DNA from: Eledone cirrhosa
Lineage: Eukaryota
Direction of reading: 5' to 3'
DNA length: 64,000 nucleotides
Assembly (NCBI GenBank): GCA_964016885.1
Contig: OZ024751.1
Location: 3,658,001 to 3,722,000 of the forward strand
The notes under the pieces: generated by a model
The model's input: the letters and a program-made list of their open reading frames with translations, nothing else
Told to the model about the DNA's origin: nothing
Databases searched by the model: none
Translations under genes and position numbers: made by a program
Part shown: one piece after another, positions 1 through 64,000 of the stretch
Numbering within the stretch: position 1 is the stretch's first letter
Layout of the letters: the number at the start of each line of letters is the position of its first letter

Positions 1-58
1 AAGTACCAGTAATGTACTTGGGTAATTGCTGGCCTTGTGCCAATACTAGAAACAATTA
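1..58 (+). mobile_element. 3' tail of tRNA-derived SINE family A (cut by window edge)
   Basis: aagtaccagtaatg...ggccttgtgccaatactagaaacaatt matches the tail of full copies at 18906 and 30106. Confidence 0.8.
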
Positions 59-399
59 TATATTTTTTTAATTTACTATACTTATATATATGTATCATTT
101 GATATTTAATATACTATTATATCGTCTCTACCGCCCCCTTAGGCCCCAGCGCTCCCTGGACCTTCTCAACTCCCCCCACCCCCATTGGGGGCAGTGGCGC
201 CAACATTGAGAATTTCTGATGTAAAATATAATAGAAAATATAAGTGAGTTTAGAAGTCGTCAAATATGCAGCGAAAAAGTCGGCCTGGCATATACATTAA
301 TCTGAGCTCAAAAGGTTTGTTAGACGTTTACCTACATATATGTACGAGAGGGTCTAATGGGGTTGTTCTTACTGACGATTGTCCTAAGTATGCCTTAAC

Positions 400-690
400 T
401 TCTTCTTCGCCCACCTATTGCTGAAAGGGTCATGGGGACAGGGTCCTCAAACACTCCCTCCAGCGAATCCTGTCAGAAGCAACCGTCTCCAACTGATCCG
501 GCTGGATCCCCAAGCGTAACTAGCCAAGCTCATGGATATTATCCAACCATCTTGCTCGGGGTCTACCCCTGGCTCTCCTGTTTTTGCCTGTAAAATCTGT
601 CCAGCGATTCTTTCCTGAGACATTCTAACCACATGCCCACAGCATCAGAGCTGCTATTCGGAGAAGTAGACTCTATACCTGGAGATGTCT
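400..690 (-). pseudogene. RTE-clade LINE 3' fragment
   Basis: Minus-strand translation across a frameshift gives GHVVRMSQERIAGQIL...GRPRARWLDNIHEL, typical of the RTE ORF C-terminus. Confidence 0.65.
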
Positions 691-743
691 TAACTGATGA
701 CTATAATATACGTTATATATACTATAGCGTATATAATAGTAAA

Positions 744-903
744 GGTAGCGAATTATCAGATTCGTAAGAACCTCGGATAGAATGTTTAGTGGTTTTCGTT
801 CCAGCTTTCTGCACAAATTCTGCACAAAGTTGACCTCGTCGAACTTTGCTTTTCATCATTTTGAGGTCAATAAATAAAGTACCTCACTATTACTAGGGTC
901 GAT
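744..903 (+). mobile_element. Old diverged SINE copy related to family A
   Basis: aactttgcttttcatcattttgaggtcaataaataaagtacc resembles the family A core aactttgcctttcatccttacggggtcgataaaataaagtacc. Confidence 0.55.
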
Positions 904-955
904 CCTTCGTCTATATCGCTTTCTCACTTCATCTCTGACACTCATTCACTCAGTC

Positions 956-961
<6 letters not shown>

Positions 962-1026
<65 letters not shown>
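962..1026. repeat. (CT)n microsatellite
   Basis: Direct reading. Confidence 0.95.
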
Positions 1027-1029
<3 letters not shown>

Positions 1030-1304
1030 CTTTCTTTCTCAACACCCCTGGAGAGGGAGGGCTTCTCCAGGTAAAAATGCCAAAGACAGAAGTAATATTG
1101 TGAAAGGTGCCGCGCAGCAGAAGAGGATGCCACCTCAACTCGGAATTACGTGGTTGTGAAGGAGGGAATTAACCTATTAGTCATATTTGCGCCTTAGAAA
1201 TTGTTAAGAAGAGGAGGGGGTGGAGAAGCAAATAGAAAATAGAAACAAAAAATGATAAATATTTGAGAATAATATCAAAGGAAATTTACTAAAATAGGTT
1301 TCCG

Positions 1305-2090
1305 TAGATGTGGTGGTGTGGTGGGGTGGTGTGGCGGTGGTGTGGTGTGTGTGGTGTAGAGCGGTGCGGTGTGGTGGAGGGGTATGGAGGAGTGTGGTGT
1401 GGGGTGGGGTATCGTGGAGTGGGATGTAGTGTGGTGTGGTGTAGTATAGAAAGGTGGTATGTGTTGTGGAATGGTCGGGTGTGTTAGGAGGGGTACTGTC
1501 GAAGCGTAACCTAAGCCAGCTAGGGGTCGATGTGGTTCGATCAATTAAACAGACGTCGAGTAAATAGTAGATCGTTGGTGGCAGTGGTGGTGGTGGGTTG
1601 ATGTTGGTGGTATTGGAAGGGGGTGTTGTTGTTGTTGGTGGTGGTGGCGGTGGTCGTCGTCGTCGTCGTGAGAAAGAAACATGCAACACAGCCAAGCTCC
1701 GTATCAAATTGCTGCCTTTCTAACAATATATGACTGGAGACTAATTATACAAAGCGTCTGGGGCGGCGCAGCGTACTGGGTGGTTGTGGAAAGGGGTGTT
1801 GGTAGTACTAGTAAATACTGGGGAGGGTTATGATGGTAGTGGTGGTGATGATGGTGGCAGTGGCGGTCGTTGTTGTAGTGCTGGTGGTGGTGGTGATTGT
1901 AGTAGATCTGACGATAGTGGTAGAGTTGCTGCTGATAGTAGTGGTGGTGGTGATTGTAGTAGAGCTGGGGGTGGTGATAGCAGTTTGTAGAGTTAGTGGT
2001 TGCGGCAGTACTTCTTATATCGATGGTGGTATTGATGTTGTTGTTGGTGGTAGTGTCAGTAGTGTCAGCGGATGTTAGGGGGTGAGGGAA
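1305..2090. repeat. G/T-rich low-complexity tract (GTGTG, GGT, GTA, GTT)
   Basis: Direct reading; overlapping ORFs are homopolymeric artefacts. Confidence 0.85.
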
Positions 2091-2252
2091 GGGTTCCATG
2101 TGGGAATGTTACGTCACAAAAGATAGCAAGGAGTCATTTGGTTAAAGTTAAATTAGGGTGGCGGTTCTGTAACAGTCAGTTCTGTATAATGTTTAATTAT
2201 GTAACAGTATCTACCATCTTACTATACACCCAATAAGGATCACATGTGTATG

Positions 2253-2286
<34 letters not shown>

Positions 2287-2289
2287 TGT

Positions 2290-2693
2290 ATGACCCCTTA
2301 GCCTTTGTCAGGGCAGAATTCTAGTAGAAGGAAAACTCTGATATAACACCTGCAACCCTGATGGTATCCAATGATGTTGACTTGTTCTTCTTTTTGGTAA
2401 ATATCATCTTGGTTAAGAGAGTGGGACTGGCTTTGTGCAGTGCCTTTGCTCACTATAAAAGCTTCACGACACAGGCATTGCTTTATATCTGGAGATCTCT
2501 CTGCCCTTGTCGTCACATGGTACCATGGGCCCAGCACTATGTGTCAATAATTGTCACAAGTGTAGTGTTTGTACCAGAGTTTTCAAGTCACTGGCTGGAC
2601 TAAAAAGTCACACTCGTTCAGCGCATCGGTAGGGGTTATCCTACATGGATATAAAGTAGTGGCCGTACTCGAAAACGAGTTAGCAGCCACCAT
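2290..2693 (+). mobile_element. Non-autonomous RTE-derived element family B, 5'-truncated
   Basis: Near-identical to 9050-9640, 5315-5927 and 49875-50287; RTE 5'UTR-like agaaggaaaactctga; flanked by (TATG)n. Confidence 0.7.
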
Positions 2694-3464
2694 GTATGTA
2701 TGTATGTATGTATGTATGTATGTATGTATGTATGTATGTATAGCATTATCTGTAAGCGTGAAAAGGAAAAAGGAAAAAAGAAAACAGTGCTCAATCAGGA
2801 AAAGAGGAGAAATATTACATTATTTATGTTCATACACAAAATAAAGTTGATGCCCGAGCTTTCAAGGCCCAAATTTCACCACACTCCGAGTTTATAAGAT
2901 ATCGTTTAAAGTAAATTTACTCTTAACGGTATCTTATAAACTTGTATTAGCGCCCGAAGAAAGATCACTATTTTGATGCTTCTTGTTTTTTTTGTTGTTG
3001 TTCTTTTTTTGTTGTTTTTTTTGGGGGGGAGGGGGGGGGGGGGGCTTGAATTTTTGGGCTGTTTGCCTAATTCCAAACGAAACGAATATTATTATTAATA
3101 TTCGAAAACCTCAGATTACATTTATTGTATTCAGCCATGTAGAGCGATAATTATTTGTTAGTTATTATATATATATGTATATATAAGTATATTTGTGTGT
3201 GCGTATGTATATGTATGCGTATGCGTCGGCGCATATTTATGCACTGGCCTAAATCTTAAATATTATTTACTTTTACTATTTTAATAACTTCTGTCATGTC
3301 CGATTAACAACTTTATTTACAATATTTTTATACTCCGGAGCTGAGAATCATCTACCTATTCTAACCACTTCATTTACACCATAAACGTTTTTTTGTCTTT
3401 GTGTGAAATCGTTCTCATCGCTCCACATAACATCGTAATTATCCCCACTTGTTTCCGTTCATTT

Positions 3465-3630
3465 TCAGGGAACGTCTTCATGAACCAAAGTATCGTCTTC
3501 CTGTCTTCCTTCGGTTGTAACGTTTTTCGAAATATTTACATTTGCGTTCACAGATTGATTTTTTTTTATGTTTCGGAAGATCCCGTTAAGGGTCGAAGCA
3601 GCGATTCTTTGCTTAAACTCCATTCTGTTC

Positions 3631-3640
<10 letters not shown>
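3465..3640 (+). repeat. Dispersed repeat (other copies about 55815-55985 and 58790-58845), probable Penelope pLTR fragment
   Basis: Shared gaagatcccgttaagggtgaaagcagcgattctttgcttaaac ending at (TA)n. Confidence 0.55.
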
Positions 3641-3715
<75 letters not shown>

Positions 3716-3848
3716 GTGTTTGTGTGTGTGTGTGTAAACGAGCGTTCGTCGCCATTCTCTGTCTCTCTCTCTCTAACTGAATATCGTGTACCCCTCTCTG
3801 TATAACGGCCTATCTCTCTCTCTCTACCTCTCCCTCTCTCTCTTTAGA

Positions 3849-3899
<51 letters not shown>

Positions 3900-3949
3900 T
3901 TATATATATATATATATGTATATATATATGTTTATATATATATATATTG

Positions 3950-5263
3950 TTATAGTTGGGGAGAGTCATATTTGTGTAATAATATTGCCAGAATTAATAA
4001 CAGAACACACTCACTGTTTGGTTGGTTTTCGCTTCTGTGTCTTTTATATCGGTTAATTTAATTTATTCGGTCCTCAATGTTACCATTGACTGACCAACGG
4101 TCAAAAATACAGATATAATATAGACACAAACACATATATATAGTCTAACAAAGTTCTTTCGTTGCACATCTGCAACATCGTCAGTGGTGCTATTATGTTT
4201 TCTCCCGTTCTATAGTATGCCTATGCCATCTTTATTTAGTCTGTTTATTTATTTATTTATTTATTTTTGTCTTCTCTGCGCATGCGTTTGCGTGTATGTG
4301 TAGTGTTTGATGTGTGTTCGTGTTTGGGTGACTGTATTTTGGTTATTGTATTCTATCTTAGTTTATATGTGTTTGTTGTTATTGTGCTTGTGTATGTATT
4401 TATTTATTTATTTATACTTCTCTTAGGTCAGTATTGTTTGTTTGGGTGATGTTGTTATTCCATTCATTTTTTTCTGTTTAGCCTTGGCCTTCTAAGTTCT
4501 ATTTCGCTGGCCTCTCTGATTTGCCTATCTACTGAGTCATTTCTATGTTAAGATATTATTCTAATTTCTATGTTGTCTATGTTACCGTCGCGTTGTTGTC
4601 TGGCATGTTCGTATAGTACTGAACCGTTTTTTCGTCCTTTTAGTTCCCCCCAGTGTTGGTCTATCCTTTCACCTATGCTACGAGCTGTCTCGCCTATGTA
4701 TGTTGTTGTCATGTTTCTGCAAGTACCCTCTGTACATCTTATGCTATAGACTACGTTCCTAGTTTTACAGTTTATCTGGGGGTTTACTTTATATGTAATA
4801 CATTTCCTATTAGTACAGTGGGTTTTCTTAAAAGGGTAGGTTTTGCTGATCAGGGATTTTATGGTGGTTCCTGGCTGTTCTACCACCTTAATCTTTAAGT
4901 GGGTCTTTCTCAGGGCCTTTCTACACTGGTTAGCTAATTTCCCTCCAGGGGTAGAGTCCACAAACATGACACTCTGGTATCTCTGGTTGTCGTACCATAA
5001 GCCGGCTTTCCCTATCTTATGTCTAGTCCTATCTAAGCTATTCCATGATTTGCTCCTGTATAATGGGCAAATTCCTTTCATGTCCAGTTCTATGAGGGTT
5101 TTATACTTCTCCTTGGCTCCTTAATATACTCTGATTCTGTCTCTTTGGTTGTAGCCAGAAAACTGCATGCGGTTGATGAAGTGTTGGATGTGTCTTTCCA
5201 TTTCTGTTGGGTCGCACATGCGGGACACGTTCTTCATCACTCGTACAAAGTCTGCGATCAGAA
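3950..5263 (-). mobile_element. Penelope-like element, 5'-truncated (RT C-terminus, GIY-YIG, pLTR)
   Basis: ORF 4548-5081: YQSVMFVDSTPGG, NVVYSIRC...YIGETARSIGERIDQH; internal stops; degenerate hammerhead about 4146-4190. Confidence 0.85.
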
Positions 5264-5314
5264 TATATATATATATATATGTATATCTATATAAATATAT
5301 ATGTATATATATAT

Positions 5315-5927
5315 ATGGTGGCTGCCAACTCGTTTTCGAGTACGGCCACTACTTTATATCCATGTAGGAGAACCCCTACCGATGCGCTGAACGAGTGTGA
5401 CTTTTTAGTCCAGCCAGCGACTTGAAAACTCTGATACAAACACTACACTTGTGACAATTATTGACACATAGTGCTGGGCCCATGGTACCATGTGATGACA
5501 AGTGCAGAGAGATCTCCAGATATAAAGCAATGCCTGTGCTGTGAAGCTTTTATAGTGAGCAAAGGCACTGCACAAAGCCAGTCCCACTCTCTTAACCAAG
5601 ATGATATTTACCAAAAAGAAGAACAAGTCAACATCATTGGATACCATCAGGGTTGCAGGTGTTATATCAGAGTTTTCCTTCTCTTAGAATTCTGCCTTGA
5701 CAAAGGCTAAGGGGTCATCTCTCCCAGTGATTTTGGATAGCCATTGACTCTTAAGAGCTCCTTTGCCCTTCGACAGGTTTTGTTTTTAGTCCTGCAGGAT
5801 GTCCAAAGTCACCCTCCTCACCAAGAAACCTTGGTGGGGTTGCCAGTTTAGTCGCCAACGACCCGACCATGAGACAGGTTGTACTGGGATACATGTTACC
5901 AGTAGCACCAAGTGGTGACCTGACATA
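5315..5927 (-). mobile_element. Non-autonomous RTE-derived element family B, longest copy
   Basis: Reverse complement of 9050-9640 with extra 5' bases; sits in (TA)n. Confidence 0.75.
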
Positions 5928-5964
<37 letters not shown>

Positions 5965-5969
5965 TATAT

Positions 5970-6095
5970 AGGAAAAAGTATGACTCTGACGGCAGAGCTC
6001 AAGCCGTTTCGACGGCTATTTCCCACTCTACTACCCTAAGTATTGAGTACTCTGGTGCGTTATGGTCCATCTGGTTTCTTACCACAATTCCTTTG

Positions 6096-6100
<5 letters not shown>
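5970..6100. repeat. Dispersed repeat with inverted head (copies 51440-51490, 53562-53750, 61245-61405)
   Basis: Shared gccgtttcgacggcta hairpin; three copies also share ctaagtattgagtactctggtgcgttatggtccatctgg. Confidence 0.7.
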
Positions 6101-6153
<53 letters not shown>

Positions 6154-6657
6154 GCGAGAATCGTATTTCGGCTTAGGAATTAACGAAAAACAGCTCCTGA
6201 GATGTGTGGCAAGCGCTCAATGATTCAGATGAACCAGAGCTACAACATACGTTAAAGGCCAAACACACTGAGACGATGGTTAAACAATCATCCGCACAAC
6301 CATAAAAATGACCAAGTAATTCGGGTCAAACAAATAAAAATATATGTGATTGAAAATATATATATATATAGTAATAATAATAAATATAAAATAGTAATAA
6401 TAATAAATTTGACGACTAAAATCCATATAAAAAATATATATGTATTTATATATATGTATATATATACATATATGTATATACATATGTATATATAGTATTA
6501 AGTATACTATCTATGGTTATGCAAATACAAAAACCTTTTGTAGTTATATATATTTTTATAAACCCTAAATAGTGGTAGGCAGTAATATATTACTACCTTT
6601 TTACCAGTAAGTTAAATAGCTCAATGTAATAACATCAGATGATTTACAGAGCAGTTA

Positions 6658-8958
6658 TATGAATTATTAGAATCAAAGAACTGTTCAAAACATTTTTATG
6701 CTTACAACTGTTTCCTCCAAACCGAGGTTTGGATTCTTCGGAGCAATTTATTATTGAATGAACACTTATATGACCTCCTTTTCACCCAAGAGACATACAG
6801 ATACATATGCAAATATTGTGGGTCAACATTCATTACAGCATTCAGTGTGGCAGTACACATTTAGAGATTACATTCATATTAAAAGATACAATCAAAAATA
6901 CAGGTTAAAATACAACATGTAATTAAGCGGTTATAGAGTGCAATAGTTATACGTGTGGCAAGCACGTGCGTCTTGTTTATATAGTGTGGCTGAGAGTTAC
7001 GTGTAATAGAAGCACTTAAGCAGGTAATCAAGAGTGTTAAGGGGGTTGATCTGGTAATGAATTCTTTATATGATTGCTATAGCCTGTACGTGGAGAAATA
7101 ATATAAGCATTAAAAATAATGTAAGCATTAAAAATATTTAAAATATTGGAAATGCGTAGCGAAGCGATGATATGGATTTCATGCACTGCGACATTTTCAT
7201 AGTCCGGGGAGCGTATATTTCAGATTATATGCCCCTCACATAATCCACGACGATTCGATATTGGGCGTTTGACAATCCTGTTAGAGAATCGTAGTTTGAT
7301 GTTCTTTAGTTCAATACAGCAGGTTGATACGTTGCGAGAATCGACATCGAAATATTACCCGGAAGTGTGTGTGTGGCTAATGGGAGTTAATGCATGAGGG
7401 GAGGTAACTCAGTGGTTTCTATTACTAACTATTAAATTGTGTCTCAAAATAGTCCCTAACTTATATGGTTATGCGCAGTTTCTAAAAATTTAAAGTGTCT
7501 TAACTATAATGTAGTCTATTAAACTGTGCTGAAGGTGTTCCTATTATGGTGATTATCCTCCATCGTAGAGTGCCACAAATGAATATCATAATTAATGATC
7601 ACTGTGATTGCAGTCTACTCATAGAACCAAGCAAGGTGATTCCAGAATCACTTCAACGCACAATGATCCCTGGTACGTTCCGGGTCAGTGCATGCTATAT
7701 TGGATGTCGAAAGACAATCATCACTAGGGCAGACCAGAGGTCAATCCACACTCCTCATGTCACTAATATGACCATCAAATCATACATATATGTACAACCC
7801 ATACGCCACTTGCAATACATTCACTGCACTCAGCATACCGGTCGTACAGCTCATCAACGTTACTGGATTAATTAGTCTTCCATTTATCCAACGATGGCAC
7901 TTCCTCCGCATAGCACCAACAATACAATCAATTCAATGCTTAAATTTTACATTAACTATAAAGTGGTGTAGTGCAGTTCAAGCAACTGGATGTAGTCACA
8001 CCTAAAGTAGAAGTACAACGGGGTATTCCTACTGTGAAGGGTTCTAGAGGGATGTCCCGATTAGTGTTATATTAGATCAATGAGTGTGGGGATGTGGTAT
8101 AAAGTGTGCCCCTGGTGTTTGATGCTAGAGGTGGTGTCTGGTTCAAGTCTGACATTGCTATATATTGGGCTTAAAGTTTTGGAAGGAATGTCTGAAGCGG
8201 TGCTGGCAAGTTGCAAACACTTCAGATTTTTTGTTAAGTAGGTTACGGTTAGAGAAGATAATAGTGTGGGTCTCCAGTATACAGAGGTTACAAAATTTAT
8301 TAGGTGGTTTGTACGAAGTCGCGCTACCTATCACTTCCCATTTGAGTGTGTAAGGTTTATTTTTAGTTTTTAGATAGTGTATGTAGCTAGATAGTGAGGT
8401 GGAGCTGGCTAGACTGTGCTTTTTGAACGAGTGGATGTGCGAATTATACCTGGTTTTGAAGCAGTTAGAAGTGGAGCCTACATAGGTTTCTGAAGAGTTG
8501 CTAGTTGTGACGGTGCATGAGTATATGATATCCTTGGTTAGGCATTTTTTATCTAAAGGGCAGGTTCTATTTGCTCTACAGTTACAATTATTCTGGGTGT
8601 TAGTCTGCTGGTTATAATGCTGTGTGCCACACTATATAAACAAGACGCACGTGCTTGCCACACGTATAACTATTGCACTCTATAACCGCTTAATTACATG
8701 TTGTATTTTAACCTGTATTTTTGATTGTATCTTTTAATATGAATGTAATCTCTAAATGTGTATTGCCACACTGAATGCTGTAATGAATGTTGACCCACAA
8801 TATTTGCATATGTATCTGTATGTCTCTTGGGTGAAAAGGAGGTCATATAAGTGTGCATTCAATAATAAATTGCTCCGAAGAATCCAAACCTCGGTTTGGA
8901 GGAAACAGTTGTAAGCATAAAAATGTTTTGAACAGTTCTTTGATTCTAATAATTCATA
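6658..8958 (-). mobile_element. Naiad-type Penelope-like element, 5'-truncated, capped by an inverted pLTR copy
   Basis: 6658-6990 is the reverse complement of 8626-8958; GIY-YIG remnant inside; hammerhead-like motif with CCGAAGA core at 8871-8917 and mirrored near 6700-6745. Confidence 0.85.
8158..8620 (-). pseudogene. Penelope GIY-YIG endonuclease C-terminal fragment
   Basis: NCNCRANRTCPLDKKCL...IIYSCTV...YVGSTSNCFKTRYNSH...CNLCILE...CQHRFRH. Confidence 0.85.
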
Positions 8959-8977
8959 TGTATATATATATGTGTAT

Positions 8978-9009
<32 letters not shown>

Positions 9010-9049
9010 CTATATATATATATGTGTTTGTATGTATATATATATATAT

Positions 9050-9638
9050 CTACTGGTAACATATATCCCAGTACAACCTGTATCATGGTCGGGTCATTGG
9101 CGACGAAACTGGCAACCCCACCAAGGTTTCTTGGTGAGGAGGGTGACTTTGGACATCCTGCAGGACTAACAACAAAACCTGTCAAAGGGCAAAGGAGCTC
9201 TTAAGAGTCAATGGCCATCCAAAATCACCGGGAGAGATGACCCCTTAGCCTTTGTCAAGGCAGAATTCTAGGAGAAGGAAAACTCTGATATAACACCTGC
9301 AACGCTGATGGTATCTAATGATGTTGACTTGTTCTTCTTTTTGGTAAATATCATCTTGGTTAAGAGAGTGGGACTGGCTTTGTGCAGTGCCTTTGCTGAC
9401 TATAAAAGTTTCACGGCACAGGCATTGCTTTATATCTGGAGATCTCTCTGCACTTGTCGTCACATGGTACCATGGGCCCAGCACTATGTGTCAATAATTG
9501 TCACAAGTGTAGTGTTTGTACCAGAGTTTTCAAGTCGCTGGCTGGACTAAAAAGTCACACTCGTTCAGCGCATCGCTAGGGGTTCTCCTACATGGATATA
9601 AAGTAGTGGCCGTACTCGAAAACGAGTTGGCAGCCACC

Positions 9639-9640
<2 letters not shown>
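9050..9640 (+). mobile_element. Non-autonomous RTE-derived element family B
   Basis: ctaggagaaggaaaactctga (RTE 5'UTR-like); 3' tail ggccgtactcgaaaacgagttggcagccacc followed by (AT)n; no coding domain. Confidence 0.75.
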
Positions 9641-9715
<75 letters not shown>

Positions 9716-9866
9716 CATGAGTGCCTCAAAAATGGTGCAGCGGTGACCCTGGCTGTCTGTTAGCTATGACTCAATGTTCTGGCAAGTTTTACCATGCAAC
9801 ACAGTCATCATCTTCTAGAGTTCAAAAGCTAGCTAAACTGAAGTTGAAATATATATATATATAAGT

Positions 9867-9941
<75 letters not shown>

Positions 9942-9944
<3 letters not shown>

Positions 9945-10687
9945 CGTTTCTGAATTTGTTTACCAAGATTCTTTATCTGAAAACGTGTGTTGAAACCGAT
10001 AGTGTTATACTTTGGGAGGGTCATGTTGCCAATAAGAAACACACGCACCAGTTGCTTTCACTTCAATTTATTATAATAAATTTATAAATTTAGGAATTTA
10101 TAAATTTCCGGTTGGTTGGTTGGTTCCACAACCAGATGGTTGTTTATATATTGTCAAAGTTCTTTCGTCACACATTCTGTGACCTCTTCAGTGACTGGGG
10201 ATTCTTTTCTTTGTTATTATGTGCCTCTCCTTTGTTCTGTCCTACGCCATCTTGTTTTTGTGTGTGTGTTGTGTGCTTAGTTTGCGCATGTGTTACATCC
10301 GGGTGTCTGTGTGTGTTTATATTCGTTTATTTATTTGTTTATTTACATGTTACTGGTTGGTTGTTTGTTCTATGTGCGTGTGTGTTTTCATTTTGTCCTT
10401 AATTGTAAGTTGTGATGTTGCTGTTCCACTCATGTTTTCTATTTAATTTTGGTTGTAATTCATTTATGTTTATTGCCTCTGTGATTTGTCTAACCATTGC
10501 GTCTTTTCTGTGTGTAGATTCTATTTTTATTTCTATGTTCTCTAGTTTACCCTTATGTAAGATGTACTGTAGAGATAAAAATATAGTGAGACAGCTCGTA
10601 GTATAGGGGAACGGATAAATGAACACTGGCGAGACCTTCAAGATAGTAAAGAATCATCTGTACTCTACCAACATGCTAAAATAGAAC
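9942..10687 (-). mobile_element. Short Penelope copy with 5' inversion
   Basis: About 10000-10558 is colinear with 62600-63156; 10559-10687 is the inverted continuation (ETARSIGERINEHWRDL on +). Confidence 0.85.
10153..10195 (-). ncRNA. Minimal type I hammerhead ribozyme in pLTR
   Basis: gtca-CTGAAGA-g-gtcaca gaatg tgtgac-GAAA-gaactt-tgac; identical motif at 62751-62793 (-). Confidence 0.65.
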
Positions 10688-10765
10688 GTACGGTTCTTAT
10701 ATACTTGATATATATTTATCCTTATCGAGCCCTCTTTGGATTTTAGTCTTCAAATTTATTATTAT

Positions 10766-10801
<36 letters not shown>

Positions 10802-10944
10802 CGTTTTTGAATTTGTGTATGTATTCGTGCAAATAATTCAATATGTATATCTAACTTATACGATGCTATATATAACATATATAAAACCATATGTACATTT
10901 ACATATGAATAAATAATCATATATGTGTGTGCATATATATGTAA

Positions 10945-10993
<49 letters not shown>

Positions 10994-11879
10994 TACAAAT
11001 GTGATGCAATTAAGACATGGCCTGGGCCAATACTGGCCGAAACCTATCAAATGCAACTAAAATGTTAGTGTAATCATATTTCTTTCGTTTTCTTTGTTTT
11101 TGTTGTTTAACCCTAAGTCAACCTTCCTCCAATACACCTCTAATCAAAGAGGTTCCATCCACGAACATTCTGAATCTTTTTCAAACAATATTGCAGCTTT
11201 GGTCTTTTTTCCCTGTGGAGTCTGTAAAAACCAACAACCAGTAATATCGTCGTGTTTTAATTAGTTCATTACCATTTTGACATCAGCTGTTGACCTTAGA
11301 TTTAATTAATTAAATCATTGTTAATTACCCCAGCGACAGTTTGACACGTAAATCACCAGTGAAGTACATCTCCATTACAACATCTGTTGTTATTGTTGTT
11401 GATGTAGTTGTTATTGTTGTTTATGACATGTTCAGAGGAGAAAAGATGGTATCCGTGATCCTTTTCTGAGACTGGTAGATGAAAGGAGAGATGTAATTCT
11501 CAAATCGGAGATTTTACCTGGATATTTGCATCACTGTCGATGTTGGTATGGGCCGCGCTACGTATTAACTGTTCCACACCGGCCACTGCAACAGGCTCTA
11601 CGCAATATCCGCCTACTAAATTTCCCTTACAAGTTTTGTAAGCTGATTATGTTTTAAGAAATAATAGAAACTATTACACTTGTGTGTGTGTGTGAGTGTG
11701 CTTTTTCTATATCTTTGTCTGAGTGTGTGTGTTTGTCTGTGTGTGTGTTATGTTTGTCTTTCTGAGTGTGTGTGTTTGTCTGTCTGTGTGTGTGTGTCTG
11801 TGTGTGTGTTATGTTTGTATGCGTGTAAGTGTGATATAGAGTGATATATAGTTAAATACACACATTCGTGTAGAAAGGC

Positions 11880-13870
11880 CGGAGAAACAACGATATCTGA
11901 TATTGGTAGTAGAGATTAATATACTTCAAACATCGACAAGGTGGTTATAACAATAATATCAGACCATATCACATGTAGAGCATAACACATATCTATTGAC
12001 AAAGAGATGTGGTATCATAGATAGTCACATTATAACATAGATATCTATTGAAAGACATGTTTATGACATGAGTATTATGAGAGATTATATTATAACAATA
12101 ATATCTGTTGAAAGAGGTGGGTTATGACATAGGTAATTATGGTATAAGATAGACATGTACTATCATAGATTGTTATGTTATAACAATGATATCTGTTGAA
12201 AGGGGTGGGTTATGACATAGGTAATTATGTTATAAGATAGATATATCTATTAAAACGTGTACTATCATAGTATTATGTTATAACACTATGAAAGATGTGT
12301 GTTATGATACTGGTAATTATGTATTAAAATAGATGTATTTTAAGACGTGTACTATCATAGAGAGGTGTGTTATGACATAGGTAATTATGTTACAAGATAG
12401 GCGCCTAGTAAGACATGTGTACTATCATAGATTGTTATGTTATAACAATGATATCTGTATCATGGGTGGTCAGGATGTAACAAGGATAACTAATGATATC
12501 ACATGTGTAGTGTCAGCGGTGATTATGCTATATCTGATGAAGAATTTGTGTTGTATCATAAGTGGTCATGTCATAACAACGATAACTGTTGATAGCATAT
12601 GTATAGTATGGGAGGTGATCATGTTATAACAATGATAACTGATGACAGAGTTGTGTTGTATCAGAGCCAGGATGTTTAATTTTGGAGGTGAGTTGTAACT
12701 TAATTAGTCATGTTGTAACAGATATTTGTTGCTAACATATGCATAGTATCAGAGAGGGCATGATTATAACAGCTATTTATTGATAAAGCTGTGTTATAAC
12801 ATGAGAGGTCAGTGTATAAGATATATATCTGCTAGAGATGTGCTGTGTCATATGTCACTATGTTATAACAATGATATGATAACGACGTGTTGGCAATGTT
12901 ATAACAATTATATCTGATGATAGATTTGCCTTCTAAGATAGACATACATGTTATGGCAATCATAATTGCTGATGGAGTTGTGTTATAGCATAGTTGGTCA
13001 TGTAATAATACAGATATACATGGTGACCACAAAACCACCCCGAGCTTGATTATCGCATTGATGTTTGCCAAGCAGTAAAAGGGGCACACATCGAGTGTCG
13101 ATGATATAAACCAATACCACATGAAACTTTGTTAGTTTATGCAACTGTAGCCACCAATATTGTAAGAATATTCCTTTAAGTTTTCATATTATAAGTATTT
13201 GAAATCAAGAAGTGTTTTTGTGTTTACCCTGTAGTTTATTACATGTGTGGTATCAGAGGTAGACATGCAATAACAATAATATCTGTTAATAAGAATTAAA
13301 TATGGTATAACATTGATATCTATTGATAGAAAAGTGTTTCAACATGGCTAGTCATGTTATGAGATATATATCTGTTGATATCACATGTGTGCCATAAATG
13401 GCATTTGTGTTATAATGTATATATGCTGATATTGAAGTGCGCAATATCCAAAGTGGATTTGTAGAACAGCGATATCTACTGATATCAGTATTATAGGTAT
13501 TTGTGGTAACCTCTATCTATTGATAGAGGTGAATAATATCTTAAATAGCTATGGTATAAAATAGATATGTGTTTGCAGTGGATTGGTAGAACAGAAATAT
13601 CTACTAATATAGATGTATTGTATCATATCTTGGCACAGATAGGTCAACCATAGTATAATTTAGTAATCTGTAGATATTGCTGTGTTGTATTAAAGGTAGT
13701 CGTATTAATAATAATATTTGTTTCTACTTTAGGCACAAGGCCAGCAATTACCCAGTTGTTGAGAGAAATGTGTAACACAGATATATTTGGCGCTTACTAT
13801 AACTAACATATCTAGCGATATAGGTGTACTGTGTCGTGTTATAACATATATGTATAAGTAAAAAGTGATA
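11880..13870. repeat. Degenerate tandem repeat of about 50 bp
   Basis: Recurring gttataacaatgatatctgttga, gttatgacataggtaattat and tactatcatag. Confidence 0.65.
13019..13231 (+). mobile_element. Tc1/mariner internally deleted element
   Basis: Imperfect TIRs catggtgaccacaaaa / ttttgtgtttaccctg with TA flanks; transposase tail ELDYRIDVCQAVKGAHIEC. Confidence 0.7.
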
Positions 13871-14310
13871 GCACGAGAAAATGAAAGGGAAATACTGCTC
13901 AACTTATTTTTTGTCATCTTCCATTTGCCAAAAATATATTTCTCCCGAAAGAATAAGGATTACTTATACAGAATTAAGGTACTATACCGACAAATTAGTT
14001 ATCGTTAACTGTAACATTTGCTGACACATAAAGTGCATATTATAGTTATTAAATGTGTACAATAAGACATAGGTATGTTATTGAATTGATAAGAAAACAG
14101 ATATTGCATAATAAAGATAGTAACAATGTATTAATATGGCTATATATTAAAATATGTATATATATAGGGGGGGGGGGTTCTATATGCGTATGATGTATAT
14201 ATAAACATATATTATATATATTATATGAATTACAAATAAATTATATATTAATATATATTATATATAGGATATATTAGTAATATATTAGTAATATATTAGT
14301 AATATATATA

Positions 14311-14680
14311 TATATTCTTAAGTACACATCGGCTGACTAGCCTAATTTGCATATACTCGCTCGGTATGCAAATTAGGCTAGTCAGCCGATGTGTACTTAA
14401 GAATATACTATATATTTTCAACCGTTCAACAGATTGGCAGAGATATACAGTCCTGATGAATGGTAATGATCCAGAAACATCTTGATTGTTCCTCAAGCCT
14501 GTGTTGAACAAAAGGGTGACGATCTGTCACCGACACAGCTTCAAATCGGGCCATTTCTTTTACAAATGAATCGAACATTATTCTTAATGTTCGATGTAAC
14601 CCATACGTACATATGTATATGTATATATGTGTGTATATATATATATATGTCTGTACGTGTTCATACTTACACACACACAC
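14311..14680 (+). mobile_element. Diverged monomer of the 466-bp hammerhead repeat with 5' fold-back
   Basis: 43-bp arms 14311-14353 / 14365-14407; atgcaaattaggct; degenerate hammerhead 14447-14489; gtgttgaacaaaagggtgacg shared with the array. Confidence 0.75.
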
Positions 14681-14682
14681 AG

Positions 14683-14764
<82 letters not shown>

Positions 14765-15309
14765 CCAACTATCTACGAAATACAATATAGTTAGCACCCC
14801 AAATGTATAATTGGGATCATACTCAGGTATATCCTAATGTTTGTTGAGTGAGATGAGAGTTGGTCAGAGTATCGCTAAAAGCTTTCTCTGTTAATGTAAT
14901 AAGTATTTTACTCTTGGATAGCCAGATATGAAAATTCCAGATATTTTGGTATGGCTATCTTTATTTATTCTTTATATGAAATATTGATTGTTTCTTCCTC
15001 TATCTCATATCTGTTATTTTGCCTGAGAAAATACCTCTATGTATATATAAATAATATGTACATATATTTATTTTTTTAATATCCAGTTGAGTTCTTCACA
15101 CGTGGTTAGAATTCCTAACAGGGTTCAATGACCTACGTGTATATTATTTTATGTTTTACGATGTCCTCCTCTTCCCATTTGGGGACAGTGTGAAATTTCT
15201 TCTTGAAGGACTGCTGGACTTTCAAACTTAGCGGTCCTTCTCGCACTGACGGAGACCATCGCTGAATATTAATATCAATGTAGTTTTTTATATTGATATT
15301 GCCTGGGCA

Positions 15310-15431
15310 TCCACTGATGAGTTATAAGAGCCCACTTGCATGGATATCTATCGATTATATGCAAGATTCTACATAACTTGGATATTATTTTCCCACCTTG
15401 TAGAAATCTTATAACGAAACGGTCGTATGGA
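15310..15431 (+). ncRNA. Type I hammerhead with large stem II insertion (pLTR family; homologue at 51545)
   Basis: tcca-CTGATGA-gttataaga...tcttataac-GAAAC-ggtc-GTA-tgga. Confidence 0.7.
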
Positions 15432-15469
15432 AAGAAAGAGAGATTTATTTAATTATGTCTCATATAAAA

Positions 15470-15600
15470 TAATACAACCAACTATCCACGAAATACAATA
15501 TAGTTAGCACCCCAAACGTATAATTGGAATAATACTCATGTATATCCTAATGTTTGTTGAGTGAGATGAGAGTTGGTCAGAGTATCGCTAAAAGCTATTG
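15470..15600 (+). repeat. 3' tail of that pLTR family (copies near 14760, 34190, 35530, 37085, 51847)
   Basis: Shared tacaatatagttagcacccc...cctaatgtttgttgagtgag. Confidence 0.8.
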
Positions 15601-15662
15601 CTATATATATACATATATATATATATATATAACAATAGTAACGAAGGTCGCTGTTATAACTA

Positions 15663-16090
15663 CAGCGTCCCCCGGCCAGTATCTTGCTCACTCAATGAAT
15701 CTGGTGAATTGCAGTAATGCAACTGCAGTCAATTGTTCAGAGTGCACACATTTACTTTACTGTAGACAGTTGGCTGTGTTTAGATAGAGATAGATGTAAA
15801 TATCTCATTTCCTGGACGATCGTTTCTGTGTAATATAACTGTGCAAATGCAGATATTCCCCTGCAATGTTCACAAAATCACGCAGAATCAGCGGATATTT
15901 ACGTAATCGGGCTACTACGCGTCTTCAGCAGGGTTTCCCAAATCATACGATAGTTCCATGCAGTGTGAACCAGCCTTCACTACTGAATGAGCTATCCAGT
16001 TCACGGCAATCCCTCACTCCGCTCCTAATGAAAAGAGGAAGAATTTCTCGCAGACCATAACACGTGATTTTGGCAGTTGAATTCAAACAA
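15663..16090 (-). mobile_element. Decayed Tc1/mariner-like remnant
   Basis: TA|cagcgtcccc end; FSSEGWFTLHG resembles the FSDEAWF.L.G transposase motif. Confidence 0.4.
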
Positions 16091-16123
16091 AAGAATTCGC
16101 GCTAATATAACATATAACATATA

Positions 16124-16154
<31 letters not shown>

Positions 16155-16155
16155 T

Positions 16156-18300
16156 TTGTATATAGCTCCATCCAAATCTGACTTAGGTATAATTAGTGAA
16201 AGCATCCTGGATAGAATCATACCAGTTCTAAAGTTCCGATCTCAACTAAAATTATCGAATGGTACAAATGAGGTTATCGACTGGTTCACTGAACTTCAAA
16301 GTAAATGCAAGACCAAATTTATTCAACTGGATATAGCCAATTACTATTCTTCTATTTCTCCAGCATTACTTAACAAAGCCTTATCATATGCAACAAAATA
16401 TACAGATCTTTCGAGTGATGAAATTAATATTATTCTTATGCTAGAAAGACCCGGAAATTTTGACATTACTGTGGGATCTACACACTCAGCTCAGGTCACA
16501 GACCTCGTTGGAATTTTCATCCTTAATCTAATTCACAGAAGATTACCTGAGCTTGACGGAGGCTTATATCGAGAAGATGCTCTTTTTGTATTAATTAACC
16601 ATAATAATAGCGCCCTTAATAACAAACAAAAATTATAAGTGACTTTTTAAATAATTACGGCCTTAAACTCGAAATTGAAAATAATAATGGAATAGTTAAC
16701 TTCTGGCCTTTACTACTCGTTCCATTAATTAAATGAAAACCTTAATTATGTTAGCTTCCATTCAAACCACCCTAGAAATGTTAAAAGGGTTGTAGTTAAC
16801 AGCGTTCATCAAAGAATCTCTAGACTCTCAGCCAATAAGGAAATTGTTGACAGTAAGGCCAAATACTAAAACGATGCGTTAAATAGAGCAGGTTACTCTG
16901 ATAAAATCGAATATATAGATTAAAATGTTTACATCTCCCTTCCCCGTATATAGATCAACATTCATTTAACATCAATACTAATACATATACATTTCATAAC
17001 AATTGTAATAATGCTGATATTCGTAACTTAAGTCACAGAACTAGGCCAAACCAGTCTTATAATCGATATAACTCCTAAAAAACCAATAAGTCATATAAAA
17101 GGATTCGATCTAGAATCACTAGGAATCAAAAAAATCTTAGCTCACCTTTTCTTCAAAGTTCTTGATAAATGCTTCCCAAAAATATAGTAGAGTTTTTAAC
17201 AGGCATACAATTAAATTCTCATACTCAACCATTAAAAATATTGCCCAAAATATGGCTAAAATTAATAATAGAAATCTCGGAATTAATCATAGAGAGTTAA
17301 CCCCTAATGGTAATCAGAGAATCACTAATAGAATAAATAACTTCTCAGTTAACAACAATTAAACCAATAACATAGACAATGAAAATCTTACGAACTACGA
17401 ACACAGAGTGACATCATTAAATAACAACATAAGTAATTGTAATTGTAAAAATAGTTATTTTTGCCCATTAAGTAATAACTGTCTTGACCGTAATTTAGTT
17501 TATAAATGCATTGTTAAAACAAAAATAAGTTTTATAATTATATTGGTGCTACTTCCTCTAAATTTAAAGAAAGGTGGTACAACCATCGTCACACGTTCAA
17601 AAGAGAAGATTTAGTACAGCTTTATCTGATTTAATTTGGTCGCTTAAAAATAATAATATAGAATATTCTCTTTCTTGTCACAAACTTTCTAATACTTTAC
17701 CTTATAAAAAAATTTCCATTTCAAAGAGTTGTGACCTATGTACCACTGAAATTCTTTACATTCTTAATAGAAAATTAATTATTAATAAACATTCTGAGAT
17801 CTTTAATTCGTGTCTCCACCGATTCTAGAAAACGTTTCATAGAGTTTTTAGTCAAGCTTTATAATAGCTAACAAAATATAGAATATTCCTTCATATATAA
17901 TTTTAATACTTATCTCTACCTATCCTCGAAAATGTTTAGAGTTAAGTTTTATAAAAAAAAAAATAGGTATTATTCCTCTATATATAATTTTCAAGCGATA
18001 TTGTTATCTTTATTTTGATTATATGACAAAATAAGTTAACCAATCTTTCTCCGTTACAATTTTTCATCTACCTTAACTTTAGGTTGTATTTAAATAAATA
18101 AAATTTAATATAAATTGATAAATTAGGCTATAATGTATACATCTTTTCTTTCTAAAATAGTTACACAAAGTATTTATAGTCTCTTCTATTCTTATATTTC
18201 CTACTTAAATAAGATTGTTGAATTGATAAATTTGACCTCGGTAATTATTTCCTTTCTTTTGAACTAAATAATTTACCTCATAGCATTATAACCTTCTCAG

Positions 18301-18380
<80 letters not shown>

Positions 18381-18900
18381 ATTATTATATACTTTTCCAC
18401 TCATATAATTTCAAAATCAAATTATACTTAAAAATAGATAATGTGTAATCCTAATTCTTTCCCCCTTATTTTCATAATTCGTTTCCCTAGAATATTTTTT
18501 CCTTTCTTTTTTTCTTTGATACAATATATATGTTGGGTTTAATAACTACTTTAATTGAATATAAGCAATATATAAACTGAATAACGGTCAATTTTGTTTT
18601 ACCAATCTACTTGCGTCATATTTTAAATCATTTCTTAAAGCAATTGTAATTATTCTCCCACTCATGTAACCGCCTATGTGTTGAGCTTTTTTCTAATGAT
18701 ATACTTGGTGGCTACTGATCTGTCCAGCTCGTGGCTACCAGCATATCATGAAAAATTATACATCTCATATGTATTGTGTCTGACGAGGACATGTTCTGTT
18801 TTATGTTATACATAAAACTTGCGTCTTGGAAATATATATAATAAAATAAATAGAGATGATGTAAAGTATATATCTTTCGTTTATTACTATTATTATTATT
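16156..18900 (+). mobile_element. Naiad-type Penelope-like element, decayed
   Basis: APSKSDLGIIS, FIQLDIANYYSSI, FDITVGS, GLYREDA (RT); NCNC...CPL...CL...LVYKC and CDLCTTE (GIY-YIG); many frameshifts. Confidence 0.88.
18775..18847 (+). ncRNA. Hammerhead motif in Penelope 3' pLTR
   Basis: CTGACGA-ggac...gtct..GAAA-tatata-TA; stem I imperfect. Confidence 0.55.
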
Positions 18901-18905
18901 ATATT

Positions 18906-19084
18906 TGGAGTGGATTGGCAGTATCGGTAGAGGGTTGGACGCCAAGCATAGAGTTACGGCCCTTGCCATTCTGAGTTCAAATCCCGCCGAGGTTAACTTT
19001 GCCTTTCATCCTTACGGGGTCGATTAAATAAAGTACCAATAATACACTGGGATAATTGCTGGCTTTGTGCCAAAAGTAGAAACA
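18906..19084 (+). mobile_element. tRNA-derived SINE family A, near full length
   Basis: A box tggcagtatcgg, B box gagttcaaatccc, conserved core gcctttcatccttacggggtcga; 14-bp TSD attattattatatt (18892-18905 / 19085-19098). Confidence 0.88.
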
Positions 19085-19104
19085 ATTATTATTATATTAT
19101 ACAT

Positions 19105-19796
19105 AATAATAGCGAACTAAATAGAGTAAAGAAAGTAATTATAGAATTCTTTAAAAATTACGACCTGAAATTAGAAGTAGAAATTAAAAATAAAATAGTT
19201 AATTTTTAGACGTAACCCTTAATTTAAACTCAGGCTTTTATTACCCATTCCATAAACTCAATGAAAACCTACATTATGTTAACTTTTACTCTAATCATCC
19301 TAAAGGTGTTAAAAATGTAATACTCAATAGTGTCCAACAACGAATATCCAGACTTTCTGCTAACAGATCCATTTTTAATAGTAAAGCTGGATATTATAAT
19401 GAAGCGTTACATAAAGCAGGATATAAAAATTAATATTGAATATGTAGAAAAAAATAATATTAATTATGAATACAATATTCATAATAATAATAATAAAAAT
19501 AAAACTAACTGTAAAAATAACAACTTGGAGAATAAATCGGGGAAAAAAATTAGGACTAGATCTATAATTTGGTACGCCCCACCAGCATCTTTAGCTATTA
19601 AAACACCTTCAGCGCATTTATTTTTTAAAGCCTTACCTTAGATAAATATTTCCCTAGATCACATAAGTATTACCCTATCTTCAACAGACACACAGTTAAA
19701 CTTTCTTATTCAACAACTATGAATATTGCTCAAAATATTGCAAAAATTAATAGCAAAATTCTTAATTTGAACCAGCATATAATTAGCGATAATAAC

Positions 19797-19862
<66 letters not shown>
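19105..19862 (+). mobile_element. Naiad-type Penelope element, 5' part (RT thumb to poly-Asn linker)
   Basis: IVNF/LDVTLNL, SNHP, IIWYAPP, FNRHTVKLSYS, MNIAQNIAKIN...NNNN. Confidence 0.85.
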
Positions 19863-19864
<2 letters not shown>

Positions 19865-20125
19865 TTTCTTTATTAACCACAAGGGTTTACATAAAGTAGA
19901 CATTAAGGACAGTGCAGGACAATGCAGGACGGTACAAATGGGCATTTCTGCGTGTAAAAAAAACAAAAACAGAGGATGTAACAAAAATAACAATGAAAAT
20001 AACAATGAAAAATTCCCCAATAGGGGGGAGACTTCGGAGGGACATTTGTGGAGAAAGCCCAGTAAAAAGCCACAATGACCCTGACCACCAAGGCAAGTGC
20101 CCTCTCCCAGTTTTCCACCTTTAGT

Positions 20126-23100
20126 TTACAGATATATACTCAGAGTCGGCCCATTCACTCGGGCCATTCTTGCTTCTCTCACCCATCTTTCAACAAAATG
20201 CTGGGAAGAGAGCACTTCCTTCTCTACTCTGATTTTCCTTTTCAAATGAAATTTGAAAAAGTCAATCAGAGCATCACCGAAGAGGTAAGTGCTCGTCTTC
20301 AGCCCTTTCAAACGTGTCCACCATACTATCTCTTTCGCCATGGCCACCAGACAGATAAAAACTGCCTGCCCATCCCGGCTAAAGGAGGAGGGCGGGGCAA
20401 TCCTCACGATGGACTCAGATGATAGCTGGATCCGTCCTAAACGCGACAGCAGGTGTTCGACATAAACCCACAAGTCAGCAATTTTCGGACACTGGACGAG
20501 TGCGTGCAGGACGGTTTCGTCGCCCTGCGCGCATCTCGGACATGCCCGGCTGACGACACCTCCATGCCTGTAGAGTTTATCCCGAACTGGCAAGGCTCCT
20601 CGGTAGCACTGCCAGGCCAGAGATTTCTGGAAGTTGTCCATAGGCCCCGGCCCGAAAGTTCTTCCGAAGAGATTGGCTAGTTGATTTTCGTCGACGCCTA
20701 GAGTTTCCCCAAGTACGTCGTCGCTCTTCCCCTCCACTAATCCTCTATAGAACGCCGAGGTGGAGTTTCCACCGATCACATTGCCCGATTGGTCGAGGGC
20801 TGTGAGCGCCTGAAAACATTCCAGTCTCCAGGCGCTCCCTCTCGGTCTTCGCTTGACCCAGGACTGCAGCTCCGTCAAGGAAACGAGCTGGGGAAAAACG
20901 CGTCTAGCAAACGGCGACCACACCTGATCACCGTCGAGGAAGAGGTGGAGATGTCGTAGCCTGAGCGCGTGCCTGCGCATCATCAGCCACGGCATGCCCA
21001 GCCCTCCACGTAGCGGGTGTTGACAACAGATGGACCGCCTGACCATCGGAGCACGTCCCTTCCACAAAAAGCGAAAGAGCAAACGCTCCAGCGCAGTCAG
21101 GCGAGGCTTAGGACAAGGTACGACGGTTAGGCGGTAGCAGATGACAGACGCGATGTACGCGTTAGCCACCTCCGCTCGACCTTTCAGGGATAGCTTCCTC
21201 TCCGCCCATTTCTGGGTGAGAGAAGCCACCCTGCTCGTCACCTCGTCCCAGTTTTTGTCCGTCTGGAGGTCCGGACCGAACCAGACCCCTAGCAATTTAA
21301 CCGGTCCGTCCGTCCAGCGCCCGACGACGCTGTTGGACGGCATGGACCTGCCTCTCCAGGTGCCGAGCTGCAGGCCCACCGACTTTTCCTGGTTGATCAT
21401 TGCTCCTGTCACCGCTTCGTATTCTCTTAGTGTAGTGCCGATCGCCTCGATGTGTTTGGCGTTCGACACCACTACGGTGACATCGTCCGCATATGCTGAC
21501 ACGGATCTTCCGCATCCTAGTTCGCGCGGGACTCCCCTCAACGTCTCCAGTTTGTGCAGTAATGGCTCGAGAGTCAATACGTACAAGAGGGACGAGAGGG
21601 GACATCCTTGGCGGACCGAGCGCATGATGTTGAACGGTTCCGACAGGTGACCGTTCACTCTCACCACAGAGCAGATGTCGCTGTGCATGGCAGCGATCCA
21701 GCCTCTGAAGACGGGCCCAAAGCCAGCCGCCCTCAGGACTGCCGCTAGGTAACGATGGTCGACCCTATCGAAAGCTTTCGACTGATCTAAATTGATCAAG
21801 GACCCACCCGTGCCAGGTTCCTTAGCTACCCTCTCTATGATGTATCGCATGAGGTGGAGGTTGTCGTGGATGGATCTGTCGGGAATGGCGCATGTCTGCG
21901 CCTCTCCCACCAGACCACCAACGACAAGCGCCAACCTCTTTGCTAGCACCTTGGCCAAAATCTTGAACTCTGTGTTTAGCAGAGTTATGGGCCGGAAATT
22001 GTCTATGTTATCCCCCTTGTTCGGATCCTTTCTCAGCAGTGCCACCGCTCCTCGGCTCACAGAACTGGGAATTCTCCCGTTCTGTTGCCAGTTGCAGTAG
22101 ACGTCCGCCAAGAGGCCTCCGAACAAGTCTGGCATCTGTACGTAAAGTTCATAGGGCAGACCATCCAAACCAGGCGATTTACCCCTTGTGCAGCCAGTCA
22201 TTGCCTCCCTTACTTCAGCGGCTGTTATCGGCTTTTCGCAACACTTCGCCTCAGTGGCCGAGAGCCGCGGCAGTCCGTCGAGGTAGACAGTAAAGTCCAT
22301 CCCTCTACCCGGCCCCCCGCTGCCCCCGAACAGCTGAGCGAAGTGTCGCTGAAAAGCTTCACACATTTGCCCGGGATCGAGTAGCATGCGCCCGTCGTGG
22401 TCCACCAAAGACCGGATCGTGGCTTTGTTGCCACGACGCGCCTCCGCCACTCGGGCCCATTGAACGGCTTTCGTCCCCTCGTGTCTGAGAGCACGCACCC
22501 TAGCTCTGACAACGCAGCCTTCGTGCTTTGCATTGAAGAATTGGTCAAGGGCCAATTTCGCCGCAAGCACGTCGGTCGCAATGCCTTTGCTAAGCGCCTC
22601 GTCTAATTTTCTAACTAGTTCTCCCTCTGCTCTATTTTTCTCTATTGCTAAAGCCTTACTAAACCTAATCGATTCTATTCTAATCGCTCTTTTCAGAGCA
22701 AACCACCACTTGTTGTTGACGATGGCCCCCGTCAACGCCCGCTTAACTAGTTCGCTAATCCGGTCTCTGTAGGCCTTGCGCGCTGGTAAGGACGCGTTTA
22801 GCTTCCAGTAGCCGGGTCCTCGTCTATGAAGCCTATCTAAGTCAAGCACACAGGTCACGAATTTGTGGTCCGTGTAGCTGACTATCTTGAATTGTGGACA
22901 GCCTATGCTAGACCTATCTATTTCCCTACAAAATACTCTATCTAGATATGATCTGGATGACCCTATGCGGTTTGTCCAAGTCCACATTGGCACATTCGGG
23001 AAATCCAATCGGTACCTGTCAGACAGTTCAAAACGCCTGAGCAGGTTGGTGAGGCTCTTGCACCCTCCACCCCTATCCGCTAATCCCACACAGTCCCAGC

Positions 23101-23545
23101 GTGCATCTAAGATCCCGTTCCAGTCTCCCACTAACACTAAAGAGCGGGACGTTCCAAGAAAGGTCTCCAGACGCCGGAAGAAATCAGGCCGCCCTGCTCC
23201 TGTCGGGGCATAGACGGCCACTAGCCTGAAAGCTTGCCCGTCTCCGCTGGTCACGTCCAGCACCACCAGCTTACCCTCTGGGTCCAGGAAGATGGCCCGT
23301 ATGGCGAGATCCAAACCTCTCCGAAAAAGCACAGCAACTCCTCCACCCGATCCAGGACGGCTGGGAGATGCGTACACATCGTAGCCGCCGAAGATCGGTG
23401 CGAAGGCCCGTGCTTCGGAGATTCTGGTCTCGCTGATGGCCACTACATCTATGTTTAGTGACCTGAGGTCGTTGAGCAGGTGACCCTGCTTCCATGACGA
23501 CCCCAAGCCACGCGCATTTATGCTGCCTATTCTGAGTGAGGTCAT
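20126..23545 (-). CDS. LINE ORF2: APE endonuclease, reverse transcriptase, C-terminal Zn finger (1139 aa)
   Basis: SINARGL, VAVYAP, GDWN, YLDR, TDH; SPGLDG, FRPITLLN, DQSKAFDRV, QGCPLS, YADD; CPRC...HALVQC. Confidence 0.95.
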   Translation of the reverse strand: MTSLRIGSINARGLGSSWKQGHLLNDLRSLNIDVVAISETRISEARAFAPIFGGYDVYASPSRPGSGGGVAVLFRRGLDLAIRAIFLDPEGKLVVLDVTSGDGQAFRLVAVYAPTGAGRPDFFRRLETFLGTSRSLVLVGDWNGILDARWDCVGLADRGGGCKSLTNLLRRFELSDRYRLDFPNVPMWTWTNRIGSSRSYLDRVFCREIDRSSIGCPQFKIVSYTDHKFVTCVLDLDRLHRRGPGYWKLNASLPARKAYRDRISELVKRALTGAIVNNKWWFALKRAIRIESIRFSKALAIEKNRAEGELVRKLDEALSKGIATDVLAAKLALDQFFNAKHEGCVVRARVRALRHEGTKAVQWARVAEARRGNKATIRSLVDHDGRMLLDPGQMCEAFQRHFAQLFGGSGGPGRGMDFTVYLDGLPRLSATEAKCCEKPITAAEVREAMTGCTRGKSPGLDGLPYELYVQMPDLFGGLLADVYCNWQQNGRIPSSVSRGAVALLRKDPNKGDNIDNFRPITLLNTEFKILAKVLAKRLALVVGGLVGEAQTCAIPDRSIHDNLHLMRYIIERVAKEPGTGGSLINLDQSKAFDRVDHRYLAAVLRAAGFGPVFRGWIAAMHSDICSVVRVNGHLSEPFNIMRSVRQGCPLSSLLYVLTLEPLLHKLETLRGVPRELGCGRSVSAYADDVTVVVSNAKHIEAIGTTLREYEAVTGAMINQEKSVGLQLGTWRGRSMPSNSVVGRWTDGPVKLLGVWFGPDLQTDKNWDEVTSRVASLTQKWAERKLSLKGRAEVANAYIASVICYRLTVVPCPKPRLTALERLLFRFLWKGRAPMVRRSICCQHPLRGGLGMPWLMMRRHALRLRHLHLFLDGDQVWSPFARRVFPQLVSLTELQSWVKRRPRGSAWRLECFQALTALDQSGNVIGGNSTSAFYRGLVEGKSDDVLGETLGVDENQLANLFGRTFGPGPMDNFQKSLAWQCYRGALPVRDKLYRHGGVVSRACPRCAQGDETVLHALVQCPKIADLWVYVEHLLSRLGRIQLSSESIVRIAPPSSFSRDGQAVFICLVAMAKEIVWWTRLKGLKTSTYLFGDALIDFFKFHLKRKIRVEKEVLSSQHFVERWVREARMARVNGPTLSIYL

Positions 23546-23580
23546 GTTTAAAATAGAGTGGAAAAGATGGGAAAGACCAC

Positions 23581-25674
23581 TTACCGTACTTTTGGTAGAG
23601 GAGGGATGGTTTTTACATCCCTTTTCACTTGATCGTCTGGTGAAGGGACCGTTGAATCGTCCCTTCGGCTGGTCGTCGGCTCTTCTAAGAGTATGTCTGA
23701 GTATACTCTTCGATTGATGGTTCCTCCTAGGTCCCTGAAATCACCAACTGCGTTGGGGAATTTCGTTTTAATGTTTGTGTATTGTTTCTGTGCTATTTTT
23801 AGCAGTCTTATGTTAGTTGGCGTTTTGATTGGTGCTGGTATTATGTAGTCCTGTTGTGAAATGTCTGTGTGTTCAATTATGTAAGTCATTAGTTTCTTGT
23901 TGTGTGTATTTATTGCCGTGCATTTGTTTTTCTGGGGGTGGGGTGTGGTCCTGCTATTTTCTTGTCGTTGTTGCTGGGTGTGTGTGTTTTGTTGTTGTGT
24001 TTGCGATGTTGGTGCTTGTGGTGGTGGTGTTGAAGGTGTTGTTGGCGGTGGGGTTGTCGCCGGTGGTGATGGTGGTGCTAGTGTGGGTGGTGATGGTGTT
24101 GGTGTTGTTGCTGCTGTGGATCTCTTTGCAGTAGACTTTACCCTTTTCTCATTTCTTTCCTCCCTTTTCAAAGGCGACGATGCGCTGCTTCTGCGTTTGT
24201 GCCTTCTTGCGACCTTTTGCCATCCCTCTCCCACCTCACACTCCATGTCTGATTCTGTGAGGTCGGGGAGGGGTACCAGCTCCACTCTTTCACTTGTTGT
24301 TGTTGGTGATGTTTGCACTGGAGTCTCTGTTGCAGCTGCATTTGGTATTGCTGTTGTTGTTGTTAATATTTCCACTGCTGCTGCTGTTTTTGATTTCCGT
24401 GGCGTGGGTATGGGTGCCACGGACCTATCGTTCCTGGTTGCCGCTTGTCCTGTTGCTGGTAGCCGTGGAGCCGGATTCGGAAGGAGGGGGGTTTTCTCCT
24501 TTCTCAGGGTCTTCTCGTTGCAGAAGGCCCTGAGGTGAGTCTTCGATCCACAGCGAAAGCATTTCGGGCGTTTGCCCTCAACACTTATGGGCAGTTGAGT
24601 GCCGTTATCGAAGTCTATCACATCCGGGATAGCTTCGATGCACTCCTGGTTGGTTTGGATTAGCATCTCAATGGAGGAGCCGACCCAATCTTCTCTTACT
24701 TTTTTCTGTACTTGCAGTACAGTTGTTTTGTCCTCGATTCCGACGAGGACAGACGCGGCCAGCCAAGAAGGGGTCATTCCGGGGGGGACGTGGGTCAGTT
24801 TGACCCTCACAATTTTTTGCCCGCAGTAGGAGGGCACCAACACCATTTCTTCGCTCCTTAGGGTCACTACTGATTGGGCCTTTGCCTCCTGGGGTGTGGC
24901 AAAAAGTACGTCTACGGTGGCGTATTTTTTGCCTCGGGTGATGTGCGTTTTCCTCTGCCACACAGACCCCAAGGCTTTTTGTATTTGGGCCTCTGTGGCT
25001 CTTTCCACCCTACGGGATTTTGTACTTACTGTACGGTACGTGACCGTACAGCGCTCTTGGGTTTCGAAAAAATCTTTCGCTGCCTTGCAGATTGCTCGGT
25101 GTCCGTTCTTTGTCACCATCTTCTTCGCTTCCTCTAATTCCTCATTTGTTATGAGGATTGTTTCCAAGTTTTTCGCAATACCTGCAAATGAGATTGGTTT
25201 TTCTCTGCTGTTGTTGTTGTCGTCAGAGCTGCTGGTACTTTTGTTGCTGCAGGTACTACGACTACTGCCTCCGCCGCTGTTGCTGTGGTTGTTGTTGGTG
25301 TTGCTGCTGCTAATGCTGTTGTTGTTTATGCTGCTGGTGATGCTGTTGCGGCTGCTACTGTTGTTTTCATTGTCACTGTTGCTGTTGTTATTACGGCTGC
25401 TACTGCTATTATTCCTGACGTCAGACGAATGAACTGGGTTTTCGTATTTCCCGCACACCTGTTTCGTCGCTGTCGTCGTCGTCGTGGAGAAACCTTGCAC
25501 GCTTTGCACGAGACTTTTCTTTTCTTTCGTCGCTTGCGAAAGAGAAGGGAGGGAGAGAGACACATTTAAAGAAGGGAGGGAGAGAGACAATCTTCTCTCT
25601 GCTGTAGTGATGATTGAGGAAGAAGAAGACGGAATGAGTGGGAGTGACGTATGAAATTTCTTTTTGGTAGCCAT
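23581..25674 (-). CDS. LINE ORF1 gag-like protein with CCHC knuckle
   Basis: Open frame from ATG 25674 (MATKKK); CFRCGSKTHLRAFC; 35-nt spacer to ORF2. Confidence 0.88.
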   Translation of the reverse strand: MATKKKFHTSLPLIPSSSSSIITTAERRLSLSLPSLNVSLSLPSLSQATKEKKSLVQSVQGFSTTTTTATKQVCGKYENPVHSSDVRNNSSSSRNNNSNSDNENNSSSRNSITSSINNNSISSSNTNNNHSNSGGGSSRSTCSNKSTSSSDDNNNSREKPISFAGIAKNLETILITNEELEEAKKMVTKNGHRAICKAAKDFFETQERCTVTYRTVSTKSRRVERATEAQIQKALGSVWQRKTHITRGKKYATVDVLFATPQEAKAQSVVTLRSEEMVLVPSYCGQKIVRVKLTHVPPGMTPSWLAASVLVGIEDKTTVLQVQKKVREDWVGSSIEMLIQTNQECIEAIPDVIDFDNGTQLPISVEGKRPKCFRCGSKTHLRAFCNEKTLRKEKTPLLPNPAPRLPATGQAATRNDRSVAPIPTPRKSKTAAAVEILTTTTAIPNAAATETPVQTSPTTTSERVELVPLPDLTESDMECEVGEGWQKVARRHKRRSSASSPLKREERNEKRVKSTAKRSTAATTPTPSPPTLAPPSPPATTPPPTTPSTPPPQAPTSQTQQQNTHTQQQRQENSRTTPHPQKNKCTAINTHNKKLMTYIIEHTDISQQDYIIPAPIKTPTNIRLLKIAQKQYTNIKTKFPNAVGDFRDLGGTINRRVYSDILLEEPTTSRRDDSTVPSPDDQVKRDVKTIPPLPKVR

Positions 25675-25910
25675 GTTTTTTTGTTTAAAATGAAATTTTG
25701 AGTACAAAACCCCAATAACTGGTTATTTAACCCCGAAGGGCCAAATAACGGACAGAAAGACCCCTCTCACGAGGAGGAGGATGTCTTTATCAACAATTTG
25801 GTTCAAGTTTTAAACAATTTACAATTGTTTTAACGGTTAAAAATTACTATACCTTACAGAGCCGAGCCTCCGTCAACCATGGCATTCAATAATAATAATA
25901 ATAATAATAA

Positions 25911-28900
25911 CTGTGTGTTTGTTTGTTTATGTGTGTTCGTATACAGCGTGGTGATAATGCCACACAAGGGCCAAGTGGAACGGCGAATCCACAGATGGCT
26001 ATGTAACCATACATTCGCCAATCCTCGATAAGAGTGTTTAAATATCGAACATAAACAGTTCGAATAACGGTGAAATGGAGACTAGAACGTCATGTGACAG
26101 ACTCTCACCCAACAGGTGCCCCCTGGCTCAGCAGCAGGAACCTGACTGTCAACCAAATACTGCTGATGTTGGAGGAAGAAGAAGAAGGAAAGGGGCCAGA
26201 ACCAACTGGACGAAAGAATTGAATAGAACTGTTATGCAATGTTACCTGAAAAGTAACCCCAAGGAGAGGGGCTACAGGAGACGGATGCATAACATCTGGA
26301 ACGAGATTGGTCTATTTAAATTAGATGAACAAAAATTGGCCGGGCAGGCTCGGGTAATAAGAACTAATGGGTGGATAAGCGAGCTGGAACTGGAGGAACT
26401 GAGCAGAGAGAATGGCTTGGAGATGGCGGGTGTAGTATGCCAGACAAGCGAGCCAGTGGGAAATGAAGGTGAAGAGATCCTGAGAACGGAGGAACCACCC
26501 GAAGCAGACAATGATCTGAATACTGAGATAAATAATACCTGGAACAGAGATACGGCCACTGAGGAGATGAATGCTGACGGGCTAGGACAAGATTCGGTTG
26601 ACATCCTAAATTTAGTGGTAGATGAATTGAACAATGATAGTGGGAGACCTATGAACCTAAGATTTGTAGACAGGAAAAAGTTAACAGAAACAACAGCTAA
26701 GGTAAACAAAGTCATCCCATACCTTGAGGCGAGGAGCCTTCACCAGTGCAACAATATCCTCAAAGCAACAGCAAATACGGTGAGGAAACTACTTGGTATA
26801 AAAGCGAGAGGAAACAACAGACAAGAAAGAGCAGAGCCGTGGTGGAAGAAACGACTGAGTGGTCAAATCGGGGAAATGAGAAATGACATAGGAAAGCTTG
26901 AGTCACTACTGAATGGGACACTAAAAAACATAGGCACTAAAAATAGACTGGAAATAAAGTACAAAACTAGGAGGAAAAAGCTAAATATTATCATAGAGGA
27001 ACTGAAGCAACGCATTGTAGCAAAGAGTGCAAAAATCAGGCGATACGAGAACAGAGTCAGTCAGTATAAACAGAACCGCATGTTCGACAACAACCAGAAG
27101 ATGCTGTTTGGACAGCTTGAGGGGAAAGAAAGAGGCAACGACTTGATCCCTGGGGCGGAGCAAACTAAAACATTCTGGAGAGGAATATGGGAGCAGGATG
27201 TTAGACATAATGTCCAGGCAGGGTGGATTGAGACAGTACAGAGGGAGATCGGTGAGCAGGCACACCAACAAACTGATTTGAGTATCACAGTTGAAACTCT
27301 TAAGGGGCAGGCCAAAAAACTAACCAACTGGAAATCACCAGGCCCAGATGGTGTGCAGGGGTATTGGATTAAAAATTTAACATCCCTCCACCCGAAACTG
27401 ACGGCCATGTTCAATGACTGCTTGGTGTCGGGTGAGGTGCCAGAGTGGTTGACAAAAGGTACCACAGTTCTGATAATGAAAGACCGAATCAAGGGTAATG
27501 ATGTTACCAACTATAAACCTATCACATGTCTGTCCGTAATGTGGAAACTGTTGACGAGTATTGTGTCTGAGGAAATCTACCATCACCTCCACACAAACAA
27601 CTTGTTACCGGACGAACAGAAAGGATGCCGAAAGAAGTCACGTGGTACAAAGGACCAGTTACTTATTGATAAGATGGTAATGGGGAATTGCAGGAGGAGA
27701 CACACTGATCTTGCCATGGGATGGATAGACTACAGAAAGGCATTTGACATGGTGCCTCATTCTTGGATCACCAAAAGCCTGGAGATCTTCAGGGTGGCAG
27801 ATAACATCAGACAGTTGCTGGGCAGGAGTATGGGGTCCTGGGAGACAGAGTTGACATCAACTGGAGTATCCTTGGGAAGCGTGAAGATCAAGAGAGGTAT
27901 CTTCCAGGGAGATAGCCTGTCCCCTCTGTTGTTTGTCCTTGCCCTGATGCCCTTGACCATTATGCTGCGAAAAGTGAGAGCAGGATACAAGTTGGGAAAG
28001 GGAGAGCTTACCATCAATCACCTCCTCTTCATGGACGATCTTAAGCTCTTCGGGAAAAGTGAGAAGGAGTTGGATGTGCTTGTTGACACTGTCCGTATTT
28101 TCAGCAGTGATATATGTATGCAGTTTGGTATTAGTAAATGTGGAGTCATTGTGATGAGGAGGGGTAGGTTGAGCAGAAGTAACGGGATCCAGATACCAAC
28201 AGGTGAGATGATAAAGGAAATTGACTCTGAGGAAGGATACAAGTATTTGGGCGTTCTGGAGGCTGATGGCATAAAGAACAAAAAAATGAAGGAATTGTTA
28301 AGAACTGAATACATTCGGAGAGTAAGGAGCGTATTGAAGTCACACCTGAACAGCAGAAATGCCATAAGCGCAGTAAATTCCAGAGCTGTGTCTATTATTA
28401 GGTACAGTGCGGGAATTCTGAGATGGAATGTTGCTGAACAAAAAGAAATGGATAGGAAGACTAGGAAGCTATTGACTATCTACAACATGTTCCACAAGAG
28501 GAGTGATGTCGATAGACTCTACCTAAGGAGATCTGAGGGTGGAAGAGGTCTTATCAGCATAGAGGACTGTGTTCAGATGGAGAAAAACAACCTATACAAA
28601 TACGTGACCTATAGTAAGGAGCCAATGCTCAGAACTGTACTGAAGGAGGGGACAGTAGGCCAGGGGATGTCCAAGGAGGAAATAACATCAAGGAGGAAGA
28701 GCAGCCTTAAGGGAAAATCCCTTCATAGTACCTTCTTTGAGAAAACTGAATTTAGAGATCCACAGACATGGAACTGGTTGAGAAGAGGAGACCTCAAAAA
28801 GGCTACAGAAGGAATGCTAATGGCTGCGCAGGAGCAGGCCCTCAAAACGAAGTGGTTGAAGCACCATATTTACAAGGAGGAGGCTAGCCCACTGTGCAGG

Positions 28901-29545
28901 ATCTGTGGAGAGAGAGAGGAGACTGTGGCTCACATTGTGTCCGAGTGTAAACACCTAGCCCAGACCCACTATAAGGGCTGGAGACACGATGTGATGGGCA
29001 GCGTGATCCACTGGCACCTGTGCAAAGTAAACAATTTACCACATTCTGAGAAATGGTATGAGCATAGGCCAGAGGCGGTGATGGAGAACAATCAGGTGAA
29101 GGTGCTGTGGGATTTTAGGATACAGACGGACAAAAAAACTGGAACACAATAGACCTGACCTGGTGGTTGTGGACAAAGAAAAAAGATCGTGTCTGATTGT
29201 GGATGTGGCCTGCCATTTCGACACGAGAGTGCAAGAGAAGGAGAGGGAGAAAATTAACCGATACCAGGACCTAAAGTGGGAGGTGAAAATGATTTGGAAC
29301 TGCCATGAAGTCAAAGTGATCCCGATTGTCATAGGCGCACTGGGGACTATCTCCAAAGGTTTCCAGGGATGGTTAAAGAAAATCGGCCCCTTCACGCTTT
29401 TTGGAACGCTTCAAAAGGCATGCTTGCTGGGAACAACAAGAACCCTCCGATACGTCCTGAATATCTGAGGCTGCAGGTAGTGGCTTGATATTCATTCCAA
29501 CGGACTTTCCAGTTAACCAACATCAATGACTGAGATTCAAGGAAT
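25911..29545 (+). mobile_element. R4/Dong-clade non-LTR retrotransposon, apparently full length, in (TAA)n
   Basis: Single RT-RLE ORF; AAT runs at 25888-25910 and 29552-29585. Confidence 0.9.
26075..29468 (+). pseudogene. RT + CCHC + restriction-like endonuclease ORF with one +1 frameshift in the A7 run 29132-29138
   Basis: KSPGPDG, RGTKDQLLIDK, QGDSLSP, HLLFMDD, CRIC...HIVSEC, RHD, then shifted HNRPDLVVVD...D...EREKINRYQDL. Confidence 0.9.
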
Positions 29546-29551
29546 AACAAC

Positions 29552-29580
<29 letters not shown>

Positions 29581-29586
<6 letters not shown>

Positions 29587-29877
29587 CAGTGGTTGTAGGC
29601 GCTCTGGGAATGATACCTAAGGGGGCTAATGATTACTTATCGCAAATCCCAGGAAACCCGCGTATAGGAGAAATACAAAAGATAGTACTAATGGGAACTG
29701 CCCATATACTAAGGAAGATTCTGTCAATATAAGTACATCACAAGTCTAAATACTAAAGATGCATGTGTGAATATGTATGTTCTTTCTTGAACATGGCGGA
29801 TCTTGTTGTCTCTTGAGGTCACTGGTTGTGACTTGGTGATAACTCGTATGAACATAAAGTAAGATAAATGCAACTGT
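29581..29877 (+). mobile_element. 5'-truncated copy of a second R4/Dong family
   Basis: IPVVVGALGMIPK...IQKIVLMGTAHILRKILSI* parallels IPIVIGALGTISK...LQKACLLGTTRTLRYVLNI*; AAT flanks. Confidence 0.85.
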
Positions 29878-30105
29878 AATAATAATAATAATACAGTAAC
29901 TAATGGGAATAGCAATAACAATAGTTTAAATACGTATAATAGTTGAACACCTAGAAATAATAACAATGATAATACGAATACTTTAGGTTATCGAAATAAC
30001 ACGGAATTGAACTGTAACTGTAGAAGGAAATCTGAATGCCCTTTACAAAACAGTTGCCTTAATAAGAATTTAGTATATAAATGTACCATTAAGACAAATA
30101 ATAAT

Positions 30106-30293
30106 TGTTTCTACTTTTGGCACAAGGCCAGCAATTACCCAGTGCATTGCTGGTACTTTATTTTATCGACCCCGTAAGGATGAAAGGCAAAGTTAACCTC
30201 GGCGAGATTTGAACTCAGAATGGCAAGGGCCGTAACTCTATACGTCAAAGCATGGCGTCCGACCCTCTACTGATACTGCCAATCCACCACCAT
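30106..30293 (-). mobile_element. SINE family A, full length, inside the GIY-YIG coding region
   Basis: 19-bp TSD cattaagacaaataataat (30087-30105 / 30294-30312). Confidence 0.92.
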
Positions 30294-31800
30294 CATTAAG
30301 ACAAATAATAATAATACTTATAACTACATTGGTGCCACTTCATCGAACATTAAGTTTCGCTTTTCCAAGCATAAACATTCTTTCTCAAATCCAGATAAAA
30401 AACTTTCTACTTCATTATCACAATTAATATGGTCTTTAAAAGAGAAAACTATTAAATACTCAATTTCTTGGTGTAAACTTAGAAACTCTGAGTCCTATCG
30501 GAACGATTCCATCTCACCAAATTGCAATCTTTGCAATTTAGAAACTCTATTAATTAACAAACTCTATTTAACAAAAAAAAAAAACGAATTATTTGCAAAT
30601 TGTCTCCATAAATCTGGAAAAACATTTCAAGCATCATACAAATTTAGAAAAAAATACTGACTAAGAGGAGAAAAAAATATGGACTATTATTATTAATAAT
30701 TCTTGAATTATTGTTTTTATATAAATAATGTTTTGCCTTACCTTAAAATTGTATATTTAATCTCATGAGGTGATTGTATAATTAATCTCATGAGGTGATA
30801 AGTTCGAATTTTTGAACGGCCATTGTGTAACTAGAACTTTCTGAACTTGCGGTTTAAAATATCTTCTGGCTTTCAAAGCATTTAGATAATATAAATGACC
30901 ACATATGGATTACCTCCCTTTGTTTACATTCTTCGTATATTATTTTCTTTTTATCCAAATGGATTAATAATGTATATTTAACATGATATTAATGGTTATA
31001 GGGAAACTACATATATTATGATATTATGATTTAGTTATGAAATTAGAATCGAAATAGTAATACTTTAATGAGTGAATATAACTACTTATTAAACCTATCA
31101 GTAAATGACAATTGTTTATATTGTAAAATGAATAATTCTGATAATAATTCTAAACATTATATAAAATGCATATACTGATGGTGATATGCGAATATGTTGT
31201 GGTAAATATCCTTATACATATTTATTGTGTGAAAACTTGCTTGATAGGTAAAAATGTTTTTGAATTTTGAATTTTGTAACAAAATATTGAATATATTTAT
31301 TTATTGAATTATGCTTCTGATTAATATAGAAAATATTTTTATATTGTTTCATTTTGATATAATACATTAGTATAATTAGCTCAAACATAACCAAATACAG
31401 AATATATTAAAAATTTCACGGTATTTAATTGGTCGCTTCTGTTTGACTTAATATTTGAAAACAACGGTCACGCGTCGTGTTCCTTTCTTCTTTCATTCTT
31501 TCCATTTTGCGGTTACGTCCTCCCTCTTCTCTCTCTCTTTTTCTTCTATCATATCTTATTTTTTCTGTCTTCTTCTCTCTTCTCGTCTATCTATCTCCCT
31601 CTCTTTATTTCTTCTTACATTTTTCATACCACTCCCCCTTTTTCCTACATCTCGCTCCACATCCTCTTCTTCATCCTATTTAAGTTTATCATGTTATTAT
31701 TTGTGCATATAAATATTGAGATGTGTTGTAATAAATCACTACTAATACTGTAATTGAACCATCAAGAGAGTTGAGGTATGTCATACATCAATTCATATAT

Positions 31801-31859
31801 TTTATCTGATGAGAGCGTACTGAAAAAACACACAGTACCTCCGAAATATATATAATAAA
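31801..31859 (+). ncRNA. Type I hammerhead in Penelope pLTR
   Basis: tttat-CTGATGA-gagcgtactg...cagtacctcc-GAAA-tatata-TA-ataaa. Confidence 0.72.
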
Positions 31860-32006
31860 ACATGTATTTTGATTATGTGAACGTATTCATTTAATAATAT
31901 TTTGAATAATATAACTAACTCCAGAAAACATTACTGTAGAGTGCTTATAATCTATTGTAAAACTATATTCATTGAGTAATCAAAGAATCATATTAATCTT
32001 TGGTAA

Positions 32007-32051
<45 letters not shown>

Positions 32052-32203
32052 TTGTATATATATTTGTATATATATAGTTATATATATATACATATATATA
32101 TATATATACATATGTATATAGATACATATGTATATGTATCTATGTGTTTATATATATATATATATATATACAGATATACATATACGTATATATATGTATA
32201 CAA

Positions 32204-32251
<48 letters not shown>

Positions 32252-32409
32252 CGTTTCTGAATTTATTTAGCAAGATTCTTTATCTGAACTCGTGTGTTGA
32301 AACCGATATTGTTATACTTTGGGAGTGAAAGCAACTGGTGCGTGTGTTTCTTATTAGCAACATGACCCTCCCAAAGTATAACAATATATATATATATATA
32401 TAAATATAA

Positions 32410-32590
32410 TAAGGGTTGACGGACCCACCATATTTATCAATGCCAGTACCGGTTGTATCTCAGCGCACTCAATGGCCAATGTAAGATGCATTACCAGAGT
32501 ATACACATAGTTATTTGCCTCAACACAACACACGTAAAACAAGTGCCTATAAGGTTCCCGAACTCGAGTTTACTCCCTGAATAAACTCCC
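32410..32590. repeat. Dispersed repeat, inverse copy about 56965-57125
   Basis: gttgacggacccaccatatttatcaatgccag matches the reverse complement near 57095-57125. Confidence 0.7.
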
Positions 32591-32740
32591 TGGAAATATA
32601 TATATACATCTACACATGTGTATCCATATATATATATATACATATACACATGTGTATCCATACATATATATATATATATAAATTTTAATTTTTATTATTA
32701 GTTTATATATATATGTTTATATATATATGTTTATATTAAT

Positions 32741-32780
<40 letters not shown>

Positions 32781-32784
<4 letters not shown>

Positions 32785-33365
32785 GGAAAAAATGAAACGA
32801 AATTTCATTTCCCACTCTTAGTACGGCTGTTACTTAAATATAAGTATGTACACAAATATAAGTATGTACACAAATATAAGTATGTACACTTAATACGGGA
32901 TGTTTGTAAACAAACATCCTGTATTAAGCCGTAGTGTCTAGCAACCATCGTTGCTCGGTTGTTCAACACTGACAAAGGAACGCTGTACTAGTTTCAAGCT
33001 TATTAGCTATCGTCAGCAACGTATACCTTCCTGCCAGATTGTTGAACGTATATACTTACCTTATGCATATTATAGGCATAAGGTAAGTATATACGTTCAA
33101 CAATCTGGCAAGAAGGTATACGTTGCTGAAGATAGCTAATAAGCATGAAACTAGTACAGCGTTCCTTTGTCAGTGTTGAACAAACGAGCAACGATGGTTG
33201 CTACACACTACGGCTTAATACGGGATGTTTGTTTACAAACACACCGAGCATTATAATAAATGTTCGGTGAATCCATACGTACATATATATATATGTGTGC
33301 ATGTATGTATATATATATACATACTACTGTGCATCTGTATACATATATGTATGTACGTGTACATA
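32781..33365. mobile_element. Head-to-head inverted dimer of a relative of the 466-bp hammerhead repeat
   Basis: Palindrome centred near 33070; hammerheads at 32980-33022 (-) and 33120-33162 (+); 32781-32850 matches the array 3' end. Confidence 0.85.
33120..33162 (+). ncRNA. Minimal type I hammerhead
   Basis: acgttg-CTGAAGA-tagctaataagcat-GAAAC-ta-GTA-cagcgt; mirror copy has CTGACGA. Confidence 0.8.
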
Positions 33366-33407
33366 TATATATATATATATACATAAATATAAACATATAT
33401 ATATAAA

Positions 33408-33484
<77 letters not shown>

Positions 33485-33616
33485 ATAAATATAAACATAT
33501 ATATATAAACATATAATAAAAATTAAAATTTATATATATATATGTATGGATACACATGTGTATATGTATATATATTTTTTCGGGGAGTTTATTCATTTTT
33601 CCATTAACATTATAAA

Positions 33617-33703
33617 GCGTCTGACGAGCCGCGGATTACAGAGTCGAGATAGATCAATACATATCGAACGTTGAGCCATATCGCGGGCGAAACGCGCGTC
33701 ACC
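33617..33703 (+). ncRNA. Type I hammerhead with palindromic stem III (unrelated pLTR family)
   Basis: CTGACGA-gccgcgg...tcgcgggc-GAAACGCGCGTC; stem I only 2 bp. Confidence 0.6.
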
Positions 33704-33759
33704 AACCAATAAACGTAATGAAGGAGTAAACAATTTTACTTGTAATTTTATTTCACTAT

Positions 33760-34372
33760 ATATATATGTATAGATATATACATGTATATATATATATAAA
33801 TACACATATGTATATATATATACATCTATATATATATGCACATATATAAATATTTATATAAATATATACATATGTATATATATATATATATTTATACATA
33901 TATATATATACATATATATATACATATATATGTATATGTATATACAAATATATACATAAATATATACATATATACGAGTATATATACATATATATATATA
34001 TACATATGTATATATATACATATATACACATATATGCATATATATATATGTATATATATATATATGTATATATATATATAAGTATATATATAAGTATATA
34101 TATATGTATATATGTATATATATATATACATATATATGTTTATATATATGTATATATGTATACATACGTATATTTAATATATCTCATAAAATAATACAGA
34201 CAATTATCCACACAATACAATATAGTTAACACCCCAAACATTTAATTGGGAATATACTGCGGTAGTTCCTAATGTTTGTTGAGTGAGTTTGAAATTGGTC
34301 GGAGTACCAGTAATAGCTTCCTCCGTTTATGTAATTATATATTTATGTATATATCTATAGAATATATGTATA

Positions 34373-34403
<31 letters not shown>

Positions 34404-34441
34404 TTACATGTGTATGTATATATTTATTTATGTATATATAT

Positions 34442-34518
<77 letters not shown>

Positions 34519-35706
34519 GCATATGTATATATATATGTTTGATACAGAAGCGAAAACCAACCAAACAGTGAGTGTGTTCTGTTATTAAATCTGGCAATAT
34601 TATTACACAAATATGACACTCCCCAAGTATAACAATATATATATATGTATATAAATATATATACATATGTATATACATATGTATATATATATATGTATAT
34701 CTATGTATATATATATATATATATATACATATACGAATATGTATATATGTATATATATATGTATACATATATATAGATATGTATACGTATATATATATGG
34801 GTATATATATATATATATACATATATAAATACATATGTATATATATATATATACATTTATATATATATATATATATCAATGATATTAATAAAAGGGATCT
34901 ATATTTATAAAACCATGTTTATTCTATTATATATATTTCCAGGGTACCAAAATTTGGTACGCACTCATAAGATAAGATACAAAATTTGTTTCATAAATAT
35001 TGACGTACTCAGGCATAAGACCTTAACGGTTCCTAACCCGTTAACGTCTGATTCCTGGGTATGTATATATGTATATGTATATACATACATATACATAAAT
35101 ATATACATATATATTATCTCCTGTCATTATTCATGTTTATTTATATGTTAATCAATTTCTAGTTATTATAAAATGCTCGGACCTACTCGTTAGAATCTTA
35201 GAGCTTATTTTGCGGGTGATATGGCGCATGTCTTTCTGGCATGACACCCATAATTTTGATTTAGATTAAATTCATTTGATTTATCTTAATTTTGGATATA
35301 GATATATACATATATATATATATATATACAAATATATATATATATATATCTGTATCGATATACATATATACACATATATGCATATACATATATGTATATA
35401 TATATATATGTATATATATATATGTATATATCTATGTATATATATATATGTATATATGTATATATATATACATATATATGTTTATATATATGTATATATG
35501 TATACATACGTATATTTAATATATCTCATAAAATAATACAGACAATTATCCACACAATACAATATAGTTAACACCCCAAACATTTAATTGGGAATATACT
35601 GCGGTAGTTCCTAATTTTTGTTGAGTGAGTTTGAAATTGGTCGGAGTACCAGTAATAGCTTCCTCCGTTTATGTAATTATATATTTATGTATATATATGC
35701 ATATAT

Positions 35707-35802
<96 letters not shown>

Positions 35803-36113
35803 GTATATATTTATTTATATATATATATACATATGTATATATATATATACATATGTAGGTATATATATATACATATGTATATACATATGCATATATATAT
35901 ATGTGTATATATATACATATGTATATTTATATATGCATATATATATGTAAATAAATATATACAAGGCTTTTTGCTTACATTAATTTCTCTAATTTCATTT
36001 ATATACATATGTATATATATTCATATGTACATATAAATATATAGATATATATACATATGTAAATATATATATATATATGTATATATATACATATACGTAT
36101 ATATATATATGCA

Positions 36114-36157
<44 letters not shown>

Positions 36158-36508
36158 TAGATGTATATACATATATGTATGTATATACATATATATATAT
36201 ATATATGCATATACATACACATATGCATGTACATATTTATATATGTATATGCATATCTATATATATGTGTATATATACATATAATAATATATACATATAC
36301 ATATATATACATATAGGTACATATACACACACATATATATATACATATACAAATATGTATATATGTATATATATATATGTATATATATATATACATATGT
36401 ATATATATATACATATGTATATGTATATATATATGTATATATATACATATCTGTATGTATATATATATATGTATATATATATGTATATATGTATATACAC
36501 ATATATAT

Positions 36509-36539
<31 letters not shown>

Positions 36540-51124: not shown

Positions 51125-51339
51125 GTGACGAAACATAAGTCAATTGCATGAACTCATAATCCTTTATTTACTGCTATATATATATATTTCGATGATAGCC
51201 ATTGAATGGCTATGACCTCATCAGGTCATAGCCATTCAATGATGAGGTCATAGCCATTCAATGGCTATCATCGAAATATATATATAGCAGTAAATAAAGG
51301 ATTATGAGTTCATGCAATTGACTTATGTTTCGTCACTAT
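51122..51339. repeat. Fold-back palindrome with hammerhead core at the inversion point
   Basis: Arms of about 100 bp; (CT)GATGA-ggtcatagcc attcaat ggctatcatc-GAAA-tatatata. Confidence 0.85.
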
Positions 51340-51544
51340 TATAACTCCGGAACTTTTATCTTCGTTGAGTGCTCCCTATCCGCATACTGAAGTACTGGAT
51401 TTTACCAACACTCACTTTCTTGCTTATATATATAAATTAGCCGTCGAAACGGCTTGAGCTCAGCTGTCGGGGTCTTACTGGTTCCTATATATATATATAT
51501 ATATGTGATGTTGCTTTGGCTATCAATATTAATGTTATTGGGTA

Positions 51545-51647
51545 CCCACTGAAGATTTATAAGAGCCCACTTGAATAAGTATCTGTTGATCTTATACAAG
51601 CTTCTATATAACTTGTAGAAATCTTATAATGAAACGAGTCGTCTGGG
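51545..51647 (+). ncRNA. Type I hammerhead with large stem II insertion
   Basis: ccca-CTGAAGA-tttataaga...tcttataat-GAAAC-gagtc-GTC-tggg. Confidence 0.7.
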
Positions 51648-51679
51648 AAATGATATATTTGATATATCCCATATGAAAT

Positions 51680-51846
51680 AATTGTTTCTACTTTTGGCAC
51701 AAGGCCAGCAATTACCCAGTGCATTACTGGTACTTTATTTTATCGACCCCGTAAGGATGAAAGGCAAAGTTAACCTCGGCGGGATTTGAACTCAGAATGG
51801 CAAGGGCCGTAACTCTATGCATCAAAGCATGGCATCCAACCCTCTA
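51680..51846 (-). mobile_element. SINE family A lacking its 5' end
   Basis: Matches 36880-37046. Confidence 0.85.
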
Positions 51847-52000
51847 ATACACCCAATTATCCACACAATACAATATGGTTAGCACCCAAACGTTTAATTA
51901 GGAATATACTCAGGTATTTCCTAATGTTTGTTGAGTGAGTTGGAATTTGGCCGGAGTATCGCTTTTAGCTTTCTCCGATTATGTATTTATATATATATAA

Positions 52001-52056
<56 letters not shown>

Positions 52057-52280
52057 AAAAGAGTGTATATATATATATATATATACATATTGTAGGTGTT
52101 CACCATATCGGAATCCGTTTAGGAATACGATGAGATGGATCTATGCTATCGAGACTATTAATATGGAGTTGCATAATTACTTTCGATTTATCACTATATC
52201 GATTTATCCTGATCAGTAAACTCTCTGAAACGATCGTTAAACAATATACTTTTTAAGCTCTAAACTTCGAATCATTAAAC

Positions 52281-52380
<100 letters not shown>

Positions 52381-52464
52381 AAGTATTTCCGTAGAAAATG
52401 AAAGAAGCGTGCTCTATGTATAGTACAGAGCTTGCTAATTATGTAATAAATAACACAATATAAT

Positions 52465-52529
52465 TATTCCATTACCCAAGTTTTCGCGGAGTTAGACGAA
52501 ATGTTTGATTTCGTTCATCAGATGAAATA
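52465..52529 (-). ncRNA. Hammerhead motif, homologue of 55505-55579
   Basis: tatttcat-CTGATGA...GAAA-acttgg-GTA-atggaata. Confidence 0.55.
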
Positions 52530-53203
52530 TCTTTATTATGGATATAAGATATGAGATTAAAATCTATTACAAATGAAAGTGAGACTGAATTAAATATTTT
52601 CTGTCTGATTTTACGTACGTATTGCGTATAACTGCCCATATAATGTAGACGTACACATATACGTATGCGCCCTTAACTAATTTTTCTGGACATTGCGTGT
52701 GTATATTTATATTTTGCACGTAAATGTATGTTTTTTATGTGTATCATACACATATATATATATATGCGTATGCGTATCCACTTATATGTATGAATGTGTA
52801 TGTTTATGTATGTGCATGTTTATATGTATGTATTTTCATGCGTATATATATATATATTTCAATATTTGCTATTTATATATACGAGGATATGTTATATTTT
52901 ATTTTATTTACCCACGTCTGTCTGCTTATTTTGCGTAAATGTGTGCGTCCACATATTTATTGACACTGACTTATATTTGCACGTGTATATCTATTTGTGT
53001 GTACGTATTATACGTGCATATTTCTTCCGTTTACTTTACCACTGTCTGGCTTCCCATTTTTTACTTACTTTTTATTTATTTTTTATGATACTTTTGAATT
53101 TTTTCATCTCATATTTATATATTGTTATACGTTATTATTTATGTGTATGTACGAATTTTATGTGCCTTTATATAACTGTGAGAGGTTTTTATACACGTGA
53201 GCA

Positions 53204-53276
<73 letters not shown>

Positions 53277-53320
53277 CTTCAAACTATTAATAAATATAGA
53301 CATTCATGTGATCAAATATA

Positions 53321-53374
53321 TTTTATTATATATATTTCAGAGCTGTTTGATCAGTACATCCTCATCAGATAAAA
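53321..53374 (-). ncRNA. Hammerhead motif in an inverted pLTR of the 31800 family
   Basis: ttttat-CTGATGA-ggatgtactg...GAAA-tatata-TA-ataaaa; 53460-53550 matches 31915-32005 in + orientation. Confidence 0.6.
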
Positions 53375-53561
53375 TAAATTGATGTCTGACACACCTCAAC
53401 GGTGCTGATGGTTCAATTTCAGTTTTGGCAGTCAAAACTAATAGTTTGAAGTAATATTAGTAACTCCAGAAAACCTTACTGTTGAGTGCTTCTAATCTAT
53501 TGAAAAACTATATTCATTGATTAATCAATGAACCTTGTTAAACTTTTGGTTATATATATAT

Positions 53562-53671
53562 ATAGGAAAATGTTTGACCCCGACGGCAGAGCTCAAGCCG
53601 TTTCGACGGCTATTTTAAAATAGCCGTCGAAACGGCTTGAGCTCTGCCGTCGGGGTCAAACATTTTCCTAT
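53562..53671. repeat. Perfect 110-bp spacerless palindrome
   Basis: 55-bp arms centred on tttt|aaaa at 53616/53617. Confidence 0.92.
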
Positions 53672-53773
53672 TACCCACTCTACTACCCTAAGTATTGAAT
53701 ACTCTGGTGCGTTATGGTCCATCTGGTTCCTTACCACTCTTCCTTCGTTATATATATATTTATATACAATGAT

Positions 53774-54102
53774 ATGGAAACTATATTTATAAAACCATAT
53801 TTAATCTATTATATATATTTCAAGGGTACCAAAAATGTTGGTACGCTTTCATCAGATAAAATACAAAGTGTGTTTTATAAATTTTGACATAGCCAAGGAA
53901 CATACCTTAATGGTTAAAATTTTCCTTGGATAGTCAAAGAAAATTTCTAAGGAAAATTTCAACCGTTAAGGTGTGTTCCTTGGCTATGTCAAAATTTATA
54001 AAACACACTTTGTATTTTATTTGATGAAAGCGTACCAAACTTTTTGGTACCCTTGAAATATATATAATAGATTAAATATGGTTTTATAAATATAGTTTCC
54101 AT
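53774..54102. repeat. Fold-back palindrome with a hammerhead in each arm
   Basis: Arms of about 155 bp; intact CTGATGA at 53849-53855 (-), TTGATGA in the right arm. Confidence 0.85.
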
Positions 54103-54217
54103 TTATTTAATATCATTTAATATCATTGAATATTATACTCCAAATCTGTCGAGTGCTCTGAATCAGTTATAAACATTTATATTTGTTGAATTACCAACAA
54201 ATTGAATATCCCTTCTG

Positions 54218-54282
<65 letters not shown>

Positions 54283-54284
54283 TA

Positions 54285-55265
54285 TCTGTATATATATAAA
54301 ATTAAGTATGTGTGTGTGTCTGTGTATTACCTACAGGGGCCTACATCTTACGACCGATTTTCAAGAAACTTTACAGGCTCATAGATTAGCCATCGTGGAG
54401 TGTTTTCTATATATTAGCGTATTGTTTTTTTTATTCCGCGGTCATTCTGCAGATAAAAATCGATAGGGGGGTCACCTTTTTTTAGGTATCGAAAAATAAG
54501 ATTTTTGGCTCTAGCTCCCACATTTTGCCACCAATTTCGTTCAAATTTTAAAGCAAAATAGAACTTATCATTGCATTGTAATCGCTTTATATTTGCATTT
54601 GTTGTTCAGGGACGGCGCGTGGCAGCCGCTTAAATATTCAAAAATACCACTTTTAGACTCAAATTTCCACTTTTTCGGCTCTAGCTCCCACATTAATCAA
54701 CTACTTTGTTCAAATTTTACACTACGCTAGATCTGATTATTTCACGTCTTAAAGTGGCTTTACATTTTGGATTTTTTGTTCAGGACCGGCGTGGCAGCCG
54801 CTTAAATATTCGAAAACACCACCTTTTCGCTCATATTTCCGCCTTTTCGGCTCTAGCTCCCACATTTTTCAACTGATTTCGTTCAAATTAGAAACTTCGG
54901 CTCCACCTCACACATAAATCAATTTATTTGGTTCAACTTTTATACTATGATAGAACCTATCATTGCACATCTTATAGATGGTCAAAGGCAAAACGATGGC
55001 CACTGACGTCGTTTGATCTTTTAGTTGTGTATTTGAGAATTCATCGGTTTCCAATCAAGTAGCGTGAGGAAATTTGGCTTAGTGTTAGAGGTCGTTACCT
55101 CCCTCCCCCAGCATGCCCCTTCGTCAGTCACCCGCGTTTCTCAGTGATAGAGGTCATCACCACCCTACCCCGCATGGCCTGTGTGTGGCCATAGATGAGT
55201 CAACACCTTTTCATTAAAGCAGATATTATTTTACCTACCCAGGCAACGCTGGGTACTGCTGCTAG
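54285..55265 (+). mobile_element. Non-autonomous Helitron
   Basis: A|TC start (tctgtatatatataaaa), 3' hairpin tacccag-gcaacg-ctgggta then CTAG|T; internal repeats of about 170 bp at 54507, 54677, 54849. Confidence 0.85.
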
Positions 55266-55504
55266 TATATATATATACATATATATATATTTGTATGTGT
55301 ACATGTGTATACGTGTATCTTTATATATGTGTGTCTATGTGTGTGTGTGTGTATACTTTTATCTTTATTTTTAGCTTCAATTTTATATGTGTGCATGTAT
55401 GTATATCTGATTCTGTGTGTACATGTATTTTTTCCATTATTTTAATTCTCCTCACTTTCATTTGTAATAGATTTTAATCTCATATCTTATATCTAGAATA
55501 AAGA

Positions 55505-55579
55505 TATTTCATCTGATGAACGAAACTAGACGTTTCTGTTAGAATCGTCTAACTTCGCGAAACCTTGGGTAATGGAATA
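55505..55579 (+). ncRNA. Type I hammerhead
   Basis: tatttcat-CTGATGA-acgaa...ttcgc-GAAAC-cttgg-GTA-atggaata; 8-bp stem I. Confidence 0.72.
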
Positions 55580-55618
55580 ATTATATTATGTTGTATATTA
55601 CACACACACATGCACACA

Positions 55619-55687
<69 letters not shown>

Positions 55688-55984
55688 ATGTGTATGTGTG
55701 TGTATACTACATATATATATATATAAATATATACATATATATATATATACATATATATATATTCTCTCACCGCTCCAAATAATGAGGTATTATCTTCGTT
55801 TTTTTACCATTCTTTGCCAGGGAACGTTTCCACGAACCAAAGTATCGTCTTCCTGTCTTCCTCCGGTTGCAACGTTTTTTGAAATATTCACTTCTGCGTT
55901 CACAGATTGACTTTTTTAGTTTCAGAAGATCCCGTTAAGGGTGAAAGCAGCGATTCTTTGCTTAAACTTTAATCTGTTATTTTA

Positions 55985-56112
<128 letters not shown>

Positions 56113-56495
56113 TGAGTATGATTGCTGCGCTCTCGTTATCGTCTAGCCACTGCACTATATAATATTAGACATATATACACACTGGTATCTACCTGATTTT
56201 GTTAGGGCTATAGACACATATATACTGCATGTACATATATGTGTGAGTTTTACACAATGAAAGGGAGACAAAAGGCAAACATAGGTTGTTAATTTGTTCA
56301 TTGTTTTCCAATCGTTTCAGTGGGTTGATTGATCAGGATAAATTGATATACTGACTAATAGACATTGGTTATGTCACTACCTATTACTAGACTCCATTTC
56401 CTAGATCCATCCCATTTCTTCCCCAGAAACAAGTGTATATAACTATACACATTTTAGTGCATTTATAAACATTTCAAACACACACCCACACACAC

Positions 56496-56594
<99 letters not shown>

Positions 56595-57150
56595 CAACAG
56601 AAATAACAATAAAATCGGTACAGTATATGGAAGGAATATATTATGTTAACGCTTGAAATAGTAGGAAGAGGGTTTTAACGTTTCGGACGCTAGTCCGTCA
56701 CCAGAAAAAAGAATGAGAAATAAGGTAGATTGAAGGAACGGGCGGGGTGGGATTGGAAAAAATGTCTTTAGATGAAGATATTAGGTCCATTACTCTACCA
56801 TAAAACAATCATGTTTCAGTAAAGAGAGCTTTCAATGGTATAATTATAGTTCAACATATATATGATAAAATTTAATAATACCATATGAATTTTCTACTGA
56901 AGCTTAGCGAACAATGTACTATGATTTGCTGAATCATCATAGCTATGTTGGAAAGGTAAAATAAATTCAAGTCGAGTCTGGGAACGATTATAGGCACCCG
57001 TTTTACGTGTGTTGTATTGAAGCGAATAACTATGTGTCTACTCTGGGAATGTATCCTATATTGCCCATGGAATACGCTGAGATACAACCGGTCCTGGCAT
57101 TGATAAATATGGTGGGTCCGTCAACTTCTTATTATTATTATTATATATAT

Positions 57151-58200
<1,050 letters not shown>

Positions 58201-58310
58201 TTCCCGACTCTTTATAATATAACCATATTCTACTAACCGAAGTGTAGGGCATCTCTTTTTTTTCTTTTCATTAAAAAAAAAATCATTTTCTTATATATAT
58301 ATATATACAT

Positions 58311-58343
<33 letters not shown>

Positions 58344-58377
58344 TATACATGTATATATATATATATATATGTATATT

Positions 58378-58412
<35 letters not shown>

Positions 58413-58421
58413 GTATATGTG

Positions 58422-58534
<113 letters not shown>

Positions 58535-59034
58535 AGGTATATAAAGTTTGGTTTTTCATCAGAAGGTATGTATCACCAATTTGGCATGTTTACATGTCTA
58601 TATATTGGAAATACGTTTACACACATTTACGCACTGTGTTATCTGTATAGTCTATATATCTCAGTAATATTATAAATATATAATATTCTCTACAATGGAT
58701 TTGAGCACATTTGCCTTGTCTTAATGGACACACACACATATATATATATATATATATTGATTGATTGATTATTTTTTAGCTTCAGAATAACCGGTTAAGG
58801 GTGAAAGCAGCGATTCTTTACTTAAACTTTAATCTATTCTTATAATGTATATATATATATATATAGATACATATATATATATATATATATAATATTATAT
58901 ATATATTATTTATGTTATATATATACACAATATATATATATATGTATAATATATTATGTATATAATATACATATATAATAGAATATGTTTATCATATATA
59001 TATATATTATATGTATATATATATAGAGAGAGAG

Positions 59035-59098
<64 letters not shown>

Positions 59099-59243
59099 CT
59101 ATCTATATATATATATATATATATATATAAATATATTATATATATATATTATAAACATATTCTATTATATATATATTATATGCATAATATATTATACATA
59201 TATATATATATTGTATATATATATAACATATATAATATATATA

Positions 59244-59306
<63 letters not shown>

Positions 59307-59552
59307 AAAAAAGATGAAATCGAAAATGCAGACCCTCCATCTCAACTCTACTTTTGAAAAGCAGAAGAACTGCGAAACCCGTAAAGGAACCAAATAAATT
59401 TATATATATTTTTAAAAAAAGAGACTGCAGTTGCAGACTGCAGTTGCATTTTTGATTTCATCTTTTTTCCTTATATTTTCACTCGTGGAGGACACCTCGG
59501 TTATTTTTCATTTTGTAAAAAAACCTCACTTTCTAATATATACCTATATATT

Positions 59553-59674
<122 letters not shown>

Positions 59675-59787
59675 TTATTCCGGGTTGGAATCGGAGGTAA
59701 CCACAGTAAGTAAGGTACTCAATACATAGCAGAGTATAAATGTTTTAATATAGATGAGATTCTACAGGACTAGAACTGTTTCATATA

Positions 59788-59819
<32 letters not shown>

Positions 59820-59918
59820 TATATATATAATATATATATACATATATATGTATATATATATATAATATCCATATATAATATATACATATATATATACATA
59901 TATATTATATATCTATAT

Positions 59919-59998
<80 letters not shown>

Positions 59999-60080
59999 AA
60001 GGTATATATTGAGTTAGAAACTCAAAATAGTCTTTTACAATTAAATAGCTCAAGGAAAGAGATTTTTTCGACCCGTAATT

Positions 60081-60570
60081 GAATATAAAAGAGAGATAAA
60101 CACAGATATATACATATATGTGTTCAAATCGTAAGGGACCAGATTCGCTAGGGTGAAAAAGAAACTAACTATGGACAATATGGTTTGCCAGACTCAATTT
60201 AAGAATAAATCAAGAAAATAAATACAAACCGGAATTGTGGTAACAACCAGACACCCAGACAGCGTTCGGTGAAGCTGTTTCGCAATTTAATTGTGAAAAG
60301 AATTACCAATTTCTATTGCTCATCAGTTGGTGTAAATTAGTAAACTCTTCACTTCTATGTATATCAGAAAACTGAATAGTGTGCGTATATAAAATAACGC
60401 ACATGGCATCAGAACCTAGCGTGTCTCACAAACACATACCACTAAAAATAGCAGCCAAATTTACTTGACATTTAAATTAGCTCAACAAACCAACGGAGCC
60501 GAATATATCAAATCTGTTCCCTTACGATTTGAACACATATATGTGTATATCTGTGTATATCTTTATATTC
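60081..60570. repeat. Element with about 60-bp inverted ends
   Basis: 60081-60145 matches the reverse complement of 60511-60570; CTGATGA...GAAAC on minus strand about 60270-60330 without a good stem I. Confidence 0.6.
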
Positions 60571-60589
60571 GATTATAATATATATATCT

Positions 60590-61214
60590 ATTGTAATATA
60601 TCAAATCAAAATTACATTATTAAATCTTATTCTTATTTTTTTCTTGAAAATAATTTTTTTCAAAATATCAATTTAAAACTTTTTTGAATAGGCATCATAT
60701 CTTGTCATTTACCTATGGTTTAAATTTCATATAAATCGAAGGGAAACATTTTTCAGCTGGGGTTTTGTGCACCCGGGGAACCCTTTGATTAAAATGAAAT
60801 ATACTTATCCAAGCACCCTGGGCAATGACGTTTCAGAATATATATGGTTATGCGGGTCTATCTCCAAAACTATAGGAGGAGTTCGTGAAATCTTGTTCCT
60901 TTTATTGTCCAAAATGTTCACTATAGGGTGTCTTAATATTATTGAAATTTGCTGAGATTTTGTGAATACGCATCATATCTTGTCATTTACCTTTGGTTTA
61001 TATAAATTTTATATAAATCGAAGGGAAAATATTTTCAGCGGGGTTTGGCCCCCGGGTAACCCTTGGTTTAAAATGAAATATACTTATCCAAGTACCCTGC
61101 GCAATGTAGTTTCAAAATTAATATGGTTATGGGGATCTATCTCAAAAACACTAGGAGTAGTTCGTGAACAAACAAACAAACAAGCAGACAGGAATATAAC
61201 TTTATATATATAGA
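60590..61214 (-). mobile_element. Helitron-like 5' portion with a 278-bp internal duplication
   Basis: Minus-strand start TCTATATATATAAAG followed by (GTTT)n; repeats at 60693 and 60971; no CTAG end found. Confidence 0.6.
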
Positions 61215-61404
61215 TATATAATATACATATATATATATATATATATAGGCAAAAGTATGACCCCGGCGGCAGAGCTCTAGCCGTTTCGACGGCTATTTCT
61301 GGACTCTGCCACCGGGGTCATACTTTTTCCTATTTCCCACTCCCTAAGTATTGAGTACTCTGGTGCGTTATGGTCCATCTGGTGCCTTGCCACAATTCCT
61401 TTGT

Positions 61405-61540
<136 letters not shown>

Positions 61541-61544
61541 GTAA

Positions 61545-61732
61545 TAATTGTTTCTACATTTGGCACAAGGGCACCAATTTCCAGTACATTACTGGTACTT
61601 TTAATTTATCGACACCGTAAGGATGAAAGGCAAAGTTAACCTCGGCAGGATTTGAACTCTGATCGTAAGGGGACGTAACATATATAGTAATAATAAACGT
61701 GAAGACTAAAATCTGAAGAGGGCTTGATAAGG

Positions 61733-61770
<38 letters not shown>

Positions 61771-62258
61771 ATTAATGATTATAAATGTGAAGACTAAAAT
61801 CCAAAGAGGGCTTGATAAGGATAAATATATATATGTATAATATATTATGTATATAATATATATATAATAGAGTAGGTTTATCATATATATATAATTGTTT
61901 CAACGTTAGGGACAAGGCCAGCAAATACCAGTGCATTACTGGTGTGATATTATGTATATATTTATAATTGTTTCTACTTTTTGCACAAGGCCAGCAAATA
62001 CCCAGTACATTACTGGTACTTTATTTTATCGATCCCGTAAGGATGAAAGGCAAAGTTAACCTTGGTGGGATTTGAACTCAGACCATAAAGGGCCGTATAT
62101 TATATATTTATAATATATAATATATATATAATATATTATGTATATATATATATAATTGTTTCTACTTTTGGCACGAGGCCAGCAATTACCCAGTGCATAA
62201 CTGGTACTTTATTTTATAGACCCCGTAAGGATGAAAGGTAAAGTTAACCTCGGCGGGT
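61545..62258 (-). mobile_element. Cluster of four 5'-truncated SINE family A copies
   Basis: taattgttt tails near 61545, 61892, 61965 and 62153. Confidence 0.8.
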
Positions 62259-62299
62259 TATTGTATATTAATCTGTATTGTATTTTAATCTGTATTGTA

Positions 62300-62361
62300 T
62301 TTTATCTGATGAAAGCGCACCATAGTTTGCCTTGGTAGCCCTTGAAATATGTATAATAAAA
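62300..62361 (+). ncRNA. Hammerhead motif (53774 family)
   Basis: ttttat-CTGATGA-aag...ctt-GAAA-tatgta-TA-ataaaa. Confidence 0.6.
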
Positions 62362-62426
62362 TAAATATGGTTTTATAAATATAGTTTCCAGTTGTTAATA
62401 TATTGTAATAAAAATATATATATATG

Positions 62427-62521
<95 letters not shown>

Positions 62522-62597
62522 GGAAATCAGTAAAATCGAATCTCTGGCGGTTTGCAAGTAAATTCGACCTATATATATATATATATATACATATATA

Positions 62598-63836
62598 TAT
62601 TGTTATACTTTGGGAGGGTAATGTTGCCAATAAGAAACACACGCAACAGTTGCTTTCACTTCAATTTATTATAATAAATTTATAAATTTAGGAATTTATA
62701 AATTTCCGGTTGGTTGGTTGGTTCCACAACCAGATGGTTGTTTATATATTGTCAAAGTTCTTTCGTCACACATTCTGTGACCTCTTCAGTGACTGGGGAT
62801 TCTTTTCTTTGTTTTTGTGCCTCTCCTTTGTTCTGTCCTACGCCATCTTGTTTCTGTGTGTGTGTTGTGTGCTCAGTTTGCGCATGCGCCACATCCGGAT
62901 GTCTGTGTGTGTTTATATTCGTTTATTTATTTGTTTATTTACATGTTACAGGTTGGTTGTTTGTTTTATGTGCGTGTGTGTTTTCATTTCGTCCTTAATT
63001 GTAAGTTGTGATGTTGCTGTTCCACTCATGTTTTCTATTTAATTTTGGTTGTAATTCTTTTTATGTTTATTGCCCTCTGTGATTTGTCTAAACATTGCGT
63101 CTTTTCTGTGTGTAGATTCTATTTTTATTTCTATGTTCTCTAATTTACCCTTATGTTCTATTTTAGCATGTTGTTAGAGTACAGATGATTCTTTACTATC
63201 TTGAAGGTCTCGCTAGTGTTCATTTACCCGTTCCCCTACACTACGAGCTGTCTCACCTATGTACACTATATTTTTGTCTCTACATTGTCCTTCAGTACAT
63301 CTTATGCTATATACTACATTTCAAGTTTTACAGTTAATATGGGGGCTTAATTTACAGGTTATACATTTCTTATCTATACAGGGGGTCTTTGAAAGGGGTA
63401 TGTCTTGCTAATAAGTGTTTTTATGGAGGTACCTGGTCTTTCTACTATCTTAATATTGAGTTTATGTTTATCTAAGGGCCCTTCTAAATTTGTAAGCTAA
63501 TTCACCTCTAGGGGTTGTATCGATGAACATTACACTCTGGTATTTATTGCTATCATACCATGAGTTTATTCTATTAGCCTTATTCCTAGTTCTTTCTATT
63601 CTATTCCAAAATTTGCTCCTATACAAGGGGCAGGTCCCATTTGTGTCATTATTTACCATTTTTTCCCATTTGGTTCTGGCTCCTCTATACACTCTGATTT
63701 TATCTCTCTGATTGTAACCAGAGAACTGCATACGGTGGATGAAGTGTTGTATGTGTCTCTCAAGTTCTTCGGGGTTGCACATGCGGGACACGTTTCTTAT
63801 CACCCGTACCAAATCCGCAATCAGTATGTTGTACAT
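62598..63836 (-). mobile_element. Penelope-like element, 5'-truncated, decayed
   Basis: ORF 63468-63836 RMQFSGY...YQSVMFIDTTPRG; YIGETARSVGER; pLTR with hammerhead 62751-62793. Confidence 0.87.
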
Positions 63837-63837
63837 A

Positions 63838-63962
<125 letters not shown>

Positions 63963-64000
63963 GGAAAGTTATATTTAAATTGTTGGGTTACAACTATATT

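Follow-up and report, generated by a model that had tools for sequence, protein, structure and literature searches.

The window, by which we mean the whole 64-kb stretch of DNA analysed here, is animal-like DNA with many TA microsatellites, and near 14 kb it holds a repeat copy whose forward part begins at 14354/14355, 130 nt before a predicted ribozyme cut site, and ends near 14671 (Table 1). As revealed by blastn, this copy matches the unit of a 466-bp tandem array in the same window at 71% over 170 nt (E 1.8e-15), and nhmmer matched it to the 466-bp unit with an E value of 2.5e-18. Further, the local alignment of its core with the array unit scored 143, compared with a maximum of 43 among 500 dinucleotide shuffles; the alignment on which the sequence-only reading had made the kinship depend is thus significant, and the module order of the 466-bp unit is, as that reading held, present in the 14-kb copy. 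The homologues of the copy in the window are the array unit and a pair of sequences at 33 kb, giving three family loci in 64 kb, and a covariance model built from all four window sequences detected no additional family copy in the window. The copy had also been described as a diverged monomeric cousin of the array: it is a relative of the array, with an overall identity of 63% to the unit, but it is not a whole monomer, as its upstream part is missing. That part is present in related contigs, which have loose ends before 14355. Judged by its sequence, the 14-kb copy (14355-14671) genuinely belongs, in a decayed state, to a family of non-LTR retrozymes that is hammerhead-bearing, non-coding and high-copy.

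Table 1. Features of the 14-kb copy and of the related loci (window coordinates)
Feature	Position	Strand	Remarks
Inverted copy of 14365-14407	14311..14353	-	second octamer 14345-14352; runs into TA-rich flank
Spacer of fold-back	14354..14364	+	element-derived; aligns with array unit 5' of octamer
Conserved 24-nt block	14365..14388	+	octamer ATGCAAAT (14366-14373) and 4-bp hairpin
TATATA	14409..14414	+	in all three lineages, at -75/-77/-69 from cut site
Type I hammerhead, long extended helix I	14424..14509	+	predicted cut after 14483
Outer stem	14424-14430/14503-14509	+	hammerhead of 14-kb copy
Inner helix I	14447-14452/14484-14489	+	hammerhead of 14-kb copy
Core CUGAUGA; helix II; GAAA	14453-14459; 14461-14472; 14474-14477	+	hammerhead of 14-kb copy
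Helix III loop; U16.1	14478-14481; 14482	+	hammerhead of 14-kb copy
6-bp hairpin	14515..14531	+	both-sides change in 3 of 6 pairs versus 33-kb copy
Decayed short hairpin	14553..14567	+	intact form, ending ACAAAC, in array and 33-kb copies
11-bp hairpin	14570..14595	+	common to 33-kb plus arm; one both-sides change
TA-rich internal segment	14596..14671	+	copy end at CATACTTACA
Microsatellite flank	14672..14761		(CA)n then (TA)36; likely target of insertion
Related minus-strand copy, plus-strand inverted arm	32779..33365	-	ends at unit position ~310
Related array	41718..48311	+	13.7 x 466-bp and perfect 228-bp inverted arm; ends at unit position 310

Other elements share the window. An apparently intact two-ORF element at 20126-25722 on the minus strand, which we take to be L1/Tx1-like, stands back to back with a second non-LTR element at 26042-29468 on the plus strand, whose ORF continues in another frame near 29100-29152. 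A 61-aa protein piece from the window has a 64% match in an Octopus sinensis gene model, a weak pointer to an octopus, and another window element has a 54% protein match in Penaeus indicus; the host may be an invertebrate. ARAGORN found no tRNA gene in the window, and a tRNA-derived head of the element was rejected on this ground. Pattern scans for relatives returned no match in two metagenome scans and none in prokaryote genomes, and seven pattern matches in viral contigs were rejected as chance because the hammerhead helices were absent on inspection.

The 14-kb copy has the core elements CUGANGA, GAAA and U16.1-H17 arranged as in type I, with an open helix I; at H17 it has U where the array has A. 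In all window copies the type I hammerhead forms the tip of a long helix I composed of four segments. Pairing across the four window sequences amounted to 94.4% of 108 cells, a level reached by 1 of 500 shuffles and far above the 26-45% of slid controls, and the covariation score of 0.198 on the same sequences was reached by 2 of 500 shuffles. Both-sides changes affect 4 of 27 pairs, a count that 29 of 500 shuffles reached and that, taken alone, does not go beyond them. These four sequences represent three lineages only, because two of them are the near-identical arms of one locus. A leave-one-out covariance model scored the 14-kb copy at 48.7 bits (E 1.5e-12), compared with 25.5 bits (E 5e-7) for a sequence-only model, the structure gain for the training sequences in that covariance model being only ~12 bits. 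The claim that stem I differs completely from that of the array yet still pairs was half right: it does still pair, but ACAGTC and ACGGTG, like GATTGT and CATCGT, share four of six letters per strand. Between array and 14-kb copy, two of the six helix I pairs change on both sides with Watson-Crick pairing kept (G-C to A-U and G-C to C-G).

Rfam gave no match at the gathering score in the whole window and no hammerhead among 52 weak matches (E<=10) over the 14-kb copy; on the array unit, HH9 scored 18.5 bits (E 0.079), below its gathering score of 52. Matches to microRNA and snoRNA models were rejected as sub-threshold matches to a generic hairpin or a TA repeat. The predicted monomer folds bury the hammerhead core in the array, the 33-kb copies and the 14-kb copy, and because the array and 33-kb monomer folds sequester the core too, folding alone does not mark the 14-kb copy as dead.

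The state of the 14-kb copy was instead read from its subfamily, as represented by contigs of three runs from one sample and one study that align to 14311-14612 at a likeness of at least 80% (1,137, 1,162 and 1,093 contigs, respectively). One contig is identical to the 14-kb copy over 158 nt, at a depth of 11, where contig depth is not copy number. Among the variants listed, the majority letter differs from that of the 14-kb copy at 14381, 14404, 14434, 14443, 14461, 14470, 14481, 14500 and at more sites downstream; the majority has G at 14443 (90-93%), G at 14461 (96-97%), C at 14470 (93-95%) and G at 14481 (97-98%). At 14443, 14461, 14470, 14481 and 14500, each private letter of the 14-kb copy breaks or weakens a pair that the majority keeps. 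Helix II is fully paired in the majority as GGGU/ACCC, compared with AGCU/AGCU in the array (two both-sides changes), but has U.C and G.U in the 14-kb copy, and the helix I extension has A.C in place of the majority G-C. The helix III loop is CAUG in the majority and CUAG in the array, both palindromic, whereas in the 14-kb copy it is non-palindromic, the stem III mismatch pointed out earlier being real (C14478 opposite C14481). The predicted self-pairing of the loop hexamer changes accordingly, from -4.6 and -4.8 kcal/mol for majority and array to +2.8 kcal/mol for the 14-kb copy. Intact helices II and III or a palindromic loop are thus found in the subfamily majority and missing from the 14-kb copy. 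In the available text of PMC4209133, the dimer-acting form of the hammerhead has a 6-bp helix I, a 4-bp helix II, a helix III of 1-2 bp and a palindromic loop; the majority and the array show this published dimer-acting architecture (PMC4209133; PMC7229834).

Because its private changes break the helix II pairing and the palindromic loop of the majority, the 14-kb copy is likely dead; its suspected inactivity is supported by the predicted loss of the loop palindrome and weakening of helices I and II. U17 may be subfamily-wide, since no change at 14483 occurs among the variants listed; GUU is a slow cleavage triplet. Selection on structure is visible between subfamilies because majority and array keep both the helix II pairs and the loop palindromes, and the sequences suggest that structural selection acted on the subfamily, not on the 14-kb copy. 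The earlier view that covariation supports structural selection therefore stands for the both-sides changes between subfamilies but not for the 14-kb copy itself, which lost pairs uncompensated. The covariation is suggestive and does not amount to a formal test, as it comes from three lineages and the contigs of one study. Tandem arrays are shown for the related 466-bp locus, not for the subfamily of the 14-kb copy. In that subfamily, an upstream hairpin CGGC...GCCG (one variant) corresponds to UCGGU...ACCGA in the array, a possible further both-sides change, with 14355 at its 3' foot.

The 5' end of the copy forms a perfect 43-bp hairpin, as the sequence-only reading had it (arms 14311-14353 and 14365-14407, spacer 11 nt); this hairpin does not lie upstream of the octamer, however: the octamer forms part of the right arm and has an inverted counterpart in the left one. 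The private G14381 of the copy is likewise mirrored, as C14337. The hairpin consists of a 5' part of the element and an inverted duplicate of that part, and each arm holds an octamer. The perfect 43-bp stem, the two octamers and the unexpectedly identical arms might all suggest that the hairpin is itself functional, as a small-RNA precursor or a double-octamer regulatory site. We regard this as very improbable, because the two other loci have fold-backs made from different parts of the unit, the matches to microRNA models are of a generic hairpin kind (60 compared with a gathering score of 139 bits) and no coding gene is recognised nearby. All three loci have a fold-back, and its place in the unit differs from locus to locus; we therefore prefer to read the hairpin as a product of insertion and not as a functional cap. 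Its arms are identical at 43 of 43 positions. Given the 7 of 135 sites at which the copy departs from the majority, ~4.5 arm mismatches would be expected if all these changes had followed insertion (P ~0.01); the decay is therefore not simply post-insertion. One possibility is the recent insertion of an RNA that was damaged beforehand, the other a later homogenisation of the arms; homogenisation is not general, as the 33-kb arms (9-nt spacer) differ at 6 sites over about 166 nt. In two of the three contig runs, a contig has a further fold-back with another arm, likewise starting at 14355 (its joint connects 14355 with 14405), which hints, from one further locus only, that 14355 is a recurrent 5' end.

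The array has 13 complete hammerhead motifs at 466-bp spacing and a GC content of 0.36, and an ORF search inside its unit found none of at least 120 aa. Its forward copy starts at 41944, the first base after the predicted cut, with 2 nt of microhomology to the inverted arm. Such a start is what a cDNA running off a ribozyme-cut 5' end, and then folding back, would be expected to leave. The 5' junction as a whole (41718-41963, with the perfect 228-bp fold-back) is likely an in vivo cleavage footprint. At the 3' side, the right end of the array and the main arm of the 33-kb locus lie at unit position ~310, and the inverted arm of the array and the 14-kb copy end ~248 from the cut site, within 1 nt of each other. 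All family ends adjoin TA-rich or microsatellite sequence; no direct terminal repeat was found around the 14-kb copy. Five perfect non-microsatellite inverted repeats of at least 25 bp occur in the window, and three of these are the family loci (spacers of 9, 11 and 18 nt); a fourth, the 47-bp perfect fold-back at 51177-51286 within TA repeats, has a minimal hammerhead-like motif of another kind at its centre. Among other observations on inverted sequence, a perfect 55-bp palindrome without spacer lies at 53562-53671, with a related single arm near 51440-51490; and the 33-kb minus arm lacks part of the unit at 32840-32900, where there is a local inversion and an 18-bp triplication.

These junctions bear on whether the family is satellite DNA spread at the DNA level, by unequal crossing over or circular DNA, with the hammerhead a passenger and the hairpin a replication fold-back. 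The array units are near-identical, a variant shared by units 5 and 10 suggests duplication at the DNA level, and a private letter present in both arms of the 14-kb copy fits a late DNA-level event or gene conversion. Nevertheless, this explanation is improbable, given that the 5' junction of the array coincides with the ribozyme cut site (a chance of ~3 in 466 when the microhomology is allowed for), that ends recur at two unit positions with a 5' inversion at all three loci and that helices I and II and the palindrome of the loop all show both-sides changes. The variant of units 5 and 10 (44476 and 46806), five units apart, is the sole one among the 13 units, and its sharing could be due to duplication of a higher-order unit, to a multimeric template or to the assembly itself.

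The best reading, which we hold to be likely, is that the 14-kb copy is a 5'-truncated type I hammerhead repeat, probably inserted by a Penelope-like reverse transcriptase, that has probably lost its ability to cut. According to the available text of PMC8557442, Penelope-like elements carry inverted 5' copies and a tail that is confined to one end, and they insert at (TA)n; the corresponding hallmarks are present here: an inverted 5' copy at three of three loci, ends at ~248 and ~310 and (TA)n flanks. Because the junction hallmarks would be the same, the copy could also be the solo, 5'-truncated pseudo-LTR end of an autonomous Penelope-like element and not an independent retrozyme. Such an origin would agree with the Penelope-type fragments in the window and with the relatedness of Xenopus retrozymes and pseudo-LTRs, as stated in the accessible part of Li et al. 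2026 (bioRxiv 10.64898/2026.07.22.740005). We nonetheless find it unlikely: the 466-bp unit is repeated head to tail 13.7 times and contains no ORF of at least 120 aa, the contigs continue 5' of 14355 with sequence like the array unit and no ORF, a reverse transcriptase ORF adjoins none of the three loci and the hammerhead has a helix III loop, unlike the minimal form. No autonomous partner with family sequence is found within the 64-kb window, which contains GIY-YIG fragments below the Pfam cut-off. Two identical 68-nt stretches in inverted orientation (6807, plus; 8802, minus), each with an octamer, surround a GIY-YIG fragment and are unrelated to the retrozyme block. Approximately 10 minimal hammerhead-like motifs (4157, 10163, 31806, 48803, 52482, 53335, 53818, 55513, 62306 and 62761) belong to at least three sequence families, some near GIY-YIG fragments, and are probably Penelope pseudo-LTRs.

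A reading of the 14-kb copy as a truncated retrozyme suggests the following cycle. Tandem units would be transcribed, possibly from an internal putative promoter with the octamer, and neighbouring hammerheads would pair through the palindromic helix III loop and then cut; by analogy with known retrozymes, the unit-length RNAs may circularise. A Penelope-type protein would nick a TA microsatellite and copy the RNA from one of two preferred sites ~60 nt apart, and the 3' end of the cDNA would fold back and prime an inverted copy, such as the 43-bp hairpin at the 14-kb locus. As background, reverse transcription of one Penelope-like element was shown in vitro to start internally at two sites and not to depend on hammerhead activity (PMC11167929, available text), and in Xenopus eight of nine predicted retrozyme dimers were uncut in vitro (bioRxiv 10.64898/2026.07.22.740005, accessible part). 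Mobilisation of animal retrozymes by Penelope is, in that same part, a published inference from co-occurrence and pseudo-LTR phylogeny.

Within the conserved 24-nt block, 22 of 24 letters are the same as in the array unit, compared with 63% overall, which gives a binomial P of 0.002 for one window and a weaker value once several windows are allowed for; the 3' strand of the outer stem is conserved to a similar degree. The octamer lies at -118 from the cut in the 14-kb copy and at -119 in the array, and is thus fixed in two lineages; the 33-kb copy is truncated before it. Contig depth, which is not copy number, is 30-38 thousand over the block (peak at 14355-14387) compared with 5-12 thousand over the hammerhead core, a peak consistent with a block shared across subfamilies. 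No octamer variant is among those listed in the contig runs, and the next base varies in 13-15%. Outside the family, octamers in the window are at chance level (6 compared with 6.9 expected) and have unrelated flanks. From these sequence patterns the block may be a candidate promoter, and it could equally be an RNA element because of the small hairpin inside it. The four T4 runs of the array unit make Pol III read-through less likely. According to the available text of PMC7761336, retrozymes seem to be without promoters and without motifs that would point to a helper. We found no description of an octamer-bearing retrozyme outside newts, or of a cephalopod retrozyme, in a literature whose coverage was incomplete and whose supplementary lists may name the family.

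The kind of element is already known, and the single 14-kb copy is an ordinary dead repeat; the interest lies at the family level, in the covariation of the loop palindrome, the Penelope-type junctions, the start at the cut site and the conserved octamer. Three loci have Penelope-type junctions, one of these loci begins at the cut site, and a putative promoter block is kept across subfamilies; the identity of the helper, the dependence of cleavage on dimers and self-driven transcription can therefore be put to the test in a single system. A more far-reaching proposal, which we find doubtful as a whole, is that the family carries a captured snRNA-type promoter (octamer block at -118, TATATA ~20 nt behind) and a dimer-only hammerhead whose loop palindrome covaried from CUAG to CAUG, that it is an invertebrate counterpart of newt satellite 2, independent or anciently inherited, and that its junctions are a direct record of a Penelope reverse transcriptase that ran off the end of an RNA cut by the ribozyme and folded back.

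Like the metazoan non-LTR retrozymes, the family is non-coding, has a GC content below 50%, occurs in tandem and dispersed and carries a single type I hammerhead in each unit (Cervera and de la Pena 2020, PMC7229834; PMC7761336), and it shares with them monomer derivatives and co-occurrence with Penelope-like elements (the same two sources and bioRxiv 10.64898/2026.07.22.740005; available text of all three). It is unlike them in its 466-nt unit, internal TA-rich segment and conserved octamer block, and its fold-back junctions have no counterpart described for retrozymes in the available text of these three sources. Like the Penelope-like elements and their pseudo-LTRs, the family has an inverted 5'-truncated copy, a one-ended tail, (TA)n flanks and a type I hammerhead (PMC8557442, PMC11167929 and PMC4209133, in the available text), but it is without ORF, its hammerhead is canonical, not minimal, and its tail is ~60 nt compared with the published 30-40 nt. 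The one-pair helix III with a palindromic loop is tied to amphibians in the accessible part of PMC7229834, where axolotl HHR_Amex1 has the same single-pair helix III and palindromic tetraloop and HHR_Amex2, like the array, has U.U at the base of helix II; the present family combines the one-pair helix III with a mismatch at that base, U.U in the array and A.A in the 14-kb copy. Newt satellite 2 is transcribed from an internal snRNA-type promoter (PMC2220036, available text). The octamer at a fixed position in the present family recalls newt satellite 2, whose promoter has an octamer and a proximal element, the likeness being drawn from descriptions of that repeat and not from newt sequence; unlike the newt and axolotl repeats, the family has the loop letters CUAG/CAUG and no identified proximal element.

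Follow-up and report, generated by a model that had tools for sequence, protein, structure and literature searches.

The Hydra clade of Penelope-like elements (PLEs) includes an octopus member, Hydra-1_Obim from Octopus bimaculoides (Craig et al. 2021, PMC8557442). Dong/R4 retrotransposons of the RLE type include Dong of B. mori, DongAg, and DongBg of the snail Biomphalaria; their targeting of (TAA)n, cited as established in an earlier note on this DNA, has already been published, molluscs included (PMC3812793, PMC7998251). For the Tx1 clade, the available part of PMC4494074 gives (TC)n as the target of Kibi, (TTC)n as that of Koshi and (TTCC)n or (TTTC)n for crocodilian Tx1, together with another transposon as the target of Xenopus Tx1. 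A published AAT/(ATT)n target for APE-type Tx1 elements was not found in the literature searched, as far as the accessible portions of these sources extend. Families of both groups, Dong-R4 and L1-Tx1, have recently been active in Octopus vulgaris (PMC13282606, Table 1).

In the window, a 64,000-nucleotide stretch of the Eledone cirrhosa genome, three LINEs split a PLE copy at an AAT run that is in frame. Domains and positions bore out the arrangement described in the earlier note, a Tx1 LINE on the minus strand and two R4/Dong-like pieces on the plus strand, bounded by AAT and lying between PLE flanks. Inspection of the sequence at this locus showed that all six insert ends adjoin AAT. The features are:

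16165..17858, plus strand: uninterrupted, decayed paralogue from the PLE lineage of the split copy, 2.5 kb upstream, used as comparison copy
18906..19085, plus strand: SINE directly 5' of the PLE fragment, with a 14-bp ATT-rich target duplication (18892 and 19085)
19099..19796, plus strand: left PLE flank, assigned to the Hydra clade, 5'-truncated, with RT end, thumb and start of the Asn-rich linker
19791-19862, plus strand: AAT AAC (AAT)22 at the Tx1 3' end, reading poly-Asn; the (AAT)22 part is 19797..19862
19863-29877: whole insert splitting the PLE copy, 10,015 bp, three retrotransposons with ends at AAT
19863..25887, minus strand: full-length Tx1-type LINE, both ORFs open, AATAAA directly before the tail
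20126-23545, minus strand: Tx1 ORF2, 1139 aa from Met, Pfam Exo_endo_phos, RVT_1 and zf-RVT
23581-25722, minus strand: Tx1 ORF1, 713 aa stop to stop, CCHC knuckle
25888..25908, plus strand: (AAT)7 between the 5' ends of Tx1 and the first R4 element
25909..29542, plus strand: first R4/Dong-like element, ORF from Met 26075 with RT, CCHC finger and RHD, RLE-type end to 29468
29132-29138, plus strand: A7 run with the frameshift of the first R4 element
29543..29584, plus strand: AAT AAC AAC (AAT)11, tail of the first R4 element and 5' flank of the second
29585..29877, plus strand: second R4-like piece, a 5'-truncated 3' end of 293 bp from a different RLE-type family, with high read depth
29878..29892, plus strand: (AAT)5, tail of the second R4-like piece, where the PLE linker resumes
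29893..30104, plus strand: right PLE flank, remaining Asn-rich linker and CxCX5C finger
30105..30293, minus strand: SINE in the right PLE flank, at a short AAT run of its own; 19-bp target duplication (30087 and 30294)
30313..30660, plus strand: PLE GIY-YIG endonuclease with CxxC and CxH motifs and without CCHH
31738..32005, plus strand: pseudo-LTR-like repeat with high depth, containing a hammerhead-like core (31806-31848); (TA)n from 32006

The host was assigned to the Hydra clade by its domain order and motifs, which were compared partly by eye with Fig. S7 of PMC8557442. RT thumb (19203), finger (30010) and GIY-YIG (30319) follow each other on one strand, and the order in the paralogue is identical. 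The C-terminal GIY-YIG domain is present (Pfam GIY-YIG, E 0.0043, a weak match below its cut-off), as is the CxCX5C linker finger (CNCRRKSEC at 30013). The CxxC and CxH motifs, which surround the conserved E and N in Hydra elements, appear as CNLC (30523) and, close to the end, CLH; the part that carries the conserved N has been shortened here. A CCHH motif was absent from the endonuclease when its translation was read by eye against the rows of Fig. S7. The label 'Naiad-type' of the earlier note was therefore dropped: the endonuclease lies C-terminal to the RT here and N-terminal in Naiads (PMC8557442), and CCHH is absent. Hydra elements carry RWK and DKT motifs near the N-terminus. LRWR and DKT occur in three long relatives (P0008, P0009 and P0014); the copy described here begins within the RT.

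This copy is a pseudogene, decayed and 5'-truncated. Its left flank changes frame three times (frame 1 at 19111, frame 0 at 19203, frame 1 at 19543, frame 0 at 19641), and the right flank contains a TGA stop at 29944-29946. An ORF that stops at the AAT run and resumes beyond the insert had been proposed. The Asn frame is indeed kept on both sides, but with three frameshifts and one stop the ORF is not intact. The run at 19791-19862 reads Asn in the frame of the KLSYST block upstream of it, and NCNCRRKSEC (30010) and YNYIG (30319) share the Asn frame of 29878-29892. Taken by itself, the frame carries little weight (about 1 in 3 per side), because joining two AAT runs in phase is in-frame by construction, and GIY-YIG is still in frame only because the right-flank SINE and its duplication amount to 207 bp. 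An extension of the element to 32005 was not borne out, since it takes in 1.1 kb of doubtful membership in the PLE. Thinly covered DNA of this length lies between the PLE ORF and the hammerhead-like core with its (TA)n; the repeat at 31738..32005 may be the 3' end of the PLE copy. An Rfam scan of 15000-34000 gave no hammerhead match at E<=1, and its 46 matches were all under gathering scores, nearly all of them microRNA models on AT repeats.

For the in-silico excision suggested in the earlier note, the flanks were joined and compared with the paralogue at 16165-17858 (1253 of 1324 query bases aligned, 59.7%, E 1.6e-73). They are collinear with it across the junction, so the objection that the two sides belong to two different Penelope families fails. 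Pieces of the right flank also match 19 of the 150 listed database relatives of the left flank, in the expected order. Among 156 candidates the paralogue ranked 1st, 3rd, 1st and 2nd for the four flank pieces; at no more than 60% identity it is the best copy for comparison, and two of the four pieces have a better partner elsewhere. A profile search with the RT thumb returned 1513 relatives at E<=0.001, and since identities reach at most 61% among the 150 listed, no close family member was found there. Word-based protein searches with the endonuclease and the RT thumb gave no match among 253 and 20 candidates, respectively, which is weak evidence. In the paralogue linker 20 of 60 residues are Asn, and it contains neither an AAT run nor an insertion. 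Linkers of relatives measure 24-71 aa across the 19 that are closed. Asn runs were seen in the linkers of O. sinensis XP_029650703.1 (N6) and A. hians GAB1607445.1 (N4), two of the 30 proteins with a locatable linker.

Sequencing runs came from one sample of one study; four of the five listed runs were mapped, and two had shares of 0.30 and 0.24. The mapping left out the AAT repeats (19783-19875 and others), and 15 of 3,855 joints were listed, none of which skips the insert. Depth in run X1 is a summed contig depth and not a copy number, and SINE and LINEs dominate the mapping output. It amounts to 600-4,900 at six listed positions of the left flank and to 1,100-2,800 at six of seven listed positions of the right flank; the exception is position 30556 with a depth of 8, and 30658-31565 is thinly covered. 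Inside the three inserts it is about 99,000-566,000 at the listed positions, with a step between 29860 and 29900. Flank depths of one order on both sides support, and are in line with, one PLE copy. Joints from 19089-19091 to 30099-30101 were rejected as evidence for an empty site: they run from one SINE end to the other across sequence that was not read, and their short side measures 24-38 letters.

The Tx1-type LINE has the architecture of the Tx1 clade, with two ORFs, a CCHC knuckle in ORF1 and the order APE, RT and C-terminal zinc finger in ORF2. Argonauta hians supplies the nearest named relative of ORF2 among the matches listed (69%); the named families among the 120 matches listed are the Xenopus Tx1 149 kDa protein and YTX2 (28%). 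Alignment turned up 55 loci, none of them close: identities were 21-33% on long matches and reached 62% on short segments. An AAT/ATT run of at least four units was found at none of these 55, which says little on the Tx1 family at our locus. The Tx1 3'-end pattern had no match in metagenome contigs, and a Tx1 search of viral contigs gave no match.

The element at 25909..29542 carries a single ORF, in which the RT is followed by a CCHC finger and RLE motifs. We tentatively take it to be R4/Dong from this architecture and from the known form of Dong N-termini. Among solved structures, R2 proteins come closest to it, before L1, and an atlas search with its ORF returned unnamed RT clusters only. 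The description 'full' had to be given up for this element on account of the frameshift at the A7 run. Its 5' fold has a z-score of -1.85; with regard to an HDV-like ribozyme, such a fold cannot show a pseudoknot. The second piece is 44% identical to the C-terminus of the first over 48 aa, on which its classification is based, and has no DNA match to it. Both ends of the R4/Dong-like elements lie in (TAA)n.

The (AAT)22 run is likely for the most part the (ATT)n tail of Tx1. It follows the AATAAA of Tx1 in the sense of Tx1, and the anchor spacing, 67 aa with all AAT units left out versus 69 aa in the paralogue, allows only a short run, so that a 22-unit run as a host feature is unsupported. 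The proposal of a coding microsatellite as target thus holds insofar as APE-type and RLE-type elements share one coding AAT run, but not insofar as it made a long poly-Asn stretch a host feature. When such junctions are annotated, a long AAT run is best taken as a probable LINE tail, not as host poly-Asn. The (AAT)7 run at 25888-25908 lies between two 5' ends and is therefore not a tail; it is the sole AAT run here best read as derived from the target. The host's own run was probably short, about seven units or fewer. Neither the order of the insertions nor the original run length is fixed by these data, because target duplications are indistinguishable from tails. Flank shuffles produced a 5-unit AAT run in 2 of 2000 cases, a figure that we do not use as evidence because slippage makes such runs without selection. 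Another in-frame AAT run of the split copy (19481-19495) is unoccupied.

Based on these observations, we consider it likely that three LINEs were inserted side by side, probably in succession, into an in-frame AAT run in the Asn-rich linker of a decayed Hydra-clade PLE copy. Target-primed insertion would have brought them in one by one, with the two R4/Dong-like elements relying on the (TAA)n specificity known from their clade. Tx1 would have nicked the opposite, (ATT)n, strand, either by a preference of its family or by a loose AT preference of the APE endonuclease. As each insertion would leave AAT on both sides and add an AAT tail, the site would stay a target and insertions would pile up. 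As both its ORFs are open, Tx1 is probably the youngest insert. The SINE, placed about 200 bp on in the earlier note, lies some 213 bp away and occupies a separate AAT run with its own target duplication (net insertion 207 bp) and would represent a separate event. In 8 of the 9 copies displayed, which mostly lie outside PLEs, its 3' flank starts with ATTAT; its presence here therefore needs no special pad.

The AAT run could also have been absent from the active element, arising after its death by slippage from a few Asn codons or as the tail of the first invader, in which case the host gave little beyond an AT-rich nick site. The anchor spacing fits the paralogue with only about two AAT units, the copy is decayed and the paralogue lacks a run. 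Against this, no element now present can have (AAT)7 as its tail, given the 5' ends on both sides of it, the linker length of relatives varies widely, and N4-N6 runs occur in octopod relatives. We regard this account, which differs from our preferred one only in the timing of the run, as rather unlikely. It is less probable still that an active Hydra family encodes a poly-Asn AAT run which Dong, an (ATT)n-specific Tx1 and the SINE strike recurrently throughout the genome. Such a pad would fit the presence of three LINEs in a single run, with a SINE in another run of that copy, and likewise the apparently pre-existing (AAT)7, the Asn runs in two octopod relatives and the multicopy state of both flanks in the reads up to the AAT run. 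However, this case is built on one locus, the paralogue has neither run nor insertion, the third AAT run of the copy is empty, tails alone provide further target after the first insertion, and the ATTAT flank of the SINE is mostly found outside PLEs.

We consider it very improbable that the flanks come from different PLE copies or families and were joined when LINE copies recombined or AAT runs were misassembled. PLE fragments of one lineage are dense (three in 31 kb), and no record in the read and contig mapping crosses the whole stretch. Both breaks nevertheless fall at one linker point on one strand, without overlap or gap relative to the paralogue, and flank depths are similar. Successive insertion into a short AAT run of one PLE copy thus remains our preferred reading, and the locus likely represents ordinary microsatellite targeting, at one locus.

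As such it is a clear case of nested insertion at a self-renewing microsatellite target, with known parts and in a dead copy. What may be new is the Tx1-type invader at AAT/(ATT)n, Dong at (TAA)n being known. That an octopod Tx1 family homes to (ATT)n, competing with Dong from the opposite strand, while Asn-coding AAT runs make Hydra PLEs recurrent victims, is a doubtful extension; the (ATT)n preference is based on one copy. If the family were (ATT)n-specific, two unrelated endonucleases would converge on one trinucleotide repeat, and target recognition by APE and RLE could be compared directly. If Hydra linkers were struck more than other AAT runs, coding microsatellites would carry a measurable cost in transposons.

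The host resembles the Hydra clade (PMC8557442) in its C-terminal GIY-YIG, CxCX5C finger, CxxC and CxH motifs without CCHH, thumb and linker blocks and, if the repeat at 31738..32005 is its 3' end, downstream (TA)n and hammerhead-like core. It differs in being dead and truncated and in its Asn-rich pre-finger linker of about 67 aa, compared with roughly 20-35 aa in the Fig. S7 rows as judged by eye. Because the linker of Hydra-1_Obim is short there, the host likely belongs to another family. With Naiads it shares a GIY-YIG domain and a CxC-type motif in a PLE, occurrence in octopus and perhaps the (TA)n bias, whereas Naiads keep CCHH and an N-terminal endonuclease. The R4/Dong-like elements match their clade (PMC3812793, PMC7998251) in the single ORF with RT, CCHC finger and RLE-type end and in (TAA)n at both ends in their own sense. 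Unlike in that clade, (TAA)n lies here inside the coding linker of another transposon, and one copy is frameshifted while the other is a 293-bp 3' end. The Tx1 element shares two ORFs, the APE, RT and zinc finger order and a microsatellite at both ends with the microsatellite-targeting Tx1 LINEs, as far as the available part of PMC4494074 describes them. Its repeat, known here from one copy, is (ATT)n, unlike the targets given there. Like Xenopus Tx1 in the same source, the octopod element sits in another transposon, at 28% protein identity to it.

The split element is a Penelope-like element (PLE) whose two flanks are separated by 10,015 bp. Inspection of the sequence revealed three LINE-type elements between the flanks and AAT at all six insert ends. 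These parts of the nesting proposed in the earlier note stand, as does the collinearity of the flanks; its Naiad-type host, its intact ORF and its assignment of the long AAT run to the host are not supported.

Layout of the nested locus (window positions)
18906-19085: SINE with a 14-bp duplication
19099-19796, plus strand: PLE left flank
19797-19862: (AAT)22
19863-25887, minus strand: Tx1-type LINE
25888-25908: (AAT)7
25909-29542, plus strand: first RLE-type element
29543-29584: AAT AAC AAC (AAT)11
29585-29877, plus strand: 3' end of a second RLE-type element, 293 bp
Directly 3' of this piece: (AAT)5
After (AAT)5, plus strand: PLE right flank with finger
3' of the finger, minus strand: second SINE, 19-bp duplication, net 207 bp
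After the second SINE, plus strand: GIY-YIG domain of the PLE, stop at 30660
After this stop: AT-rich DNA, 1.1 kb
3' of the AT-rich DNA: high-depth repeat, hammerhead-like core at 31806-31848
From 32006: (TA)n

An uninterrupted, decayed PLE copy inside the window (16165-17858) served as an internal control. After excision of the insert in silico, a check suggested earlier, the flanks, joined by script, aligned with this paralogue at 59.7% (E 1.6e-73, 1253 of 1324 query bases), with blocks collinear across the junction. For the four flank pieces tested the paralogue ranked 1st, 3rd, 1st and 2nd among 156 candidates. A profile search with 76 amino acids of the left flank yielded 1513 relatives, and right-flank pieces matched 19 of the 150 listed, at the expected downstream positions. 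Summed contig depth in sequencing run X1, which is not a copy number, was 600-4,900 at six positions of the left flank, 1,100-2,800 at six of seven in the right flank (8 at 30556) and about 99,000-566,000 within the inserts, at positions among the 40 listed of 2,935 difference rows. The empty site was not observed: read placement skipped AAT repeats, and among the 15 joints listed of 3,855 none skips the insert. Very probably, a single PLE copy holds the nested insert.

In the available text of Craig et al. 2021 (PMC8557442), Naiads are defined by an N-terminal endonuclease, and Hydra elements by a C-terminal endonuclease, a CxCX5C finger and CxxC and CxH motifs without CCHH; insertion at (TA)n is a further Hydra trait, and Hydra is on record from O. 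bimaculoides. Translation of the split copy gave CNCRRKSEC, CNLC and CLH, in this order, 3' of the RT thumb. It thus shares the C-terminal endonuclease, the CxCX5C-type finger, CxxC and CxH with Hydra, whereas the Naiad endonuclease is N-terminal. A Naiad identity was therefore rejected, since the finger and endonuclease motifs all follow the thumb. The copy is dead: it begins inside the RT, changes frame three times on the left and has a TGA at 29944. Among ten PLE relatives looked up, three had O. sinensis or A. hians as the named source, which together with the Argonauta match of the Tx1 ORF2 points to an octopod as the likely source of the window. P0005 and P0018 are Octopus sinensis gene models that carry the names 'myb-like protein I' and 'probable serine/threonine-protein kinase'. 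Both resemble the PLE RT thumb (51-52%) and are apparently fragments of PLEs under a wrong name. Two further decayed copies of the same lineage lie in the window. The plus-strand copy at 16165-17858, the internal control, adjoins (TA)n at 16126-16164 and spans RT to GIY-YIG; the minus-strand copy at 8167-8604 comprises finger and endonuclease only.

The clades of the inserted LINEs were assigned from architecture and best matches. Both ORFs of the minus-strand LINE are open; the element has a CCHC knuckle in ORF1 and an APE-RT-zinc finger architecture. Its named family matches are Tx1 proteins (28%), and ORF2 has its nearest named relative in Argonauta hians (69%). The first plus-strand element, described earlier as a full R4/Dong, does contain RT, CCHC, RHD and an RLE-type end, its nearest solved relatives being R2 proteins, but its long ORF carries a single frameshift at an A7 run (29132-29138). 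The frameshift could stem from mutation or from a homopolymer error; a minority of mapped reads are one base shorter nearby. The second piece matches the first over 48 amino acids (44% identity) with no DNA match. In both long LINEs depth climbs toward the 3' end, as expected from 5' truncation. ATTAT opens the 3' flank in eight of the nine SINE copies shown. The SINE of the window presumably resembles octopus SINEs.

The poly-Asn run was earlier taken as a host feature, which probably holds for a short run only. In the sense of the Tx1 element, its 3' end reads AATAAA, six bases and (ATT)n, so (AAT)22 is likely to be mostly Tx1 tail. Counted anchor to anchor with zero AAT units, the split linker has 67 amino acids and that of the paralogue 69, the latter with 20 Asn per 60 amino acids and no AAT run. 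All AAT runs might be tails of inserted elements; (AAT)7, however, has a 5' end on either side, which excludes it as a tail of any of the elements now there. We infer that it descends from the target, whatever the order of the three insertions. Asn runs of at least four occur in two of 30 relatives with a locatable linker, both octopod proteins. Since (AAT)7 is best read as target-derived and two octopod proteins have such runs, the host probably carried a short coding AAT run. A second in-frame AAT run of the split copy (19481-19495), which lies 3' of the thumb and ahead of the next conserved block, has no insertion.

Elsewhere in the window, a tandem array of a 466-bp unit (41941-48311, about 13.7 copies, 99.7-100% identity) may have been amplified very recently or may result from the assembly. 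Positions 41715-41945 hold an inverted 231-bp piece of it, and 33077-33364 a 72% relative; a near-perfect palindrome (32896-33246; 175-bp arms, 95% complementary, 1 base apart) is related to its unit. Six hammerhead-like cores on both strands (18780-18834, 31806-31848, 51185-51224, 53333-53368, 53816-53855 and 62306-62349), found with a pattern that also gave two doubtful matches, precede AT-rich stems that resemble one another in sequence and are likely PLE pseudo-LTRs or retrozymes. Rfam gave no report for the two cores inside its scan range. The repeat at 31738-32001 recurs at 53270-53546 as two pieces in opposite orientation between (TA)n runs, an arrangement reminiscent of truncated PLEs with their inverted pseudo-LTRs.

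We propose that the LINEs inserted serially by target-primed insertion into one AAT run, each insertion renewing the AAT target; Tx1 would likely be the last arrival. That the AAT run of Hydra linkers is hit recurrently genome-wide by Dong, an (ATT)n-specific Tx1 and a SINE appears improbable. No AAT runs were found in 55 distant relatives of the Tx1 element, and a full-text literature search turned up no Tx1 element that targets (ATT)n, although the supplements of PMC4494074 and PMC13282606 may list one; the accessible parts of PMC11203168 and bioRxiv 10.64898/2026.07.22.740005 add nothing further on targets. An (ATT)n preference of this Tx1 family is possible, based on one copy, which cannot show specificity. 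Tx1-clade elements often insert at specific targets, among them (TC)n, (TTC)n, (TTCC)n/(TTTC)n and other transposons (available text of PMC4494074, PMC4640811), and Dong-R4 and L1-Tx1 families were recently active in O. vulgaris (PMC13282606, in part). Dong targeting of (TAA)n, called established in the earlier note, is indeed in print for most insects, molluscs and cnidarians (accessible parts of PMC7998251, PMC3812793, PMC3774820). The component parts of the locus and its principle are already known.

Follow-up and report, generated by a model that had tools for sequence, protein, structure and literature searches.

A palindromic, retrozyme-like locus in Eledone cirrhosa is very probably a dead Penelope-type insertion

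Metazoan non-LTR retrozymes are described as non-coding elements with a GC content below 50% and tandem type I hammerhead units (excerpts of PMC7229834; bioRxiv 10.64898/2026.07.22.740005). The preprint gives a unit range of 51-972 bp, takes two tandem ribozymes as its criterion for an active retrozyme, and reports cleavage for only one of nine predicted elements. The axolotl motifs HHR_Amex1 and HHR_Amex2 cleave efficiently only as dimers and poorly as monomers, according to the excerpts of PMC7229834. Mobilization of animal retrozymes by Penelope-like elements (PLEs) has so far been argued from co-occurrence and pLTR phylogeny, with the mechanism left open in the portions of PMC7229834 and bioRxiv 10.64898/2026.07.22.740005 that we used, and inverted arms, tails, and cephalopod families are absent from the main texts of both. 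Across the literature searched (main texts, titles, and abstracts), no description of an inverted-arm plus tail architecture was found for retrozymes.

PLE insertions, as excerpted from PMC8557442, consist of an inverted 5'-truncated copy with a 30-40-bp tail on one end and have (TA)n targets. The tail is the stretch between two reverse transcriptase (RT) start sites, as shown in vitro, and both DNA strands are cut and extended (PMC11167929). The anole PLE protein of that study, a predicted dimer, uses two adjacent RNA start sites without homology. Head-to-head junction palindromes are the most frequent arrangement in the excerpted part of PMC3846280, where they are ascribed to self-priming.

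We analyzed a 64,000-nt stretch of the E. cirrhosa genome (the window), which is AT-rich, animal-type DNA with many (TA)n tracts and transposon fragments. Three loci of a single retrozyme-like family lie within it, namely the palindromic locus at 32781-33365, a tandem array, and a third copy near 14.4 kb. Their features and the flanks of the palindrome (X and X') are given below, where distal and proximal denote the two end sites of the family. In what follows, unit position 1 is the base after the predicted cleavage site.

14311-14671, plus strand: third subfamily copy, with a 43-47-bp fold-back, an 11-nt loop, and a hammerhead core at 14453, ending at the proximal site
32578-32780, plus strand: left flank X, TA-rich, with distinctive words
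32781-32835, minus strand: tail of about 55 nt, the distal 3' end of the family against (TA)n, with two small predicted hairpins
32836-32889, minus strand: 18-bp unit in three perfect copies
32889-32928, no strand: mini-palindrome, made of an 11-nt inverted templated insertion (32890-32900) and a 7-nt native quasi-palindrome joining it
32901-33066, minus strand (sense): left arm of the main palindrome, whose native sequence runs on through the loop to 33077
32975-33029, minus strand: predicted type I hammerhead motif, as intact as those of the array, with a predicted cut after 32986
33065-33077, no strand: fold-back junction, a 9-nt loop (33067-33075) native to the left arm and closed by a 2-nt GC microhomology
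33076-33241, plus strand (sense): right arm of the main palindrome
33113-33167, plus strand: second predicted hammerhead motif, with a predicted cut after 33156
33242-33356, plus strand: 115 nt of family sequence, native and confined to the right arm, with two adjacent predicted hairpins, the second TA/CA-rich
33357-33365, plus strand: right end without a tail, at about unit position 241, followed by (TA)n
33366-33595, minus strand: right flank X', an inverted duplicate of X
41718-41945, minus strand: inverted 5' arm of the array, perfect, 228 bp, with an 18-nt loop and no tail, ending at the proximal site
41944-48311, plus strand: array of 13.7 tandem copies of a 466-nt unit, with a hammerhead motif in each complete copy

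The original prediction, made from the sequence of the window, described 32781-33365 as a palindromic dimer belonging to a second subfamily of the array unit. The palindrome was confirmed as an inverted repeat (32901-33066 and 33076-33241) whose 166-bp arms differ by six substitutions and no indels around the 9-nt loop, with a folding z score of -38 against 100 shuffles. Its assignment to a diverged subfamily also held, the locus being 76-77% identical to the 466-nt array unit over about 185 nt. The term dimer had to be dropped, since the palindromic part makes up only 341 of the 585 nt, both arms are partial copies of the array unit (each covers less than 300 of its 466 nt), and 115 nt are found on the right only. 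Both the array and the 14.4-kb copy contain sequence homologous to those 115 nt (33242-33356). The predicted 18-bp triplication was present as 3.0 perfect copies at 32836-32889, its unit being the longest among the 21 perfect non-microsatellite tandem duplications found outside the array in the window, and the predicted mini-palindrome was likewise seen, at 32889-32928. No ORF of at least 120 aa overlaps 32781-33365, and the RT plus GIY-YIG ORF of an autonomous PLE is absent there. The plasmid sequences gave no blastn match to 32901-33280, and ARAGORN returned no tRNAs, hence no sign of a tRNA-derived SINE head. The insertion target is a (TA)n microsatellite, within which a target-site duplication is unreadable, and the flanks of the locus are an inverted, not a direct, duplicate.

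Because (TA)n palindromes are hard to assemble, and because the inverted flanks stretch the symmetry to about 1 kb, a read chimera or an assembly fold-back was considered. The divergence between the arms is difficult to reconcile with such an artifact, as comparison with an outgroup places derived changes on both of them (33111 and 33145 on the right arm, 32958 on the left). The right arm has 115 nt of native sequence missing on the left, the sequence after X' is unrelated, and the layout recurs at other loci. We consider an artifact the least probable of the explanations weighed here.

The array contains 13 identical hammerhead motifs spaced 466 nt apart and spans from the base after the predicted cleavage site to the distal end site. 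Among ORFs of at least 120 aa, one touches the array start and is repeat-derived, and none recurs in the units; the GC content is 0.36. The array thus has the retrozyme features of tandem type I hammerhead units, lack of coding capacity, low GC, and a unit of a few hundred bp, its 466 nt falling within the range of the preprint. The hammerhead motif of the family further resembles HHR_Amex2 in having U.U at the base of helix II and HHR_Amex1 in having a 1-bp helix III with a palindromic tetraloop, as these are excerpted from PMC7229834. A circle of the 466-nt unit is predicted to be 67% paired, with a z score of -9.4 that is inflated by the TA-like tract. On the features that can be tested from the DNA, the family is a non-LTR retrozyme, with cleavage and circular RNA as predictions, and it is best read as a putative new family of this class, "new" being meant independently of any comparison with published family sequences. 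The third copy is more diverged than the palindromic locus, and 32781-33365 differs from an active retrozyme as defined in bioRxiv 10.64898/2026.07.22.740005 in that its motifs lie on opposite strands and its units are partial. The only variant of the array, A to T at unit position 203, is shared by copies 6 (44476) and 11 (46806) but not by copy 1, which led us to reject a circular template of five units for the array; the variant possibly reflects a later duplication of a 5-unit block or an assembly effect.

Two divergent hammerheads had been predicted at the palindrome. A type I core was indeed found on each strand, with C3 at 33016 (minus) and 33126 (plus), and both cores keep C3-A9 and GAAA, but the two motifs are not equivalent, the right stem II being damaged. 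The left motif has a 6-bp stem I plus a distal stem, a U.U followed by a 4-bp stem II, and a 1-bp stem III with a palindromic tetraloop. On the right, a T-to-A change at 33145 places an A.A beside the family U.U at the base of stem II, leaving a 3-bp stem II under two mismatches. The left motif passed a structural hammerhead scan and the right motif failed it, because the change at 33145 turns the first stem-II pair into A.A. Of the 18 hits that the scan yielded across the window, 13 belong to the array, one is the left arm, and four lie elsewhere; the mean in 40 Markov controls was 0.1 loci, and none of these had a stem I of at least 6 bp.

The Rfam hammerhead models gave no match at the gathering score over the window, nor were they among the 81 matches at E<=10 over the locus; these sub-threshold matches, mostly to miRNA models that score the hairpin, were dismissed as trivial. 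No other Rfam family reached its gathering score in the window, the isolated hammerheads of the two arms folded no better than shuffles (z -0.3 and 0.05), and a degenerate 31-nt hammerhead pattern had no matches in bacterial and archaeal genomes. Lacking a curated Rfam match, the hammerhead assignment stands on the core sequence and on covariation. Stem I was predicted to covary and pairs as described (acgttg/cagcgt), with one G.U to U.G flip relative to the array; when the 14.4-kb copy is included, three of its six pairs change on both sides. Over the whole motif, 5 of 15 pairs have changed on both sides, and 9 of 500 shuffles were as high (4 rows, 3 subfamilies). No shuffle of the 4-row alignment reached the covariation score, a result that relatedness can inflate; the rows represent only three independent subfamilies. 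The proposed structure pairs in 95% of the alignment cells, compared with 35-51% for slid registers.

The strong form of the original idea would be a functional locus under selection, acting as a bidirectional ribozyme or as a source of siRNA from its hairpin. The retention of C3-A9 and GAAA in both cores is in keeping with this idea, and the hairpin of a read-through transcript (-358 kcal/mol, predicted) could feed small-RNA pathways. The differences between the arms argue the other way: all six break pairs, none is compensated, and one weakens the right stem II. The read-through transcript is also predicted to bury both motifs, the modeled probability of stem I, which reaches 0.94-0.99 when an arm is taken in isolation, being 0.0 for read-through RNA of either strand, where that of stem II is 0.0 as well. 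The same layout is, moreover, routine in the window, and we find selection for such a function very unlikely. Motifs on opposite strands cannot release a monomer; for the stem-III region, self-dimerization is predicted at -6.8 kcal/mol.

The ends of the three family loci fall mainly at two sites. Two of the six ends are distal, these being the right end of the array (unit position 308-310) and its equivalent at 32781. Three are proximal, at 246-248 (inverted arm of the array), 247 (14.4-kb copy), and about 241 (33365). The remaining end, that of the 47-bp inverted arm at 14311, lies at an internal TA-like site. It had been claimed that the left terminus of the palindrome ends where the array ends, and 32781 proved homologous to the array right end within about 3 nt (17 versus 20 nt past a shared anchor), although the last 10 nt or so align poorly. 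The chance of two ends falling within 3 nt of each other is 1.5% for uniform placement and 3% if only AT/TA sites are allowed. The fixed 3' priming point on (TA)n that had been deduced from this coincidence was right in kind, in that the ends do show a preference on (TA)n, but the family has two such sites rather than one. The proximal site sits in a small predicted stem-loop, and about 60 nt of tail separate it from the distal site; the pair matches the known PLE tail (PMC11167929, PMC8557442) and sets no new rule. The right end of the palindrome is about 6 nt shorter than the other proximal ends, and may be the edge of a later deletion and not a terminus if X/X' arose in the same event.

These properties bring the locus close to insertions of EN+ PLEs. 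Shared with the excerpted descriptions of such insertions are the head-to-head inverted 5'-truncated copy with a short junction palindrome, the tail on one arm, the two preferred end sites, and a hammerhead near the 3' end (PMC8557442, PMC3846280, PMC11167929), together with a (TA)n target that hides any target-site duplication (PMC8557442). The locus differs in having no RT/GIY-YIG ORF, in its tail of about 60 rather than 30-40 nt, and in the lack of a matching pLTR in the window. We hold it to be very probable that 32781-33365 is a dead PLE-type insertion of the retrozyme-like family, whichever detailed route produced it, and it is likely an ordinary footprint of PLE-enzyme insertion rather than an element of a new kind. 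The PLE hallmarks of 5' inversion, a two-site tail, and a (TA)n target are seen directly in three copies of a single retrozyme-like family.

The palindromic layout is routine for Penelope-type insertions. A scan of the window for fold-backs returned 10 cases, of which 4 lie within TA-like tracts and were set aside, leaving 3 in the family and 3 in unrelated families; five Markov controls gave 0, 1, 0, 0, and 0. The palindrome is one of six such fold-backs in 64 kb, and its value is indirect. An unrelated family provides the fold-back at 53774-54102, with hammerhead cores on both of its 154-bp arms (C3 is mutated on the right) and a tail of about 95 nt on one arm; its other arm ends where three independent copies of that family end. 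Relatives of this family (53774-54240) lie near 34860-35030, 37896-38230, and 62295-62424. The fold-back at 51125-51336 has hammerhead sequence on both arms, and its junction cuts through the hammerhead core; there is a short tandem duplication at this junction, and the right arm has extra sequence. A perfect 55-bp fold-back without a loop was observed at 53562-53671, with shorter related forms at 5970, 51435, and 61247.

For the detailed route, we lean, at slightly better than even chances, toward insertion by a PLE enzyme with snap-back of the cDNA, followed by later repair of a deletion in the left arm. The PLE endonuclease would have nicked (TA)n, with synthesis by the RT beginning at the distal site. 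The top strand would be its product and would include the tail, then the TA-like tract, then the hammerhead, still uncut; it would end at 33077, which is 91 nt upstream of the cleavage site. The 3' end of this cDNA would then have folded back on the 2-nt GC match visible over the 9-nt loop and primed synthesis of the sense right arm. The sense copy presumably halted at the first proximal site and was joined to (TA)n, such that only one arm received a tail. The resulting copy is predicted to be dead, as it has no tandem ribozymes for monomer release and its read-through RNA would form a 166-bp hairpin concealing the two motifs.

A 5' fold-back with a loop of 9-18 nt is found at all three family loci, and in each the loop is native to the long arm: it matches the array at 8 of 12 versus 5 of 12 positions here (a likelihood ratio of 80-480 under assumed match rates) and at 7 of 11 versus 1 of 11 positions at 14.4 kb, and it is exact in the array. 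Since the loop is native to the left arm of the palindrome, the most fitting reading is that the top strand is first-strand cDNA whose priming took place at the distal site, with the right arm as its copy. The fold-back junction of the array comprises the 18-nt loop and a 2-nt microhomology, and its inverted arm covers 228 bp in a 6.4-kb insertion of 13.7 units, ending at the first proximal site after the fold; snap-back explains this stop simply. The junction sequence itself cannot discriminate between snap-back and the end-to-end annealing of two cDNAs.

Such annealing is the final step of a different proposal, twin priming, in which a dimeric PLE enzyme primes both target strands in one event at the distal and proximal RT start sites. 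The distal cDNA would meet the hybrid of the second, stutter twice over 18 nt, hop onto the second cDNA to produce the 11-nt inverted segment, and return to the RNA past the hairpins, whereupon the two cDNAs would anneal at their 3' ends. The scar in the left arm would then be explained without a second event. The anole PLE protein, a predicted dimer, does cut and extend both strands (PMC11167929). The placement of the 18-mer also favors this proposal and was counted against the snap-back route, as its sense 3' boundary at unit position 250 lies at the proximal site, 2-4 nt from the termini at 246-248 and 247, and there are 9 nt of overlap between its inner end and the right terminus. In the unrelated palindrome at 53774-54240, 10 nt are likewise duplicated at the proximal terminus, on the arm that bears the tail, and as duplications with a unit of at least 10 nt number only 10 in 57.6 kb, the two coincidences are suggestive.

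The stutter pattern was, however, noticed post hoc, in a by-eye inspection of about 6 tail-bearing ends, 2 of which show it. In the array, the proximal site is traversed 14 times by the tail-bearing strand with no stutter, and the second arm amounts to half of the first unit out of 13.7, which would require special timing; the inverted arm at 14.4 kb ends at neither site. Twin priming is conceivable, although we rate its chances as well short of even. The arms of L1 twin-priming insertions are largely non-overlapping. The two arms of the present locus differ from L1 5' inversions in covering the same RNA stretch and in having no poly(A). The head-to-head junction and the 2-nt microhomology are shared with L1 5' inversions, as described in excerpts of PMC10191854 and bioRxiv 10.1101/2024.12.14.628481.

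The snap-back route assigns the damage in the left arm to a time after copying, because the right arm retains the 115 nt. Later synthesis across the left arm would have stalled at the two adjacent hairpins, with the loss of 115 nt; the edges of the deletion are 0 and 2-4 nt from the outer bases of the two adjacent predicted hairpins, and its breakpoint coincides with the inner end of the 18-bp repeat. Repair would have left behind three templated insertions, one inverted (11 nt) and two direct (18 nt each), a pattern like that of synthesis-dependent end joining, where such insertions are ascribed to loop-out and snap-back (excerpts of PMC5728401). For the inserted bases, both direct and inverted, the source sequence lies at most 30 nt from the break. 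The combination of a deletion with direct (loop-out) and inverted (snap-back) insertions from a source within about 30 bp resembles the synthesis-dependent microhomology-mediated end joining of PMC5728401, but the junctions of the 18-mer show 0-1 nt of microhomology, less than the primer repeats usual in that model as excerpted. Repeated template switching, which had been proposed for the nested repeats, is accordingly supported in a general sense. As the right arm mirrors the left yet keeps the 115 nt, the switches did not all occur in a single simple pass of reverse transcription.

The flanks X and X' form an inverted duplication of about 180 bp that the original prediction overlooked. Their distinctive words occur nowhere else in the window, and they diverge at 2 of 99 positions in the core and about 5 of 122 overall, compared with 6 of 166 between the arms (Fisher p 0.7-1.0). 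Either the element entered the center of an older palindrome, or the X/X' duplication arose with an insertion. The unique inverted flanks and a divergence that does not differ from that of the arms are what would be expected if host DNA repair or replication, apart from insertion, had acted on a break in a resident single copy, folding it back and copying about 500 bp including X, after which both arms would have lost different pieces. A host process of this kind does not account for 5' fold-backs in all three family copies and in unrelated families, nor for an array without inverted flanks. Inverted flank duplications of 52-220 bp are, furthermore, a by-product of L1 insertion in the excerpted text of PMC10191854 (cf. 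bioRxiv 10.1101/2024.12.14.628481), which offers a model for X/X' that requires no separate event. We therefore judge the host-repair explanation unlikely. X has an internal duplication with a 34-bp unit, and about 30 bp of X' are duplicated on either side of a TA run. Adjoining X' is an element at 33596-33757, with a hammerhead-like core at 33621, a long stem II, a palindromic stem III, and no convincing stem I, which could be the source of X'. At the 14.4-kb copy, an 11-bp unit is repeated 3.5 times just outside the fold-back end (14270-14308), a short stutter at the insertion edge.

The sense strand of the array has its first base at 41944, directly after the predicted cleavage site; the position is ambiguous by 2 nt, and this is a single locus, for which coincidence would have a chance of about 3 in 466. 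That all 5' junctions lie at the cleavage site was rejected, since this holds at one of the three family loci (the array) and the other junctions lie 91 and about 129 nt upstream. At that one locus, the start points to ribozyme-cut sense RNA as the probable template, and it appears to fit snap-back of cDNA better than the antisense-RNA model of PMC3846280, as excerpted. It contrasts with the in vitro PLE study, in which hammerhead cleavage was dispensable and no RNA-seq reads ended at the cleavage site (PMC11167929). Because the array begins exactly at the cleavage site, its template could more specifically have been retrozyme RNA, cut by its ribozyme and inserted directly in the sense orientation by a dimeric PLE enzyme that uses two fixed RNA sites and both target strands. 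On this view, stutters of tail-bearing arms at the second start site (18 nt three times here, 10 nt twice in the unrelated family) would be traces of the process left in the genome. We offer this reading tentatively, as one that is rather more likely to be wrong than right. If true, it would constitute the first sequence-level record of retrozyme movement and of PLE-type retrotransposition exploiting a hammerhead product in vivo, and would speak against antisense RNA as the template.

The host genome is likely one with PLEs. For a degraded piece at 4548-5117 (minus), the best of four hits is an 803-aa RT protein of Octopus vulgaris with 55% identity; the piece also shows a weak RVT_1 match and, by eye, a DKG-like motif, which the excerpts of PMC8557442 treat as diagnostic of PLEs. 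Weak GIY-YIG matches below the cut-off were obtained in two of the eight ORF pieces scanned. The 466-nt unit has no match to the PLE remnants in the window, where neither an autonomous partner nor a partner pLTR was found. Seventeen hand-picked hammerhead cores were compared with random positions, and (TA)6 occurs within 320 nt downstream in 16 of the cores versus 44% of the random positions.

Two degraded PLE-like ORF remnants, at 4446-5261 and 63008-63824 (minus), share 72% identity; the closest named protein comes from Octopus vulgaris, and a hammerhead core lies a few hundred bases downstream of each remnant. The fragments at 8158-8631, 16111-16638, 19629-20078, and 30274-30660 resemble a second PLE-like family, two of them with weak GIY-YIG matches. 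A two-ORF LINE at 20126-25722 (minus) has a 1204-aa endonuclease-RT frame that looks intact, and a second LINE-type RT of 1036 aa at 26042-29468 (plus) is followed by a short downstream frame. Further hammerhead-like families, none of which is detected by Rfam in the window, were noted at 4184, 10191, 52521, 53368, and 62789 on the minus strand and at 31806, 48803, 55513, and 62306 on the plus strand. In some of these, one more base separates the core from stem II, and a palindromic stem III is seen in several.
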